In this document: positions 1-53,620 of the stretch, one piece after another
How the letters are laid out: each line of letters starts with the position of its first letter
Position numbering within the stretch: position 1 is the stretch's first letter
Virus record (IMG/VR): IMGVR_UViG_3300032323_001239
Coordinates: 1-53,620 of that record
DNA from: a virus
Lineage: Duplodnaviria > Caudoviricetes
Direction: 5' to 3' (one strand)
Length of the DNA stretch: 53,620 bases
The notes under the pieces: model-generated
The model's database searches: none
Told to the model about the DNA's origin: nothing
Seen by the model: only the letters and a program-made list of their open reading frames with translations
Program-made: the position numbers and the translations under genes

Positions 1-1
1 C

Positions 2-196
2 CCAACATCAGAGGCAACAGGAACTGAGCGTGTATACTATGCACGTCGTGTTCTTTCTGTACAACAGTCACAGTTCTCTTTAGCTCGTAACGCAGCATCA
101 ACATTCCCAGTAACATTCCGTCTGCTTCCAGACGGTGCTTCTGCAAACGTTGGTCAGGAATACGGATTTATTGTAGACCGTGTTCTAACAGTATAA
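2..196 (+). CDS. Major tail (tube) protein, 3' end; 5'-truncated by the window
   Basis: Frame 2 is open from the window start (PTSEATGTERVYYARRVLSVQQSQFSLARNAASTFPVTFRLLPD...DRVLTV*). It lies directly upstream of the chaperone and tape-measure genes and is followed by a terminator. Confidence 0.75.
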   Translation, partial: PTSEATGTERVYYARRVLSVQQSQFSLARNAASTFPVTFRLLPDGASANVGQEYGFIVDRVLTV

Positions 197-217
197 TTAA
201 TATAAATTAATTAATAG

Positions 218-244
218 AACCCCCCAAGTAATTGGGGGGTTTTC
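218..244 (+). terminator. Intrinsic terminator
   Basis: AACCCCCCAA-GTAA-TTGGGGGGTT hairpin followed by T residues. Confidence 0.85.
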
Positions 245-303
245 TATTGCTCTGGTATTTTGAATATGATACAATAATTAAGACTAGATCCTAGGAGGAT
301 TAA

Positions 304-636
304 ATGGCAACAACAGTATACGATGTTGAAGAAATTCAGCTACAGAATGGCGCAACGGTTAAGCTTAAGCCTTTAACAATTAAAGAGCTTCGTGAGTTTA
401 TGAAGGTCATTCAAAGAACACAAGAAGTAACATCAGAAGATGAAACACTAACAATCCTTATTGAGGCTTGTGGAGTAGCATTAAAGAAGCAGCTCCCAGA
501 TCTCGTAGCAGACAAAGACGCATTTGAAGACACACTTGACGTTCCAACTATCAACCGCATCCTAGAAGTTTGCGGAGGAATTAAGATGGACGACCCAAAC
601 CTACTAGCGGCAGCGGTTCTGGCTGGTCAGAACTAG
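304..636 (+). CDS. Tail assembly chaperone (G-like, short form)
   Basis: Lies between tail tube and tape measure genes, has SD AGGAGG, and has a C CCA AAC heptamer near its 3' end. Confidence 0.85.
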   Translation: MATTVYDVEEIQLQNGATVKLKPLTIKELREFMKVIQRTQEVTSEDETLTILIEACGVALKKQLPDLVADKDAFEDTLDVPTINRILEVCGGIKMDDPNLLAAAVLAGQN

Positions 637-965
637 ATCTAGCCGCTTTAGAGGGAGAGGTTTTTCTTTTAGGTAATTGGAAAAATTACGAAGAACTAGA
701 AGATAGTCTTTCAATGCCAGAGATGGTCCAGACTTTTAAGTCAATGCAAAAAACGGAATCAGAGAAAAGGCAGTTCTTAGCTTCGATTCAAGGTGTTGAA
801 TTAAATGAAAGCAGTAATAACGAGGAGGGTTCTTCCTTCGAAGATATCAAACGTAGAGCAATGGGAATTAATGCATCAGCAGATGATGTTGTTTCTTTAC
901 AAGGCTCATTTGCATCAGATGCAGGGTTTGGAATTGGAGCGGGGCTAGGATACTTTAAAGGGTAA
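594..965 (+). CDS. Tail assembly chaperone GT extension reached by -1 frameshift (fusion 304..965)
   Basis: The -1 frame is open from 585 to 965 (..GSGWSELDLAALEGEVFLLGNWKNYEELEDSLSMPEM..), with an X XXY YYZ heptamer at 594-600. Confidence 0.8.
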   Translation, partial: PKPTSGSGSGWSELDLAALEGEVFLLGNWKNYEELEDSLSMPEMVQTFKSMQKTESEKRQFLASIQGVELNESSNNEEGSSFEDIKRRAMGINASADDVVSLQGSFASDAGFGIGAGLGYFKG

Positions 966-974
966 AATATATAC

Positions 975-3900
975 ATGGCAGATAATTTAATCACTACCAA
1001 CATTACCGCCAACGCAGACTTCACGAGTTTAAGAACTCAGCTGGCTGGGGTTACTGCCCAACTCGTAAAACTGCAAGAAACAACGGCGGGAACTAACGCC
1101 AAGCTTGCAAATCAAATTGCAGTAATGAATAAGTCCTTCGCAGAAACTATGCGATCAACAGGACAGTTTTCATCACACTTTGTATCGCTCACGTCAGACG
1201 TAGAAAAATTTGGTAAGAACCTAGATAGAGGAAGACTTAAGCTAGGAGAGTACTACAATGCCTGGAGTGGGCATACAAGGAGAACAAGTACATTAATTAA
1301 AGACCTTGCTAAACAGCAGGTTATGCTTGAACAAGCAATAGTTCAGCCCGTTGGTAAAAACGCACAGGGCTTGATGCAATACAACGTAATGGTTGCAAAG
1401 GGATTAGATGAAGTAAAGAATAAGACAGCTATTGCAAGACAAGAGCTAGCCATCATGAACAAGGTTATGCTAGATGGATCTAATCAGCTTATTAACTGGG
1501 GTAAGAATACTCAGTGGGCTGGTCGTCAGTTAACAGTTGGCCTAACTGTACCACTAGCAGCATTTGGCATGGCTGCACAAAAAGCTTTTAGAGAAGCAGA
1601 CGAAGAATTAGTTAGATTAACAAAGGTTTATGGAGGATTGACTGCTGTATCCGCAGCAGAATTGGCCAAGGTTAGAAAAGATGTTTCAGCAACCGCAAAA
1701 GAAATTGCTGGATCATATGGTCTTGCTTTTAAAGATACAATAGCACTAGCAGCAGATTTAGCAGCAACAGGACAAGAAGGAAACGATCTTTTAAATGCAA
1801 CAAGAGAAACATCAAGACTTTCAGTACTTGGAGAAATTGATAGACAAGAAGCAATCAAAGCAACCCTTGCTATTCAAAATGCTTTTAAAGAAAATACAGA
1901 TCAGCTTGCAGAGTCTATTAACTTTCTTAACGCAGTTGAAAACCAGACATCTACCACCCTGCAAGATTTAGTTGAAGCAATTCCAAAAGCGGGTCCAGTA
2001 GTTAAGTCTTTGGGCGGAGATGTTCAAGATCTAGCTTTATATCTTACTGCTATGAAAGAAGGCGGAGTAAACGCATCAGAAGGCGCTAACGCAATCAAGT
2101 CAGCAATGGCATCAATGATTAACCCTACAAAGGTTGCAAAAGAACTATTTTTTGGATTTGGAATTGATTTAGATAAAATTGTAACTTCTAATGCAGGTAA
2201 TTTAACACAAACTATTTTAGACCTTCAGTCAGCCCTAGATACCCTAGATCCTCTAAGTAAATCAAGAGCAATTGAACAATTGTTTGGTAAGTTTCAGTAT
2301 GCAAGACTTTCAGCACTCTTTGAAAATATAGGAAAAGAGGGATCTCAAACTGTAAGAGTTATGGAATTAATGGGAGCAACCTCAGCAGAGCTTGCAGGAA
2401 TTGCTGAACGAGAATTATCTATGATAACCGAGTCGGCTTCTGGAAAATTTAAAAGAGCCATGGCATCAGTTCAAGCAGATCTTGCAGGAGTTGGAGAGCA
2501 GTTTTTAAAAATTAGCACAAAGGTTTTAGAAGTAGTAAGCGGAATAATTAAGTTTTTCCAAGGACTTCCAGGACCAGTTAAAACATTTCTAAATGCACTT
2601 GGTGGATTGACTGCATTTGCGGGACCACTAATTATGTTAACTGGTGTTATGGCCAACTTTATTGGTTATGTTACCAAGGGAATTTTTTCTTTAAGACAAA
2701 TGGCTACAGGAGGAAAAGGGTTTAAACTACTTACTCCAGAAATATTAGCAGCAGACGCTGCTGCAAAGGGATTAAGCACAACGTTTTACAGCGACGCAGA
2801 AGCTACTGTTGTTTTAACAAACGCAGTCAATACTCTTGCTGCATCTTTTGATAGTCTTGAAATGAAAGCAAATGCAGCTAAGGTTGCGGTTCAGCCAGGA
2901 ATTGCTACAATAGCTGGCAATGTAATTGCTTCGGGAAACCCAACTGGAAGAATAGTTGATAAAAACAATCCGTTAATTGGAGACCCATACTCAAGGGATA
3001 TGTCTCATATGATCCCTGCTGGAAGTCCTCAAATGGGAACTATATTTGGAACAGTTCCAGGAGCGGGTCCAGTAAACGTTAGAGTTGGAAAAAATCCACA
3101 GGCGTATATGGACACAGATTTGCCAAAAATTCCAGGCGTTACTTCTGTCAATGGAATTTCAACAGGAATTGTTTCTCAAGAAGCAGCTAAATGGCATGCA
3201 ATGACAGCAGCAATAGCAATGCAGTCAGAGGCAGAAATTAAATTATTAAAAACAGAAGTAATGGCAACTGGAACAATTACATCAAGCCTGTCTGATTCTT
3301 ATCAAGCCCTACTTCCAGAATTTTCAGAAATCACAAGTATGGCCGCACAGGAAACAGCTTTAATTGTTAAGCAGCTACAACAAAGTAAATTAACAGCAGA
3401 TGAAGCAAGACTTAAAGTAATCCAATTAAATGCAACAGTTGAAGCAATGCTTGCTGAAACAGCTCAGAAGATTGCAGCTGGACAAGGAAGAACTGTAAAC
3501 CTAACAACAGTTCCATTAACATCTCAGCCTGTAGTAGACCCAGCTACTGGAAAATCAAATATGAAAGAAATGTTCCACAAGGGCTCTACAAAAGAAATAG
3601 CGGACAGAATTGCAAGAGCTTTAGGTGGAGTTAGAACATCTGGCGCAGGATATAATATTCAAACAACAAAGCCTAAATTTAATAAGGGCGGAATAGTTCC
3701 AGGTACAGGTAATACAGACACCTACCATACAATGGCAGAACCTGAATCATTTGTAATCAACAAGGCTTCAACAGAAAGAAATATGCCAACAATTAGCAAA
3801 CTACTTGGCGGCACACCAACGTTTAGAAATACTGGAGGAATGGTTCCAGTAGTTTTAACTCCTGGAGAAGCAGTCATCCCAGCAAAAATTGCTAAGCGTA

Positions 3901-6900
3901 ATCCAGAATTAATGTTGCAGCTAAATGGAGGCCCAGGAAACACTACTGGCATGGGAAGAAATAAGGGCGGTAAGGGTAAAGCTACAAAAGCAGAACTAGA
4001 TGATGCAGCCAAAAAACTTCTTGCTAAAGCCTTAAAGGTAGATCAAAGAATGTTTGATTCGCCAAATTGGGAACAAGAAGTTAGACTAAGACACATAATG
4101 CATGATGCTGGTGTATATAATAGCTATGCAGGTTTTGACGAACAAACAGCAATCAATATGGCAATAGAAGATTACGATACAGCCTGGGCAAACTCTATTA
4201 AAAAAGACGGGCATCTAGACATGAAAAAGTGGATGCAAGAAAGAATGCGTATTGCAAGATCAAGAGATTCACAAGTAAGAAGAATGATAAGGCTAGAGAT
4301 TGATTCAAAGGAAGGCCCTAGAGCTGGATTTACTCAATATAAAGCTTTCCAGAAGTACCGTGGTCAAAGCGGTGAAAGATTTAGACCAACAAGTAATTTG
4401 ATTGGTGAATTTAGAGCAAGAGCTAACGAATTTGGCGGAATTGGTTTGTTTGATAGTACATCAGACAAGCTATTTAAAAATGGCATAGAAGGAACTGTAT
4501 CAGAGCATACAGCAAGAAGATCATTATGGAGAGACACAAGAGGCAAAGTGTTTAGTCTTGCTGGAAATCTTGGAATGGCTATGCTTGGCGAAAAGGAAAT
4601 TAATCAGCTTACTAACGAGTTAAACAGAGGCACTCGTGGTGTTGTTCCAGACATGCTCACAATGACAAATAAGGGCGTTGATCTTAAAAGAGCATGGAAT
4701 GCTAAAAAAGGAATTGGTTCAAATAAAGCAGAAGCTATTGCATTCTTAAAGAGAGCAATGCAAGGGTTGGTAGATAGAAGATCGGGATTTAGACCAAACA
4801 ACACAATGTTTGCTCATGCAGGATTCAATGAGGGTGGACAGATCCCAGGTCAATTTGCACAAAAACTATTTGGCGGAGGAAGAGCAATGTTCCTTGGAAT
4901 GCCTAGAACTATTAAGCAGGTAGAAGCTCAAAGAGCAGCAAGAGCATCTATGGAAAAAGCAAGCCAAGCAGTTAAGGATTCTAGATTTAGCAAAACTCCA
5001 GTAACTGATTACGATGAGCTTATAGAGCCAACCTCTGGAAGAAGTTTTCCAGTTTCTGGAATTGGTGGAGTATACAATAAAAACGGAGAAAAAGTTTTTG
5101 TTAAGCCAGTCCTCGATGAAAAGGCAGCGCTTGCTGAAATAAGAGCAACTCAAATCGCTCGTGAAGTTCATGGCTTGCAAACACCTGATCAAAGAATTGT
5201 AGTTATGAGGGACCCAACTGATCCAAAGGGTTCCAGAACATTGCTAGCATTAGAATCTAAATATAATCCTGCTATTGCAAATCAAGACGGCAAGTTTAAT
5301 GAAGATCAATATTTTAGACAGCTAGTTGCATCTGCATTACGTGGAGACAAGGATTTAGGAAGAGGTAATCTTTCAGGAAATATTCTTGCAGATGTTGGTA
5401 CAGCTGGAGTATTTGCAACAGCCTCTGGCCCAAGAGATTACTCTGCAACAATTCCTTCATTTAAGCATCAAGCAATGGTTAATTTAATGGGAGTAAAGGG
5501 AAGTGGAGCAAAGAAGTTTTTTGCCGAATCTACCGTAGATATTCCGATGGGCATGACTGCTGATCAATATAATGATCGCATGCTTGACGAGATTAATAGG
5601 GCCTTGCCTAAGTTAAAACAAACTATTTCAAGGTTTCCTGATTTAACTTCAGAAGAAAAGTCTATTTATAATGCAATGATTGCAAGACTAGAAGATGCAA
5701 GAAGGAAAACATATGGAGACCTTCATGGAATACACTCATCATTAAAAATAGCGCCAGAAAAGACTATGACTCCAGCTGCTATTGCTAAAATGATTGCTGC
5801 GGATGAACTTAAGCGCAGACAGCGTGGTCACTCTGTTAGCCTTTCAGACAATAGTTTTAAAACTGAAGCAAATGGATTTAACATCGGAGGAATGATTGGA
5901 AATGTTCTTAAGGGTAGAGCAATGCACAGAATTGGTGCAGGCTTTGGTCCAACAGGTGCTCCTAAGCCAAGCATGTACGAGTCAGCTCCATGGGGAGTTA
6001 ATTCATTATCAATTGAAATGGCAGAAAAGTTATTTGCAAGTAGTGGATTAAGAAAAAATACTCAAAAGCATTTGTACGATAAGTTTGCTGCCGCATTAGC
6101 AAAAGAAAAGCCTTACGGTTATGTTAAAGATGCAAAGGGATCTTTGAAGAATGCACTTGAGCCACATATTTTAGACTCAGTAATAAGATCAGCAGCTTCC
6201 GACCTTATTTCTGATAGAAATGTATCTAAGCAGTTGTCTCCTATAGACAGAGACATATTAAAGAAAAAGTATTTAAACTGGGATTCTAAAAAAGATACTC
6301 CATTGACAGAGTCTTTAAAGCAAATTATATTTGGATTAGAAAAAAGAGAAATGGGCGGACCAGTTAATGCTGGACAGCCATACATTGTAGGAGAAAAGGG
6401 TCCAGAAATATTTGTTCCTAAAAACGCAGGAGGCATTGTTCCAAACGGATACATGGATGGCGGTAGCGTTAAAAATGGATACATGAAGGGCGGCATGGTT
6501 GCTATGGCTGCAGCTTCGTTAGTTCCAATGGTTCTTTCTAGTAAAATTGCTAATCCTTTGCTTCAAACAATAATGCAGACACTTTCATTTATCATACCTC
6601 AAATGATGATGACAGCAATGATGCAGACAAAGGTTGAAGGCAGCCAAGGGCGAGTTGGAAGATTAATGTCTAAGATTCCAGACAGCGCAAAAACTCCTAT
6701 GTTTTCTACAGCACGAGGAACAGACGGAAAAATTTTAAGCGCTTATGGAGCAGGTCTTCAAAATGCTGCTAAAAACGGAAACTTATTGACAAGAACACTT
6801 GCAAGAGTTGGAATGGGTATTACAAGATTAAATGTTGGACTTGCCGTAGCAACTGGAGCTTTTATTGCTATTAATAAAAGAATAAGAGATCACAATGAGC

Positions 6901-9206
6901 ATTTAAGAATTGGCGTTACTCAATACGGACTAACAGAAGAGGCTGCTAAAAAAGCAGGACTTAAGTTTACTGATTACAATTCAAAGCTTGCAGATACTGT
7001 AAAAAGCATAGAAGCAATAAGAGAAAGAAATCAATTCTTGTTTGAAAGCTTGCAGGATGCTGGCTTGCCTATATCCATGACAATTGAAGAGTATAAGAAG
7101 CTTAAAAAAGAAGTTAAGGAAGTCTATACAGACCAAATTAAACTAATTAATCAGTCTAAAGAAAGTGAATTGCCACAGGTAGCAATAGATATTAAGACTG
7201 CGCTAATGGCTGCTGGAATGTCAGCAGATGACGCAAGTAAAAAAATATTTGCAATGTTTAAGCTTTCTGAAAAGGGAGAAAAGGCTGGTGCATTTACTGT
7301 AGGTAATCGTGCATTTAGAAACATTAGGACAGGACAAGATGCAGCAGTAGCTGCAATAAATACTTACACAACCGCTTCAGATGGACGTGAAAAAGCACAG
7401 GCAGTCAATACAGGTCTAACAGCTATCGACGCTGGAATTATAGATATGATTGAACAAAGTAAAAAAGCTGCAAGAGCAGACAAGACAGGCAACACACAAG
7501 TATTAACTCAGTATCAAGCACAGGAAGCAATGCTTAAGAAACTAAATCAGCTAGAGTCTTCTAAGGCTGTCTTAACCGCAAAAACTAGAGCAGAAATGAT
7601 TAAGCAAAATCCAGAACTTAAAAAAATTATCAACCCATTAGATACAGTTGTTAGCTTATTTGAAAAAATGAATCTTGCAGCAAAAGGATTTACTGGAGAC
7701 CTTTCAAAGTTGGGTGCAGAAGCAGTAAGCACACTTTCTAGAATTGCTGATTCAGTTTCTGAATCAACCATTACGGCAAATAAGGTTGGAATACTAGAAA
7801 AAAATTATGCCCTTCTAGGAAGATTAACGGCTCAGCAAAAGATTCTTGCAGCTGCAGCTAGAGGACAGAGTGCTCAGCAACAAATAAATACTAGAGAGCA
7901 ACTAAAGGGTTTACAAAAACAAATAGATGCAAATAATAAACTTGCAGAGGCAAGACTAAAAGCCCTAGATGCAGCAAAGCAAGAGGGAGACATTGCAAGA
8001 CAAATCGCTAAAGCGCAAGCTGCATACGAGGCTGCTTTGGCAACAGGCAATACCGCTGCTGCACAACAGGCAAGCCTAGACATTCAGGGTCTGCAATCAG
8101 ATCAACAGTATAACGCTCAAAAGAAAGCAATTGAAGATGCCCTTAAGCTAGCTAATGCTCCTCTCGAGGCTAAGATAAAGTTAATTAATGATGGCCAGCA
8201 AAAGCTTAGCGACAACGCAAGCATTGCTGCAGAATCATTAAGTAAGTTAAATGAAAAAATTGCAAAAGAAAAACAAAAAATTGATGATGTTAATAAAGCA
8301 ATGACTACTCTAGCAATTAATGCAATTGCCGCAGGAATGACTCTTAAAGAATATCTAGGAACAGATGCTGGAAGGCAAGATTCTGCGGCTGTAGTGGGAA
8401 CTGTAAATACAGCAAGACCAGATACGGTTGTTAAGCCTCCATTGCAGTTAAGAAGATCTCCAAGGGTATCTACTCCAAGCGTAACAGACCAAGCTGCAGG
8501 ATTTATGGGTGGCGTAACGGGAGCTGTTGAAAAGGGGTTAGCCGCAAAAGGAATTACAGTGTCCGCAATGACTGGAGACATTATTATCAATGGCAAAAAA
8601 ATGGATGTAGGTCAGTCAAAAGCTACTGCTAAAATTGGATTTGTTCCTAAAACTCTTGGGGCAGAAGCTGGAGCCATGGCAGGAACTACTTTAGTTTCAC
8701 CAGTTGCATTAACGGCAGCAGGTGCTACACAGGTATCTGATGGAAAGCGAGGCTCTACCTGGGTTGGAGTTGAGTTCCTAGATAAAAATGGAAAAAAATG
8801 GAAAGTAACTTCTGATGCAGGAAGGACAGGGCAACTTAATGTTCAAGCAGTAAAGGCTGGATACGGTACCATGAAACTTAATCCAAAGGTTCCAACCATT
8901 GTTGGAGACCGTGGCCCAGAAATGGCATTTGGTGGAATGATTATTCCTAACATGGCTAAGGTTCCATATGCCTCTCCTAGATATGACGTTAAGCAAGCAG
9001 AAAAAATGTTTGAGCCAATGAGGAATTCAAGCGGAGGGCAGGGAGTAATAAACTATACTCAAGTAATTAATGCTTCTCCAGGAATGAATGAGGATCAATT
9101 AATAAGTAAAGCAAAGGTTGCAGCCTACGAATTCTTGCAGGCTAATATAAAAACTAATGCTAAAATGGTAGGAAACACAATGAATGTAGGTATTAAAAAG
9201 ACATGA
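975..9206 (+). CDS. Tape measure protein (TP901-like core) with internal cargo domains including a kinase-like fold
   Basis: 2743 aa, Ala-rich and helical, downstream of the chaperones. Contains TMP core motifs (ESINFLNAVENQT, AIEQLFGK) and GGPV..G..YIVGEKGPEIFVP-type motifs. Confidence 0.93.
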   Translation: MADNLITTNITANADFTSLRTQLAGVTAQLVKLQETTAGTNAKLANQIAVMNKSFAETMRSTGQFSSHFVSLTSDVEKFGKNLDRGRLKLGEYYNAWSGHTRRTSTLIKDLAKQQVMLEQAIVQPVGKNAQGLMQYNVMVAKGLDEVKNKTAIARQELAIMNKVMLDGSNQLINWGKNTQWAGRQLTVGLTVPLAAFGMAAQKAFREADEELVRLTKVYGGLTAVSAAELAKVRKDVSATAKEIAGSYGLAFKDTIALAADLAATGQEGNDLLNATRETSRLSVLGEIDRQEAIKATLAIQNAFKENTDQLAESINFLNAVENQTSTTLQDLVEAIPKAGPVVKSLGGDVQDLALYLTAMKEGGVNASEGANAIKSAMASMINPTKVAKELFFGFGIDLDKIVTSNAGNLTQTILDLQSALDTLDPLSKSRAIEQLFGKFQYARLSALFENIGKEGSQTVRVMELMGATSAELAGIAERELSMITESASGKFKRAMASVQADLAGVGEQFLKISTKVLEVVSGIIKFFQGLPGPVKTFLNALGGLTAFAGPLIMLTGVMANFIGYVTKGIFSLRQMATGGKGFKLLTPEILAADAAAKGLSTTFYSDAEATVVLTNAVNTLAASFDSLEMKANAAKVAVQPGIATIAGNVIASGNPTGRIVDKNNPLIGDPYSRDMSHMIPAGSPQMGTIFGTVPGAGPVNVRVGKNPQAYMDTDLPKIPGVTSVNGISTGIVSQEAAKWHAMTAAIAMQSEAEIKLLKTEVMATGTITSSLSDSYQALLPEFSEITSMAAQETALIVKQLQQSKLTADEARLKVIQLNATVEAMLAETAQKIAAGQGRTVNLTTVPLTSQPVVDPATGKSNMKEMFHKGSTKEIADRIARALGGVRTSGAGYNIQTTKPKFNKGGIVPGTGNTDTYHTMAEPESFVINKASTERNMPTISKLLGGTPTFRNTGGMVPVVLTPGEAVIPAKIAKRNPELMLQLNGGPGNTTGMGRNKGGKGKATKAELDDAAKKLLAKALKVDQRMFDSPNWEQEVRLRHIMHDAGVYNSYAGFDEQTAINMAIEDYDTAWANSIKKDGHLDMKKWMQERMRIARSRDSQVRRMIRLEIDSKEGPRAGFTQYKAFQKYRGQSGERFRPTSNLIGEFRARANEFGGIGLFDSTSDKLFKNGIEGTVSEHTARRSLWRDTRGKVFSLAGNLGMAMLGEKEINQLTNELNRGTRGVVPDMLTMTNKGVDLKRAWNAKKGIGSNKAEAIAFLKRAMQGLVDRRSGFRPNNTMFAHAGFNEGGQIPGQFAQKLFGGGRAMFLGMPRTIKQVEAQRAARASMEKASQAVKDSRFSKTPVTDYDELIEPTSGRSFPVSGIGGVYNKNGEKVFVKPVLDEKAALAEIRATQIAREVHGLQTPDQRIVVMRDPTDPKGSRTLLALESKYNPAIANQDGKFNEDQYFRQLVASALRGDKDLGRGNLSGNILADVGTAGVFATASGPRDYSATIPSFKHQAMVNLMGVKGSGAKKFFAESTVDIPMGMTADQYNDRMLDEINRALPKLKQTISRFPDLTSEEKSIYNAMIARLEDARRKTYGDLHGIHSSLKIAPEKTMTPAAIAKMIAADELKRRQRGHSVSLSDNSFKTEANGFNIGGMIGNVLKGRAMHRIGAGFGPTGAPKPSMYESAPWGVNSLSIEMAEKLFASSGLRKNTQKHLYDKFAAALAKEKPYGYVKDAKGSLKNALEPHILDSVIRSAASDLISDRNVSKQLSPIDRDILKKKYLNWDSKKDTPLTESLKQIIFGLEKREMGGPVNAGQPYIVGEKGPEIFVPKNAGGIVPNGYMDGGSVKNGYMKGGMVAMAAASLVPMVLSSKIANPLLQTIMQTLSFIIPQMMMTAMMQTKVEGSQGRVGRLMSKIPDSAKTPMFSTARGTDGKILSAYGAGLQNAAKNGNLLTRTLARVGMGITRLNVGLAVATGAFIAINKRIRDHNEHLRIGVTQYGLTEEAAKKAGLKFTDYNSKLADTVKSIEAIRERNQFLFESLQDAGLPISMTIEEYKKLKKEVKEVYTDQIKLINQSKESELPQVAIDIKTALMAAGMSADDASKKIFAMFKLSEKGEKAGAFTVGNRAFRNIRTGQDAAVAAINTYTTASDGREKAQAVNTGLTAIDAGIIDMIEQSKKAARADKTGNTQVLTQYQAQEAMLKKLNQLESSKAVLTAKTRAEMIKQNPELKKIINPLDTVVSLFEKMNLAAKGFTGDLSKLGAEAVSTLSRIADSVSESTITANKVGILEKNYALLGRLTAQQKILAAAARGQSAQQQINTREQLKGLQKQIDANNKLAEARLKALDAAKQEGDIARQIAKAQAAYEAALATGNTAAAQQASLDIQGLQSDQQYNAQKKAIEDALKLANAPLEAKIKLINDGQQKLSDNASIAAESLSKLNEKIAKEKQKIDDVNKAMTTLAINAIAAGMTLKEYLGTDAGRQDSAAVVGTVNTARPDTVVKPPLQLRRSPRVSTPSVTDQAAGFMGGVTGAVEKGLAAKGITVSAMTGDIIINGKKMDVGQSKATAKIGFVPKTLGAEAGAMAGTTLVSPVALTAAGATQVSDGKRGSTWVGVEFLDKNGKKWKVTSDAGRTGQLNVQAVKAGYGTMKLNPKVPTIVGDRGPEMAFGGMIIPNMAKVPYASPRYDVKQAEKMFEPMRNSSGGQGVINYTQVINASPGMNEDQLISKAKVAAYEFLQANIKTNAKMVGNTMNVGIKKT

Positions 9207-9670
9207 GCTACCCAATGAATCTACCAGTAGGATCTTTGCTGTATTTTGATACAGGAACTAATCCAACAACCCCAACCTGGACAAAGGTATCTGAACATAA
9301 CAGATCAAGTGCTTCCTTGGACATAGAAAGAATAGAAAAGACCCAAAGGATGTCCAACGGATCTCTTAGAAAAATTTGGATTGCAGACAAAAAGTTATTT
9401 AGCTCAAGTTGGTCAATGCTTCCAACCTACAACACAATGACAGTGGACGGCGGTATGGGTGCTTCAGAAATTCAATCCTTTTATTTAAATAAAGGAAAGG
9501 GAGCATTTAAAGTAAAGATATCCTACAATGGAGTCGCTGCCAGAGATGAAATTATTTCAATGGTATTTACTTCATGCAATTTTACAATTATGAAAAGAAA
9601 TGTTAAATCTTCTTCAGCTTCCGTCCCACAAGAATTCTGGGACGTATCTCTTTCTCTAGAAGAGGTATAA
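9203..9670 (+). CDS. Minor tail protein (distal-tail-like)
   Basis: Immediately follows the TMP with an ATGA overlap; about 155 aa, beta-rich, ending in LEEV. Confidence 0.65.
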   Translation: MSYPMNLPVGSLLYFDTGTNPTTPTWTKVSEHNRSSASLDIERIEKTQRMSNGSLRKIWIADKKLFSSSWSMLPTYNTMTVDGGMGASEIQSFYLNKGKGAFKVKISYNGVAARDEIISMVFTSCNFTIMKRNVKSSSASVPQEFWDVSLSLEEV

Positions 9671-12600
9671 TGATACAGGTATCTTCAAACACAGCCAATG
9701 CCTTAAATAAGGCAGTAAATGTATCTGTAACCAACGGATGCCATATTGAGTACAATATGAACGACTTAATATCAGGAGCGGCTGTAACGGCCCCAGAAGG
9801 CGTTATAACAGCAACCCTTACGGCGCCTGCGGCTCAAGGGGGATATCAATACAAACCTTTTGAAAAGTTATTTCCAATAAAAAGTATAATAGATCCTAGA
9901 CGCCCAAAGGTGGCGGGCATTCAGTACATGATTGCGGCAGACCCAAGCCTAAGCTCAACCCTTGCTGCTAGCGGATCAGCAAATGCAAAAAAATATGCAG
10001 CCGCACAAGAGCTGACAAGAAGATTATATTTTTCTGGAATAAAGACTGCTTATAAGTATTGGGTAACTCCAAAGGCTGCAAGCGGAAGCACATCCTTAAC
10101 AAATTGCATATTAACTGTCTCATACCCAGCAGCAAAAACCGCTGCAACAAATAAAATTGTTATTAAGTTTGAAACATCTCACTCAAAGCCCACTTCCTGG
10201 AACGTAAAGCTTGTAAACCTGGCAGGAGTAGAGTCCTCAGTCATATACACTGGAACAACTTGCCCAGACAACGGAATAGTAAACTTATATTATAATGGCT
10301 CAACTTGGGTAGATGTAGAGCCTGCAACCGTTTCTGCAGGAGTAGATATAAGCGGATTAAAGTTACAGGTTAATAATATAAGCACTGCAGGCGGGTACCT
10401 AGGAATAATTGAAATATCAGCAAGACTAGTAAAGGATGTCACAAATATACTTGAGTCGTTTAATATATCTCAAAACTCATCAGACTCAATAAATGGCTTG
10501 GTACCAGTTGGAGATGTAACTGCAAATTATTTAAGATTAAGTTTAAATGCGTATGATAAGTCTTACGACAATTATGATAAAACTAATGCTTTTAACAAAA
10601 ACAAATTAAGTCTGTATGAAAACATTACAGTTAGACCCTACGTAATAGTTGAATCAGAAAGAATTGATCTAGGGGTTTTCTATCTTGACTCGTATGATGT
10701 AGACGAGTTTGGCGAAGTTTCTATCAATGCTTTGGACGGAGCAAGAGAACTTCAGTATATTAAACCTCCAGATATTGTTACAAAAGACATGTCCACCGTT
10801 GCTATTATAAGAAGACTACTAGACTCGGTTGGGTTTTCAAATTATAAATTTAATTTAACGGAAAACGATACTTCTATTGTTGCCCCATATTACTGGTACA
10901 CTGATCCTCAAAAGACAGTCTGGGAGCACATACAAGACTTGTGTAAAGACACTCAAATGATTGCTGTTTTTGATAATAAAGATGTTTTACAATTTTATCC
11001 ACGAGGATATATATTTAATACAGCAAAAACACCAGATGCCTCTTTTAGATATAGCAATACGGCAGACGGAAAGCTAGCAAACATATCAGGAATATCCATT
11101 GAAAATGTTCCATCGGTAAAAGCTATCAAAGTAATGTATAGCCCACAGTTAACTTCTAACTATGATGGAGATGCTGACAACCTATATACTTCTCCCGTAG
11201 TTACGCTGGGATCTGCAGCCCTAATGGCAGACCTTCCAAAAAATGCTCCAGCAGAAACAGATGCACCAAAAGGAGTAATTAAGTTAAGGCCAGTAGAAAT
11301 TTCAGGAGCAGCGCAACAATTTTATTCATATGCGGGATACTTGGTTTTAGGAAAAGAAATTATTGAGTACGATGCAATTAAGTTTGTTTATGAGCCTGCT
11401 TCTGGAAGCCCAGCAGTTGCGTATAAATGGATTAAAAATGAATCAGACATACAGTCTAATCTAGGACTTGCCAAGCCAAATACTTTTAGACCAACAGGAG
11501 AATACAGAATCAAAGAAAGAAATGTTTTTAATGCAGTGTCTTCTGACGCAGACTTAACTCATAGCGCAAATATTGATTCTTTAAGAACCGAATGGACGGG
11601 GCAAAAGTGGAACTCAGAAACTGGAAACTTTACTACTGACAATACTGAGTCTTTGTTTACTTTAAAAGAAGTTGCAATTAAAGATGAAAATGGTAAAGAT
11701 TTAGAAAACCCAAATAATTTATTTAGCGCTATACCAAGATCCATGATGACAATTTTTGCGCCTCTAGGAACATTAAAGGACAGCACACAAGACCCAACTA
11801 TAAAAGAACCTGTTCCAAACAAAATTTATAGCCTTGTAACAGCTGACAATGCTAAATATTTTAAGGGCGACAACTTTGTGATTGGAACAAACATGTATTT
11901 TCCTTTATTAAAAAACTCTAAAGGCGAGGCAACTGGGGAACAGAGAACTATTTCGGGCATAGCATTTTCATTAAACTCAACAAATAAAAGCGGTTACTTC
12001 TTATCAGTAGCAACAACTCAAAATACAAGTGCAGATAAAAGTTTTAGAGAACTTTCTTTTTATAAAATTGTAGATGGAAAGCTTGTTAGAATGGCTGACT
12101 CTCAAAGAGAAGAAGATGGCAGCATATTAACAGGAATTGGTGGAGGAAGACTTTACAGAATAGATATACGTGCAAATTATTCTACTCCAACTAATGGGTC
12201 TTCTAAAGTTTTGACATTAAGAATATCTATAAACAATAAAGAGTTTGTTGTCGTAGACACCTCTCCAATAACCATTACAGAAAAGATTGGTCTTGCATCT
12301 CTGCAAGGAGTATCTGCTTTTGACTATGTTTATGCTTCTGCAATAAATGAATCAGACTTTACAGCAGATCAAAGATATAACCCATACAAGGGATTTATGG
12401 GCGGGGAGTCTACAATAATTAAAACATTTGGAGATTTTATTTTTAATCAAAAGGGGCAAACAGAAAGCACATCTTGGGTAAGAGAGTTTGGTCCAGTTGC
12501 AAGAGAGCTTAAAAAGATTACAGCAAGATATACAACTCCAGGATTTCCTTTATACCCAAGTCTTGTAAACAATCCAGACGTTACGATTGCAGGAACCTCT

Positions 12601-13071
12601 ATAGATTCTTTTGGCATGGACGTGTACGTAGTTAATAACACTGGAACATTTACTGATCTTGCTAATAGCGAAGAAAAGCAATTCATTGTGGTTGGCAATT
12701 CTATTGTTCCTTCAGACCCGTTTGAGTATATTGACCCAGCATTAACAGATGAAGAAAAAAAGGAAATAGTTGGATTCGATTCCACCTGGATTCAAAAAGA
12801 GTCAGAAGCAATTGAGCTATCTAAATTTATGACTAACCAATGGTCTAAGCAGCAGAAGGTAGTTACCGTAGAAACCTTTTTAAATCCCCTAATACAAATT
12901 GGAGACGTTGTAGAGATTTCTTACCCAGACAATGGACTTTACTCTTCTGAAAATGCAACAATACCAACTGGTTTTGTAGCCAATAAATTTGTTGTTTTGT
13001 CTATAGATAGTACCTATGACAAGGACTCTCCTCCAACAACAAACATATCTTGTAGGTCGATTTATACATGA
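9670..13071 (+). CDS. Large minor tail / baseplate hub protein
   Basis: 1133 aa in the tail operon; C-terminal NPLIQIGDVVEI hub-type motif. Confidence 0.7.
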   Translation: MIQVSSNTANALNKAVNVSVTNGCHIEYNMNDLISGAAVTAPEGVITATLTAPAAQGGYQYKPFEKLFPIKSIIDPRRPKVAGIQYMIAADPSLSSTLAASGSANAKKYAAAQELTRRLYFSGIKTAYKYWVTPKAASGSTSLTNCILTVSYPAAKTAATNKIVIKFETSHSKPTSWNVKLVNLAGVESSVIYTGTTCPDNGIVNLYYNGSTWVDVEPATVSAGVDISGLKLQVNNISTAGGYLGIIEISARLVKDVTNILESFNISQNSSDSINGLVPVGDVTANYLRLSLNAYDKSYDNYDKTNAFNKNKLSLYENITVRPYVIVESERIDLGVFYLDSYDVDEFGEVSINALDGARELQYIKPPDIVTKDMSTVAIIRRLLDSVGFSNYKFNLTENDTSIVAPYYWYTDPQKTVWEHIQDLCKDTQMIAVFDNKDVLQFYPRGYIFNTAKTPDASFRYSNTADGKLANISGISIENVPSVKAIKVMYSPQLTSNYDGDADNLYTSPVVTLGSAALMADLPKNAPAETDAPKGVIKLRPVEISGAAQQFYSYAGYLVLGKEIIEYDAIKFVYEPASGSPAVAYKWIKNESDIQSNLGLAKPNTFRPTGEYRIKERNVFNAVSSDADLTHSANIDSLRTEWTGQKWNSETGNFTTDNTESLFTLKEVAIKDENGKDLENPNNLFSAIPRSMMTIFAPLGTLKDSTQDPTIKEPVPNKIYSLVTADNAKYFKGDNFVIGTNMYFPLLKNSKGEATGEQRTISGIAFSLNSTNKSGYFLSVATTQNTSADKSFRELSFYKIVDGKLVRMADSQREEDGSILTGIGGGRLYRIDIRANYSTPTNGSSKVLTLRISINNKEFVVVDTSPITITEKIGLASLQGVSAFDYVYASAINESDFTADQRYNPYKGFMGGESTIIKTFGDFIFNQKGQTESTSWVREFGPVARELKKITARYTTPGFPLYPSLVNNPDVTIAGTSIDSFGMDVYVVNNTGTFTDLANSEEKQFIVVGNSIVPSDPFEYIDPALTDEEKKEIVGFDSTWIQKESEAIELSKFMTNQWSKQQKVVTVETFLNPLIQIGDVVEISYPDNGLYSSENATIPTGFVANKFVVLSIDSTYDKDSPPTTNISCRSIYT

Positions 13072-13090
13072 GAAATGGTAGAATGTAAAT

Positions 13091-13438
13091 ATGAGTAATA
13101 TTAAAAAGCCAGCGTCATCTACAGCAACAATAAAAAAGCTTTTGCTTGCTCCTGGCGACCCATTAATCAAAACTCTTAAGCCAGACTATTATGTTATTGT
13201 TGATCCAGACAAGCTTACAAGAATTTCGGATCCTACGGGTGAGGATCCAGCAGAAGATCCAGATGATCCGCAAGATCCGCCTGTAGAGGAATTAAAATCT
13301 CCATCTTTATCTGACATTACCCTTGTAAGCAAAACTTTAGTTACAGATAAGAATAAAAATCAGTATGTTGAATTTGTGTTTAATATTAAAAACAGTGGCG
13401 GAGAAACAGTAGTGGGGGCAGAAGTATATGGACAATAA
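13091..13438 (+). CDS. Putative minor tail protein
   Basis: Tail operon context; leaderless promoter upstream. Confidence 0.55.
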   Translation: MSNIKKPASSTATIKKLLLAPGDPLIKTLKPDYYVIVDPDKLTRISDPTGEDPAEDPDDPQDPPVEELKSPSLSDITLVSKTLVTDKNKNQYVEFVFNIKNSGGETVVGAEVYGQ

Positions 13439-14414
13439 TATAAACTTAGTTGGAGAATATGTTTTTTATGAAGACGATAAAGAAGTTTATCGTAGTAAAA
13501 ATCTATTGACTAAATTTGGCAAAAGATTTCTAACTCAGTTCTTAGCTGGTCAATCTAATACTAATGAAAAAGATATTGCTATCGGTATTGGTGGCGGATC
13601 AACAGAATCAGATATTGCAGCAGGTCGCACAGCGGCCTCCATAAACGATACACAATTAAGATTTGAATTTTATAGATCTCCTGTTTCTATGAACAGCATT
13701 GATATTCAAACCAGCCAGACTACTGGGCTTAGCACATACGGAGTAGTGCATAAAACAACAATACCAGTGGATATAGCTGGAGTAATTAGCGAGGTAGGAA
13801 TTTTCCCAGGGATATCTTTATCTAGTACAGACTACGCAAGCAATTCGATTTCTACTTTTGAAGATAACCAAAGCTGGATAGATTCAGAAGGAGAGTATCC
13901 AGATATTGTAACAACTCCTACTCCTAGAATTGGAACCTACTATTTACCCATAACTTCAGCTCTCGGTTCAAAGGAATACTTTAATAATTTTAATATAGAT
14001 ATATCTGGATACAGTGCGCTAGATAGTTTAACGATTGCATATCGTCAAAGTGATTTAAATTTAGATTATGTTTTTGTTAGAATGTATGACTCAAATGATA
14101 ACTATTATGAAATAAGATATGCTGGAGATTTATCAATAGGAGATAAGATTAAGTCGTTAACCCTAAACAATCTTTATAGTAGTGGTTACGGATCAGGATC
14201 TCCAGATCAATCTTCTATTGTTAAAATCGGAGTTGGCGTAAAAGCAAAGTCTTCAGGTGCAGCTACTGTACTATTTGATGGGCTTAGAATTAACGACGAA
14301 GACGCATTTAGAACAGACTACGGTCTTATTAGCAGATCTGTTTTGTCTAATCCAATTGTAAAAACACTAGGAAAGCAAATGATTATTGAATATAGAATTG
14401 GATTAAATTTCTAA
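13428..14414 (+). CDS. Putative baseplate / minor tail protein
   Basis: N..TKFGKRFL, IAIGIG, DTQL.FE and ISEVGIF motifs typical of tail-collar/baseplate proteins. Confidence 0.6.
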   Translation: MDNNINLVGEYVFYEDDKEVYRSKNLLTKFGKRFLTQFLAGQSNTNEKDIAIGIGGGSTESDIAAGRTAASINDTQLRFEFYRSPVSMNSIDIQTSQTTGLSTYGVVHKTTIPVDIAGVISEVGIFPGISLSSTDYASNSISTFEDNQSWIDSEGEYPDIVTTPTPRIGTYYLPITSALGSKEYFNNFNIDISGYSALDSLTIAYRQSDLNLDYVFVRMYDSNDNYYEIRYAGDLSIGDKIKSLTLNNLYSSGYGSGSPDQSSIVKIGVGVKAKSSGAATVLFDGLRINDEDAFRTDYGLISRSVLSNPIVKTLGKQMIIEYRIGLNF

Positions 14415-17341
14415 TGACTAGGTTGTATGGCAATATGCATGACGGAGGCGGAGAACTACCTCCAGATTTAGAAATATCTGCAGCCGCCGCAGCAGCATCT
14501 GCCGCAAAAGGTTCTAAAGATTCTTATACAAAAACAGTAAGGCTTCCTGTTGTTAAAAATAAAATCTACAGATTTTGGGCTACATACTTACACGAAGACA
14601 AAGAAACAAAAAAAATAACAGAGAGCGATAGATCTCCTGTATTTAAAACAACCTTTGACATTCCAAACTTAACTAAGCCTGTAAAAAACTTAACCTTAAC
14701 TGCAGGATCTCAGTCATACGGAGTTAAATTTGATTTAGATGCTGAAAGCGTACAAGAAGATGTTGTTATATTTGAAAGCCTTACAAGTAATTTTGCTACA
14801 CAAAATATTGTTTATGTAGGAACATCTACAAATGTTACAATACTTACAACAGGGCCAAACGCATTTGCAAACCGATGGGTAAAGGTTAGGTCTAGAGATA
14901 GATGGGATGACTTAAATATATCAGAGGCCACGGCTGGTCCCATAAAGCCTTTTACTGCAGATGTTGATACTACATTTACAGTTGAAAATCCAGGTAGCTC
15001 TTCTGCGGTTGCCTCTATTGATCCAAAAGATTTGAGTGGGTTTAGTCTAGTTTCAACAATCAGTTGGGTGCAATCTACAAATGTTAAAACGGCTGGGTAT
15101 GCGATAAGATGGTCAACAGATAACCCTTCAACAGTAACTAACCCATTATGGGAATACGCATCCGTAAGCGGAATAGCAACAACTTCTTTTACCGCAACAG
15201 GATTAATACCAAATACAACATACTATTATCAGGTTGCATCAACAACACCTTATGACGTTGTTAATTGGACTGGTGCGGCAAGCGGAACATTTATTGCTTC
15301 AGACGCAGATGGAACAGCGGCAGGCGCATTAGCAAGACTTAGATCTTTTATAGCAATAGGTGGAGCATCACAAGATTTATTTAAAATAGGAACAGGCATT
15401 ACACAGGGAATAAATTTAAGCACAGATCCAATTGTAAGTCCTACTTTAACACAAGGCACCTATCACGGAATTGTATTAAACAAGTCTACAACAAATGTTG
15501 GAAATAACTTTTGGCTTACTACTGGACAATTTAGAGTTGGTAATCCAACAGAATTTATGTATTGGAATGGAACAAACCTATTCTTAACTGGAAGTGTTAA
15601 TGCTACAGGTGGGAAGTTCACTGGCAACGTCCAGCTTGCGGTTCCATCTGGGGCCTCTACAAGTGGCACACTGTATGCTGGATTAAATCCAACATCTGGT
15701 CCAAGAGTAAGGTTTAGCAGCGAAGGAATATTTGCATACGACTCGACAAGCACAAGCAACGAAACAGGACAAACGTTTTCTTTAGTTCAATCGACTGGCA
15801 GACTAAATGCAAACCTAGGCACAGTCGGAGGATGGTCGTTAGACACAACAGGATTTTCATCAACTAATACCAAAATAGAAAGTAATGGAACCATAACTCT
15901 AGGCGACACAACGGGAACTCTAGGGTCTATTGTAAGGTTGAGTGCAACAGATAATTTTAGATTATGGATCGGATCCCAGAGTTCCTCTGCTGCACGAGAT
16001 AATTATTTTGCTGTTAGTAGAGAAGGAATTCTTTATGCAAAGGGCGCAATAATTAGTGGAAATGCTTCATTTAGCGGAACTTTAACTGTTGGAACTCAGT
16101 TGTCAGATGGAACAACAATTGATTCAGTTAAGTTAAATGCGTTAAAGGGAATTACGGATGCTAGTGCCGCAGCAAATGCAGCGGCACTAGCAAAAGCAAG
16201 AGGAGATCAAGCTTATAATGAAGCAATTGCAGCGGGACAAACCGCTACAGCTGCTGCAAATGCTGCACAAGCAGCAAGTGAAGCAGTTACATTAAGACTA
16301 ACATCAGAGCAAGTTGCCGCTGTTTTAGTTGCTGATACTACAATAATTAATGGAAGTACTATTACAACGGGCACCATTAATCTTGCACGTTTAAATATTA
16401 CTGGCGGCACCGCAGGATTCAATGGATTTGTTGTAGATGGAAATGGTATCAGGGCAACAAGCGGAGGAAGTCAAACATTAAATATTTCTTCAAATGGAAC
16501 TATTTCTTTAGGAGATCCTACAAATGGATGGACAGTAGACAATCAATATATACGGTCTAGAAGTTTTTTTACATCAGGATATTCAAGACTTGTTTTAGAC
16601 GGATGGAATGGAACAATTGAAGGTGGAAGAATTACTGCCTCAAGGTTTGAAGCAAATACAATTACTGGTGGAACAATAACTGGTTCTAGAATTCAAACAA
16701 GTACATCTGGAAATAGAGTTGAGTTAATCGATGCAACAAATGATTCTTTAAGAGTTTTAGTAGGTGGTAGCACAAAAGGACACCTGCTAGGCTGGGGAAC
16801 AGCTACAACTGGCGGATTAATAATGCATCAAGGCTCTACTGCAAACCCCGACGCAACCTCTGGTGTTGTTAAGGTTCAGCCAGGATACGCAATGTTAGCA
16901 GCTACTTCTACTAACTATGTTGAAGTTGGCGGAGCAGGAGGTATTTATTTACGCACCCCAGCAACAACTAATAATGGTCTACTTGCCACCATAAACTCTA
17001 CTACAGGTACTGCAAATATGAGATATACCGCAAGCGAGATATTCTTTATTTCATCAACGAGGGATTCAAAAACAAATATACAAGATATTTCATTTGACGA
17101 TTCTTTGGTTAAACAAATAAGACCAAGAATGTTTCAGGGTAAAGTAGACTTAGAGCGAGGAGACACAAACTACAATCTGGGACTAATCGCAGAGGAGCTA
17201 GCAGAAATAGAAGGACTAGATCTATTAGTAGATAAAGATAAGGATAACAACGTAGTCGGTGTAAACTATGACAGACTACCAGTTTTAATTATAGATGTAT
17301 TAAAAAGAGTGTTGGATAGGCTTGACGCCCTAGAGGCATAA
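14414..17341 (+). CDS. Tail fibre/spike with FN3-like domains and a C-terminal intramolecular chaperone (peptidase S74-like)
   Basis: FN3 signature TGLIPNTTYYYQV and Gly/Thr-rich beta repeats. The C-terminus reads SSTRDSKTNI...LGLIAEE...VNYDRL, followed by a coiled coil. Confidence 0.8.
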   Translation: MTRLYGNMHDGGGELPPDLEISAAAAAASAAKGSKDSYTKTVRLPVVKNKIYRFWATYLHEDKETKKITESDRSPVFKTTFDIPNLTKPVKNLTLTAGSQSYGVKFDLDAESVQEDVVIFESLTSNFATQNIVYVGTSTNVTILTTGPNAFANRWVKVRSRDRWDDLNISEATAGPIKPFTADVDTTFTVENPGSSSAVASIDPKDLSGFSLVSTISWVQSTNVKTAGYAIRWSTDNPSTVTNPLWEYASVSGIATTSFTATGLIPNTTYYYQVASTTPYDVVNWTGAASGTFIASDADGTAAGALARLRSFIAIGGASQDLFKIGTGITQGINLSTDPIVSPTLTQGTYHGIVLNKSTTNVGNNFWLTTGQFRVGNPTEFMYWNGTNLFLTGSVNATGGKFTGNVQLAVPSGASTSGTLYAGLNPTSGPRVRFSSEGIFAYDSTSTSNETGQTFSLVQSTGRLNANLGTVGGWSLDTTGFSSTNTKIESNGTITLGDTTGTLGSIVRLSATDNFRLWIGSQSSSAARDNYFAVSREGILYAKGAIISGNASFSGTLTVGTQLSDGTTIDSVKLNALKGITDASAAANAAALAKARGDQAYNEAIAAGQTATAAANAAQAASEAVTLRLTSEQVAAVLVADTTIINGSTITTGTINLARLNITGGTAGFNGFVVDGNGIRATSGGSQTLNISSNGTISLGDPTNGWTVDNQYIRSRSFFTSGYSRLVLDGWNGTIEGGRITASRFEANTITGGTITGSRIQTSTSGNRVELIDATNDSLRVLVGGSTKGHLLGWGTATTGGLIMHQGSTANPDATSGVVKVQPGYAMLAATSTNYVEVGGAGGIYLRTPATTNNGLLATINSTTGTANMRYTASEIFFISSTRDSKTNIQDISFDDSLVKQIRPRMFQGKVDLERGDTNYNLGLIAEELAEIEGLDLLVDKDKDNNVVGVNYDRLPVLIIDVLKRVLDRLDALEA

Positions 17342-17372
17342 TGGTATACTGTAAATCTATCAGGGAGATATA

Positions 17373-17528
17373 ATGGAAAAAGCAGAATTAGTTATAGCAG
17401 CACTGCAGCAAAGAATTGGTGAGATCGTCTCACAGTATGAGACTCATATTGCAATTTTACGTGCTGAAATAACACAGCTAACAGAAAAAGAATCACAGGA
17501 AGTTCCAGCGGAACATACAGAGGAGTAA
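17373..17528 (+). CDS. Small coiled-coil protein (51 aa; not in ORF track)
   Basis: MEKAELVIAALQQRIGEIVSQYETHIAILRAEITQL..; SD GGAG; TTGACG-17-TATACT promoter upstream. Confidence 0.65.
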   Translation: MEKAELVIAALQQRIGEIVSQYETHIAILRAEITQLTEKESQEVPAEHTEE

Positions 17529-17531
17529 GCT

Positions 17532-17975
17532 ATGGCAACGTTAAAATCAACTAATGTTAATTCTGGAGACCCAGTAACCTATGACATTATCAATAATATT
17601 ATATTAGATCTAAATGAATTGAATAAAGCAACTGCATCTAAATTTAATTTAAATTTAACACAGACAGGCGGATCAGGTAGCAAGGATGCACAATCTCAGT
17701 CTGTATATAGCACCGTTATTTCTGGAGTTACAGTTAATCCTAGCAAATCTCCTTCAGCTAAAGGCACATGGACATTTCCATCAAAAGTGTTTACATCGGC
17801 ACCAAGATGTTGGATTCAAGTAAATACTAACGGGGCGGCATTGGATGAGCCTCAGCTAAGAATGCATGTAGTCATTACATCTATAAGCACAACAAGAATG
17901 ACATTTGAAGTTAGAAGTGGAGCTGGAGCAAGACAGGCTAAAGTTGACTTCCATTGCTTCGCAGTCGAAGCATAA
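17532..17975 (+). CDS. Putative virion protein with H-type-lectin-like C-terminal domain
   Basis: TFPSKVFTSAP..ITSISTTRMTFEV pattern; SD GAGGAG; last gene of the tail operon. Confidence 0.5.
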   Translation: MATLKSTNVNSGDPVTYDIINNIILDLNELNKATASKFNLNLTQTGGSGSKDAQSQSVYSTVISGVTVNPSKSPSAKGTWTFPSKVFTSAPRCWIQVNTNGAALDEPQLRMHVVITSISTTRMTFEVRSGAGARQAKVDFHCFAVEA

Positions 17976-17979
17976 CCTA

Positions 17980-18007
17980 TTGACAAGCTAAACCAATATG
18001 TTACAAT
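17980..18007 (+). promoter_or_regulatory. Sigma70/SigA-type promoter
   Basis: TTGACA-16-TACAAT with extended TG. Confidence 0.65.
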
Positions 18008-18019
18008 TACTGTAACACC

Positions 18020-18044
18020 AAAGTCACGTACCCGTGACTTTTTT
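18020..18044 (+). terminator. Intrinsic terminator closing the tail operon
   Basis: AAAGTCACG-TACC-CGTGACTTT followed by TTT. Confidence 0.75.
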
Positions 18045-18061
18045 ACATATTAAGGTAGACA

Positions 18062-18862
18062 ATGAGTAACGATTTAAAGTGGATGATTTCATCCGACCAG
18101 CAGTTCCCATATCAAGATGACAAGATGATTGCCCTTTGGTTTAAGGTAATGAAGTGGTTTAAGCCAGACGTTGTTGACTACCTTGGCGATACAGATGATC
18201 AAGCATGCTATAGCAAGTACACAGAAGGACGCTCAGCAGAGTTTTTAAACCTTCATAAAACTGATAGTAGAGATCTTATTGTTCCAATGATGCGCCATGA
18301 AGCAAAGGGTGCAAGAGATTTTTATACAAAGACAAGAGAGATGCTTCCAGATGCACAACTATTCTCAGCACTAGGAAACCATGATGTTAGAATTTTTAAC
18401 TATGTAGATGCAAAGCTTCCTGACTATATTAATGAGGTTACCCCAGAAGCACTGTGGGGATTAGACTCATTAGGATATGAATACATTCACTACAATGAAT
18501 TACCTAAGCGCCGATTTGGAGATATCCACGTACACCATGGACTTTCAATTGCAGCCACAGGTTCTGTTAGAAAAGATATGGAAGACCTACAGGTATCTTT
18601 AATTAGAGGACACTCTCATAGAATTGCCTCACACTTAGTAACATATGAGTTAAGAAATAACGGTGAAGGAGAGACTCTTCGTGGCTATGAGCTCGGCCAC
18701 ATGTGTGATGAAAAGGGTCCAGGAATGAAATACATGCAGCACCACGATTGGCAAAAGGGATTTGCTATCGCTCATATTGTCAATGATTATCCTCATATAC
18801 AGATGATCCATGTAGCGCCTGATTACTCATGCGTTGTTGACGGGAAGTTGTTTACACTATAA
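18062..18862 (+). CDS. Calcineurin-like metallophosphoesterase
   Basis: SDQQ, LGDTDD, GNHD, HHG and GHSH motifs. Confidence 0.88.
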   Translation: MSNDLKWMISSDQQFPYQDDKMIALWFKVMKWFKPDVVDYLGDTDDQACYSKYTEGRSAEFLNLHKTDSRDLIVPMMRHEAKGARDFYTKTREMLPDAQLFSALGNHDVRIFNYVDAKLPDYINEVTPEALWGLDSLGYEYIHYNELPKRRFGDIHVHHGLSIAATGSVRKDMEDLQVSLIRGHSHRIASHLVTYELRNNGEGETLRGYELGHMCDEKGPGMKYMQHHDWQKGFAIAHIVNDYPHIQMIHVAPDYSCVVDGKLFTL

Positions 18863-19047
18863 TGTGGTGCGGAAAATGTGGTGGTAGAGTTTTTGTAGAC
18901 AGAGTATTCTCACAAAAGCTTCATGTAGAGTTATTCTGCATTCTATGCGGAAAAAGAAATATGATTAATAAAGAGACGAGTGCTTTCGGTAAATGGTTAG
19001 AAAAAAGAGAAACAGCAAACTCAAAAAATTACGGTATTTCTTCTTAA
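18862..19047 (+). CDS. Small zinc-ribbon protein
   Basis: CGKCGG and CILCG pairs. Confidence 0.7.
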   Translation: MWCGKCGGRVFVDRVFSQKLHVELFCILCGKRNMINKETSAFGKWLEKRETANSKNYGISS

Positions 19048-19475
19048 ACGATAAACTCCATAAAGTTTTGAGGTCATCAAGATCTAAAGATGAATTAGTT
19101 GCTTGGTGCTATCCAGATCATAAAAGAGTTATGTACTCATATTCTCAGGTTGAAAAGCATATGGAAAATGCTTACAGCATGAAAGATGTTTCTTCTCTTT
19201 TAAATAAACATACCGTTACTTTGCATGACTATATTCTAGAAGGCAAGATTCAGTCTCCTTCAAAGATTTATCCAATAGGTGATCCAGAAAACAAACATTG
19301 GTCTAAATATATGTTTAGCCAAAAAGATGTTTTAAAGCTGCACGAGTTCATCCTGGACTCAGGTCACTCTAAAAATGTGCCATCAAGAGCAGAACTTCTG
19401 GGTCTTTTCAAACACAACATTATATTGTATACTAAGACAGACAGCGGATTTGTACCAGTATGGAAGGCGGAGTAA
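18993..19475 (+). CDS. Putative HTH DNA-binding protein (MerR/excisionase-like)
   Basis: YSMKDVSSLLNKHTVTLHDYILEGKI winged-HTH pattern. Confidence 0.6.
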   Translation: MVRKKRNSKLKKLRYFFLNDKLHKVLRSSRSKDELVAWCYPDHKRVMYSYSQVEKHMENAYSMKDVSSLLNKHTVTLHDYILEGKIQSPSKIYPIGDPENKHWSKYMFSQKDVLKLHEFILDSGHSKNVPSRAELLGLFKHNIILYTKTDSGFVPVWKAE

Positions 19476-19579
19476 TGGCAAGAACTATTAGTTGCCCAAC
19501 TTGCGGTAAAGAGTGGGAATTGCGTTGGGGTATATTTGCCCACGATAGTTTATCTAGACACATGAAGGAGCACAAATGA
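19475..19579 (+). CDS. 34-aa C2H2-type zinc-finger microprotein (not in ORF track)
   Basis: MARTISCPTCGKEWELRWGIFAHDSLSRHMKEHK; TAATG and ATGA overlaps with both neighbours. Confidence 0.6.
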   Translation: MARTISCPTCGKEWELRWGIFAHDSLSRHMKEHK

Positions 19580-19779
19580 CAACGAGAGTTAAGGTGGACT
19601 TATCGTTCACACGTAATCTAGGAAACTTTGAAAGTATAAAGATTGGTGTCGGTGTAGAAGACGATCTGCGAGCTGGAGAAAATGTAGATACGGCCACAGA
19701 AAGAGTTTATAAGTTTGTTGAGAATAAGCTTATTGAAAAAACTCGTGAGGTAGAAGAAGAGTTAAAGAGTGGCAAGTGA
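19576..19779 (+). CDS. Hypothetical protein
   Basis: ORF with SD AAGGAG, translationally coupled to neighbours. Confidence 0.7.
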   Translation: MTTRVKVDLSFTRNLGNFESIKIGVGVEDDLRAGENVDTATERVYKFVENKLIEKTREVEEELKSGK

Positions 19780-20086
19780 AAAGCAGCCGTATGTTTTAAT
19801 TGGACTATACCTATCTTTGTATAAAGAAAGATATAATAAAACAATTACGGTAAACAAGTTTCGTGAAAAGTGGGCAATGCAAGATGTTATTGATAGCGTG
19901 GGCTTTGACCGTGCTAAAGAACTTTTGATATACTACTTTGCAACAAACAAAAACGGGCACCCATTAAATTTCTTTTACAATAACTTTGATAGAATAGATG
20001 CTCTTAATAAAGAAATTCAGAAGGATAAGATTAATCGTAGCAGATTGCTAGACGAGACTAAGAAGATGGTAGAAGGCGAAGAATGA
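19769..20086 (+). CDS. Hypothetical protein upstream of the helicase (possible loader)
   Basis: GTG start, coupled to dnaB; function inferred from position only. Confidence 0.55.
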   Translation: MASEKQPYVLIGLYLSLYKERYNKTITVNKFREKWAMQDVIDSVGFDRAKELLIYYFATNKNGHPLNFFYNNFDRIDALNKEIQKDKINRSRLLDETKKMVEGEE

Positions 20087-21348
20087 ATACAGAAGCAACG
20101 TTAATTTCTGCCGTATGTAAGAATAAAGATATCAGCACCCTGCTAGCAGATAATGTTGATGAGCTGTTTACATCTCACAGGGATATCTGGGAAAGCCTTA
20201 AGAGTTACTATTATAAATTTAAAGCAGTACCTGAAGCTGGCATTCTTGTAGAAAGACATAAAGATTTTGAGCCAGTGGATGCAAAAGCAGAAACAGGTTA
20301 CTACCTAGATCAATTAAAGAATGAGTTTATATCCAATAGGCTAAAATCTATTTTGATTCGTGGAGGATCCGCTCTTAAAGAAGATGCAGCATCAAGAGTT
20401 CTTGCAAAACTACAAAGCGATTTGGCTGGACTAAGTAGGTTTACAAACAACGTAAGAGACTTAGATATTATTGATGTTGAAAGTGCAGCAAGACACTATG
20501 AGTCTGTTAAAGAGCGATCATCTGTTATGGGCGGGGCACCAGGAATCCTAACTGGATTTAGCGCCATCGATAAAGCATATCCTACTGGAATGGCTCCAGG
20601 ACATTTAATTGTTGCTATTGGTTGGCCAGGAAAAGGTAAGACGTGGTTTACTTCATACTTAGCTTGTAAGGCATGGGAGCAAGGCTTTAAGCCTATGATT
20701 GTATCTCTAGAAATGTCTCCAGAAAACATGCGTGACCGTATCTTTACAATGCTTGGCTCTGGAATATTTAAGGCAAGTGATTTGTCAAAAGGTGATGTAA
20801 ACATTGATGACTTTAGAAATTGGGGAAACAAAAAGTTTGAAGGTAAGGGTAGCTTTATATTGATTTCAAATGAAGGTGCAGCAGAAGTAACTCCTGCAAC
20901 CATTCAGGGCAAGATTGATCAGCACAAGCCAGACCTAGTTATTCTTGATTACCACCAATTGTTTAATGATAACAAGCGAAGCAATTCAGAAGTTGAAAGA
21001 AATAGAAACGTATCTCGTGAATTTAAAATGCTTGCGGTATCTAACAATATTCCAATCATTGATATTACAGCGGCTACAGCAGACGATGTGTCTGATCAAG
21101 ATAATCCACCTATGATGTCTCAGGTAGCATGGTCTAAAGCTATCGAGTATGATGCAGACATGGCTTTGGCGGTTCATAGATATCCTCAAACAAATATGAT
21201 TGAGATCGTATCTAGAAAGAATAGACACGGTCATGATTTTAATTTCTATTTAGACTGGGATATCAATCGTGGTATCGTCAAGGAAATTTACGAGAATCCG
21301 TTTGATAATGAATCACAAGCCGATAAAAAGATTCCAAGTAAGGGTTGA
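20083..21348 (+). CDS. dnaB: DnaB-like replicative helicase
   Basis: Walker A GWPGKGKT; SLEM, ILDYHQL, IEYDAD and KNRHG motifs. Confidence 0.95.
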   Translation: MNTEATLISAVCKNKDISTLLADNVDELFTSHRDIWESLKSYYYKFKAVPEAGILVERHKDFEPVDAKAETGYYLDQLKNEFISNRLKSILIRGGSALKEDAASRVLAKLQSDLAGLSRFTNNVRDLDIIDVESAARHYESVKERSSVMGGAPGILTGFSAIDKAYPTGMAPGHLIVAIGWPGKGKTWFTSYLACKAWEQGFKPMIVSLEMSPENMRDRIFTMLGSGIFKASDLSKGDVNIDDFRNWGNKKFEGKGSFILISNEGAAEVTPATIQGKIDQHKPDLVILDYHQLFNDNKRSNSEVERNRNVSREFKMLAVSNNIPIIDITAATADDVSDQDNPPMMSQVAWSKAIEYDADMALAVHRYPQTNMIEIVSRKNRHGHDFNFYLDWDINRGIVKEIYENPFDNESQADKKIPSKG

Positions 21349-21610
21349 GTTTGCTGACGATTCTGGTATACCTAGATTAAAATACCAGTATGAAAGCATG
21401 TTGACCCATGACATGAGGAGCAAAGGGTATGTTAGAGTACTTGACATAGACACTAGTTTTTCGATAGAATTTGACGGTCAAACGTGGGTGTTCTTAATGA
21501 CACTTTACGGAGTATATGTAGGAAAGAAGAAGGCATGGCAATCAGAGGGCATAACGCAAGGGAAGCTAGTACCACGCAGTATGCGCCCAACCACATCAAG
21601 TCTATCGTAA
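21308..21610 (+). CDS. Hypothetical protein
   Basis: ORF overlapping the helicase end and the primase start; ATG at 21308 chosen. Confidence 0.6.
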   Translation: MNHKPIKRFQVRVEFADDSGIPRLKYQYESMLTHDMRSKGYVRVLDIDTSFSIEFDGQTWVFLMTLYGVYVGKKKAWQSEGITQGKLVPRSMRPTTSSLS

Positions 21611-22533
21611 AAAGCCTTGGACTAGATATAGTTGCGGAACCAGGTAATGAGGTTATGTTTTACTGCCCATTTCATTCTAATAGGCACACTGCGTCTTGCT
21701 GCATAAATAAAAGTTCTGGTGCATGGTTATGCTTTAACCCATCTTGCGGAGAAACTGGAACCCTAACAGAGCTTGTAAAGCGTGTACTACATAAAAATGA
21801 TTTTGAAGCCATGAGATTTATATCTGCACAAGAGACAGAGGTTTTAAATAATTTCGATGAGATGATGGCTGGAATGTTTGAAGAAAAGCCAGACTTTGAA
21901 GAGTTTCCACAAGAAACATTAGACAGGCTGCACCTAGAACTTGCAGTAAGCCAATCAGCAAAAGACTATTTAAAATCAAGAGGAATTCATCAAGAAGCTT
22001 ATGATTATTTTAAGCTAGGATACTCATCGTCTATGAATATGGTTGTGACTCCAGTTCATAGCCCAGACGGAACTCCAATAGGTTTAGTCGGAAGATCTAT
22101 TGAGGGAAAGTCTTTTAAAAATAGCACAAACCTTCCTAAGAGCAAAACACTTTTTAATGTACATCGTGCAAAAAAGATAGGAGATAACGTAATAGTTGTA
22201 GAGTCTAACTTTGATGCCATTAGGATTCATCAAGCGGGATTTCCAAACGTGGTCGCCACGCTTGGAGGATTCTTATCTATAGATCAACATAATTTATTAA
22301 ATAGATATTTTAACAAGATAATTATAATGACAGACTCAGATTTAGCTGGCAGAGAGCTTGGCTTGAGCATAGCTAATAGATTAAAAAATAAAGACATCTT
22401 GTGGTCTTCTTATGAATATGGTAAGATATATCCTCATGATGCAAAAGATGCTGGCGATATGACTGATGAAGAGATTAAAGCCTGTATTAAAAATTCTGTA
22501 TCCGATATAGAATACAGATCCTGGAACTCGTGA
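21535..22533 (+). CDS. dnaG: DNA primase (CHC2 zinc finger + TOPRIM)
   Basis: CPFH..CFNPSC zinc finger; VVESNFDA, TDSDLAG and KDAGD motifs; start codon uncertain. Confidence 0.92.
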   Translation: MAIRGHNAREASTTQYAPNHIKSIVKSLGLDIVAEPGNEVMFYCPFHSNRHTASCCINKSSGAWLCFNPSCGETGTLTELVKRVLHKNDFEAMRFISAQETEVLNNFDEMMAGMFEEKPDFEEFPQETLDRLHLELAVSQSAKDYLKSRGIHQEAYDYFKLGYSSSMNMVVTPVHSPDGTPIGLVGRSIEGKSFKNSTNLPKSKTLFNVHRAKKIGDNVIVVESNFDAIRIHQAGFPNVVATLGGFLSIDQHNLLNRYFNKIIIMTDSDLAGRELGLSIANRLKNKDILWSSYEYGKIYPHDAKDAGDMTDEEIKACIKNSVSDIEYRSWNS

Positions 22534-22583
22534 TATAATAAAAATACAGATGGATATATACCATCAACTACTAAGGAGAATAT

Positions 22584-23255
22584 ATGAGTATAGTAAAGGG
22601 TCTAAAAGACCTTAACAAAGCGCTAGATAAGCCTAGCTACAGTGGCGGAGATGAAAACAAAGGCCGTTGGCTAAAGGTTGAAGATGGTGAGAGCGTAAAG
22701 ATTCGATTCTTACAAGAATTAGATCCAGACTCACCTAACTATAATGATAAGCTCGGATGCGGATTTATTGCGCTAGAGCACACAAACCCAAAGGATTACC
22801 GTCGCAAGGCTCTAGATACAATGGAGTCTGAAGGCCGTGACTGGGCAAACGAACAACACCGCAAGGATCCAAAGGCTGGATGGAAAGCAAGAACACGCCT
22901 TTATATTAATGTCCTAGTTGATGATGGTAAGGAAGAGCCGTATGTTGCAATTCTTTCACAAGGCACAAGCGGAAAGACAATCACACCTACCTTGATTGAG
23001 TACGCTGGCGAAATGGGAAGCATCACAAATTTGATGTGGAGAATTAAGCGCAACGGTTCAAAGACAGACACAAGTTATACAATTATCCCACTAGCAAAAG
23101 ATGAGACTCCTTTTGACTCGTCTGGACTAGAATTGTTTGACTTAGAAAAAACAGCAGTGCGTCACGTTACATATGCAGAGCAAGAAGCTTTCTACATGGG
23201 CGAAGGCGCACACGCAGAAGAGTCTTCATCTTCTTCTAGTAGCGTAGACTGGTAA
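22584..23255 (+). CDS. ssb: Single-stranded DNA-binding protein (gp32-like)
   Basis: Lies between primase and polymerase; WLKVEDGESVKIRF and IKRNG..TDTSY motifs; acidic/Ser tail ending in W; strong SD. Confidence 0.75.
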   Translation: MSIVKGLKDLNKALDKPSYSGGDENKGRWLKVEDGESVKIRFLQELDPDSPNYNDKLGCGFIALEHTNPKDYRRKALDTMESEGRDWANEQHRKDPKAGWKARTRLYINVLVDDGKEEPYVAILSQGTSGKTITPTLIEYAGEMGSITNLMWRIKRNGSKTDTSYTIIPLAKDETPFDSSGLELFDLEKTAVRHVTYAEQEAFYMGEGAHAEESSSSSSSVDW

Positions 23256-23264
23256 TATAAATAT

Positions 23265-23309
23265 AAGCAGGGCCAGTCTATTGACTGGCTCTGCTTTATT
23301 TAGTAGAAT
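23265..23309 (+). terminator. Terminator hairpin overlapping a promoter
   Basis: AAGCAGGGCCAGTC-TATT-GACTGGCTCTGCTTT hairpin; TTGACT(23281)-17-TAGAAT(23304) overlaps it. Confidence 0.7.
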
Positions 23310-23316
23310 ACATAAT

Positions 23317-23523
23317 ATGATTTCATACGACATACCAGACCCATTTGAAACTTTTGTTTCCAATAAGTATAAAAATTATGTAGGGGCAGTGTATGATTTT
23401 TTTGCCAGGGAATGGCATATGAAGTGTGGGTGTTGCAAAGAAGATTTATATGCACCAACTAAAAAGATTATGACAAAGGTTAGACTTTATCATACTAGAA
23501 ATGAATGCTGCGGGGGTTATTAA
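23317..23523 (+). CDS. Hypothetical Cys-rich protein
   Basis: ATG 7 nt after the TAGAAT box; CGCC and H..C residues. Confidence 0.6.
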   Translation: MISYDIPDPFETFVSNKYKNYVGAVYDFFAREWHMKCGCCKEDLYAPTKKIMTKVRLYHTRNECCGGY

Positions 23524-26500
23524 TGAGCTTTACACATTTACATGTTCATTCTTACTACTCTTTGATGGACGGATTAAATTCTCCGCTTGAGCTTGTTCAA
23601 GCAGCAAAAGCAGCAGGACAAACAGCAATTGCTATTACTGATCACGGAACATTGTCTTCGCATCGTGAAATGCAAATAGCTTGTAGGGAAGAAGGCATTA
23701 AGCCGATCCTTGGAGTAGAAGCGTATATCTCGCCAACAGATAGATTTGATCGCTCCTCTAAAACAGATAAATCAATTCAGGCGTATAATCATATTATCCT
23801 TCTTGCCAAGAATAAGAAGGGCCTAGAAAATATAAATATTTTACAGGAATTAGCATGGAATGAAGGCTTTTATCATAAGCCACGTATTGATAGAGAGGTA
23901 TTGAGTTTATATGCGGAAGGTATTATCGTTCTTTCTGGATGTCTTAATGGACTTATTAGTAAGTGCATTGAACGCCAGGAATTCTCGGAAGCAAAGCTTT
24001 TACTCAAAGATTTTAAAAAAACTTTTGGCGAAGACTTTTACATTGAGGTCCAGTCTCATAACCCACAAGAAACAAACTCGAAACTATTAGAATTAGCAGA
24101 TGAACTAAACATTAAGGCGGTAGCGACAGGCGACGCACACTTTGCTAAGGAAGAAGATCGTGTCCTAGAAGAAGCAATGCTTATATTATCAACGTCTCCA
24201 AAGATGGATAAAGATGCAGACTTCGATATGTCTAGAAACATTAAGGATATTAATGATAGATTAAACTATTTATATCCAGATAGAAGAATATCATTTCAGG
24301 ACTATAATTTATTTATTCAAACTCGTGAGGAAATTCAAGCTGATTTCGTAAAGGCTGGAATAAACAGAACTGATATTTATGAAAATACAATCGAGATTGC
24401 TAATAAGGTAGGCTCATACGACTTTAATCAGGGTCTAGACCTTCTGCCAGTACCTAAAACAGATGCCGATGAAAGACTAAGGGAGCTATCTGAAAAGGGC
24501 TTAGAGAGGCTTCAGAAGGCTTCAGATCCAATTTATAGAGAGCGTATCGAAGAAGAGTTATCTGTTATTGCATCAAAAAACTTTGCCTCATATTTCTTGG
24601 TTGTAGCAGATATGATTAACTGGGCTAAAGATAATGATATTCGTGTCGGTCCTGGTCGTGGATCCGCAGCAGGTTCATTGGTTTGCTACGCCCTTGGAAT
24701 TACAGACGTAGATCCAATTAAATATGATTTACTTTTCTTTAGATTTATTAACCCAGAACGAAATGACTTTCCTGATATTGATACGGATTTTGAAGACCGT
24801 CGAAGAAAAGAAGTTAAAGATTATTTAAAGAAGAAGTTTAAACACGTTGCATCTATTTCTACATACACTTATTTTAAAGACAAGGGTGTTGTTAGAGATG
24901 CGGCTCGTGTATTTATGGTTCCCCTTTCAGACGTTAATCGTGCAATGAAGTCTATTGACACCTTTGAAGATTTTATTGAATCTCCAAACACTAAAGAGTT
25001 TAGAACTAAGTATCCTGAAGTTGTTTGGTTAGCCGAAAGACTACGTGGCCGCATTCGTTCAGTTGGAGTACATGCTGCTGGTGTGGTCGTTGCCAAAGAT
25101 GATCTTAGAAAATTTGCTCCAGTGGAGTCTAGAGAAGATGCACAGGATAAGGTATCAGGAAGAATTCCAGTCGTCGCATACGACATGGATACGGTTGCGG
25201 ATATAGGTCTTATTAAACTAGATGCACTAGGACTTAAGACCTTATCTGTAATGTCTGACACACTTAAGTCTATTAAATCAAGAACCAATAAGGATATTAA
25301 TCTGTCTGATATCACAATGGATGACCCAAAGGTTTACAAAATGCTTAGCGATGGTTACACAAAAGGCGTGTTCCAAGCTGAAGCAACGCCATACACTAAT
25401 CTTCTTATCAAGATGGGTGTAGACAAGTTTGAAGATCTTGCTGCATCAAACGCATTAGTTCGTCCAGGCGCAATGAATACTGTCGGTGCTTCATACATTA
25501 AACGTAAGCACGGAGATGAAGCAGTTCAGTTTATTCATCCAATTATGAAGCCTTTTACTGAGAATACATACGGTGTTATTATATATCAAGAGCAGGTTAT
25601 GCAGGCATGCGTACACCTGGGCGGCATGACTTGGTCAGAGGCTGATAAGGTCCGCAAGATTATTGGAAAGAAGAAAGATGCAAAAGAGTTCGACCAGTTC
25701 AAAGATCGTTTTATTGATGGGGCTTCAAAACACATTTCTAAGAAACAAGCAGAGACACTCTGGCAAACATTTGAGGCGCATGCTGGGTATTCGTTTAATC
25801 GTTCCCACGCTGTTGCTTACTCTATGTTATATTACTATGCTGCTTGGCTCAAAACTTATTACCCTCTGGAGTTCATGTTCTCGATTCTTAAGAACGAAAA
25901 CGACAAAGACGCAAGAACCGAATATTTAATTGAAGCCAAGAGATTAGGCCTTCGTGTATCTCTTCCTCACATTAACGAGTCGGATATATATTTCTCTTTG
26001 CAAAAAGATAGAATTGTATTTGGTTTAGCTGAAGTTAAATTTATTTCTGATAGCATTGCTAATAAGATTATTGATCAAAGACCGTTTACAAGCTATGCAG
26101 ATTTTATAGAAAAATCTTCTAAAAAGGGAAGCGGAATTAATAGCCGTGCAATCGCTGCGTTAAATGCAATTGGTGGTGCGGCATTTGACGATAACCCTAG
26201 AAGCGGTAATGAAAAAGATAATTATTATGAGTATCTAGGAATTCCTACTTTTAATCTAGAAGGAATACCTCCAAGAATTAAAGCACAAGCAAGGCCAATC
26301 GAAGACTTTGAAGACCTAGGTTCCTTTGTAATGTTTGGTATGGTTAAGTCAATCAAGCGTGGCAATGGCTGGGCTAGAGTCGAATTAGTAGATGAAACTG
26401 GATCAATTGGTTTGTTCCATAACGAGCAGACTCAGATTGAAACAAACCAGATGTATTTTATTTTAGTTGGAGATAATAGAATTGCTAGATATATTAAGGT

Positions 26501-26792
26501 GTCTGATATAGATCCAAAGTCAGATGACCTGTTTGTTGATTATCTATATAGAAAAGAATATGATTTAGAAGATGAAGAGTATACCGTAATTAACTTTACG
26601 CCATATACAACTAAAGCAGGAAAGACAATGAGCCATATAGTGTTGTCTAATAAAGATAAGGAATTAACAAGAGTAATTGTATTCCCAACTATGTATAAGT
26701 TTTCTCTCGCTAAAATGCGTGAAGGAATGAAATGTAAGCCAGTATTGTCTACGTTAGATGATGGAACGCTTATGGTAAAGGAGATAAAATGA
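23523..26792 (+). CDS. dnaE: DNA polymerase III alpha subunit (DnaE-like)
   Basis: PHP domain HLHVHSYYS and ITDHG; GRGSAAGS; PDIDTD catalytic motif; YSFNRSH. Confidence 0.97.
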   Translation: MSFTHLHVHSYYSLMDGLNSPLELVQAAKAAGQTAIAITDHGTLSSHREMQIACREEGIKPILGVEAYISPTDRFDRSSKTDKSIQAYNHIILLAKNKKGLENINILQELAWNEGFYHKPRIDREVLSLYAEGIIVLSGCLNGLISKCIERQEFSEAKLLLKDFKKTFGEDFYIEVQSHNPQETNSKLLELADELNIKAVATGDAHFAKEEDRVLEEAMLILSTSPKMDKDADFDMSRNIKDINDRLNYLYPDRRISFQDYNLFIQTREEIQADFVKAGINRTDIYENTIEIANKVGSYDFNQGLDLLPVPKTDADERLRELSEKGLERLQKASDPIYRERIEEELSVIASKNFASYFLVVADMINWAKDNDIRVGPGRGSAAGSLVCYALGITDVDPIKYDLLFFRFINPERNDFPDIDTDFEDRRRKEVKDYLKKKFKHVASISTYTYFKDKGVVRDAARVFMVPLSDVNRAMKSIDTFEDFIESPNTKEFRTKYPEVVWLAERLRGRIRSVGVHAAGVVVAKDDLRKFAPVESREDAQDKVSGRIPVVAYDMDTVADIGLIKLDALGLKTLSVMSDTLKSIKSRTNKDINLSDITMDDPKVYKMLSDGYTKGVFQAEATPYTNLLIKMGVDKFEDLAASNALVRPGAMNTVGASYIKRKHGDEAVQFIHPIMKPFTENTYGVIIYQEQVMQACVHLGGMTWSEADKVRKIIGKKKDAKEFDQFKDRFIDGASKHISKKQAETLWQTFEAHAGYSFNRSHAVAYSMLYYYAAWLKTYYPLEFMFSILKNENDKDARTEYLIEAKRLGLRVSLPHINESDIYFSLQKDRIVFGLAEVKFISDSIANKIIDQRPFTSYADFIEKSSKKGSGINSRAIAALNAIGGAAFDDNPRSGNEKDNYYEYLGIPTFNLEGIPPRIKAQARPIEDFEDLGSFVMFGMVKSIKRGNGWARVELVDETGSIGLFHNEQTQIETNQMYFILVGDNRIARYIKVSDIDPKSDDLFVDYLYRKEYDLEDEEYTVINFTPYTTKAGKTMSHIVLSNKDKELTRVIVFPTMYKFSLAKMREGMKCKPVLSTLDDGTLMVKEIK

Positions 26793-27067
26793 CAGAGCAA
26801 TATGATATAAATGAAGTACAAGCATCCTTAACTGCAAGCAAAGTTCTTGTTGCAATTCTTGAAACTTTGGGTGAAGTTAGGGTAGAAACAAAGGTGCTGG
26901 TTGGTGCCGAAAACAAAGACAAGGAATTAATTGTTGACTATGACGAAAATGGTCCAGCTTTTATTTTTAGACTTCCACGTGAAGGTGATTTTGAATTCAA
27001 TGCAGATTTGATTGAAGAAGCAAATATAACTCAAGAAAATACGGATCTAATTAATGACTTCGAATAA
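26789..27067 (+). CDS. Hypothetical acidic protein
   Basis: Coupled ORF with SD AAGGAG. Confidence 0.65.
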   Translation: MTEQYDINEVQASLTASKVLVAILETLGEVRVETKVLVGAENKDKELIVDYDENGPAFIFRLPREGDFEFNADLIEEANITQENTDLINDFE

Positions 27068-27401
27068 CTTGGTTACAGAATACGGACTGGATGCTTTGGC
27101 AGCCATATTGCACGAAACTGCAATTGAAAAGGGATTTTGGGACGGAACAATTAATTACGATAAAGTTGGTAATAAGTTAGCCCTAGTCCATTCAGAAGTT
27201 ACAGAAGTGCTTGAAGCAATTAGAAAAAATAAGGGGTCAGAAGAAGTTGTTGAAGAGATGGCAGATGTAATTATTAGATTACTTGATATCTATGCAGCAA
27301 TGAGAAATTCAGGAGATTTAATACACAGCCTAGACGAAGTTCTAGAAAATAAAATTAATATAAATAAGGAACGCCCAAAGCTTCACGGAAATTTATTTTA
27401 A
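27054..27401 (+). CDS. mazG: MazG-like nucleotide pyrophosphohydrolase
   Basis: LALVHSEVTEVLEA..EEMADVIIR (ExxE/EExxD) motifs. Confidence 0.85.
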   Translation: MTSNNLVTEYGLDALAAILHETAIEKGFWDGTINYDKVGNKLALVHSEVTEVLEAIRKNKGSEEVVEEMADVIIRLLDIYAAMRNSGDLIHSLDEVLENKININKERPKLHGNLF

Positions 27402-27431
27402 TGCTATACTGTAGAAAAGAGAGAGTATAAG

Positions 27432-28436
27432 ATGACAATAAGCATAGATTCAATTTTAGCAAAACTAGATCCAAAAACTAGAGCTCGTGTGCAGTCAGCA
27501 CAAGATATTCAAATTGAAAAGCAATTGACCCCAAGCATTGGACTTAACTTTGCACTAAGGGGCGGTCTTGGATATGGAAGACAGGCTTTGGTCTGGGGAA
27601 ATAAGTCAGCTGGAAAATCTTCATTTTGTTTACAGATGATTGCTCTCGCACAAAAAGAAGGAAAGACATGTGCTTGGATCGATGCTGAGGCATCATATGA
27701 TCAGGTATGGGCAGAAAAGCTGGGAGTAGATTCTTCTTCCCTTATTTATTCTCCAGCAAAAACAGTAAATGATATGGTAGATGTTGCTACAAAACTAATG
27801 GATGCTGAAGTAGATCTAATTGTTGTTGACTCTATCTCTGCATTACTACCAGCAATTTATTTTGAAAAAGATGGAAATGAAATGAAGGATTTGCAGGATA
27901 CGAAGCAAATCGGCGCAGAAGCAAAGGATATGACCCACGCAGTCAAAATGTTAAACTATGCAAACAAAAACACACTACTTGTTCTCATCTCACAACAACG
28001 AAATCAATTTGGATCTATGCATGCTAGTCACATCCCAACAGGTGGCATGGCAGTCAAGTTCTTTTCTTCCACTGTCATTAAACTCTGGTCGTCTGAAGCT
28101 GAGGCGAATGCTATTAAATCTGGGGTTAAAGTTGGCGACAAGATCATTGAACAAAGAGTTGGAAGGCCAGTTAACTGGATTATTGATTACAACAAACTCG
28201 GTCCCCCAAATTTATCAGGACAGTACGACTTTTACTACCAAGGGGAAACTCTTGGTGTAGACAGAGTTGGAGAAACTTTAGATGTTGCAGAAATGTGTGG
28301 CATTGTAGAAAAGGGTGGAGCCTGGTACACTGTTAATGGAGAGCGCTTTCAGGGACGTGCAAAGGCTGTTGCTTACTTAAAAGAAAACCCTGATGTTGTA
28401 GAAAAAATAGTTGAGGAAATTGATGCCAAATATTAA
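27432..28436 (+). CDS. recA: RecA/UvsX-like recombinase
   Basis: GNKSAGKS, WIDAE, IVVDSI, PTGGMAVKFFSS and GGAWY motifs. Confidence 0.95.
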   Translation: MTISIDSILAKLDPKTRARVQSAQDIQIEKQLTPSIGLNFALRGGLGYGRQALVWGNKSAGKSSFCLQMIALAQKEGKTCAWIDAEASYDQVWAEKLGVDSSSLIYSPAKTVNDMVDVATKLMDAEVDLIVVDSISALLPAIYFEKDGNEMKDLQDTKQIGAEAKDMTHAVKMLNYANKNTLLVLISQQRNQFGSMHASHIPTGGMAVKFFSSTVIKLWSSEAEANAIKSGVKVGDKIIEQRVGRPVNWIIDYNKLGPPNLSGQYDFYYQGETLGVDRVGETLDVAEMCGIVEKGGAWYTVNGERFQGRAKAVAYLKENPDVVEKIVEEIDAKY

Positions 28437-28611
28437 TGAGTTCTTGGGTAAACCAGAAAAAATGTTTAGGTCTGAAGTAGAAAGAATGATTGGCACTAAG
28501 CCATGTTCTAAATGCGATAAGGACGTGCAGGAATTTTTTTGGGATGCCTTAAATATGACTATGTCATGGGAATGCCCAGACGGTCACAAGAATTCAGTGC
28601 AGGTTGGCTAA
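28423..28611 (+). CDS. Small zinc-binding protein
   Basis: CSKC..CPDGH. Confidence 0.6.
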   Translation: MPNINEFLGKPEKMFRSEVERMIGTKPCSKCDKDVQEFFWDALNMTMSWECPDGHKNSVQVG

Positions 28612-28925
28612 TGTCAGAAAAATCAGAAGTAAAACGTGACGGGGCTAAGGCTCAAAAGAATAGTGGAAGAGGAGATTACCAAAAAGGTGACGCTCAATGG
28701 AAGCAATTTCTTGTTGATTACAAAGAGGCAGGTAAATCATTTACTTTAAATAAAGATAACTGGGCAAAGATTTGTACAGATACATTTAAAGTAAATAGAG
28801 ATATGCACCCAGCATTAAAGATTATTATAGGGGCAGAGTCTAAGGTTAGACTAGGCATTATAGAGTGGTCAGTTCTTGAAGAGCTGATTCAATTTTGGGA
28901 GGACAACAATGGCGAACAAGCGTAG
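28611..28925 (+). CDS. Hjc-like PD-(D/E)xK nuclease / resolvase
   Basis: E..NSG..KGD..VDYK..SF pattern. Confidence 0.65.
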   Translation: MSEKSEVKRDGAKAQKNSGRGDYQKGDAQWKQFLVDYKEAGKSFTLNKDNWAKICTDTFKVNRDMHPALKIIIGAESKVRLGIIEWSVLEELIQFWEDNNGEQA

Positions 28926-29037
28926 GTTTAACGACACAATTATTAAAAATGGAATGATTATTAAAATTCGTAAAGACGGAACAGTTAGGTCAGTGGTTGG
29001 CCCATACATAGTTAATCACAAGAAAGAAAAAAAGTGA
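28909..29037 (+). CDS. Small basic protein (42 aa; not in ORF track)
   Basis: MANKRRFNDTIIKNGMIIKIRKDGTVRSVVGPY..; SD GGAGG. Confidence 0.55.
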   Translation: MANKRRFNDTIIKNGMIIKIRKDGTVRSVVGPYIVNHKKEKK

Positions 29038-29138
29038 CAGGCTTTTTGCTAGGATGTATGCTTGGATTTGTAATTGGATATGCCGTAGGTTTATTCATAG
29101 ATAAGATAGATAAGAGGATTAAAGATGGCAGACGATAA
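29034..29138 (+). CDS. Single-pass membrane microprotein (34 aa; not in ORF track)
   Basis: GTG start with GTGA overlap; GFLLGCMLGFVIGYAVGLFI followed by a basic tail. Confidence 0.5.
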   Translation: MTGFLLGCMLGFVIGYAVGLFIDKIDKRIKDGRR

Positions 29139-29463
29139 GAACACGTTAGAGCTTATAAGCACAATAACAGAGTTTAACGATCTTCATGAGTTTATGGGTG
29201 ACGAACACCTGGACAAGGCGCTTTCTATTGTTGTAAAGCTGCTAATGAATCCAGACGTGCCGTCTGCCAAAGCCCCTATGCTAATCATGGAGCTTCAGGC
29301 AATGTCTACTAAGTTTGCTGTAATGTCATCTGTATATTCTACTATTGCTAAAGATAAAGCGGGAACCCCAAACAATAACAAGAAGAACGTATATTATTCA
29401 GTAAAGGAGTCCATAGACAAACTTGTAGATGCACTTAAGTATGTCGTTAGGTACAATTCATAA
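29125..29463 (+). CDS. Hypothetical helical protein
   Basis: ORF with SD GAGG in the recombination module. Confidence 0.65.
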   Translation: MADDKNTLELISTITEFNDLHEFMGDEHLDKALSIVVKLLMNPDVPSAKAPMLIMELQAMSTKFAVMSSVYSTIAKDKAGTPNNNKKNVYYSVKESIDKLVDALKYVVRYNS

Positions 29464-30252
29464 ATGGCTAGAGAAATAGTAAAGAACCTTAAGTTTAAGA
29501 AGCACACGGGAAAGTTTTTTGATCCTGAGCTATTTGCTCAATTGCTTGATGAGTCATATAGAAATACAAAACGTGCAGATGGTGAAATGACAAAGAAGTC
29601 ATTTAGCCCAAGTTCTCTTGGCTATGGTCACGGAACATGTCCTAGATATTGGTATATGGCATTTAGCGGAGCAATGTTTATTGATGATAACGATGCCGTT
29701 GCTGTTGCCAATATGGCCCAAGGAACTCAAGCACACGAAAGACTTCAGAATTTAATTAAAACAATGCCTCAATGGAAGGCTGAGGAAGAAGAGATCATCA
29801 ACGAGTATCCGCCTATCCGTGGGTTCATAGATTTAATTATGGAGTACGATGGCGAGACTGTAATTGGAGAAATCAAGACGGCTAAGCAAGAAGTTTGGGA
29901 TGCAAGGCAATCTGAAATGAAACCTACTCCAAACCACCTTCTCCAGCTGCTTACATATATGAAGCTTAAAAATGCCAAGGAAGGCTTCTTCCTGTATGAG
30001 AATAAGAATACTCAAGAGCTAATTGTTATACCTATTTCAATGAATGAAAGAAATAAAAAGATTATCGAGCACACATTTGAGTGGATGATAGAGGTCTGGG
30101 ATAACTTTAAGGATGGAGACATTCCAATGAAGCCTGATGGAGCAACAAAGTCTAAGCTTCCTTGTACTTACTGCCCAATTAAAAAAGAGTGTTACTCTAA
30201 AGACACCCCAGTAGGAACTATTAGAATAGATAGATTTGAGATACCTGCATAA
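29464..30252 (+). CDS. Cas4/RecB-family exonuclease
   Basis: SPSS..CPR, GTQAH, IRGFID, GEIKT, QLLTY and C-terminal CTYCPIKKEC Fe-S cysteines. Confidence 0.88.
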   Translation: MAREIVKNLKFKKHTGKFFDPELFAQLLDESYRNTKRADGEMTKKSFSPSSLGYGHGTCPRYWYMAFSGAMFIDDNDAVAVANMAQGTQAHERLQNLIKTMPQWKAEEEEIINEYPPIRGFIDLIMEYDGETVIGEIKTAKQEVWDARQSEMKPTPNHLLQLLTYMKLKNAKEGFFLYENKNTQELIVIPISMNERNKKIIEHTFEWMIEVWDNFKDGDIPMKPDGATKSKLPCTYCPIKKECYSKDTPVGTIRIDRFEIPA

Positions 30253-30530
30253 TGATTTGCTCTAACACTGAATGCAAAAAAGAATTTGAGCCAAAGACTC
30301 ATAATCAAAAATACTGTACAGATGAATGTTGCCGTGTTGCAACAAATAGAAGAATCATGGAAAAGTATTATGAAAAAAAAGCAATCAGAAGTGGTGCTGC
30401 TAGACCTTGCTCAAAGTGTAAGTCTCAGTTAAGTAGATACAACAATTCAAGTTTGTGTTCTACCTGTGAAAAAAGTATTAATATTGATACTAAAAACAAG
30501 CTATTTAGGATGATCAATGACATTAGCTAG
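30252..30530 (+). CDS. Zinc-finger protein
   Basis: CSNTEC..QKYCTDEC..CSKC..CSTC. Confidence 0.7.
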   Translation: MICSNTECKKEFEPKTHNQKYCTDECCRVATNRRIMEKYYEKKAIRSGAARPCSKCKSQLSRYNNSSLCSTCEKSINIDTKNKLFRMINDIS

Positions 30531-31083
30531 CTTAAAGAAGACTCAGGCGAATAGAGTTTTAGGAATAGATGCTTCTACTAACTCTATTGCTTTTTGCTTA
30601 ATGGAAGATGATAAGCCATTAAAGTGGGGTAAGGTTGATATACATGGTCTTGATATATATGAAAAAATTCACGACGCAAAAAACAAAATGCATTCTATGC
30701 TAAATGAATTAAAGTCAGATTACATTGTTGTTGAGGGTGCAGTTTTTGTTAAGTCTGCAGACGCTGTAATTAAACTATCATATGTTTATGGGGTAGTTAT
30801 AGCAGAGCTTATGTCAACTGGGGCAAAGGTTATAACAATAGCACCGTCATCTTGGCAGTCGTACATAGGAAATAAAAATCCTACTAAAGAAGAAAAGCAG
30901 GCTATAAGGGCACAGAACCCAGGCTACGCAGATTCATGGTATCAAAACAAATTAAGAAATATGAGAAAGCAGAGAACTGCTGACTACTTTAATAGAAAGT
31001 ATAATTTAAATGTGGTGGATTTTGACGTTGCAGATAGTTTTGGTATTGCACATTATGCTAACAAAGTATTGACAGAACGATGA
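30517..31083 (+). CDS. ruvC: RuvC-like Holliday junction resolvase
   Basis: VLGIDAS, IVVEG, IAPSSW and DVADSFGIA catalytic motifs. Confidence 0.85.
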   Translation: MTLASLKKTQANRVLGIDASTNSIAFCLMEDDKPLKWGKVDIHGLDIYEKIHDAKNKMHSMLNELKSDYIVVEGAVFVKSADAVIKLSYVYGVVIAELMSTGAKVITIAPSSWQSYIGNKNPTKEEKQAIRAQNPGYADSWYQNKLRNMRKQRTADYFNRKYNLNVVDFDVADSFGIAHYANKVLTER

Positions 31084-31226
31084 AGCTGTATCAAAGTAAA
31101 GATTGGCTATATAGAAGATATATAGTTCAAAAGAAAACGGTAACAGAAATTGCCGATGAGTGTAAAGTCTCTGCTATGACCATACAGAGATATCTAGAAC
31201 AGTTTAAATTAATTAGGAGAAGGTAA
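31080..31226 (+). CDS. Small HTH DNA-binding protein (48 aa; not in ORF track)
   Basis: KTVTEIADECKVSAMTIQRYL helix-turn-helix; overlaps both neighbours. Confidence 0.75.
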   Translation: MKLYQSKDWLYRRYIVQKKTVTEIADECKVSAMTIQRYLEQFKLIRRR

Positions 31227-31558
31227 TGGCGGGCTACCCAAATAAAGACAGCGGATATCAGGCATGGATCACAGACTTGCAGCTAATAGCAACCAGTGCT
31301 CCTTCAGGGCAAAAGATTATTAGACAGTGCCTTGAAATTGCAGAGATGCTTATTCAAAAGAATATATCCTATGGAGACTCAGCACTTAGTCCAATTCGTA
31401 TATTTTCGCAGGCGGATAACCAAGAGCAGATTAAAATACGTATTGATGATAAGATAAATAGAATTAAGAATGGATCTGGCTTTGCTGGAGATAATGATAT
31501 TGACGATATGATAGGATATTTAATCCTTCTTAAGATTGCAAAGGCTAATTCTAATTGA
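31226..31558 (+). CDS. DUF1599 / nucleotide-modification-associated-domain-like protein
   Basis: KNISYGDS..IRIDDKINRI..DDMIGYLILL pattern. Confidence 0.7.
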   Translation: MAGYPNKDSGYQAWITDLQLIATSAPSGQKIIRQCLEIAEMLIQKNISYGDSALSPIRIFSQADNQEQIKIRIDDKINRIKNGSGFAGDNDIDDMIGYLILLKIAKANSN

Positions 31559-31583
31559 CATTTTAGTCGACTAAAAGTATAAT
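31555..31583 (+). promoter_or_regulatory. Consensus promoter with palindromic spacer, producing a leaderless transcript
   Basis: TTGACA-17-TATAAT-6-ATG; the spacer contains the perfect palindrome TTTTAGTCGACTAAAA. Confidence 0.85.
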
Positions 31584-31589
31584 ATATTA

Positions 31590-32126
31590 ATGAGCGAAAT
31601 AGAATTGTCAGATCGTTTTGACAGAATGAACAGGGTTGTTGAAGAGCTTTTAAAAGGTAGTACGCCAACCCAAATTGCAACGATTACAGGCATACAAAGA
31701 AAAGAAGTTCTTGAGCTGATAGACGACTGGAAAGATGTCGTTCATAATGATAGCAACATAAGAGACCGTGCAAGAGAGGCAATCTCTGGTGCGGATCAAC
31801 ACTATGCAATGCTTATTAAAGAGGCTTGGAAGACAGTAGAGGATGCAGATCAGTCTGGTCAACTAGCAGTCAAGTCTGGATCTCTAAAGCTTATCGCTGA
31901 TATAGAAACTAAAAGAATTGCAATGTTGCAGTCTATTGGAGTTCTTGAAAATAATGAGATTGCATCTCAAATTGCAGAGACAGAGCGTAAGCAAGATATA
32001 CTTGTTAAGATTTTAAAAGAAGTAACTTCAACATGCCCTAAGTGCAAGATGGATGTTGCTAAAAGGTTATCTCAGATAACTGGAGTAGTTGAGTCAGTTC
32101 CAGTAGAGGAATCCGATGTCGTTTGA
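31590..32126 (+). CDS. Putative terminase small subunit (N-terminal HTH)
   Basis: GSTPTQIATITGIQRKEV HTH; directly upstream of and overlapping terL. Confidence 0.65.
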   Translation: MSEIELSDRFDRMNRVVEELLKGSTPTQIATITGIQRKEVLELIDDWKDVVHNDSNIRDRAREAISGADQHYAMLIKEAWKTVEDADQSGQLAVKSGSLKLIADIETKRIAMLQSIGVLENNEIASQIAETERKQDILVKILKEVTSTCPKCKMDVAKRLSQITGVVESVPVEESDVV

Positions 32127-33918
32127 GTTTACAGACCTTATCGACATGCTTGACGGGGAGGAGTTCGATGAAAAACCAGTCGATCTTAGAACGTTTGTTA
32201 GAAGTCCAGAATACCTTGGGCTTCCAGAACTTTCCGACTACCAGTACACGCTTATTGAAAAAAGTTCTCAAATCTACAAAGAAGCAACACTTGTCAAACT
32301 ATTTGGAGAAGAAGAGGGACGAGTAAGGTTTAAGCAAACTGCAAATGAAGTAGTTGCTCAGCTCGGCAAAGGATCTGGAAAAGATTACTGCTCTACTATT
32401 GCTGTTGCATATATTGTATACTTATTGCTGTGCCTAAAAGATCCAGCAACTTATTATGGAAAGCCTCCAGGGGACAGCATTGATATTATTAACATTGCTA
32501 TCAACTCTCAACAGGCAAGCAACGTTTTCTTTAAAGGCTTCAAGACAAGAATTGAAAAGTCCCCTTGGTTTGCAGGTAGATACACAGATAAAGCAGCTGA
32601 GGTTAAGTTTGATAAAGCAATCACAGTCCACTCTGGCCACTCTGAGCGTGAAGCTTGGGAAGGCTATAACGTTATTGTTGTTATCCTTGACGAAATTTCA
32701 GGATTCGCAATCGAAAATACAACTGGGCATGATCAGGCAAAAACGGGTGCCGCCATATATGACATGTACCGTGCATCAGTAGACTCCCGCTTTCCAGATT
32801 TTGGTAAAGTAATTCTTCTATCCTTTCCTAGATATAAAAATGACTACATTCAGCAAAGATATAATGCTGTAGTTGCAGACGTCGAAACAATTGTTCGTGA
32901 TTATAAGTTTAAAATGGATGAAGATTTGCCAGATGGAACACAGGGAAATGAATTTGAAATTCAGTGGGAAGAAGATCATATTCTTTCTTACAAGATCCCT
33001 AGAGTATATGCTTTAAAGAGGCCTACATGGGAAGTTAACCCAGTAAGAAAGATAGATGATTTTAAGGTTGCATTTTTTACAAACCCTCTTGACGCTCTTT
33101 CAAGATTTGCTTGCATGCCACCAGATGCCGTAGATGCATTCTTTAAGTCAAGAGAAAAAGTAGAGAAAGCTTTTAACAAAGCGCACCTAGCTGTAGATAA
33201 CTTTGGTAGACTAGAAGAATGGTTTATACCAGATCCAGATAAAGAATATTTTATACATGTTGACCTTGCTCAAAAGCATGACCATTGTGCAGTTGCAATG
33301 GCACATGTTAATAAATGGGTTAACGTAAAGGTAACAGATACATACTCTCAGCCAGCACCAATTGTTGAAATAGATGCAGTTAGATTCTGGACGCCAACAA
33401 AAGATAAGTCTGTAGACTTTACCGAAGTAAAAGATTATATTCTTTCATTAAAAACACGAGGATTTAAAATTCGTGTATGTACCTTTGACAGATGGAATTC
33501 ACATGATATGATGCAACAACTAAAACAATATGGCATCAATACAGAAATTCTATCTGTCGCTAAAAAGCACTACGACGATATGGCAATGGTTGTAGCAGAA
33601 GAGAGAGTGGTTGGACCACATATTCCTTTATTAATTGATGAACTATTACAATTAAGAATTATGAGAGATAAGGTAGACCACCCACGAAAAGGCTCTAAGG
33701 ACTTGGCGGACGCAGTATGTGGATCAATCTATAACGCAATAAGTAGAAGTAAATTTGATTCTAATCAGGAAGTAAATATTCATACTTACGAATCAATGAG
33801 CTATGACAATGATTTTGGAACAGCAGCAGATGGAGAAACAAGTTCCTATAACTTAATTAGGGCTCCAAGAATGCCAGAAAACTTAAAGGACGCAATGGAC
33901 AGGATGCAAATAATATGA
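32116..33918 (+). CDS. terL: Terminase large subunit
   Basis: Walker A LGKGSGKD, Walker B VILDEISG, coupling motif LLSFP; nuclease motifs HVDLA, FDRWNS and KDLADA. Confidence 0.92.
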   Translation: MSFEFTDLIDMLDGEEFDEKPVDLRTFVRSPEYLGLPELSDYQYTLIEKSSQIYKEATLVKLFGEEEGRVRFKQTANEVVAQLGKGSGKDYCSTIAVAYIVYLLLCLKDPATYYGKPPGDSIDIINIAINSQQASNVFFKGFKTRIEKSPWFAGRYTDKAAEVKFDKAITVHSGHSEREAWEGYNVIVVILDEISGFAIENTTGHDQAKTGAAIYDMYRASVDSRFPDFGKVILLSFPRYKNDYIQQRYNAVVADVETIVRDYKFKMDEDLPDGTQGNEFEIQWEEDHILSYKIPRVYALKRPTWEVNPVRKIDDFKVAFFTNPLDALSRFACMPPDAVDAFFKSREKVEKAFNKAHLAVDNFGRLEEWFIPDPDKEYFIHVDLAQKHDHCAVAMAHVNKWVNVKVTDTYSQPAPIVEIDAVRFWTPTKDKSVDFTEVKDYILSLKTRGFKIRVCTFDRWNSHDMMQQLKQYGINTEILSVAKKHYDDMAMVVAEERVVGPHIPLLIDELLQLRIMRDKVDHPRKGSKDLADAVCGSIYNAISRSKFDSNQEVNIHTYESMSYDNDFGTAADGETSSYNLIRAPRMPENLKDAMDRMQII

Positions 33919-34163
33919 GTACGTATCAAGAAAAAGCAAAAGAATGTAAGTGTTGTGGCAAGCATGTTCCGCTTCCTACTGTGTTAAAAGAATATAATGG
34001 AATAGTTCTTTGTCCAACCACATTCTCTAATGTAATTGAATATAAAAGAATTTGGAAAGCTTCTGGGGTACGCCCAATGGGCAACATAAGAAAACATTTT
34101 TCAGAGTATGTACAGCAAATAGTTGAAGAAACTATTGACAAAAATGAAGACGGCACGTTATAA
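33915..34163 (+). CDS. Hypothetical zinc-binding protein
   Basis: CKCCG..LCPT; coupled to terL. Confidence 0.6.
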   Translation: MSTYQEKAKECKCCGKHVPLPTVLKEYNGIVLCPTTFSNVIEYKRIWKASGVRPMGNIRKHFSEYVQQIVEETIDKNEDGTL

Positions 34164-34174
34164 TATACCACTAG

Positions 34175-34248
34175 GCAACATTAGCTTAGTCGGTTAAAGC
34201 CCCGAACTCATAATTCGGTAATCGTAGGTTCAAGTCCTACATGTTGCA
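34175..34248 (+). tRNA. tRNA-CAT (elongator Met or lysidine-Ile2)
   Basis: Acceptor GCAACAT/ATGTTGC, anticodon arm CCGAA-CTCATAA-TTCGG, T arm GTAGG-TTCAAGT-CCTAC; promoter TTGACA..TATAAT upstream. Confidence 0.9.
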
Positions 34249-34260
34249 CAAGGAGACAAT

Positions 34261-34581
34261 ATGAATGAAGATGAAGAAAACGATGCAAAGCTAGCGTATT
34301 ATTTAGAAATTGGTGCAGTGAATTTTGAGGGCGTAGATGAAAATGGAGAAATAATATATTCAATTAGTGAAGATGCCAAAGAGATAGCACCAGAACTATG
34401 GCAATCTCATATAGATTATATAGATAGATCTCTAATGGATTTGTATGAAAAGGGTCTTGCTCAAATTGAATATAATGAAGATCTAGAAGCAATTGTTAGC
34501 TTAAGTCCAGAGGGCCATAGACTTGCAAGGGAAATGGGTTTAATAGAAATGGATTTAGATACGGATATACCAAACGATTGA
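34261..34581 (+). CDS. Hypothetical acidic protein inside the tRNA cluster
   Basis: ORF with SD AAGGAG. Confidence 0.7.
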   Translation: MNEDEENDAKLAYYLEIGAVNFEGVDENGEIIYSISEDAKEIAPELWQSHIDYIDRSLMDLYEKGLAQIEYNEDLEAIVSLSPEGHRLAREMGLIEMDLDTDIPND

Positions 34582-34585
34582 AAAT

Positions 34586-34658
34586 GCCTTCGTAGCTCAG
34601 AGGACAGAGCAGGACTCTTCTAAGGTCTTGGTCGCAGGTTCGACTCCTGCCGAGGGCG
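34586..34658 (+). tRNA. tRNA-Arg(TCT)
   Basis: Acceptor GCCTTCG/CGAGGGC; anticodon loop CT-TCT-AA; T loop TTCGACT. Confidence 0.92.
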
Positions 34659-34663
34659 CAAAG

Positions 34664-34736
34664 GTCCTTATAGCCCAGCGGTAGAGGCGGTAGACTTAAA
34701 ATCTATACAGCGTTGGTTCGAATCCAACTAGGGACA
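34664..34736 (+). tRNA. tRNA-Leu(TAA), short variable arm
   Basis: Acceptor GTCCTTA/TAGGGAC; GTAGA-CTTAAAA-TCTAT; 5-nt variable loop; T loop TTCGAAT. Confidence 0.9.
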
Positions 34737-34744
34737 CGTAACAT

Positions 34745-34818
34745 GCGGATGTTGCATATTGGTAGTGCCTCTGCCTTCCAAGCAGAAGGGGTGAGTTCGA
34801 TTCTCATCATCCGCTCCA
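34745..34818 (+). tRNA. tRNA-Gly(TCC) with encoded CCA
   Basis: Acceptor GCGGATG/CATCCGC, discriminator T followed by CCA; TCTGC-CTTCCAA-GCAGA. Confidence 0.92.
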
Positions 34819-34891
34819 AAATTTGATATAATAGTATTAGGTCGCCAATAGGGGCCTATAAATTAACTTATTCGCTTGAAAGGGGAATAAA

Positions 34892-35314
34892 ATGGTACAA
34901 ACATATACATGGGATCTTTTTAAGGATCCTTTTTTTATTGGATTCGATAGAGCTTTAGATACATGGAGCCACGCTCAAACAGTATCAAGTGCAACTAATT
35001 ATCCACCATATAACGTAATCAAGGTAGACGAAGACAACTTTGTTGTCGAACTAGCAGTTGCTGGATTTGCTAAAACAGATATTGATGTATCGACAGCAGA
35101 CGGCAAACTCACCGTAAAGGGAGAATTAAACACAGAGGATAACGATTCGAAGTTTATCCACCGTGGAATTGCTGCCCGTAAATTTACTCGTGAGTGGGCA
35201 CTTGGTGAATATATGGAAGTAAAGGCAGCGGAACTAAAGGATGGAATGCTTAAGATTGATATTGTACGCATCCTGCCAGAAGAGAAGAAGCCGAAGACTA
35301 TCAAGATCAAATAA
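34892..35314 (+). CDS. hsp20: Small heat-shock protein (Hsp20/IbpA family)
   Basis: NYPPYNVIK, ELAVAGF, IHRGIAARKF and LKDGML motifs; C-terminal IxI. Confidence 0.95.
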   Translation: MVQTYTWDLFKDPFFIGFDRALDTWSHAQTVSSATNYPPYNVIKVDEDNFVVELAVAGFAKTDIDVSTADGKLTVKGELNTEDNDSKFIHRGIAARKFTREWALGEYMEVKAAELKDGMLKIDIVRILPEEKKPKTIKIK

Positions 35315-35327
35315 ATAGTATAATAGA

Positions 35328-35388
35328 AATCTGCACCCCGTCACTGGGGAGTCGCAGATTGGACCTGAGCATGTCCTCAAACTGCTCA
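35328..35388 (+). ncRNA. Candidate structured RNA (hairpin + H-type pseudoknot)
   Basis: AATCTGC/GCAGATT stem with inner CCCCG/TGGGG, then a GGAC/GTCC stem whose loop TGAGCA pairs with downstream TGCTCA; TATAAT at 35319. Confidence 0.5.
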
Positions 35389-35408
35389 TTATTAATGAGA
35401 GGCACAAA

Positions 35409-35816
35409 ATGTTTGAATACTATGTAAAGAAAGTAAGTAAGATTGTTGATGGAGACACTATTGACGTAGATATAGATCTTGGCTTCGACATTTCATTTAG
35501 CTCACGAGTCAGGTTGGCGGGAATAGATACACCAGAAAGTCGTACTACGGATAAAATGGAAAAAACATTGGGCCTAGAGTCTAAAGATTATCTTAAGAAA
35601 GCAATTGATGCATCTAAAACTGTTGTAATCAAAACAGAAAAGATGGATTCATCTGAAAAATACGGAAGAATATTAGGCTGGGTATTCCTAGACGGATCAG
35701 ACGTTTCAATAAATCAAAAAATGATTGACGATGGATATGCTTGGGGATACATGGGAGAAACTAAAGTAAAAGACTTTGTTGCTCTTGCGGAAAAGAGAAA
35801 AAGTAGAGGTAAGTAA
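35409..35816 (+). CDS. Thermonuclease (SNase-like)
   Basis: IVDGDTID, RVRLAGIDTPE and KYGRILG motifs. Confidence 0.92.
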   Translation: MFEYYVKKVSKIVDGDTIDVDIDLGFDISFSSRVRLAGIDTPESRTTDKMEKTLGLESKDYLKKAIDASKTVVIKTEKMDSSEKYGRILGWVFLDGSDVSINQKMIDDGYAWGYMGETKVKDFVALAEKRKSRGK

Positions 35817-36004
35817 TGCCTGTATACGAATACAAGTGCTCATATGATGATGCACATGCGACAATGTCTGTTCATAGATCAATTAATGATGATGACCCAG
35901 GATACACTTGTGTAGAGTGTGAGGCGGATATGACAAGACACTTCACTCCATTTGGAATACAGTTTAAAGGCAATGGGTTCTATAAGACTGATAATCCTAA
36001 ATAA
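35816..36004 (+). CDS. FmdB-family zinc-ribbon protein
   Basis: MPVYEYKC..CVEC..IQFKGNGFYKTD. Confidence 0.85.
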   Translation: MPVYEYKCSYDDAHATMSVHRSINDDDPGYTCVECEADMTRHFTPFGIQFKGNGFYKTDNPK

Positions 36005-36043
36005 GGTATACTATAGGTAGGGCAACCCCCAATAGGAGTCATT

Positions 36044-36304
36044 ATGCTAAGAACTAGAAATTTAACTTTAACAGCAACACCAGCACTTTTAACTACAACT
36101 GATGAGGTAGAAACACATAATACTATTTCAGTACAGAATACCGATCCTGCAGAGTACGCATGGATTGGCTCTGAATCAGTAACAGATTCCTCCTATGGAA
36201 TTCAACTATCACCTGGCCAGGTATGGAGTGCCGACCTTGGCCCTTACGACAAGCTATACGCAGTTGGTGCTGCAACAATTTCTGTTTTAATATTGGAGAG
36301 ATAA
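36044..36304 (+). CDS. Putative small structural protein
   Basis: ISVQN..WIG..V....GIQL.PG beta-sandwich pattern; directly upstream of a fibre-like gene. Confidence 0.5.
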   Translation: MLRTRNLTLTATPALLTTTDEVETHNTISVQNTDPAEYAWIGSESVTDSSYGIQLSPGQVWSADLGPYDKLYAVGAATISVLILER

Positions 36305-36305
36305 G

Positions 36306-38534
36306 ATGCCGTTTAACATTACATCAACAGGCGGTTCTGGCGACGGAGCTCCAGGTCCTAGAGGACTACAGGGTTTACCAGGAGCCGACGCTCTTTGGAA
36401 TTATGTTGGAGCGTATAGTGGTGGTGCATCATATGCAGTTGGAGATATTGTAACATACGACGGACAACTTTGGTACCGTGCTAATGCAAACGGTGGAAAT
36501 GTTGGAGACACGCCTTCACAAGGATTTATCTGGAACCTGCTTGCCGCAAAAGGGGAAGATGGAGTGGATGGCTCTGGCGGACTTGTATATCTAGGAAACT
36601 ATGTTTTAGGTAATGGTTACGTTGCAAACCTTGCAATTGTAAAAGGAAGCGACAATAATTTATATATTGCAAAATCAAGTGGCGGTTTAGCAGATCCAGT
36701 TGGTAACACTGCAGAGTGGGATATTTTTTCCAACAATGCTGGCGGTACCGCAGATCTTGGAGACTTCCAATTTACTGCAGCAACCGCTAATGTTAATAAC
36801 TCACAAAATTTAAGATTAGAATCTAGAAGATGGGATGGAACACAAGCTTCTGCTTTAACTCTTGACCCAGGTGATCCTTCTGCAAGTCTGAGTGCGACTA
36901 ATATGCAGGGTCAGTCCTTTAGCGAGCTATGGACTCAGGCCACTTGGAGCGGAGAAACGGTTGATATTTTAGATACCCCAGAGATTATTAATTTCTTAAA
37001 TGAAATAACTTCATACGCAAGTGTACGACGTGTTATTATCAACGAAAACGCACCGATTAATGTTACTAGTTTCGGTTGGACTACAACAAATGTTCAGTTT
37101 GGAGTTGCTCTGCCAGCTGAAGAACTAACACCAATAACAGACATTACATTTATATATGAATTTACATCTCAAGTACGTCTTGATTATGATAATGGTGCCA
37201 TCGATATTTCTGGAAACGGAATGAATATCAACCTTACAACTACACAGTCAAGAGACATTAATCTTACCTCTGCCGACGATATTAACATAATCTCCTCCGA
37301 CGATGCTACTCTCAGAGCATCTGGAGATGACTTAAATCTTCATGCAGGGGACGACATTCGTTTTATTTCATCATGGGATAATGCCGATCATTCATGGACA
37401 ATGGATTCGGAAGGAAGACTACAACTTCCAGGTAACGGTTACATTGAAAACCCTAAAGACTCATCTGGGGATGGATATGAAAATGATACTATAAAGATAG
37501 TTCCAGATAGTCTTTTGGAGTCAGATCAATATTTAATAATTGATCCTACAGCTCCAAACCACATTCATATTCGTGCTGGTGGTGTTCAAGATTACTCTAA
37601 TGCAGAACTTATCCTTGGTGGCGAAAGAGCAGGAGTGCATGTATCTGATCCAGCTGGGGATGTATGGGTTCAGACAAAGAAAGAAGACTACCACTGGTCT
37701 TGGCAAAATGTAAACCCTAATGATGGAACTACATACATTACAAGCTCATCTATGTCAGAACCAGATATTGGTGACTTTACAGTTCAGAATGGCATTAAGT
37801 ATACAATCACTAGTGTATCTAGAGATGAACCAAACGGAAACACTGCATACATGGCAACAGGAAGCAATGGAGAACTTCTAAACTTTGTTTCTCTTGCATA
37901 TTATACATTTACTAGAGACAATGGTAATTACGCTTGGAGATTTGAGGCTATTGATGATGCCCCAGCTCTTGTTCTTCCGCCAGAAGAGCCAGTAATTGTA
38001 AACATGGCAGTACCAGGAGATATTACTCTTAGTGCGTATAACGGAATTAAAATTGCAGCTTCATCAGGATTTGGAATTGAATTCCCTGATGAAACAATTC
38101 AAACAACAGCTTACATTCCAGGTGGAGATGCTCCAGTAGAAACACTATTTACAGTAAATGGTGGAACTACTGCAGCACAACCAACATTTAATGGGACTCC
38201 ACTATTTAGCGGAAGCTATGTTAGAACTGGTCAGTTAGTACACTTTCAAATACAGGTAGATATGGATAACATATCTGACTTCGGTACTGGACAATACTAT
38301 GTTGATCTACCATTTGCTGCGAAATATAACTATACCTTTAAAGATGGTAGTCTAATCGATGCTTCATCAAACGATAGGCACAATATTGGTGGATATGTTA
38401 CTGCAAACACAGAAAGAATCTTTTTAACATTTACTGACTCTTCTGGTCACGATGCTATTTTTGATTATAACAGTCCAGTAGTATTAAATTCTGCAGATAG
38501 TTTTTATATTTCTGGAACATATATAGCTAGCTAA
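36306..38534 (+). CDS. Fibre-like virion protein (short collagen repeat, carbohydrate-binding-like modules, beta-helical repeats)
   Basis: GAPGPRGLQGLPG; YSGGASYAVGDIVTYDGQLWY; INLTSADDINIISSDDATLRASGDDLNLHAGDDI; C-terminal GSYVRTGQLVHFQI..YYVDLPF fibre-tip pattern. Confidence 0.7.
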   Translation: MPFNITSTGGSGDGAPGPRGLQGLPGADALWNYVGAYSGGASYAVGDIVTYDGQLWYRANANGGNVGDTPSQGFIWNLLAAKGEDGVDGSGGLVYLGNYVLGNGYVANLAIVKGSDNNLYIAKSSGGLADPVGNTAEWDIFSNNAGGTADLGDFQFTAATANVNNSQNLRLESRRWDGTQASALTLDPGDPSASLSATNMQGQSFSELWTQATWSGETVDILDTPEIINFLNEITSYASVRRVIINENAPINVTSFGWTTTNVQFGVALPAEELTPITDITFIYEFTSQVRLDYDNGAIDISGNGMNINLTTTQSRDINLTSADDINIISSDDATLRASGDDLNLHAGDDIRFISSWDNADHSWTMDSEGRLQLPGNGYIENPKDSSGDGYENDTIKIVPDSLLESDQYLIIDPTAPNHIHIRAGGVQDYSNAELILGGERAGVHVSDPAGDVWVQTKKEDYHWSWQNVNPNDGTTYITSSSMSEPDIGDFTVQNGIKYTITSVSRDEPNGNTAYMATGSNGELLNFVSLAYYTFTRDNGNYAWRFEAIDDAPALVLPPEEPVIVNMAVPGDITLSAYNGIKIAASSGFGIEFPDETIQTTAYIPGGDAPVETLFTVNGGTTAAQPTFNGTPLFSGSYVRTGQLVHFQIQVDMDNISDFGTGQYYVDLPFAAKYNYTFKDGSLIDASSNDRHNIGGYVTANTERIFLTFTDSSGHDAIFDYNSPVVLNSADSFYISGTYIAS

Positions 38535-38607
38535 GTTTAATTAAACTAATATATCTGGTATAATTAATAAGTAAGCAAACATATTGCATTACTTAGGAGA
38601 TACCTAG

Positions 38608-41001
38608 TTGACTAGAAAGTTACAGTATACCTTAACCAGCCTTTTTATAATCGGCTGGCTCTTTCTTTTTGGGCCAAGTAATGCCCATGCTGAGGAAGTT
38701 ACAGTTCAAGTAACACCAGCAAATCCATCTTCAGATACAGCCACAGCAACCACTCCTATTACAGTTGAGATAGTTGCAGACAAAGTAGAAGCGGCAGCAG
38801 ATACACTACAAGCAGCAGCCCAAACACAAGGCAATGCGATCATATCTACAATTCAGGCAAATGTGCCAAACACAGATACTCAGACTGCTACCCAAATTGC
38901 TACAACTCAAGAGCCAATTAAGGCAGCAGTTGAATCAGCAACAGTCAAGGTACAAGAGGCTAACACTGCAATACAATCTGCTGAGACAGCAGTCACAGTT
39001 GCAGCAACAGCACAAGCAGCAGTTGAATCACAAACTGCAGTAGTTGCCACAGCAACAACAAATTTAAATAATGCTCAAACAAATTTGAATACAGTAACAC
39101 AACAAGTTGAATCTCAAACTGCTGTAGTTGCTACAGATACCACAAACCTTGCTACAGCCCAGGCTGCTGCAGATGCTTCAGCCGTAGAAACTACAACTAA
39201 TGGAATTGAAGTAACAACATACGCATCACCTGGTGGACAGCAGCCTCCGCTTCCAGCAGAAAATGCAACACCACTTTCAACCACAACAGTTCCTTACATT
39301 GCTCACCAATTTGGGAGCGGACAGGTATTTAATTCTGGGCGGGTAGACAATGTAATTGTAAAATTTGAAGGAACTATTACTGTTCCAGAAGAAGCAGTAA
39401 CGGTAAAATATGCAATCCATTCTGACGATGGGGCAAAGATGTATGTAGATGGACAGCTTGCAATTAATGAGTGGATTGACAAGGGCGGGGGTTGGAGTCA
39501 ATACTCTCCAACCTATAATACAACTACAGACAAACAACAGGACTTTACTATTTGGTACTATGAAAATGGTGGAGGGTCGCAAGTTATACTTGGCTGGCTA
39601 ATAATGAGACAAGATGGAAGTGGATATTTTACTACTCCAAATCAAACAGCATTTGCAACTACAATAGTAACAAAAGATCCAGTATTAGTTGCTGCAGTTG
39701 CTACTGCACAGACAACTCTTAATAATGACACTGCAGTGCTTAATACTCTTACTACACAGAAGACTGCAGCAGAAGCAGTAGTTGTAGATAAAACAGAGGT
39801 AAAAGCGGTTGAAGTTGCCACATTAAATCAGCTTACAGAAACTGCTACAGTAGCAGTTCAAGCAGCAGATACACTTGCTAATACAGCAACAACAAAAGTA
39901 AATGAAGCAGTAACTGCAATGACAAATGCAGCACAGGTTACAGTTAATTATTATGCAGAGCAACAAGCAGCGGCACAAGCCGCAGCAAATGCCGCAGCAG
40001 AGGCTGCAGCAGCTCAAGCAGCACAACAAGCAGCAGCAGCGGAAGCTGCAGCACAACAAGCAGCTGCACAAGCAGCAGCCGCAGAAGCAGCAGCCAAAGC
40101 AGCAGCGGAAGCTGCAGCAAAAGCTGAAGCAGAAGCCAAAGCAGCAGCGGAAGCTGCAGCAAAAGCTGAAGCAGACCGTGTAGCCGCAGAGGAAGCCGCT
40201 GCTAAAGCAGAGGCTGATCGTGTAGCAGCAGAAGAAGCAGCAGCCAAAGCAGAACAAGAAGCTAAAGAAAAAGCTGAAGCAGATGCAAAAGCAGAAGCTG
40301 ATAGATTAGAGGCAGAGGCTGAAGCGGCAGCGCAAGCAGAGGCAGATGCTAAGGCTGAAGCAGAAGCAAAGGCTCAAGAAGAAGCAAATGCTAAAGCAGA
40401 AGCGGAAGCTAAAGCACAAGAAGCGGCGGATGCAAAAGCAGAAGCTGAAGCAAAAGCTGCAGAATTAAAAGCGGCAAAGGCAGAAGAAGAAGCATTAAAG
40501 AAAGCAGCAGAAGAAGGCAAACTAACTGAAGAGCAAAAAGAAGTTGTTGTAGAAAAATTAGTAGAGAACCTTGCACCAGGAGAGTCTATTTCAGCAGCAG
40601 AAGTTAAAGCAGCAGGAGTATCTTATTCTGATTTACCACCAGCAACACCAGTAGATGTTCGTACTGATGAAAATGGAAATGCAGTTGTAATCACTGCAGC
40701 AGTTGCCGCTCAAGTAGAATTGTTGCAGAACCCAGGAGCATTGGTAGAAGAATTATTTACAAATCCAGCAGCGGCCCTGGCTGCATTTGGAAGCATAGGC
40801 GCAGATATGTCAGATGAAGAAAGAGAAGAAGCAACAGATATGGTTGTTGCTACAGTTGTAGCAGCAGGTGCAGCAATTAACGCAGCAGCAGTTGCCACAG
40901 GAGGAGCCACAGGAGGCAGCACAGGAGGCGGAGGAAGTTCTGGTGGGGGTGGCGCTTCAGGTGCTAATTCACCAGGTTCACGAGGAGGAAGAAAATGGTA
41001 A
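38608..41001 (+). CDS. Secreted/anchored protein with PA14 domain, Ala/Glu coiled-coil stalk and C-terminal hydrophobic anchor
   Basis: TTG start with SD AGGAG; signal peptide ending AHA-; PA14 motifs SDDGAKMYVDG and WYYENGGG; AEAAAK repeats. Confidence 0.8.
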   Translation: MTRKLQYTLTSLFIIGWLFLFGPSNAHAEEVTVQVTPANPSSDTATATTPITVEIVADKVEAAADTLQAAAQTQGNAIISTIQANVPNTDTQTATQIATTQEPIKAAVESATVKVQEANTAIQSAETAVTVAATAQAAVESQTAVVATATTNLNNAQTNLNTVTQQVESQTAVVATDTTNLATAQAAADASAVETTTNGIEVTTYASPGGQQPPLPAENATPLSTTTVPYIAHQFGSGQVFNSGRVDNVIVKFEGTITVPEEAVTVKYAIHSDDGAKMYVDGQLAINEWIDKGGGWSQYSPTYNTTTDKQQDFTIWYYENGGGSQVILGWLIMRQDGSGYFTTPNQTAFATTIVTKDPVLVAAVATAQTTLNNDTAVLNTLTTQKTAAEAVVVDKTEVKAVEVATLNQLTETATVAVQAADTLANTATTKVNEAVTAMTNAAQVTVNYYAEQQAAAQAAANAAAEAAAAQAAQQAAAAEAAAQQAAAQAAAAEAAAKAAAEAAAKAEAEAKAAAEAAAKAEADRVAAEEAAAKAEADRVAAEEAAAKAEQEAKEKAEADAKAEADRLEAEAEAAAQAEADAKAEAEAKAQEEANAKAEAEAKAQEAADAKAEAEAKAAELKAAKAEEEALKKAAEEGKLTEEQKEVVVEKLVENLAPGESISAAEVKAAGVSYSDLPPATPVDVRTDENGNAVVITAAVAAQVELLQNPGALVEELFTNPAAALAAFGSIGADMSDEEREEATDMVVATVVAAGAAINAAAVATGGATGGSTGGGGSSGGGGASGANSPGSRGGRKW
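39958..40515 (+). repeat. Low-complexity coding tandem repeats (AEAAAK / AKAEAE)
   Basis: Repeated gcagcagcggaagctgcagcaaaagctgaagcaga units, including a 42-nt period near 40099/40141. Confidence 0.85.
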
Positions 41002-41177
41002 GAGTTGTAAAAAACATAATCAAAGATCTAATTGATCAGGCATGGACACTCCTAGGCATGTTTATAGCATGGGTAGTCCTTGACGGTAGTGCTAAAACTA
41101 TTGTGGGATATGGAATTATAGCCACCACAGGCCTTTGGATAGTCACAAGCCCTGCTAGAAATAAAGACTCAGAGTAG
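40995..41177 (+). CDS. Small two-TM membrane protein
   Basis: Two hydrophobic segments; overlaps the PA14 gene end; SD GGAGG. Confidence 0.7.
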   Translation: MVRVVKNIIKDLIDQAWTLLGMFIAWVVLDGSAKTIVGYGIIATTGLWIVTSPARNKDSE

Positions 41178-41191
41178 GGTATAATAGTGGT

Positions 41192-41407
41192 ATGAGGAAA
41201 TTAATCACTATTGCCCTATCTGGGCTATTAATGCTATCATTAACTGGATGCGATTCTTTAAATAGATATCGATATCCTTGTCAGGACCCTGCAAATTGGG
41301 AACTTTCAGAATGCAATCCTCCAGAATGTGAAGCTTCACAGACTTGTACAAAAGATGTAATAAAAGTTACACCTACTACACCAGAACAGGAAATAACAAA
41401 TGGCTAA
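41192..41407 (+). CDS. Small Cys-rich lipoprotein
   Basis: Lipobox LTG-C; YPCQDP..C.PP.C....C; leaderless promoter. Confidence 0.75.
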   Translation: MRKLITIALSGLLMLSLTGCDSLNRYRYPCQDPANWELSECNPPECEASQTCTKDVIKVTPTTPEQEITNG

Positions 41408-41810
41408 AGAAAGATTAACGGCTGCAGATTTAGATGCTCGTTTAAAGTTTATTCTAGGAATTACTCTTGGAAGCATTTTGTTTCTAACAGCAATTGGAAT
41501 TATTTATGGGCTTCTATTTGTAACCCAGCCTATTGGAGCACAGTCAGAAAACGACAAAATGTTTTTTAATGTGCTAGGTAGCATCGCAACCTTTATTACA
41601 GGAACACTTGCGGGAATTTTAATTGGTAACTCAGGTGCTAAGGATATTATGGCAGCCCAGATAGCAAATAAAGAAGTAGATGCAAAAAATACACAGGCTG
41701 ATAAAAAGCTTGAAGCGGAGATTGACGCAACTGCTGCACGTTTAGCTGCAAAGCCAGACGGAGAAATGCCAGCAGAACAACCAGTAGATACAGATTGGGA
41801 CAAGGACTAA
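41400..41810 (+). CDS. Putative holin-like two-TM protein
   Basis: Two TM helices and a charged C-terminal tail; directly upstream of the endolysin. Confidence 0.55.
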   Translation: MAKERLTAADLDARLKFILGITLGSILFLTAIGIIYGLLFVTQPIGAQSENDKMFFNVLGSIATFITGTLAGILIGNSGAKDIMAAQIANKEVDAKNTQADKKLEAEIDATAARLAAKPDGEMPAEQPVDTDWDKD

Positions 41811-42385
41811 TGGCAGAACAGGGTACAGCAGCACGTTTAATTGAAGTTGCTACAGCGGAGATTGGGACTATTGAAGGTCCAAAAGATAACGAAACAAAGT
41901 ACGGCGCTTACACTAAAGCTAACTTCCAACCATGGTGTGGAAGTTTCGTCAACTGGTGTGGGAACGAATCTGGTGTGAAAATTCCTAATACAGTTTATAC
42001 TCCAGCAGGAGTAACAGCATTTAAGAAAGCTGGTGCATGGATTGATGGAGATATCGCAGATCCAGAGCCAGGAGATATTGCCTATTTTGATTTTCCATCA
42101 GATGGCGTCGACAGAGTGTCTCACGTAGGAATTGTTGTTAAAGACAACGAAGACGGAACAGTTTGGTGTATTGAAGGAAACACATCTTCAAAGAAATCTG
42201 GAAGCCAAAGAAATGGTGGAGAAGTTTGTAAGCAACTTCGTGCCTACAAAAAGAACAAAGCTGGAGTAATGATTTCAATCGTAGGATTTGGCCGCCCTAA
42301 GTTTAAAGGTTCAGCTGCAGCACCTGCGGCAGCAAAAAAGACTGCTAAGGCTCAACCAAAAGTTTGTCCTACTTGCGGTAAATAA
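41810..42385 (+). CDS. Endolysin (CHAP amidase)
   Basis: PWCGSFVNW, PGDI..F, SHVGIV, IEGNT and IVGFGRP motifs. Confidence 0.9.
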   Translation: MAEQGTAARLIEVATAEIGTIEGPKDNETKYGAYTKANFQPWCGSFVNWCGNESGVKIPNTVYTPAGVTAFKKAGAWIDGDIADPEPGDIAYFDFPSDGVDRVSHVGIVVKDNEDGTVWCIEGNTSSKKSGSQRNGGEVCKQLRAYKKNKAGVMISIVGFGRPKFKGSAAAPAAAKKTAKAQPKVCPTCGK

Positions 42386-42528
42386 TGAATACCTATAAGG
42401 TTAAGTTAGAAGTAGAAGCTGAAGTAGAAGCTTTTGACGAAACTGATGCTCTAGACTATGCCAGCGATATATTTGGTATCGATGATGAAATTAAAAACGT
42501 TAGAGTAATCAGCGTTAAGGAGAAATAA
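42385..42528 (+). CDS. Small acidic protein (47 aa; not in ORF track)
   Basis: MNTYKVKLEVEAEVEAFDETDALDYA..; TAATG coupling on both sides. Confidence 0.65.
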   Translation: MNTYKVKLEVEAEVEAFDETDALDYASDIFGIDDEIKNVRVISVKEK

Positions 42529-42821
42529 TGGACAAGAATAATATTATAAAAGAAATTAAAGTAATTTTAGAAGATGTTATTTTAAAGTCAATCGACCCTA
42601 AGCCAGAAGATCTTACAGATGAAGAGATTTCAAAATCTTACGAATCAGATAATGAGGAAGAAGATAAGTGGGACAATATGGAAAAGGCATGCTGGTCTGG
42701 ATATACACAGCGTGGAATGAAAGACAAGAATGGTAGAAAAGTTCCTAACTGTGTTCCCGTAAAGAAATCCTTATTTGGTTCAGAAGGACCTCAAGATTTA
42801 GTACCAAAAAATAAAAAATAA
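42528..42821 (+). CDS. Hypothetical protein with CWxGY..GMK....VPNCVP motif
   Basis: Motif seen in the sequence; SD AAGGAG. Confidence 0.7.
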   Translation: MDKNNIIKEIKVILEDVILKSIDPKPEDLTDEEISKSYESDNEEEDKWDNMEKACWSGYTQRGMKDKNGRKVPNCVPVKKSLFGSEGPQDLVPKNKK

Positions 42822-42883
42822 TCTATTGACAGGGTCGCAATTTTTACTGTATAATAATACGTAGAGGTTGCGGCCTTTGATAT

Positions 42884-42955
42884 TGGCCCTTAGCTCAGAG
42901 GCAGAGCGGGAAGCTGTTAACTTCTAGGTCCCTGGTTCGATCCCAGGAGGGCCAG
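42884..42955 (+). tRNA. tRNA-Asn(GTT)
   Basis: Acceptor TGGCCCT/AGGGCCA; GGAAG-CTGTTAA-CTTCT; T loop TTCGATC; own TTGACA..TATAAT promoter. Confidence 0.93.
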
Positions 42956-42990
42956 CAAAAATCTAGGCGGACTTACTAGATAGGAAAGAA

Positions 42991-43224
42991 ATGCTTAATC
43001 TTACACTAAAGGGTGTAGAAGTATTTATAAAAAGATCAGCAACAAAAAACCAAGAATCATATTGGGAAAATTATGATTTGTTAATTTGGAAACAATCTGC
43101 AGGCGGATTTACTGATATAAAAGGAATGTTCCGAAAAGATCAATGGGGAGTTACAGAGAGAATTCCTGTTAACGAAAACGGAATATGGAAGTTGCCAGCA
43201 AAATATGTCAGACATTTTAGATGA
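42991..43224 (+). CDS. Hypothetical protein
   Basis: ORF upstream of whiB. Confidence 0.65.
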   Translation: MLNLTLKGVEVFIKRSATKNQESYWENYDLLIWKQSAGGFTDIKGMFRKDQWGVTERIPVNENGIWKLPAKYVRHFR

Positions 43225-43522
43225 ATTAGGCGTAGACGAAGATGATTTTGATTGGTTCCACCTTGGTATTTGCAGGGGGATGGACACAAACTTATTCTAC
43301 GATAAATATGAAGCAGATATAAATATAGCAAAAAGCATTGACGAGGCATGCCTATCTTGCCCAGTTTCAAAGATGTGTTATCAGGCGGGTGTAGAAAATG
43401 ACGAGCAGGGTGTTTGGGGCGGGATCTATTTAAACTCTGGAGCAATAGATAAGTCAAGGAATATACATAAGACTGCAGATGTTTGGAAAAGGATAAGGTC
43501 CAAAAATGGAATTCATAAATAA
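43205..43522 (+). CDS. whiB: WhiB-family Fe-S transcription factor
   Basis: W....C.G.D..LF...C..CPV...C.....GVWGG. Confidence 0.93.
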   Translation: MSDILDELGVDEDDFDWFHLGICRGMDTNLFYDKYEADINIAKSIDEACLSCPVSKMCYQAGVENDEQGVWGGIYLNSGAIDKSRNIHKTADVWKRIRSKNGIHK

Positions 43523-43838
43523 AGATAAGAATCATTTTAAGTATGGAATTAATCAATGGACTGGAGAACCAAACAAACCAGTTTTTTATAATAAATCAAT
43601 GTCTGATGCAGTAAGAGGAATACAAAAGCCAGTGATTGGATTGCAGATGGATATAGTAAAGTATCCAGAATTTCTTTGCTTAAGGCTGTATGAAGATAAC
43701 TTTATTCAGTTTACTGGAAATAAAAAAGAAATGATTATTGACTATCTTGAAAAGGTTAAAAAAGTAATTGAGTCTTACGGAGTAAGATGTGAGCTAGAAG
43801 GCGTACCAAGCCAAAATGTACTAGGAAAAGGAATATAA
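43506..43838 (+). CDS. Hypothetical protein
   Basis: Coupled ORF. Confidence 0.65.
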   Translation: MEFINKDKNHFKYGINQWTGEPNKPVFYNKSMSDAVRGIQKPVIGLQMDIVKYPEFLCLRLYEDNFIQFTGNKKEMIIDYLEKVKKVIESYGVRCELEGVPSQNVLGKGI

Positions 43839-43839
43839 A

Positions 43840-44076
43840 GTGGAAAAAATATTATGCTATTGCTGCAATAAGAGTAAGAATAAGCTTTCTGTAAAGAAGT
43901 CTTCATTGCTTCCGATCAACCTATTCATGTGTGAGACATGCATATCTTCTAAGTTTGAGCCTAGATGGGTAGTTATATTGTCTGGTAGACAATTGGGTAC
44001 AGAGGCTGTAAAAGATTTTATTGTCAAAAAGAGATATATTGGTAACGATATTTCTGCTTCAGAACTGTTTGTTTAA
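43840..44076 (+). CDS. Hypothetical zinc-binding protein
   Basis: GTG start; CYCC..CETC. Confidence 0.6.
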   Translation: MEKILCYCCNKSKNKLSVKKSSLLPINLFMCETCISSKFEPRWVVILSGRQLGTEAVKDFIVKKRYIGNDISASELFV

Positions 44077-44116
44077 ATAAGACTTAGCACTCATATTGCT
44101 GTATAATTAGTTTATA

Positions 44117-44431
44117 ATGGAAATAAACTACTTATCTGTATTAATGGCAATATCTGCCGCCCTTGTTTCTGGCATGGGTACGGCTATAATTGCAGGGCTT
44201 AGAGATAACAGAAAAGAAAAAAGAAGGCAGTATGAGCGTGATCAAGACCATTTAAAGTTAGATTTAAAAGATCTTAAGATAGAATTATATAAGATTGAAA
44301 AAGAATTAAATGAATGGAAAGATAAATACTATAATGCTATCCAGGAATTAATTGGAGTTAAGTCTGAGCTTGAGGCAACCCTAATGGAATTAGCCCATTT
44401 TGAACACCATATGGACGAGTTGGACAGATAA
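44117..44431 (+). CDS. Membrane-anchored coiled-coil protein
   Basis: N-terminal TM segment followed by a heptad-rich region. Confidence 0.65.
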   Translation: MEINYLSVLMAISAALVSGMGTAIIAGLRDNRKEKRRQYERDQDHLKLDLKDLKIELYKIEKELNEWKDKYYNAIQELIGVKSELEATLMELAHFEHHMDELDR

Positions 44432-44455
44432 TTTTTCATTTAGTATACTGGTACC

Positions 44456-45013
44456 ATGACCTGTATAGTAGCAATTGCCCAAAATGGTGTCGTTTATATG
44501 GCATCAGATCATGCTGCATCAGATGACAAAACAGGCTGGATACTTTCAAGAAAAGAACCTAAAGTTTTTAAAGTAGGACAATACGGAGTTGCTTTCACCG
44601 ACTCATTTAGAATGGGACAAATTTTACAGTACAGTTGGACCCCACCAAAATACACACCAACAAAAACAAACTCAGGACTTGATAAGTTTATGAGAACTAA
44701 ATTTATTGATTCAGTTAAAACTGCATTTAAAGACAACGGATACGGAAGCATTGGCTCATCATCAGAAGAGGATACTGGTGGAATTTTTATAGTAGGAGTT
44801 TGCGGAAGAGTTTTTACAATTGATGAGGACTTCCATGTAGGAGAAAACATAGTTAACTATATGGCGGAAGGCAGTGGTGGAATGATAGCCCTAGGAGCTT
44901 TATACGCTACAAAGAATCAAAAGAACCCTAGATTAAGACTTAAAGCAGCATTAGAGGCTGCAAGTGAGTTTAATATGAGCGTAGCCCCACCATTTACATA
45001 TATCCAGGTTTAG
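44456..45013 (+). CDS. HslV/proteasome-beta-like Ntn hydrolase
   Basis: N-terminal M-T-C-I-V-A (Thr nucleophile); MASD, KVF, AEGSGG..ALGAL and V..PF motifs. Confidence 0.8.
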   Translation: MTCIVAIAQNGVVYMASDHAASDDKTGWILSRKEPKVFKVGQYGVAFTDSFRMGQILQYSWTPPKYTPTKTNSGLDKFMRTKFIDSVKTAFKDNGYGSIGSSSEEDTGGIFIVGVCGRVFTIDEDFHVGENIVNYMAEGSGGMIALGALYATKNQKNPRLRLKAALEAASEFNMSVAPPFTYIQV

Positions 45014-45027
45014 GGTATAATTGATTC

Positions 45028-45384
45028 ATGGATCTTTTAATCGTTGCGGTATTGGTTTTTTTTGTAGCAATGTGGGTCTCTAATGTAAAAAACAAAATTA
45101 ATAATTTTTTTAAAACATATGAAGTGGTAATTGTAGATAAAGAAGATATAGAGAAAGATCCTAAAGAAGTAAGAGATATACTTTCACTAAAGCCCGATAC
45201 CTACGATAACTCTATGGACATAAGAGGAGTCCCAACTCACCTTTGTCCTTGCGGATCAAACATATGGAACCTAAAAGTAATATTTGATAACTTTGAAATT
45301 GCCACCTATTTCTTAGATATGGAATGTGTAAGTTGTGGAAGCGTAGCAACAGCACCAACACCAGTAGACAAAAGCGAGATGTAG
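45028..45384 (+). CDS. Membrane-anchored zinc-ribbon protein
   Basis: N-terminal TM segment; CPCGS..CVSCG. Confidence 0.65.
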   Translation: MDLLIVAVLVFFVAMWVSNVKNKINNFFKTYEVVIVDKEDIEKDPKEVRDILSLKPDTYDNSMDIRGVPTHLCPCGSNIWNLKVIFDNFEIATYFLDMECVSCGSVATAPTPVDKSEM

Positions 45385-45386
45385 TA

Positions 45387-45557
45387 ATGAGAAAGTCAGA
45401 AAGAATTAGACTGCTAGAGTTGCAAATTGTAAGGCTTGAAACCACGCTTGAGCTATATGGCCAGGTATTGTCTAATCTAATAGAGCTTCAAGAAATGCAA
45501 GAGTCCGTCAATCTAGACGCAGGCAAATGGTATAAGTCTAAAACAGAACAAGAATAG
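45387..45557 (+). CDS. Hypothetical coiled-coil protein
   Basis: MRKSERIRLLELQIVRLE.. Confidence 0.55.
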   Translation: MRKSERIRLLELQIVRLETTLELYGQVLSNLIELQEMQESVNLDAGKWYKSKTEQE

Positions 45558-45595
45558 CTATTGACAAACCAAAAATATTTAGTAGAATTGTACCT

Positions 45596-46555
45596 ATGAA
45601 TAAAAAAATAACTATGGCTCTAGTAGCCCTAATGCTTACTGTACCAATCACGGCAAATGCGTCCGTTAAGAGAACACTTAGCAACACATCTTTGCCAGCA
45701 CCCACAATAGCAATCCTAGATTCTGCGATTGACATGTCACAACAAAAATTTAAAGATCGTGTTGTTTATGAAGCTTGCTTGATTGAAACAATTGAGGGAT
45801 CAACAGCAAGATGTCCAAACGGTCTTAATAAAATGGAAGGTGCAGGTGCTGCAACTCTCCCAGTTAGCCGATTATCATTAGGAGGCTTTGATCACGGAAC
45901 GCTAATGGCGGACCAAGCAATTCAAACAAACCCTAATGTAAACATTGTTTTTATTCGAATCATTGGTCAGCGTGAGAATGGTTCAAGAGAATTTACAAAT
46001 GAAGCAACTGTTTATAATGCGCTACAATGGGTTGCAGATAACCAATCTAAATTTAACATTCAATCTGTAGCAATGGCACAAGGCACACACAACCTAGGTC
46101 CAGCTGGCACTGATTACTGTCCAAAGACACCGATCACTGCATCAAAGATAAACTCTTTAAATTTGTTAGGCGTTGCGGTATTTTTTCCAGCAGGAAATAA
46201 CAGCGACTACCAAAGAGTAAATTGGCCAGGATGTATTCCATCAGCAATTACAATGGGTGCAACTTTACCGACGGGAGCGATTGGATTTTATTCAAACTAC
46301 GATCCACTTTTGCTAGACTTCTATGCTCGTGGAACAACTGTTCTACATGGTCTGAATGGAAATAGAGTAAACTTTGCAGGAACTTCAGCTTCTGTTTTAG
46401 TTGGAGCAACTTCATGGGCAACTGTTAAGTCTGTCAAGTCTAACTTAAGCTATTCAGAACTTTACAATCTAATTTCAAAGACTTCTTCTGTTACAAAAAG
46501 CTCAAGAGTTAGCAAGGGAAGTCTTATTAATTTACAGGCGGCATTAAATGGCTGA
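45596..46555 (+). CDS. Secreted subtilisin-like (S8) serine protease
   Basis: Signal peptide ending ANA-; triad ILDSA / DHGT / GTSAS; oxyanion motif PAGNN. Confidence 0.88.
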   Translation: MNKKITMALVALMLTVPITANASVKRTLSNTSLPAPTIAILDSAIDMSQQKFKDRVVYEACLIETIEGSTARCPNGLNKMEGAGAATLPVSRLSLGGFDHGTLMADQAIQTNPNVNIVFIRIIGQRENGSREFTNEATVYNALQWVADNQSKFNIQSVAMAQGTHNLGPAGTDYCPKTPITASKINSLNLLGVAVFFPAGNNSDYQRVNWPGCIPSAITMGATLPTGAIGFYSNYDPLLLDFYARGTTVLHGLNGNRVNFAGTSASVLVGATSWATVKSVKSNLSYSELYNLISKTSSVTKSSRVSKGSLINLQAALNG

Positions 46556-46760
46556 GGAGCAGGTAACATTACTAGAAGGCATTGTTGCTGATTTAGCAAA
46601 TGAACTGTATCAGAAGTGGTATAACGCTGCTACGGAAGATCAACAAACAGAAGAACTTTCTAAAGCTCTAAGAGAAAATGCAACACAGACAACATACTGG
46701 GTTGTTCAAGAGTTTATGAACAGATTCAATGATGCAGCAGAATCGCTGAAAGATAAGTAA
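46548..46760 (+). CDS. Hypothetical protein
   Basis: Coupled ORF. Confidence 0.6.
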   Translation: MAEEQVTLLEGIVADLANELYQKWYNAATEDQQTEELSKALRENATQTTYWVVQEFMNRFNDAAESLKDK

Positions 46761-46761
46761 A

Positions 46762-47064
46762 TTGATCATAACTGATAATTCATTTAATGAAGTAGTCTCA
46801 ACAAATGATTTAGTCTTGGTTGATTTTTGGGCTGAATGGTGTGGACCATGCAAAAAGCTCTCCCCAATACTTGATGAGATATCAATTGAGAGGGGCCTAC
46901 TCGTTGGTAAGTTAAATGTTGATGAGAATCCTGAAAAAATGCAGGAATACTCTGTACATTCAATACCAACTATGGTACTATTTAAGTCTGGTCAACCAGT
47001 TAAAACGATTGTTGGGGCAAAGCCTAAACATCTTTTATTAAAGGAGTTGTCCGAATGGATTTAG
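46762..47064 (+). CDS. trxA: Thioredoxin
   Basis: DFWAEWCGPCK and SIPT motifs; TTG start. Confidence 0.95.
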   Translation: MIITDNSFNEVVSTNDLVLVDFWAEWCGPCKKLSPILDEISIERGLLVGKLNVDENPEKMQEYSVHSIPTMVLFKSGQPVKTIVGAKPKHLLLKELSEWI

Positions 47065-47252
47065 AGTTCGATAAAGATTCTAATCATTTAGAGTTTGAAA
47101 TATGGCTTAAGAATGGTTATGATCGTGGGTGGGTGTCAGATGTATTTTGTGATACGCATGACGGACCGCCAATGTCAGATGAAGAAATGCAAGAATGGGA
47201 AGAAGGCGGAGATCCCTGCTCGTTTCATGTAAAGATACATGAATTACACTAA
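47055..47252 (+). CDS. Hypothetical protein
   Basis: SD AAGGAG; C.THDG..GGDPC. Confidence 0.65.
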   Translation: MDLEFDKDSNHLEFEIWLKNGYDRGWVSDVFCDTHDGPPMSDEEMQEWEEGGDPCSFHVKIHELH

Positions 47253-47300
47253 GTTTCTGTGCTCACATAAGAGGCAGAAGAAATAAGGAGAATAAATTAA

Positions 47301-48356
47301 ATGAACTCATTTAAGAAAGTATCGCTAATCATCGCTGCAGCCCTGACTAGCACAATGCTTGTAACGCCAGCGGCTCAGGCTAATGCTGGAACTGTTACCC
47401 TAACGGTAGCAGGATCTGCAGCAACAGGTGGAACAGTAGTTGGAACACCTGTAGCACTACCAGTACCAGCAGATAACAGTATCGATGCAGCAGATGCATT
47501 GCGTATTGCAGTAACATCAGTAGACACTGGAACAGTAGTAACAGCAGTTGCAACTAATGCAACAATTGTTCCTGCTCTAGCAACACCAACAGCACCAGTA
47601 ACCGCTTCAAGCGGTTCATCAACACTTTCAGTTTCAACAGGAACTGGAAATTCAGCAGACTTTTTTGTATATACTAAGTCTACGGCAGTAGGAACAGTTG
47701 CGATTACTCGTGCTGGAACTACAACAGTTTATTATGTACAAGGCACAGCAGGTGCCTTAAACTCAATTGCTATTACAGCGCCATCCTCTGGAGCAGCAGG
47801 AACCGTTGCAACACTTAGAGTAGCAGGATACGATGTATTCGGAAACCTAAGAGGCGGGTCAACAATTAACACTCTCGTAAGCTCAAACGGTGCAGCCGTT
47901 GTTACAGCGCTTACAACAGATACAGCAGTAGCAACACTTGGAACTAAGGATCAGACAGTCACTCTTCCTGCTTCAGGTCAAGTTGTAGTTACAGCATACG
48001 CAACAGTAGCAGCAGCCGTAACAGGTCTTACAACACCAGTAGGTTCTGTAGTTGCAACAATTGCAGTCCGTGATCTTGCAGGTGAGCTTGCAGCAAGAAC
48101 AGCAGAACTAGCAGTTGCTAATGCAGCACTGGCTTCAGAAAGAGCTGGACGTGCAGCAGACAAGGTAGCCTCAGATAAGGCACTTGCAGATGCAGCAGCA
48201 AAGTTTGCGACTGACTCAGCAACAGCAACAACTGCAGTAGCAGCAGCAAAAGCGCAAGCAGCACTGGCTAGAGCAGCCTTTGTAGCAGAGTACAACGCCC
48301 TAGCAAAGAAGTGGAATGCAAAGAATCCACGTGCAAAGGTTAAGCTAAAGAAGTAA
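47301..48356 (+). CDS. Secreted Ala/Thr/Val-rich surface protein (Ig-like repeats, basic C-terminal helix)
   Basis: Signal peptide; beta-strand-rich body; coiled coil; C-terminus YNALAKKWNAKNPRAKVKLKK; strong SD. Confidence 0.75.
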   Translation: MNSFKKVSLIIAAALTSTMLVTPAAQANAGTVTLTVAGSAATGGTVVGTPVALPVPADNSIDAADALRIAVTSVDTGTVVTAVATNATIVPALATPTAPVTASSGSSTLSVSTGTGNSADFFVYTKSTAVGTVAITRAGTTTVYYVQGTAGALNSIAITAPSSGAAGTVATLRVAGYDVFGNLRGGSTINTLVSSNGAAVVTALTTDTAVATLGTKDQTVTLPASGQVVVTAYATVAAAVTGLTTPVGSVVATIAVRDLAGELAARTAELAVANAALASERAGRAADKVASDKALADAAAKFATDSATATTAVAAAKAQAALARAAFVAEYNALAKKWNAKNPRAKVKLKK

Positions 48357-48383
48357 TGCTAGCACTCTAGCAAAGACTTTACT

Positions 48384-48426
48384 AAAAGCTGGGGATAATG
48401 TATAATTATGTTATCTCCAGCTTTTT
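48384..48426. terminator. Bidirectional terminator-like inverted repeat
   Basis: AAAAGCTGGGGATAA..TTATCTCCAGCTTTT, with TATAAT in the loop. Confidence 0.7.
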
Positions 48427-48445
48427 ACCTAACAGAAAGAAGTAA

Positions 48446-49219
48446 ATGAAAAAAAATAATAAGGGCCCGATTACTGTTTACTGGGCACCGCATTCAATAG
48501 CAGAAGACGATGATACAGGCGTTGTAGGTAATTGGAACATGATGTATCATGAGCCTACCAATGTGTTTAAGTATTGGGCTGAATTTGATATAAAGTCCGA
48601 AGACAAAATACAAGACTCTTTTATAAAATGTCCAGCGTTTAAAAATTTAAGCAAGAACATATACTCTTGGCCATGGCCTTTTGATTCAAGCTATTCATAT
48701 AATTCTCATTCAGGACTTCGTGATCAAATAGAGATTAACTCATTAACAGAACACTTTGTTGCATGTCACCCACCAAGAAACCAAACAATGACAACTGGCC
48801 CAAACATTGAATTCTCATATAGACTACATATGTTTGCAGAAGAGCCCCTTGAGGTTATGCTAACTGGACCATATCTACAGCAGGTAGAGTATATGAAGTA
48901 TGGATTCTTAACAAGCGGTCAGTTTGATATTGGTCAATGGTTTAGAACTTTAAATGTAGAGATACAGCTATATGGAAATCAGGGAGAAATTCATTTTAAA
49001 AAAGATGAGCCTATATTTTATGTAAACTTTTTAACTGATCGTAAAATAATTTTTAAACGATTTGAGTTGACTAAAGAAATTGATACTTATTCAAGAAAAT
49101 GCATTAATGCAAAAAGCATGTTTGGATACAAATTGCCACTAGTTGATTCTTATAAAATTTTTAATAAGAGCAGGACAAGAGATATATTGCTTAAAAAAAT
49201 TAAAGAAAATTTAATTTAA
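48446..49219 (+). CDS. DUF6065-like (dUTPase-like beta fold) protein
   Basis: KCPAF..GQFDIGQWFR..FKKDEPI pattern. Confidence 0.5.
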   Translation: MKKNNKGPITVYWAPHSIAEDDDTGVVGNWNMMYHEPTNVFKYWAEFDIKSEDKIQDSFIKCPAFKNLSKNIYSWPWPFDSSYSYNSHSGLRDQIEINSLTEHFVACHPPRNQTMTTGPNIEFSYRLHMFAEEPLEVMLTGPYLQQVEYMKYGFLTSGQFDIGQWFRTLNVEIQLYGNQGEIHFKKDEPIFYVNFLTDRKIIFKRFELTKEIDTYSRKCINAKSMFGYKLPLVDSYKIFNKSRTRDILLKKIKENLI

Positions 49220-49356
49220 TGAGCATAGAGGAATATCAAGATGAAAGAATTAGGCGGCAAATCTCTAATGAGATAAGAGGTCTAGAGCTACCTCCAGAAT
49301 GGAGACCTAGCGAAGTGATAAGGTATATTGTAAGAATAATAGAAAAAGGAGTATAA
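49219..49356 (+). CDS. Hypothetical protein (45 aa; not in ORF track)
   Basis: MSIEEYQDERIRRQISNEIRGLELPPEWRPSEVIRYIVRIIEKGV; TAATG coupling. Confidence 0.55.
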   Translation: MSIEEYQDERIRRQISNEIRGLELPPEWRPSEVIRYIVRIIEKGV

Positions 49357-49361
49357 TTAGT

Positions 49362-49562
49362 ATGTTTAAGAAATTAAGACTATGGTTGCTGGAACAACAG
49401 GTTAAAGCCATGATAAATCAAGGTGAAGGCAACGGAAAGGTAGAAAAGATGAGCACAGCAAAGAAGACTGCCCCAGTTAAGAAGGCTACGGTCAAGAAGG
49501 CACCAGTCAAGAAGGCTACAGTCAAGAAGACAGCCCCTAAGAAGACTACAAAAAAGAAGTAA
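49362..49562 (+). CDS. Histone-H1-like lysine-rich protein
   Basis: KKTAPVKKATVKKAPVKKATVKKTAPKKTTKKK; the true start may be at 49449. Confidence 0.7.
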   Translation: MFKKLRLWLLEQQVKAMINQGEGNGKVEKMSTAKKTAPVKKATVKKAPVKKATVKKTAPKKTTKKK

Positions 49563-49684
49563 TGTCTTTAGGAGAAGTATGCGAAGTGGCGGGATGCTCT
49601 AAAATAGCCTCCCGCCTAACCACAACCGAGACAAAATACATAGTAGTTTGTGACGATTGTTGGAATAACAAGTATAGAATTTAA
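49562..49684 (+). CDS. Zinc-binding microprotein (40 aa)
   Basis: CEVAGC..VCDDC; TAATG coupling. Confidence 0.55.
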   Translation: MSLGEVCEVAGCSKIASRLTTTETKYIVVCDDCWNNKYRI

Positions 49685-49751
49685 AAATGCTATAATAGAG
49701 GGATAGATGGATTTCTAGACCCATCTAAATACAACCTATAGGAGTAATAAA

Positions 49752-49913
49752 ATGACAGACGGAATTAACTTAACAGGATTTAACGAAACAAAGCCAGCAG
49801 CAAAAAACTCAATTGATGCATCTGGAGACTACTCACCAGCTACAGGATCATTCCCAGCAGCAGCAGACAAGTCATCACAAGATGGTGCAGGTCTCGGAAA
49901 CAACGGTAAGTAA
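49752..49913 (+). CDS. Low-complexity microprotein (53 aa)
   Basis: Own promoter, leader hairpin and SD AGGAG; MTDGINLTGFNETKPAAKNSIDASG.. Confidence 0.65.
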   Translation: MTDGINLTGFNETKPAAKNSIDASGDYSPATGSFPAAADKSSQDGAGLGNNGK

Positions 49914-49915
49914 TC

Positions 49916-50065
49916 ATGTCAGAGAATAAAGAAAAAGACATCGTTGAAACACCAGTTGTAGAGGCTAAGCCAGAAATTAAGGTAGAGCCTAAAGTAGAGT
50001 CAGCACCAGCTGCTGATTCTGTTGTAGATTACTGGGCTAACGCCTGGGCTAATCGAGGCGTATAA
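49916..50065 (+). CDS. Microprotein (49 aa)
   Basis: MSENKEKDIVETPVVEAKPE..YWANAWANRGV. Confidence 0.55.
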   Translation: MSENKEKDIVETPVVEAKPEIKVEPKVESAPAADSVVDYWANAWANRGV

Positions 50066-50169
50066 TGTGCATTGAATGCGGATGTGAAGCATTAGGTAGC
50101 GAGACTGGCATTGTTCCAGTTACAGTTACTGATGTTTCAAGTGATGGAGAATCAGGCTTAACAAAATGA
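50065..50169 (+). CDS. Microprotein (34 aa) with N-terminal MCxxCGC
   Basis: MCIECGCEALGSETGIVPV..; coupled on both sides. Confidence 0.55.
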   Translation: MCIECGCEALGSETGIVPVTVTDVSSDGESGLTK

Positions 50170-50366
50170 GCGAAAACGGAACAGGCACACCAACAGCGCC
50201 AATCTCTGAACCATCAGGAGCCTTAACAAGTCGAGAAGTACCAAGAAAGTATCCTAAGCAAGGAACAAGATCTGGAATCAAGATCGATCAAAATAAACAC
50301 GGTATACGAAGAGAAACATCGCTAGATCCAAGGCCACAAAAAAAGGGCAGACCTAAAAAAGTATAA
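50166..50366 (+). CDS. Small basic, probably disordered protein
   Basis: ATGA coupling; ends KKGRPKKV (AT-hook-like GRP). Confidence 0.6.
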   Translation: MSENGTGTPTAPISEPSGALTSREVPRKYPKQGTRSGIKIDQNKHGIRRETSLDPRPQKKGRPKKV

Positions 50367-50371
50367 ACAAA

Positions 50372-50399
50372 AATATGGCCTCAGAAATGGGGCCATATT
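50372..50399 (+). terminator. Terminator hairpin with GAAA tetraloop
   Basis: AATATGGCCTCA-GAAA-TGGGGCCATATT. Confidence 0.75.
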
Positions 50400-50414
50400 A
50401 GTTTAAGGATAATT

Positions 50415-50504
50415 ATGTGTAAGAATTGCGGTAACTGTTCATCAGAACATGGCGGAAGAACAATAGATGACGCAGTAGATGAAGTATTAGATTCACCAAT
50501 ATAG
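50415..50504 (+). CDS. Cys-rich microprotein (29 aa)
   Basis: SD AAGGA; MCKNCGNCSSEH.. Confidence 0.5.
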   Translation: MCKNCGNCSSEHGGRTIDDAVDEVLDSPI

Positions 50505-50543
50505 TCTATTGACTATATTGTCTACATTAGATAGAATAGACTT

Positions 50544-51245
50544 ATGGCAAAAAGAATATATTTTTCAAAAAGTGACGGAACAGAAGCTGTTTATAACCCT
50601 GCACCTGCAAGCAAAATTATACCTGAATGGTACAAGAATGCTAAGTCATATTTAAATAATGAAAAAAAGCCAAGCATAGATCAAGCATTTGTTACTATTA
50701 AGAAATGCGTTCCCGTATTTGATTCAATAACAGCAGGATATTTAATTTTATTAGGTCGAGATGTTTACTGCGAACAAACAGAGACAGGACCATTTTTTCA
50801 TTGGAGAACTGAAGGTTCGGATGAGACCGAAAGGGTTCTTACACAGCATACTGACTTTCAGGTTCAAAGTCACCCAGACAATGTGTCTGGACATCAGCTT
50901 AAAATTGAAAACCAGTGGATAATTAAAACGGAGCCAGGATACTCTTGTTTAATTGTACCTCCAATGCATAGGGACAACAAAATTATAATTCTTCCAGCAA
51001 TCGTTGATACGGATAGGTATTATGAAAAGATTAACCTACCATTTAACCTTAAAGACAATAAGTTTGAAGGAATGATAGAGGCGGGTACCCCTATAGCCCA
51101 GATCATTCCATTTAAAAGAGAATCTCATAAGATGGAAGTAGTACCTTTAGATAAAAAAAGAAGCTTAAATAATCAAAGAAATGTTTCCTCAAAGCTGTTT
51201 GATGCCTACAGAAACCTATTCTGGCAAAGAAAGGAATACAAATAA
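50544..51245 (+). CDS. DUF6065-like (dUTPase-like beta fold) protein
   Basis: PEWYK, TIKKCVP..D..TAGY, WIIKT.PGYS, VDTD and GTPIAQIIPFKRE motifs; leaderless promoter. Confidence 0.6.
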   Translation: MAKRIYFSKSDGTEAVYNPAPASKIIPEWYKNAKSYLNNEKKPSIDQAFVTIKKCVPVFDSITAGYLILLGRDVYCEQTETGPFFHWRTEGSDETERVLTQHTDFQVQSHPDNVSGHQLKIENQWIIKTEPGYSCLIVPPMHRDNKIIILPAIVDTDRYYEKINLPFNLKDNKFEGMIEAGTPIAQIIPFKRESHKMEVVPLDKKRSLNNQRNVSSKLFDAYRNLFWQRKEYK

Positions 51246-51418
51246 TGCAATACAAAGTTTTTGATGAACCTATTACTCTTATTGTTAAAACAAAGCGACC
51301 AGAAAAGTGGTTGCTTGTAGATAGAGAAACTGGAACGGCTTATCAGGGTAGCCCAAAAGGACATTGGGATAGACTAGATCCATATATAAAAACTATTGAC
51401 GATACTCCTCAAATATAG
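51245..51418 (+). CDS. Hypothetical protein (57 aa)
   Basis: MQYKVFDEPITLIVKTKRPEKWLLVDRETG..; TAATG coupling. Confidence 0.6.
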   Translation: MQYKVFDEPITLIVKTKRPEKWLLVDRETGTAYQGSPKGHWDRLDPYIKTIDDTPQI

Positions 51419-51430
51419 TATACTGAATAT

Positions 51431-51538
51431 ATGAGAGAGCCTAAAATTATGAAGATGGACTGGCGTTCATTGGGCTATTGGCCTGTCTATAAAGATGGAA
51501 AGCTTACATGGGAAAAGGATCCAGACAATGGAGAATAG
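51431..51538 (+). CDS. Microprotein (35 aa), leaderless
   Basis: TTGACG-17-TATACT-6-ATG; MREPKIMKMDWRSLGYWPVYKDG.. Confidence 0.55.
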   Translation: MREPKIMKMDWRSLGYWPVYKDGKLTWEKDPDNGE

Positions 51539-51692
51539 ATACGATAACCTAACATGGGCGGAAGGCGATACTTGGTATGGCTGGGTATACAGTCCAGAAA
51601 AAAAGCGTTATTATTTTGATGATATTGGTAGCAAATCATTAATAGAATTGTGGGAAGGCCACTGGGCTTGGGAAGAGGCGAAAGCTAAATGA
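51528..51692 (+). CDS. Trp-rich hypothetical protein
   Basis: ORF track; ATG at 51528 after AAGGA. Confidence 0.55.
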   Translation: MENRYDNLTWAEGDTWYGWVYSPEKKRYYFDDIGSKSLIELWEGHWAWEEAKAK

Positions 51693-51775
51693 AGCCATTT
51701 TTAATTCTTATGCTAGGTCTATTTATATTCCTTAACTACATGGCTTGGCTACAACAACAGAGAATGGGTGCATGA
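51689..51775 (+). CDS. Single-TM microprotein (28 aa)
   Basis: MKPFLILMLGLFIFLNYMAWLQQQRMGA; ATGA overlaps on both sides. Confidence 0.5.
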   Translation: MKPFLILMLGLFIFLNYMAWLQQQRMGA

Positions 51776-52005
51776 TGTATTGGTCTTATGTATTAGCAGC
51801 AATTGGTGTTACAGGCATATTCTTTGTAGGGCGGAAGACAATCTGGGGATGGCTAGTATTATTACTAAATGAATGCTTATGGATTATCTATGCTGTAACA
51901 ACCAAACAGTATGGCTTTATCTTTGCAGCAATTGCTTATGGAATAGTCTATATTAAGTCTTACTTATTATGGAGACGTGAAGCTGAAAAAGGTGTATGGC
52001 TATGA
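51772..52005 (+). CDS. PnuC/SemiSWEET-like three-TM membrane protein
   Basis: Three TM helices, K..WGW..N.LWI.Y....QYG..W pattern. Confidence 0.6.
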   Translation: MMYWSYVLAAIGVTGIFFVGRKTIWGWLVLLLNECLWIIYAVTTKQYGFIFAAIAYGIVYIKSYLLWRREAEKGVWL

Positions 52006-52142
52006 AGAATCTAATTAAATCTATTATATGTCAATTTAAAAGCCATGTGCTAGTTCCTGCTGGATCATGCCCATTTACGGGCAGGACTTATGAGATGTGC
52101 ACTAGATGTACGGCTATGATACCTCTAGAGAGCCTTGAATGA
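52002..52142 (+). CDS. Cys/His microprotein (46 aa)
   Basis: C.FK.H..CPFTG..CTRC; ATGA coupling. Confidence 0.55.
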   Translation: MKNLIKSIICQFKSHVLVPAGSCPFTGRTYEMCTRCTAMIPLESLE

Positions 52143-52276
52143 CCAGTTGTCCTATATGTTACTGCGTGGTGGAAGAAAAGTTTATGTCCATGCATATCAT
52201 GTGGCATGAGGAACCTGATGAAGAAGAATCTCACGCTGAGCATGTTCCAATTAACCAAGTGAAGTATGAGTTCTGA
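52139..52276 (+). CDS. C2H2-like microprotein (45 aa)
   Basis: MTSCPIC..MSMHIMWH..; ATGA coupling. Confidence 0.5.
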   Translation: MTSCPICYCVVEEKFMSMHIMWHEEPDEEESHAEHVPINQVKYEF

Positions 52277-52454
52277 TCCACTATATACGTATGGATTCTT
52301 TTGCAAGAAAGATAAATCTATTATGACCCTAGAGCTATCTAAAGAACTAGACTATATTCCTAGTTGCCTAAAATGTAACTCTAATATGATCATAAGATAC
52401 TCTATAGATAATAATGGTAGTATATGGATGAACTCAGCAATAATGCATGAATAA
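52266..52454 (+). CDS. Zinc-ribbon-like hypothetical protein
   Basis: Y.Y.FFC..PSCLKCNSNM. Confidence 0.5.
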   Translation: MSSDPLYTYGFFCKKDKSIMTLELSKELDYIPSCLKCNSNMIIRYSIDNNGSIWMNSAIMHE

Positions 52455-52486
52455 AGTGAAAAAGTGCGGCGGAAAGTAGAAGCCTC

Positions 52487-52515
52487 TTGTCAGTACCTGA
52501 CATCTGTGCTATACT
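52487..52515 (+). promoter_or_regulatory. Promoter with operator-like palindrome
   Basis: TTGTCA-17-TATACT with extended TG; TGTCAG-TAC-CTGACA inverted repeat over the -35 box. Confidence 0.6.
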
Positions 52516-52529
52516 GATTATAGTAACAA

Positions 52530-52600
52530 TTTGGGTTCGTCTAATGGTCGGACACCCGTTTCCGAAACGGATAATATAGGTCCGATTCCTGTACCCAAAG
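52530..52600 (+). tRNA. Atypical tRNA with CCG (Arg) anticodon in a Gln-like body
   Basis: Acceptor TTTGGGT/ACCCAAA; D stem GTCT/GGAC; anticodon loop TT-CCG-AA; T arm ATAGG-TCCGATT-CCTGT. Confidence 0.65.
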
Positions 52601-52621
52601 CAATTAAAAAGCGGGGAACCA

Positions 52622-52873
52622 ATGGCATATAGCAGATTTACCAATAGCGATATATACATATACCCAAGCGTATCTGGACATATAGAATGTGCAGCATGCT
52701 ATCTAAATGAACCAGAGGATGAATATTCTCTATTCTCATCATCTGTAAGCATAACCAATGATGATCAATTAAGAGCTCATCTGGAAGAACATGCCAAAGC
52801 TAGTCATGATATGCCAGAGAACTTGCTTCAAGAGATCCTGGCTGATCCAGACAGATATGGCAAATATGAATAA
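52622..52873 (+). CDS. Hypothetical protein
   Basis: MAYSRF..SDIYIY..IECAAC..HLEEH..GH-like pattern. Confidence 0.65.
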   Translation: MAYSRFTNSDIYIYPSVSGHIECAACYLNEPEDEYSLFSSSVSITNDDQLRAHLEEHAKASHDMPENLLQEILADPDRYGKYE

Positions 52874-53255
52874 CGATATAGACTGTTTATATCTCTGGAA
52901 GTCATGGTCCAAATTTGAACCCAACAACCCATATGTGCTAAATGCCAAAGATAAAATGGCGGGATACACCAGAGAAGACTGGATATCTATGAGTGTAGAA
53001 GCAACAACAATGATGGAAGATATGGGCTATATAGTAAAGAATAACCTAGGAGAGTTTACAGAGGATATATTTGATACCCTATGCTCACATTTGCAAAACT
53101 GGTTCTTTGAGGTAGATAAAGCCCTAATAGATAGATTTGCCATATTTAGCATATCTGTCCCAGAATACATATCATTTTTAAATAAGTATGGAGATGGACT
53201 AAATCTCTATTTCTACAGGATGTGTCAGAGATACTCTGCCAAGCTGTCAATATAG
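52866..53255 (+). CDS. TipAS-like (antibiotic-recognition domain) protein
   Basis: YTREDW..HLQNWFF..PEY..F.NKYGDGLNLYF...Y pattern; about 129 aa, all-helical. Confidence 0.5.
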   Translation: MNNDIDCLYLWKSWSKFEPNNPYVLNAKDKMAGYTREDWISMSVEATTMMEDMGYIVKNNLGEFTEDIFDTLCSHLQNWFFEVDKALIDRFAIFSISVPEYISFLNKYGDGLNLYFYRMCQRYSAKLSI

Positions 53256-53620
53256 TCCATACCATTATATCCCCCCGCCCATAAACATCGCTCATATAGC
53301 CTCCTAGACCCCTTATAAATGGAGTAAAGTGGAGCATTGTGGAGAATAAATACTATAGATACATTATCAATTACTATACTTATATGTAGTTAGATATATG
53401 TATGTAATTGAGCATACCATATACATAAACGTAATGTCAATAGATCCATTTGCAGAATATACCCATGTCTACTATATTTCAGGGATTTTGTCAATAGCCT
53501 CGTAAATGGCATATTTGGCCCACATTGTCAATAGATTTTCATAGAAAAATTCTGACAAATTCTGGCCTATTTTGCACATATTATGTTAGATTCAATATAC
53601 ATTCTATATCGATCTATATA
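53256..53620. other. Non-coding AT-rich region with phased TGGAG repeats and repeated TGTCAATAG
   Basis: No credible ORF; TGGAG at 53320/53330/53340; TGTCAATA at 53245, 53435, 53489 and 53526. Confidence 0.6.

Follow-up and report, generated by a model that had tools for sequence, protein, structure and literature searches.

Proteolytic processing of a tape measure protein (TMP) has been mapped in phage T5, in which pb2 is cut after R1127 during tail morphogenesis to give pb2* and pb2C, at a site between a hydrophobic stretch and the enzymatic part and with a product of 92 residues (Linares et al. 2023, PMC10038345). pb2C remains part of the particle, and the authors propose that infection drives it out into the periplasm; they also tie an H-x-x-E motif of the module to muralytic activity (PMC10038345). 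In phage lambda, gpH is converted to gpH* and gpHC by cutting off about 14 kDa in a glycine-rich C-terminal region (PMC12617516; PMC10721106), for which the exact cut site and the protease are described as not established (PMC12617516). Enzymes are also carried in virion polypeptides. Thermus phage P23-45 has a 5,002-aa TMP, gp96, fused to a working virion RNA polymerase (PMC10770324), and the polyvalent proteins of phages and conjugative elements combine several effector-type domains, including protein kinases, in one virion-associated polypeptide, for which polypeptide processing and recombinational variability were predicted (Iyer et al. 2017, PMC5512222). In addition, Sle1-type TMP-related effectors have been described for actinobacterial contractile injection systems (Nagakubo et al. 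2026, PMC13277306).

Here, we analysed a 53,620-nucleotide window from a virus of the Caudoviricetes (IMG/VR record IMGVR_UViG_3300032323_001239). The product of its open reading frame at 975-9206, annotated initially as a TMP, is a genuine giant siphophage TMP, as borne out by PhageMin_Tail (Pfam E 1e-28), by matches to PHROG TMP families (best phrog_10030, E 1.2e-120, aa 38-848 of the TMP) and by tail-tip genes 3' of the gene. Its middle third (aa 881-1840) is expanded by three inserts and the joints between them, and the layout is as follows.

975..9206, plus strand: TMP gene, a single ORF of 2743 aa
975..3614, plus strand: conserved N-terminal TMP core, aa 1-880 (Pfam, PHROG, alignment of relatives)
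1689..2288, plus strand: PhageMin_Tail within the core, aa 239-438 (Pfam)
2583..2672, plus strand: hydrophobic segment 1 within the core, aa 537-566 (Kyte-Doolittle peak of at least 1.5)
3615..3971, plus strand: joint block 1, aa 881-999, with RALGG, FNKGG and a long module, RNTGG and the VVLTPGEAVIP module, and RNKGG
3972..4832, plus strand: insert A, aa 1000-1286, hypervariable cassette (conservation trough, DNA break points, AF2)
4824..4895, plus strand: joint 2, aa 1284-1307, FNEGGQIPGQFAQKLFGGG, GG 1287-1288 invariant in 113/113 relatives, 3' break point of cassette A
4896..5831, plus strand: insert B, aa 1308-1619, predicted protein-kinase-like, CtkA/HipA-like (AF2, Foldseek, residues)
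5877..5891, plus strand: joint 3, FNIGG, aa 1635-1639, F1635 and GG invariant in 113/113
5892..6344, plus strand: insert C, aa 1640-1790, strongly conserved (majority fraction 0.84-0.98 across 113 relatives)
6345..6494, plus strand: joint block 4, aa 1791-1840, with the REMGG-PVNAGQPYIVGEKGPEIFVP module, AGGIVP, YMDGG and YMKGG
6495..6872, plus strand: hydrophobic segments 2 (aa 1841-1859) and 3 (aa 1948-1966), separated by a variable stretch (Kyte-Doolittle >= 1.5 at the peaks)
8898..8936, plus strand: degenerate C-terminal module IVGDRGPEMAFGG, aa 2642-2654, about 100 aa from the end

The N-terminal core has a majority-residue fraction of 0.79-0.97 across the 113 relatives, and its closest cultured relatives are TMPs of Streptomyces and Gordonia phages (33-34% identity). 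Between hydrophobic segments 2 and 3, conservation is 0.43-0.50 in the same relatives; DNA homology is gone from about nt 6445 and is back at nt 6811-6889 in 11 of 19 related loci, while eight of the 19 have no further DNA match within nt 7000. The individual joint motifs are these.

nt 3615, plus strand: RALGG, aa 881, extra copy absent from the initial annotation
nt 3678, plus strand: FNKGG, aa 902
nt 3825, plus strand: RNTGG, aa 951
nt 3957, plus strand: RNKGG, aa 995
nt 4824, plus strand: FNEGG, aa 1284
nt about 4869, plus strand: LFGGG, aa 1298-1302
nt 5877, plus strand: FNIGG, aa 1635
nt 6345, plus strand: REMGG, aa 1791
nt 6450, plus strand: YMDGG, aa 1826
nt 6480, plus strand: YMKGG, aa 1836

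All motif copies reported by the initial annotation are present where it placed them, as are the longer modules that it quoted (GGIVPGTGNTD...ESFVI, VVLTPGEAVIP and GGPVNAGQPYIVGEKGPEIFVP) and a degenerate IVGDRGPE near the C-terminus, which we located at aa 2642-2649 (nt 8898-8921). The joints are kept far more strictly than expected by chance or from their surroundings. Counted as [FYR]-x-x-GG, the motif occurs nine times in the TMP against 2.05 expected (sd 1.41) from 5000 composition-preserving shuffles, about 0.0002 of which reach nine, and all 9/9 copies lie within aa 881-1840 (about 970 of 2743 residues). It is extremely improbable that the motif is a functionless compositional product of a glycine-rich stretch: although glycine is more abundant in the middle region (10.5%) than in the protein as a whole (8.9%), and plain GG pairs show no overall enrichment (24 found where 21.9 are expected), a chance origin is contradicted by shuffles of the middle region alone (nine copies against 1.37 expected, reached in 0/5000) and by the GG pairs at aa 884, 905, 954, 998, 1287, 1638, 1794 and 1839, which are invariant in 113/113 aligned relatives even though two of them border a stretch of 27-44% conservation. 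The YMDGG copy is present in only 9/113 relatives. A module HMM made from the relatives matches joint block 1 at aa 943-981 (i-E 2.6e-9), PHROGs 30701 and 1538 match joint block 4, and the similarity to TMPs of four distinct phages (six GenBank records) is limited to the latter block. In the models of inserts A and B the joints are predicted to be disordered (pLDDT < 50).

The TMP is modular and exchangeable in architecture, and insert A is a true swapped cassette with recombination break points at the joints. Across the 113 relatives, conservation drops to 0.27-0.44 in this stretch only, a sharp trough at aa 991-1290. Insert A falls into 10 sequence classes; classes 7 and 8 have no detectable relationship to any other (hhalign probability <= 1.2%). 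In P0018-P0023, aa 1-990 are 96-97% identical and inserts B and C 89-92%, against 29% for insert A. DNA homology ends at nt 3943-3973 and returns at nt 4820-4845 in 19/19 related contigs. The breaks lie at RNKGG and FNEGG in both protein and DNA, and the phylogeny of the insert is uncoupled from that of its flanks. Hence, the suggestion that the GG motifs are recombination junctions, with segments exchanged between conserved flanks, holds for the first segment but fails for B and C among close relatives, both being collinear and 0.8-0.98 conserved in all 113; the modular, exchangeable architecture proposed initially stands, without exchange of B and C at this distance. The charged segments had also been judged non-ruler-like, and for A and B this agrees with the AF2 models, in which insert A is a globular helical domain (pLDDT 71.8) with a folded part of about 260 residues and insert B a predicted kinase (pLDDT 87.0).

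For insert A, no PDB fold matched with E < 0.98 and family and fold searches found no enzyme-family signature; of the cargo families guessed initially, ADP-ribosyltransferases and nucleases were detected in no cassette. Cassette A might therefore not be an effector at all, and we tentatively allow that it contacts a host inner-membrane entry factor or is the target of a TMP-binding defence, its exchange reflecting host switching or immune escape. The variable TMP region of lambda-like phages correlates with ManYZ dependence, and the SNIPE nuclease binds TMPs, with escape mutations in the TMP (PMC13190303); the uncoupled phylogeny would also fit. A folded domain of about 260 residues next to a kinase that requires the cytoplasm, between hydrophobic segments, speaks against such a role, which is nevertheless compatible with, and not exclusive of, delivery of the inserts as considered below.

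The AF2 model of insert B (pTM 0.81) folds like an atypical protein kinase of the CtkA/HipA kind, and the insert retains every catalytic residue of such an enzyme, for which activity is predicted. The kinase is thereby the only cargo guess confirmed, by fold. Among the PDB matches listed by Foldseek, the best are CtkA of H. pylori (3akl/3akk; E 4.7e-5) and the toxin-antitoxin protein HipA (4pu5; 1.3e-3), both with probability 0.98-1.00, followed by eukaryotic-type kinases; the 50 matches listed do not include CotH. Insert B shares with CtkA and HipA the catalytic-loop pattern D-x4-N followed by D-x-G, and the conserved residues are K1377 (29/30), E1388 (31/32), D1458 (38/39), D1460 (37/39), N1465 (38/39) and D1473 (39/39). 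It differs from them in that identity is 10-15%, TM-scores to the solved structures are low (0.26-0.37), neither Pfam nor PDB gives a match by sequence, and sequence profiles connect it to no kinase family. In BFVD, the best viral look-alikes come from uncultured phages: one is a portal-fused protein and the other is annotated as a PI3/4-kinase. Judged by sequence matches, more than 150 giant-TMP clusters contain the predicted kinase (153 cluster representatives at E <= 1e-30). One open frame is maintained through the kinase in 19/19 related loci, which argues that the fusion itself is under selection.

For insert C, neither a PDB sequence search nor the Atlas gave a match. It occurs without the kinase in P0137, P0185, P0209 and P0264 and is missing from many kinase-bearing TMPs; in distant giant TMPs the two are independent of each other and differ in position. 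Other inserts in these proteins include OmpA, lysozyme, M23, HAD phosphatase, CHAP, LysM and primase-like domains, with modules on both sides of the OmpA insert in P0124. Within 90 aa of the kinase, 72/109 distant representatives carry a GE.V-type module core on the upstream side and 38/109 on the downstream side (background 10%), while strict h-x-x-GG downstream of the kinase is not enriched (24/109, equal to the 22% background).

By analogy with T5 and lambda, we infer that the TMP may be cut at its joints. In a local alignment with T5 pb2 aa 1127-1166, the R1791 joint scores 54 (shuffles 24.2 +/- 4.3, z 7.0, reached by 0/500), with R1791 falling on R1127 and T5 AEGG...Y..GE.G.E...P aligned with REMGG...Y..GE.G.E...P. 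This joint is homologous to the T5 cleavage site, and at the sequence level it is the sole one with significant similarity to it; m1, m2 and the C-terminal copy fall short of significance (z 0.2-1.5), the last of these (z 1.5) resembling in its position the module at the start of pb2C. The lambda gpH cut region contains FATGG...GEFVF, an aromatic-x-x-GG module followed by GE-FV, and joint block 1 has this pattern in common with gpH aa about 730-770, where pairwise similarity is weak (z 2.1, 26/500 shuffles reach it). Where T5 has its cut residue, the joints carry F, R, Y or L, which does not fit a single protease specificity.

The Gly-Gly modules could instead be structural, uncut joints, either flexible linkers or docking points to the tube lumen, hub or sister chains, with the inserts acting while tethered to a membrane-spanning TMP conduit. 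We regard this as possible but doubtful, given that the R1791 joint aligns residue by residue with a mapped cleavage site and that the matching glycine-rich part of lambda gpH is also cleaved (PMC12617516). It would account for the way the joints run on into longer conserved modules in which hydrophobic residues alternate (VVLTPGEAVIP, PYIVGEKGPEIFVP) and which resemble binding or beta elements and not bare cleavage sites, and for the selected single frame in all 19 loci; in addition, the domain searches of the TMP detected no protease, disorder is predicted in monomer models only, and the P23-45 RNA polymerase is described as active while TMP-fused (PMC10770324). A further alternative, that the inserts serve as assembly chaperones, regulators or a late-acting kinase in the cell that makes the virions and are excised at the joints no later than tail completion, never reaching the next host, would solve the fit of folded domains in the tail lumen and recalls that cleaved T5 and lambda pieces were assumed to be discarded until recent structures. 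It is improbable: those C-terminal pieces stay in the particle (PMC10038345, PMC12617516), and the inserts sit mid-ruler between two conserved ruler parts, so that their removal would split the chain into separate pieces.

We therefore favour, with a probability of roughly 55%, a TMP that serves as both tail ruler and delivery vehicle and is cut at the joints separating its inserts, the tail presumably delivering ready-made proteins along with the DNA. Given that the tail lumen cannot hold three folded domains of 30-35 kDa side by side, the TMP would be stored there unfolded and pushed out before the DNA. The flanking hydrophobic segments (aa 537-566 and aa 1841-1859) would enter the membrane, and the inserts would refold on the cytoplasmic side, where the kinase would find ATP. 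Cutting of some or all joints in tail maturation, as in T5 and lambda, would free the inserts, and early in infection the kinase might phosphorylate a host protein. Specificity for host or defence would reside in cassette A, and this would account for its exchange among otherwise near-identical phages.

Compared with T5 pb2, which has one site near the C-terminus, the TMP has eight or nine mid-protein joints bracketing inserts of 150-310 residues; cleavage is known for T5 and proposed here, and in this TMP a K replaces the H of the H-x-x-E motif of T5. Lambda gpH resembles it in the glycine-rich cut region with an aromatic-x-x-GG module, but is without inserted enzyme domains and only weakly similar pairwise to the TMP modules (z 2.1). 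P23-45 gp96 is likewise a giant TMP with an enzyme, one that has to work inside the host cytoplasm as infection begins, but this is an N-terminal RNA polymerase and not a mid-protein kinase, and the part of PMC10770324 cited here makes no mention of Gly-Gly joints or an exchanged cassette. Polyvalent proteins also join multiple effector-type domains, a kinase included, in one polypeptide. As described in the part of PMC5512222 cited, the main text of which does not use the phrase 'tape measure', their kinases are without the C-terminal lobe, whereas insert B has a helical C-lobe in its model, and the zincin-like metallopeptidase proposed to process them did not turn up in this TMP. Compared by description, Sle1-type effectors are cargo of a bacterial contractile nanomachine and not a phage tail ruler, but they share with this TMP a TMP-derived carrier with a modular domain, which in theirs varies by species and is experimentally swappable (PMC13277306).

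The long open reading frame at 975-9206 is assigned as the tape measure protein (TMP) because it matches PhageMin_Tail (PF10145) over aa 239-438 (E 1e-28, 101 bits against the Pfam cut-off of 33.2 bits), falls into PHROG TMP families and adjoins PHROG tail genes. Twelve PHROG families match it, the best being phrog_10030 (E 1.2e-120); 10 are annotated as TMP and the remaining two are phrog_4704 and phrog_30701, the latter annotated as function unknown. The TMP matches are mostly confined to the first ~850 residues, with phrog_167 extending to aa 1216. The gene sits in the tail module as expected, with small ORFs upstream and tail genes downstream. Tail assembly chaperones are expected directly upstream of a TMP gene; the two small ORFs found there match only function-unknown PHROGs (phrog_10504 and phrog_10474).

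304-636: small ORF directly 5' of the TMP gene
714-965: small ORF directly 5' of the TMP gene
975-9206 (+): TMP gene, single ORF, 2743 aa
9670-13071: tail protein by PHROG match
13428-14414: tail protein by PHROG match
14414-17341: tail protein by PHROG match

At 0.15 nm per residue, 2743 aa would correspond, by arithmetic only, to a tail of 411 nm; the ruler parts by themselves amount to ~1780 aa. The window (53.6 kb) is ~50% complete by CheckV estimate, and a DNA polymerase (23505-26792, 1,095 aa, phrog_405, E 0) lies ~14 kb further downstream than the tail genes; all other long ORFs of the window share its strand. Megablast against GenBank phages returned no close phage, the matches being limited to patches of 50-65 nt in TMP genes of Streptomyces phages. 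Over the N-terminal 880 aa, identity to Streptomyces and Gordonia phage TMPs is 33-34% (255 records, all <60%), and the TMP core (975-3614) is closest to TMPs of Streptomyces, Gordonia, Rhodococcus and Tsukamurella phages. The G+C content of the window is 36-45%, which would be unusual for phages of high-GC actinobacteria. We assign no host, because a search of prokaryote genomes (one per species) with six peptide patterns gave no close relative of the kinase-like domain described below.

The middle of the TMP carries short Gly-Gly motifs of the form [FYR]xxGG, here called joints (RALGG, FNKGG, RNTGG, RNKGG, FNEGG, FNIGG, REMGG, YMDGG and YMKGG), some of which are followed by a longer conserved stretch, or module. 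The initial annotation had described segments bracketed by such motifs; every copy that it listed was recovered at its position, and one further copy lies at aa 881. Nine copies are observed, compared with 2.05 +/- 1.41 in 5000 shuffles (~0.0002 of which reach 9). All of them fall within aa 881-1840, where the expectation is 1.37 and 0/5000 shuffles reach nine, and plain GG is unenriched in the protein as a whole (24 copies, with 21.9 expected). From 121 proteins gathered, the 113 relatives of 2600-3600 aa were aligned with MAFFT; GG is invariant (113/113) at aa 884, 905, 954, 998, 1287, 1638, 1794 and 1839. The shuffle statistics and this invariance exclude a chance origin of the motif and confirm the bracketed arrangement. 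The YMDGG copy is a local duplication, found in 9 of the 113 relatives. An HMM of the module, built from relatives and with the kinase's own GE-VFVKP stretch kept out of the seed set, finds one window joint only (aa 943-981).

Between the joints lie insert A (aa 1000-1286), insert B (aa 1308-1619) and insert C (aa 1640-1790). Relatives were collected by a word-indexed search with aa 880-1850, in which 8000 candidates were scored and at least 683 proteins were found at E <= 0.001; the best 120 of these are mostly 2,600-3,500 aa long and lie on contigs of up to 116 kb, and a phage of this lineage probably has a genome of ~105-115 kb. When the window TMP is compared with the best 120 by BLAST, 51 are collinear end to end and 30 are unalignable from aa 1000-1093 to aa 1268-1285. 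The majority-residue fraction among the 113 aligned relatives is 0.77-0.97 over aa 1-990, 0.27-0.44 over aa 991-1290 and 0.75-0.98 over aa 1291-1830. The trough is thus bounded exactly by the RNKGG and FNEGG joints. The expectation that segments between Gly-Gly motifs are exchanged while their flanks are kept hence holds for insert A, and aa 1291-1830, which include inserts B and C, are conserved.

Taken between the two invariant GG pairs and grouped by single linkage (>= 35% identity over >= 150 aa), the insert A sequences form 10 classes. According to hhalign, classes 0, 1, 2, 3 and 5 are mutually related (probability 86-99%), class 4 has a partial link to class 2 (88%) and, in the first 80 columns only, one to class 6 (90%), classes 6 and 9 are linked (97%), and classes 7 and 8 are unrelated to any other class (<= 1.2%). 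The homologous TMPs P0018-P0023 are 96-97% identical to the window TMP over aa 1-990, 89-92% over inserts B and C and 94% over the coiled coil, with 29% in insert A; another homologue, P0003, is 99% identical in insert A and 92% in the N-terminal part. These comparisons show that the history of insert A is uncoupled from that of its flanks. At the DNA level, similarity is lost at nt 3943-3973 and regained at nt 4820-4845 in 19/19 related IMG/VR loci. Diversity-generating retroelements combine a reverse transcriptase with a template repeat and limit variation to adenine-templated positions. Variation in insert A is unlike that pattern, being a wholesale replacement in which all DNA similarity is lost. 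A search for spare cassettes or joint repeats elsewhere in the window, which represents about half of the genome, gave chance-level matches only outside the TMP (tblastn with the 10 class representatives, blastn with both junctions).

Insert A is the extreme case of a generally mosaic TMP, given that the coiled-coil block also has two forms. This block (aa 1980-2440; 6912-8294) is, among close relatives, either ~93% or ~44% identical to that of the window, independently of the cassette A class, and makes up a second mosaic block in the gene. The C-terminal end of a TMP is expected to dock in the tail tip. Here, the C-terminal 160-330 aa are unalignable in ~40 of the best 120 relatives (including one truncated protein), conservation over aa 2461-2640 is 0.34-0.57, and in the C-terminal part (aa 2449-2743; 8319-9206) some relatives are 300-800 aa longer. 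Insert C is strongly conserved, with a majority fraction of up to 0.98 among the 113 relatives; a PDB-chain search gave chance-level matches only and the ESM Atlas no usable match.

Folded individually, inserts A and B are both predicted as globular domains (pLDDT 71.8 and 87.0), in keeping with the non-ruler-like segments originally proposed. The insert A model (45 sequences, pTM 0.72) is helical with a small hairpin. Foldseek found no match to this fold in the PDB (best E 0.98), the sequence has no Pfam or ESM Atlas match and chance-level matches only in a PDB-chain search, and Pfam returned nothing in three TMPs with other cassette classes. An HNH or His-Me finger nuclease was considered, since the alignment consensus has a conserved S-E-H with G-N after it and the model has the small hairpin and a helix. 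Neither Pfam, the PDB by Foldseek (E < 0.98) nor the Atlas gave a match to such a nuclease; apart from the S-E-H ... G-N pattern an HNH-like identity is unsupported, and we keep it as a lead only.

The insert B model (AF2, 40 sequences) is confident (pTM 0.81), with disorder only at its ends, which are the joints (aa 1280-1307 and 1620-1642). Foldseek against the PDB gave four matches at E <= 0.001, all of them Helicobacter pylori CtkA (best 4.7e-5), followed by HipA (1.3e-3) and then eukaryotic-type kinases, at low TM-scores to solved structures (0.27-0.37). The model points to a two-lobed kinase fold of the CtkA/HipA type. A Gly loop, beta-3 Lys, helix-C Glu, D-x4-N loop and D-x-G can all be recognized in the sequence and are conserved (G1365 30/30, K1377 29/30, E1388 31/32, D1458 38/39, D1460 37/39, N1465 38/39, D1473 39/39 and G1475 39/39); these we presume to be the catalytic residues, from the pattern and general kinase knowledge rather than structural superposition. 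Sequence profiles gave no match of insert B to a curated kinase family (HipA_C, PI3_PI4_kinase, Pkinase, CotH), the only Pfam family in the TMP at E <= 1 is PhageMin_Tail, besides DUF1664 (0.037), and neither the single sequence nor a 13-sequence profile matched a PDB sequence. The suggestion that a kinase is among the cargo segments is nevertheless borne out for insert B by the predicted fold and the conserved residues.

At E <= 1e-30, an exhaustive phmmer search with aa 881-1850 gave 153 cluster representatives; almost all of these are proteins of 2,000-4,400 aa that match via aa 1284-1600, and tblastn of the kinase had no match at E <= 1e-3 among 50,697 GenBank phage records. A search for stand-alone kinases of near length gave 15 proteins; 14 of these are probably fragments, because they lie on contigs <= 7 kb, and the 15 do not provide evidence of stand-alone forms. 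A false fusion through misassembly was rejected, given that one open frame runs through the kinase in 19/19 related loci on independent contigs (11 complete within the locus). In BFVD, the kinase model best matches a portal-fused protein and a protein annotated as PI3/4-kinase, both from uncultured phages. It also shows likeness to parts of proteins of uncultured phages named 'portal protein' (1,201 aa, A0A6J5S481) and 'head morphogenesis domain' protein (1,140 aa, A0A6J5N2Y3_2). Because of these likenesses to portal and head morphogenesis proteins, similar kinases may be fused to other virion proteins.

Modularity extends to distant giant TMPs. Among 148 representatives (P0122-P0269) the kinase position varies from ~180 to ~2,840. 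Insert C occurs without the kinase on the same N-terminal core (P0137, P0185, P0209, P0264), and the kinase occurs without insert C (for example P0133, P0136, P0236, P0239). In a scan of 14 diverse giant TMPs of 2,200-4,470 aa (P0124, P0136, P0149, P0224, P0269 and others), OmpA, Phage_lysozyme2, Peptidase_M23, HAD acid phosphatase, LysM and CHAP domains as well as a primase zinc finger, RepB_primase_C and RuvA_C occur in 1/14 each. Of the 109 representatives that share <60% identity with the window, 72 have a GE-x-V-type module core <= 90 aa upstream and 38 downstream of the kinase, where the background is 10%. For the strict h-x-x-GG form, enrichment over its 22% background is seen upstream (43/109) but not downstream (24/109). 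The OmpA insert of P0124 is both preceded and followed by such modules. A modular architecture with exchange at joints is hence established.

Matches of aa 876-1842 to cultured-phage TMPs are limited to aa ~1785-1832, in Roseobacter phages CRP-406 and CRP-701, cyanophage KBS-S-2A and Pseudoalteromonas phage C7; phrog_30701 and phrog_1538 match the same stretch. It includes R1791, the first residue of the REMGG joint, which is conserved in 112/113 relatives. We translated T5 pb2 from its GenBank record and aligned aa 1780-1830 locally with pb2 1100-1219. The score is 54, compared with 24.2 +/- 4.3 for 500 shuffles, none of which reach 54; R1791 aligns with T5 R1127, and GG, Y, GE, G, E and P are in register. 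To our knowledge, the T5 site is the only TMP cleavage site ever mapped. According to the main text of Linares et al. 2023 (PMC10038345), pb2 is cut after R1127. The alignment argues that the R1791 joint is homologous to the T5 maturation-site region, and this holds for one joint only: the others share just a short core with it and their T5 alignments are not significant (z 0.2-1.5). The metallopeptidase-like H-x-x-E motif after the site is absent (T5 GEHGTE, TMP GEKGPE). Lambda gpH is weakly similar (FATGG...GEFVF at aa ~733-765; z 2.1, reached by 26/500 shuffles), and the relevant passages of PMC12617516 describe cleavage as shown only for the T5 and lambda TMPs, with the precise cut site and catalyst of gpH not known. 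Pfam finds no protease domain in the TMP and no peptidase family in the TMP or three variants; the Peptidase_M23 seen in 1/14 distant giant TMPs is a cell-wall hydrolase family.

We suggest that the TMP may serve as both ruler and carrier, with its inserts held unfolded in the tail lumen and expelled ahead of the DNA, and that some joints would be cut during maturation. The kinase part, lying between hydrophobic segments at aa 537-566 and 1841-1859, would have to reach the cytoplasm, because a kinase needs ATP. Cassette A would be the host- or defence-specific part. Precedents for single steps are described for T5, whose authors also invoke refolding (PMC10038345), and for P23-45 gp96, reported as a TMP-borne enzyme that can act in the host when infection begins (PMC10770324). 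In its most general form the proposal is that the aromatic/basic-x-x-Gly-Gly joint is a general siphophage TMP maturation signal, used in T5 pb2 and lambda gpH and multiplied here, so that the ruler is cut at ~8 joints and proteins stored unfolded in the tail are fired ahead of the DNA, among them a ready-made kinase resembling HipA and an exchangeable cassette directed against the host or its defences. We give this a chance of roughly one in four. Cassette A could also be a specificity or escape determinant, for which the SNIPE work speaks, as it places TMP regions under selection from entry factors and TMP-binding defence (PMC13190303); this is compatible with a TMP that carries and releases its inserts. 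From the original interpretation of the TMP as a vehicle for swappable effectors, the modular architecture, the exchange of A at joints and the kinase fold stand, and inserts B and C turned out not to be exchanged among the 113 close relatives.

The giant TMPs form a large, environmentally widespread family that tblastn of the kinase does not find in the 50,697 GenBank phage records, and they combine a complete kinase-like enzyme with a cassette exchanged at fixed joints. If the joints are cut, they would provide a sequence rule for TMP maturation, and tails would deliver sets of proteins and not DNA alone. Fixed joints of this kind also point to a natural route for loading chosen protein domains into phage tails.

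TMPs are usually viewed as rulers, occasionally with a wall-degrading tip. A literature search, mostly without subscription journals and supplements, found no paper that describes a TMP with an internal kinase or exchange at Gly-Gly joints. Among published systems, the maturation of T5 pb2 and of lambda gpH comes closest, together with P23-45 gp96, the polyvalent proteins and the Sle1 effectors. The main text on polyvalent proteins (Iyer et al. 2017, PMC5512222) does not contain 'tape measure', and its kinases are described without a C-lobe. Polyvalent proteins are also predicted to be processed by a zincin-like metallopeptidase, of which no counterpart was found in the TMP. They join two or more conflict-type domains in a single virion-associated phage polypeptide. 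In the window TMP, itself a virion protein, the kinase-fold domain is the only one of a type listed there; the other two domains have no assigned function. The TMP-related effectors of the Sle1 type, as presented in PMC13277306, likewise have a swappable domain.

Follow-up and report, generated by a model that had tools for sequence, protein, structure and literature searches.

The window analysed here is a 53,620-nucleotide stretch of viral DNA (IMG/VR record IMGVR_UViG_3300032323_001239), in which a single ORF on the plus strand, at positions 975..9206, encodes a product of 2743 aa. Residues 239-438 of this product match the Pfam family PhageMin_Tail (PF10145) at E 1e-28 (101 bits against a cut-off of 33.2), the model TIGR01760 (tape_meas_TP901) is matched at E 6e-29 (101.2 bits, cut-off 28.8), and PHROG tape measure protein (TMP) families span aa 15-850, with phrog_10030 matching at E 1e-120. 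The gene has tail chaperone-like ORFs on one side and minor tail genes on the other, and PHROG matches were obtained for two small upstream ORFs as well as for the minor tail or tail protein genes downstream. With both the HMM scores and the gene position fitting, we annotate the product on sequence grounds as the phage tail TMP. Kyte-Doolittle analysis with a 19-residue window marks a hydrophobic, membrane-span-like segment at aa 537-566 (2583..2672, plus strand, score >=1.5), which has a counterpart at the same place in 8 of 9 relatives examined, and another hydrophobic segment at aa 1840-1859 (6492..6551, plus strand). These lie upstream and downstream, respectively, of the cargo region described below. 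A GEKGPE...GG motif block stands before the second of them and is repeated at the TMP C-terminus (aa 2644-2658).

Within the TMP is a kinase-like domain, which as modelled covers aa 1325-1612 (4947..5810, plus strand) on the basis of an AlphaFold 2 model, structural matches, and 163 matching representatives, and which has a conserved core of approximately aa 1335-1600 (nt ~4977-5775) according to conservation and the model. The original prediction had placed a HipA/PI3K-like kinase at 4980-5760; the location was right but the extent was too small, the folded domain being larger (aa ~1335-1600) and its C-lobe continuing beyond the MIARL sequence. The individual motifs that it had named all lie where it put them. 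These begin with a long Gly-rich beta1-beta2 loop, SGRSFPVSGIGGVY (aa 1353-1367, 5031..5075), between model strands E24-28 and E41-45, the last part of which is SGIGGVY (aa 1361-1367, nt 5055-5075). The beta3 lysine K1377 of VFVKP (5103..5105) follows in model strand E48-55, then the helix-C glutamate E1388 of AALAEIR (5136..5138) in model helix H58-75. The catalytic loop D1458-K-D1460-L-G-R-G-N1465 (5346..5369), part of GDKDLGRGN (aa 1457-1465, nt 5343-5369), comes after model helix H119-132, and the metal-binding DxG (D1473-V-G1475, 5391..5399), the DFG equivalent, is assigned by conservation within ILADVG (aa 1470-1475; D1473 at nt 5391). The helical C-lobe (aa 1496-1611, 5460..5807) consists of helices H172-179, 191-195, 198-201, 205-228, 235-251, 257-264, and 276-287; two to three of these lie beyond MIARL, which belongs to MIARLED (aa 1568-1574), and carry the conserved W/Y1580 and H1587. 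Further conserved features of the C-lobe in a 128-row alignment are N1503, a GVKG-GAKK-F motif, and Y1565, along with W/Y1580.

Residues were counted across these 128 rows, i.e., the window and 127 full-length domain segments from 150 listed representatives. Far from being unconserved, the K/E/D/N/D residues are essentially invariant: K1377, E1388, N1465, and D1473 are present in 128/128 rows and D1460 in 127/128. The catalytic loop flanks are kept nearly as strictly (D1458 in 122/128, L1461 in 126/128), as are the Gly-rich loop (G1355 and G1365 in 128/128, S1357 in 127/128, Y1367 in 124/128) and G1475 of the DxG (125/128). Among homologues covering all five sites, the complete set occurs in 254 of 255. 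The sole exception is a truncated record, a full-length relative of which, at 90% identity, has the Asp. This motif pattern is far beyond chance. The domain is also under purifying selection, with dN/dS of 0.07-0.22 at the 11 loci tested out of 31 related viral loci. It had been suggested that the domain could be a kinase or a pseudokinase; the latter is unlikely because the full catalytic set is invariant.

The AlphaFold 2 model, generated from a 45-row alignment (pLDDT 97.1, pTM 0.92), is two-lobed, with an N-lobe beta-sheet bearing helix C and a helical C-lobe, and its elements follow the canonical kinase order: beta1, Gly-rich loop, beta2, beta3 (K), helix C (E), beta4, beta5, helix, catalytic loop (D..N), DxG, and helical lobe. 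In a Foldseek search of the PDB, all four matches at E<=1e-3 were CtkA chains, followed by Shewanella HipA (E 2.5e-3) and then by classical protein kinases, and the top structures from Foldseek and VIA-align were CtkA, MavQ, PI4KIIalpha, HipA, LepB, and HipT. Both aligners place a protein kinase at the top, and the lipid kinases MavQ, PI4KIIalpha, and LepB stand level with the protein kinases in the structural ranking. A fold search of BFVD found a kinase-like fold in further large fusion proteins of the phage virion type as well (named ADP-ribosyltransferase, portal, head morphogenesis, and PI3/4-kinase catalytic domain). Aa ~1335-1600 are thus modelled as a compact domain with two lobes that belongs to the protein-kinase-like (PKL) superfamily, in the branch of CtkA, HipA/HipT, and the PI3/PI4 lipid kinases, and the kinase-like fold expected at the outset was recovered with CtkA, HipA/HipT, and PI3/4-kinases as the nearest solved structures. 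In the model, the five catalytic residues stand in the right order on the right structural elements for this superfamily, and from this order we infer that K1377 pairs with E1388 and that the active site clusters.

The closest of these, CtkA (JHP0940) of Helicobacter pylori (PDB 3akk/3akl/3akj), is likewise compact at ~300 aa and has no extra N-terminal domains. It shows 14-15% identity and no HMM-level similarity to the TMP domain, and it is a free protein, whereas the TMP domain is part of a phage tail protein. CtkA is encoded on the mobile element ICEHptfs3 and is translocated out of its producer (PMC7366825).

The assignment to a HipA/CtkA/PI3-4K-like group holds by structure but not by sequence, the domain being no member of HipA_C, HipA_2, or PI3_PI4_kinase. 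HipA_C (PF07804) was matched by none of 45 members at E<=10 and by nothing in the whole record, whereas control genomes do match it. HipA_2 (PF20613) was matched weakly (E 0.016) by one of the 45, with no match from the window's own sequence. Searches of Pfam, PHROGs, NCBIfam, and PDB sequences with the single domain and with a 45-row profile returned no kinase family. When compared by hhalign to a shallow HipA reference of 10 sequences, in which D309, H311, and N314 are invariant, the domain gave a probability of 0.3 and E 0.2 over 95 aligned columns, and with E. coli HipA alone the probability was 0.2. The former, non-significant alignment puts K1377, E1388, D1460, and N1465 on HipA K181, E203, D309, and N314. 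HipA/HipT structures (PDB 3tpb, 4pu5, 7ab3, 8ezr) share the same order of K, E, a 'GLxxP' turn after helix C, and D-x4-N. In contrast, where HipA has the P-loop S150-x-A-G-A-Q-x-K157 (invariant in 10 HipA), the TMP domain has GRSFPVSGIGG, and there is neither a HipA N-terminal domain nor an adjacent HipB/HipS partner gene, the gene lying in the tail module. The catalytic loops differ as well: HipA has D309-x-H311-x-K-N314 (DGHAKN), and the TMP domain has DLGRGN, so that the typical His and Lys are absent. The His of DxHxxN had been noted as Gly from the outset, and G1462 in D1460-L-G1462-R-G-N1465 confirms it. The missing HipA-type His and Lys count against a phosphotransferase.

The same missing residues would suit a kinase fold put to other chemistry, such as AMPylation or another nucleotide transfer of the SelO type, and kinase-fold enzymes with other chemistries do exist; a purely structural, length-setting module could also be imagined. 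We regard either as very improbable. The canonical phosphotransfer residues are invariant and in canonical positions, and neither the dN/dS values nor the retention of five catalytic residues in aligned relatives down to 28% identity would be expected of a spacer. Since the whole ATP-phosphotransfer apparatus is kept (Gly-rich loop, Lys1377/Glu1388, Asp1460/Asn1465, and Asp1473), the domain is most likely an active phosphotransferase and not a spacer.

As for its substrate, an enzyme of the same fold and activity could instead act on a membrane lipid or envelope precursor, in the manner of MavQ, LepB, or PI4KIIalpha. It would then alter the inner membrane where the phage enters, to assist channel formation or DNA entry or to exclude other phages. 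LepB_N and PI3_PI4_kinase (0.91-0.92) are among the nearest ESM-Atlas clusters that bear a name, and a cluster with HipA_2 scores 0.91; all of these are leads only. The TMP is known to enter the membrane, the domain is flanked by hydrophobic segments, and its C-lobe has the conserved basic motif GVKG-GAKK, all of which would be in keeping with a lipid substrate. However, a protein kinase comes first with either aligner, the single (non-significant) profile alignment keeps register with HipA, and phosphoinositides are rare in bacteria. Compared to the PI3/PI4 lipid kinases and Legionella MavQ and LepB, the TMP domain lacks the DRH motif and has no accessory helical or C2 domains, and a search with PI3_PI4_kinase (PF00454) matched none of 45 members, the DRHxxN and DFG motif pattern of that family being absent. 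We consider a lipid substrate unlikely on balance, and by analogy with CtkA and HipA a protein Ser/Thr substrate is slightly favoured.

The distribution of the domain bears on where it would act. A search of 1.84 billion proteins retrieved 163 representatives at E<=1e-3, and 134 of the 150 listed are at least 1000 aa long. The domain is carried by 814 clusters (90% identity) of proteins of 1508-4801 aa, and PhageMin_Tail was found in 109 of the 120 listed from these clusters. What the listed representatives widely have in common is limited to the TMP N-terminal core and the kinase domain, and no Pfam match flanks the domain. No cultured relative came to light, a tblastn search of 50,697 phage records gave no match, and a pattern scan of genome contigs gave 149 pattern matches with none confirmed. 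No convincing stand-alone form was found either: a profile search at 146-545 aa gave 12 matches, all of which are partial (27-83% of the query) and 10 of which are on contigs of ~0.7-5 kb. Among seven short representatives that were looked up, six are on contigs of 1.4-3.2 kb, and the seventh (P0075), on a 7.5-kb contig, shows the linker motifs of TMPs together with a C-terminal tail that is aberrant. We therefore rejected the idea of a free kinase family captured by TMPs, the short forms being partial and mostly on tiny contigs or with TMP linker motifs. Judged by its sequence relatives, the domain constitutes a new family that occurs only inside giant TMPs. No report of a kinase inside a TMP was found in the literature searched, which comprised article texts whose supplements could hold such annotations.

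An active kinase might also work undelivered in the producing cell, late in infection or during tail assembly, for instance through autophosphorylation controlling TMP folding, chaperone release, or processing. The TMP is a late protein, HipA autophosphorylates, and the nearly invariant S1357 sits in the Gly-rich loop. CtkA autophosphorylates as well (PMC7366825), and Benler et al. argue that a 'Gratiaviridae' HipA-family kinase, encoded among late genes, acts late (PMC8008677). Against this, a late soluble enzyme needs no fusion to a TMP, yet a free form is what the searches failed to provide, and we find this explanation rather improbable.

Our preferred reading, held with moderate confidence, is that the domain is an active ATP-dependent phosphotransferase, probably carried in the tail, ejected ahead of the DNA, and acting on a host target. 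The TMP fills the tail lumen and exits the virion first at infection, and since the domain occurs only in giant TMPs, the enzyme is probably carried in the tail and ejected before the DNA. A folded domain of ~30 kDa in a protein present in several copies is too big for the lumen of a siphophage tail, so it would have to travel at least partly unfolded, leave with the TMP ahead of the DNA, and then refold. The periplasm has no ATP, and the kinase model thus needs a cytoplasmic location; refolding would take place at the inner membrane or within it, where the enzyme would have access to ATP, and the refolded kinase would phosphorylate its host target prior to any phage gene expression. Translation or defence proteins, as first proposed, would be conceivable targets. 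Both requirements, unfolded travel and a cytoplasmic location, weigh against this reading. So does the ambiguous topology given by the hydrophobic segments that surround the kinase, with one or two segments between the OmpA-like domain and the kinase domain in the 5 of 276 relatives that have an OmpA-like domain.

Other enzymes are known in such proteins, with peptidoglycan hydrolase motifs embedded in the TMPs of mycobacteriophage TM4 and of T5 (Pb2). Sle1-type, TMP-related scaffolds of contractile injection systems are described as bearing exchangeable effector domains (PMC13277306). All three resemble the present case in that the TMP would be the carrier of an enzyme acting on the target cell at entry. 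The TMP cargoes known so far, in contrast, have the cell wall as their target, work outside the cytoplasm, and do not depend on ATP, whereas a kinase cargo would need to reach the cytoplasmic side.

Phage kinases proposed to modify host proteins include T7 gp0.7, 933W Stk, CotH-type kinases, 'Gratiaviridae' HipA-family kinases, and polyvalent-protein kinases (PMC5512222, PMC8008677). Polyvalent-protein kinase domains, which are predicted to travel with DNA into the host, and the T7 kinase are precedents (PMC5512222). Each of these phage kinases is either a protein of its own or belongs to a MuF-type or polyvalent protein, and none to a TMP. The polyvalent-protein kinases of Iyer et al. (2017) are described there as having lost the whole C-terminal subdomain (PMC5512222), whereas the TMP domain model keeps seven helices after the DxG. 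If the TMP domain is an ATP-dependent kinase, it would bring the types of phage kinase to five, this being the first that is built into the tail, and part of the TMP would reach the cytoplasm as a pre-made effector, with a bearing on the fate of the TMP after ejection. As the family is large, has no annotation in Pfam, NCBIfam, or PHROGs, and offers clear catalytic residues, this is directly testable by mutation as soon as a member can be expressed or a phage of the clade, which is characterised by a size of about 105-120 kb and a TMP of 2600-4400 aa, is brought into culture.

Directly N-terminal of the kinase domain, aa 1001-1290 (3975..4844, plus strand) form a polymorphic cassette of ~290 aa, which by pairwise BLAST comparison of TMPs is apparently swapped among at least 10 variants between TMPs otherwise 80-90% identical. 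The cassette had no usable match in the ESM Atlas and nothing below E 0.4 in a Foldseek search of the PDB. A Fic domain, suggested by one weak match (probability 0.13), was rejected because the conserved His-to-GN spacing misfits the Fic motif. We tentatively raise a broader possibility, which we regard as rather unlikely, that giant siphophage TMPs act as modular devices for injecting effectors, much like polymorphic toxin systems. In this clade, the warhead would be the conserved HipA/PI-kinase-like kinase together with an adjacent cassette that either aims or regulates the kinase or is itself a second effector, directed against host-variable defence or translation proteins. If so, takeover or anti-defence by phosphorylation would start before the first phage gene is transcribed. 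The presence of an adjoining polymorphic cassette in itself hints at an arms-race function.

The ORF at 975..9206 (+), a single reading frame encoding 2743 aa, is assigned by sequence comparison as the giant tape measure protein (TMP) of a large siphophage-like virus, since its product matches PhageMin_Tail (Pfam PF10145; TMP aa 239-438, E 1e-28), TIGR01760 tape_meas_TP901 (N-terminal part, E 6e-29), and several PHROG tape-measure families, of which phrog_10030 is the best (aa 38-848, E 1e-120), and since the ORFs 3' of it match minor tail and tail protein PHROGs. Beyond the tail genes, PHROG matches identify a DnaB-like helicase and a large DNA polymerase. Nearly all long ORFs of the window lie on the + strand, the record is estimated to be ~50% complete, and related contigs reach up to 105-120 kb. 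The TMP core (aa 1-650, window 975-2924) is 33-34% identical to Streptomyces and Gordonia phage TMPs, the records of which are 120-134 kb among the matches listed; despite this resemblance, the G+C content of the window is only ~38%. Further downstream, a 742-aa ORF at 36306-38534 (+) matched no PHROG at E<=1e-5, and a stretch within 36306-41001 weakly resembles, at the DNA level (65-72%), hypothetical genes from phages of Phocaeicola and Streptococcus.

The original prediction of a HipA/PI3K-like kinase domain embedded in the TMP proved exact in its motifs, every residue and nucleotide position of which was correct. On the + strand these are SGIGGVY (aa 1361-1367), VFVKP with K1377, AALAEIR with E1388, GDKDLGRGN (aa 1457-1465) with D1460 and N1465, ILADVG with D1473, and MIARLED (aa 1568-1574). 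The predicted span of 4980-5760 was right in location and short at its 3' end: conservation and the AlphaFold2 model delimit a conserved, folded unit from TMP aa ~1335 to ~1600, i.e., nt ~4977-5775. An antisense ORF of 108 aa at 4866-5192 (-) overlaps the kinase N-lobe region and is most likely not a gene, because the + frame is strongly conserved.

We aligned the domain of the window with 44 of 47 diverse segments that are 28-62% identical to it, and the AlphaFold2 model from this 45-row alignment has a pLDDT of 97.1 and a pTM of 0.92. The modeled elements run in the order beta1, long Gly-rich loop, beta2, beta3 (K1377), helix C (E1388), beta4, beta5, one short and one long helix, and the catalytic loop (D1460..N1465), after which come D1473-x-G and a helical lobe. 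When the model was compared with the PDB using Foldseek, all four matches at E<=1e-3 were H. pylori CtkA chains (best E 2.3e-5 with probability 1.0), the next was Shewanella HipA (E 2.5e-3), and classical protein kinases and amicoumacin kinase followed; kinases made up 49/49 of the matches listed. Structural alignment scores (Z) were likewise highest for CtkA (11.1, over 201 residues at 4.2 A), followed by MavQ (10.4), PI4KIIalpha (10.2), Shewanella HipA (9.5), LepB (9.1), E. coli HipA and HipT (9.0 each), PI4KIIIbeta and Vps34 (8.6), class I PI3Ks (about 8), YabT (6.7), and Bud32 (6.5). Because of this ranking, the modeled domain belongs on the CtkA / HipA / PI3-4-kinase branch, so that the HipA/CtkA/PI3-4K-like fold originally proposed is supported. 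Protein and lipid kinases are tied within ~1 Z unit, and the fold therefore gives no substrate class. In a viral structure library, the best matches were large multi-domain phage proteins, then giant-virus Ser/Thr kinases, with top rows including a mycobacteriophage 'ADP-ribosyltransferase' of 1340 aa, a 'PI3/4-kinase catalytic domain' protein, a 'portal' protein, and a 'head morphogenesis' fusion. Given these matches, the same predicted kinase fold recurs as cargo of other virion-associated phage proteins.

At the family level, sequence bears out neither a HipA-type assignment nor one to any other described family. Neither as a single sequence nor as a profile did the domain match Pfam, PHROGs, NCBIfam, or PDB sequences, and a Pfam scan of the 45 aligned members at E<=10 gave one weak HipA_2 match (E 0.016), with HipA_C and PI3_PI4_kinase in 0/45. 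We also built a 10-sequence HipA alignment from E. coli HipA, YjjJ, and eight homologues carried on plasmids (20-44% identity), in which S150, G153, Q155, K157, D309, H311, N314, and D332 are invariant. The hhalign comparison of the two alignments was not significant (probability 0.3, E 0.2); in it, K1377, E1388, D1460, and N1465 fall on HipA K181, E203, D309, and N314, and a 'GLxxP' turn falls on HipA GLNVP, a register that agrees with the structural result and falls short of establishing membership. HipA has a P-loop, a catalytic His and Lys, an N-terminal domain, and an antitoxin partner, whereas the TMP kinase domain lacks all of these. Because sequence-level membership is lacking and HipA hallmarks are missing, we file the domain as a putative sequence family new to the kinase-like superfamily, its predicted fold resembling CtkA and HipA.

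An exhaustive HMMER search with TMP aa 1320-1640 against 1.84 billion cluster representatives retrieved 163 proteins at E<=1e-3, and 140 of these also reach E<=1e-30; among the best 150 of the 163, 134 are at least 1000 aa long, the longest being 4468 aa. Only two TMP parts are widely common among these best 150, namely the N-terminal core (aa 1-600, ~110 proteins) and the kinase region (aa 1300-1600, ~145), while the rest is found in at most 34. A word-indexed search of proteins of 1508-4801 aa yielded 814 clusters at 90% identity with the kinase domain. PF10145 is present in 109/120 among the clusters listed; the other 11, shorter or apparently truncated, have either no Pfam domain (10) or an OmpA domain only (1).

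The catalytic residues are nearly invariant. Across the window and 127 full-length domain segments, G1355, G1365, K1377, E1388, P1404, Q1449, N1465, and D1473 are identical in 128/128 rows and D1460 in 127/128. Among 276 domain-bearing proteins, 255 cover all five catalytic positions, and 254 of these keep the predicted K-E-D-N-D set intact; the sole exception, P0113, reads Val in place of the Asp, but its record is truncated (3.2-kb contig), and the Asp is present in the full-length protein of the same 90% cluster. The dN/dS of the domain is 0.07-0.22 (11/31 related viral loci), values that are rough because dS is near 1. A profile search of proteins of 146-545 aa gave only 12 matches, none complete (27-83% of the domain) and most on very short contigs. 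The short representatives that were looked up proved to be truncated genes or, once, an apparently frameshifted TMP piece, and the sequences offer no convincing stand-alone form. The domain is absent from 50,697 cultured phage records.

The TMP is the first protein to leave the virion. Because the catalytic domain is under purifying selection and found only in this first-out protein, it is probably a pre-made enzyme delivered at infection. As several TMP copies each with a folded 30-kDa domain are too big for the tail lumen, the kinase would be carried extended in the tail and refold after ejection. Hydrophobic segments at aa 537-566 (with a counterpart in 8/9 relatives examined) and aa 1840-1859 enclose a TMP region (aa ~570-1840) that includes the kinase, and this cargo loop would face the cytoplasm, since a kinase needs ATP. 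In 5/276 relatives (P0225, P0263, P0266, P0007, and P0006; Pfam-confirmed for P0225 and P0006), an OmpA-like, peptidoglycan-binding domain lies ~1100 aa C-terminal of the kinase, which suggests hosts with a periplasm; the kinase is separated from this domain by one or two hydrophobic segments, leaving the topology ambiguous.

Taking the T7 kinase as their model, Iyer et al. 2017 (PMC5512222) predicted delivered kinase domains in the polyvalent proteins of phages; they describe that kinase family as without the C-terminal subdomain, and the terms 'tape measure' and 'tape-measure' do not occur in their text. Benler et al. 2021 (PMC8008677) name T7, 933W, and CotH-type kinases as the known phage kinases and describe a HipA-family kinase as a separate late gene of 'Gratiaviridae'. 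CtkA is described as ICE-encoded and translocated (PMC7366825), and exchangeable functional domains are described in Sle1 proteins, which are TMP-related and belong to a contractile injection system (PMC13277306). Our literature search, supplements apart, found no report of a kinase within a TMP; what is new is a kinase-like family in a carrier without an earlier report.

Directly upstream of the kinase domain lies a polymorphic cassette (TMP aa 1001-1290, window 3975-4844, +). In most 50-aa bins of aa 1-1000 and 1300-1800, identity between the window and 88 close, collinear relatives is 0.75-0.93; for the same relatives it is only 0.22-0.39 across aa 1001-1300. The 84 extractable cassettes form 10 clusters at 60% identity, some of which are distantly homologous to the cassette of the window (23-30% identity along most of its length; E ~1e-7 down to ~5e-18 for those aligning at least 290 residues), and the remaining clusters have only the flanks in common with it. 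An alignment of 13 such remotely homologous cassettes retains a few invariant polar residues, namely R50, D55, H189, N221, and D237 (in the numbering of the 311-aa segment that was aligned, TMP aa 990-1300), also summarized as R, H-D, E-H, N, and D. The cassette model is mostly helical (pLDDT 77.7), and no fold match to it was found. Nine short G-G-[IMQPS]-[VIPM] motifs (Gly-Gly-x-[VI]-Pro-type), often following F/Y-N-x, mark the TMP module borders (window 3681-3704, 3828-3851, 4824-4850, 5874-5903, 6345-6500, and 8922-8948), and a GE/DxGPE...GG block occurs twice, as GEKGPE...GG at aa 1806-1842 and C-terminally as GDRGPE...GG at aa 2644-2658. From these repeats, it looks as if the TMP were built of two TMP-like units, or as if the motifs were recombination or processing sites.
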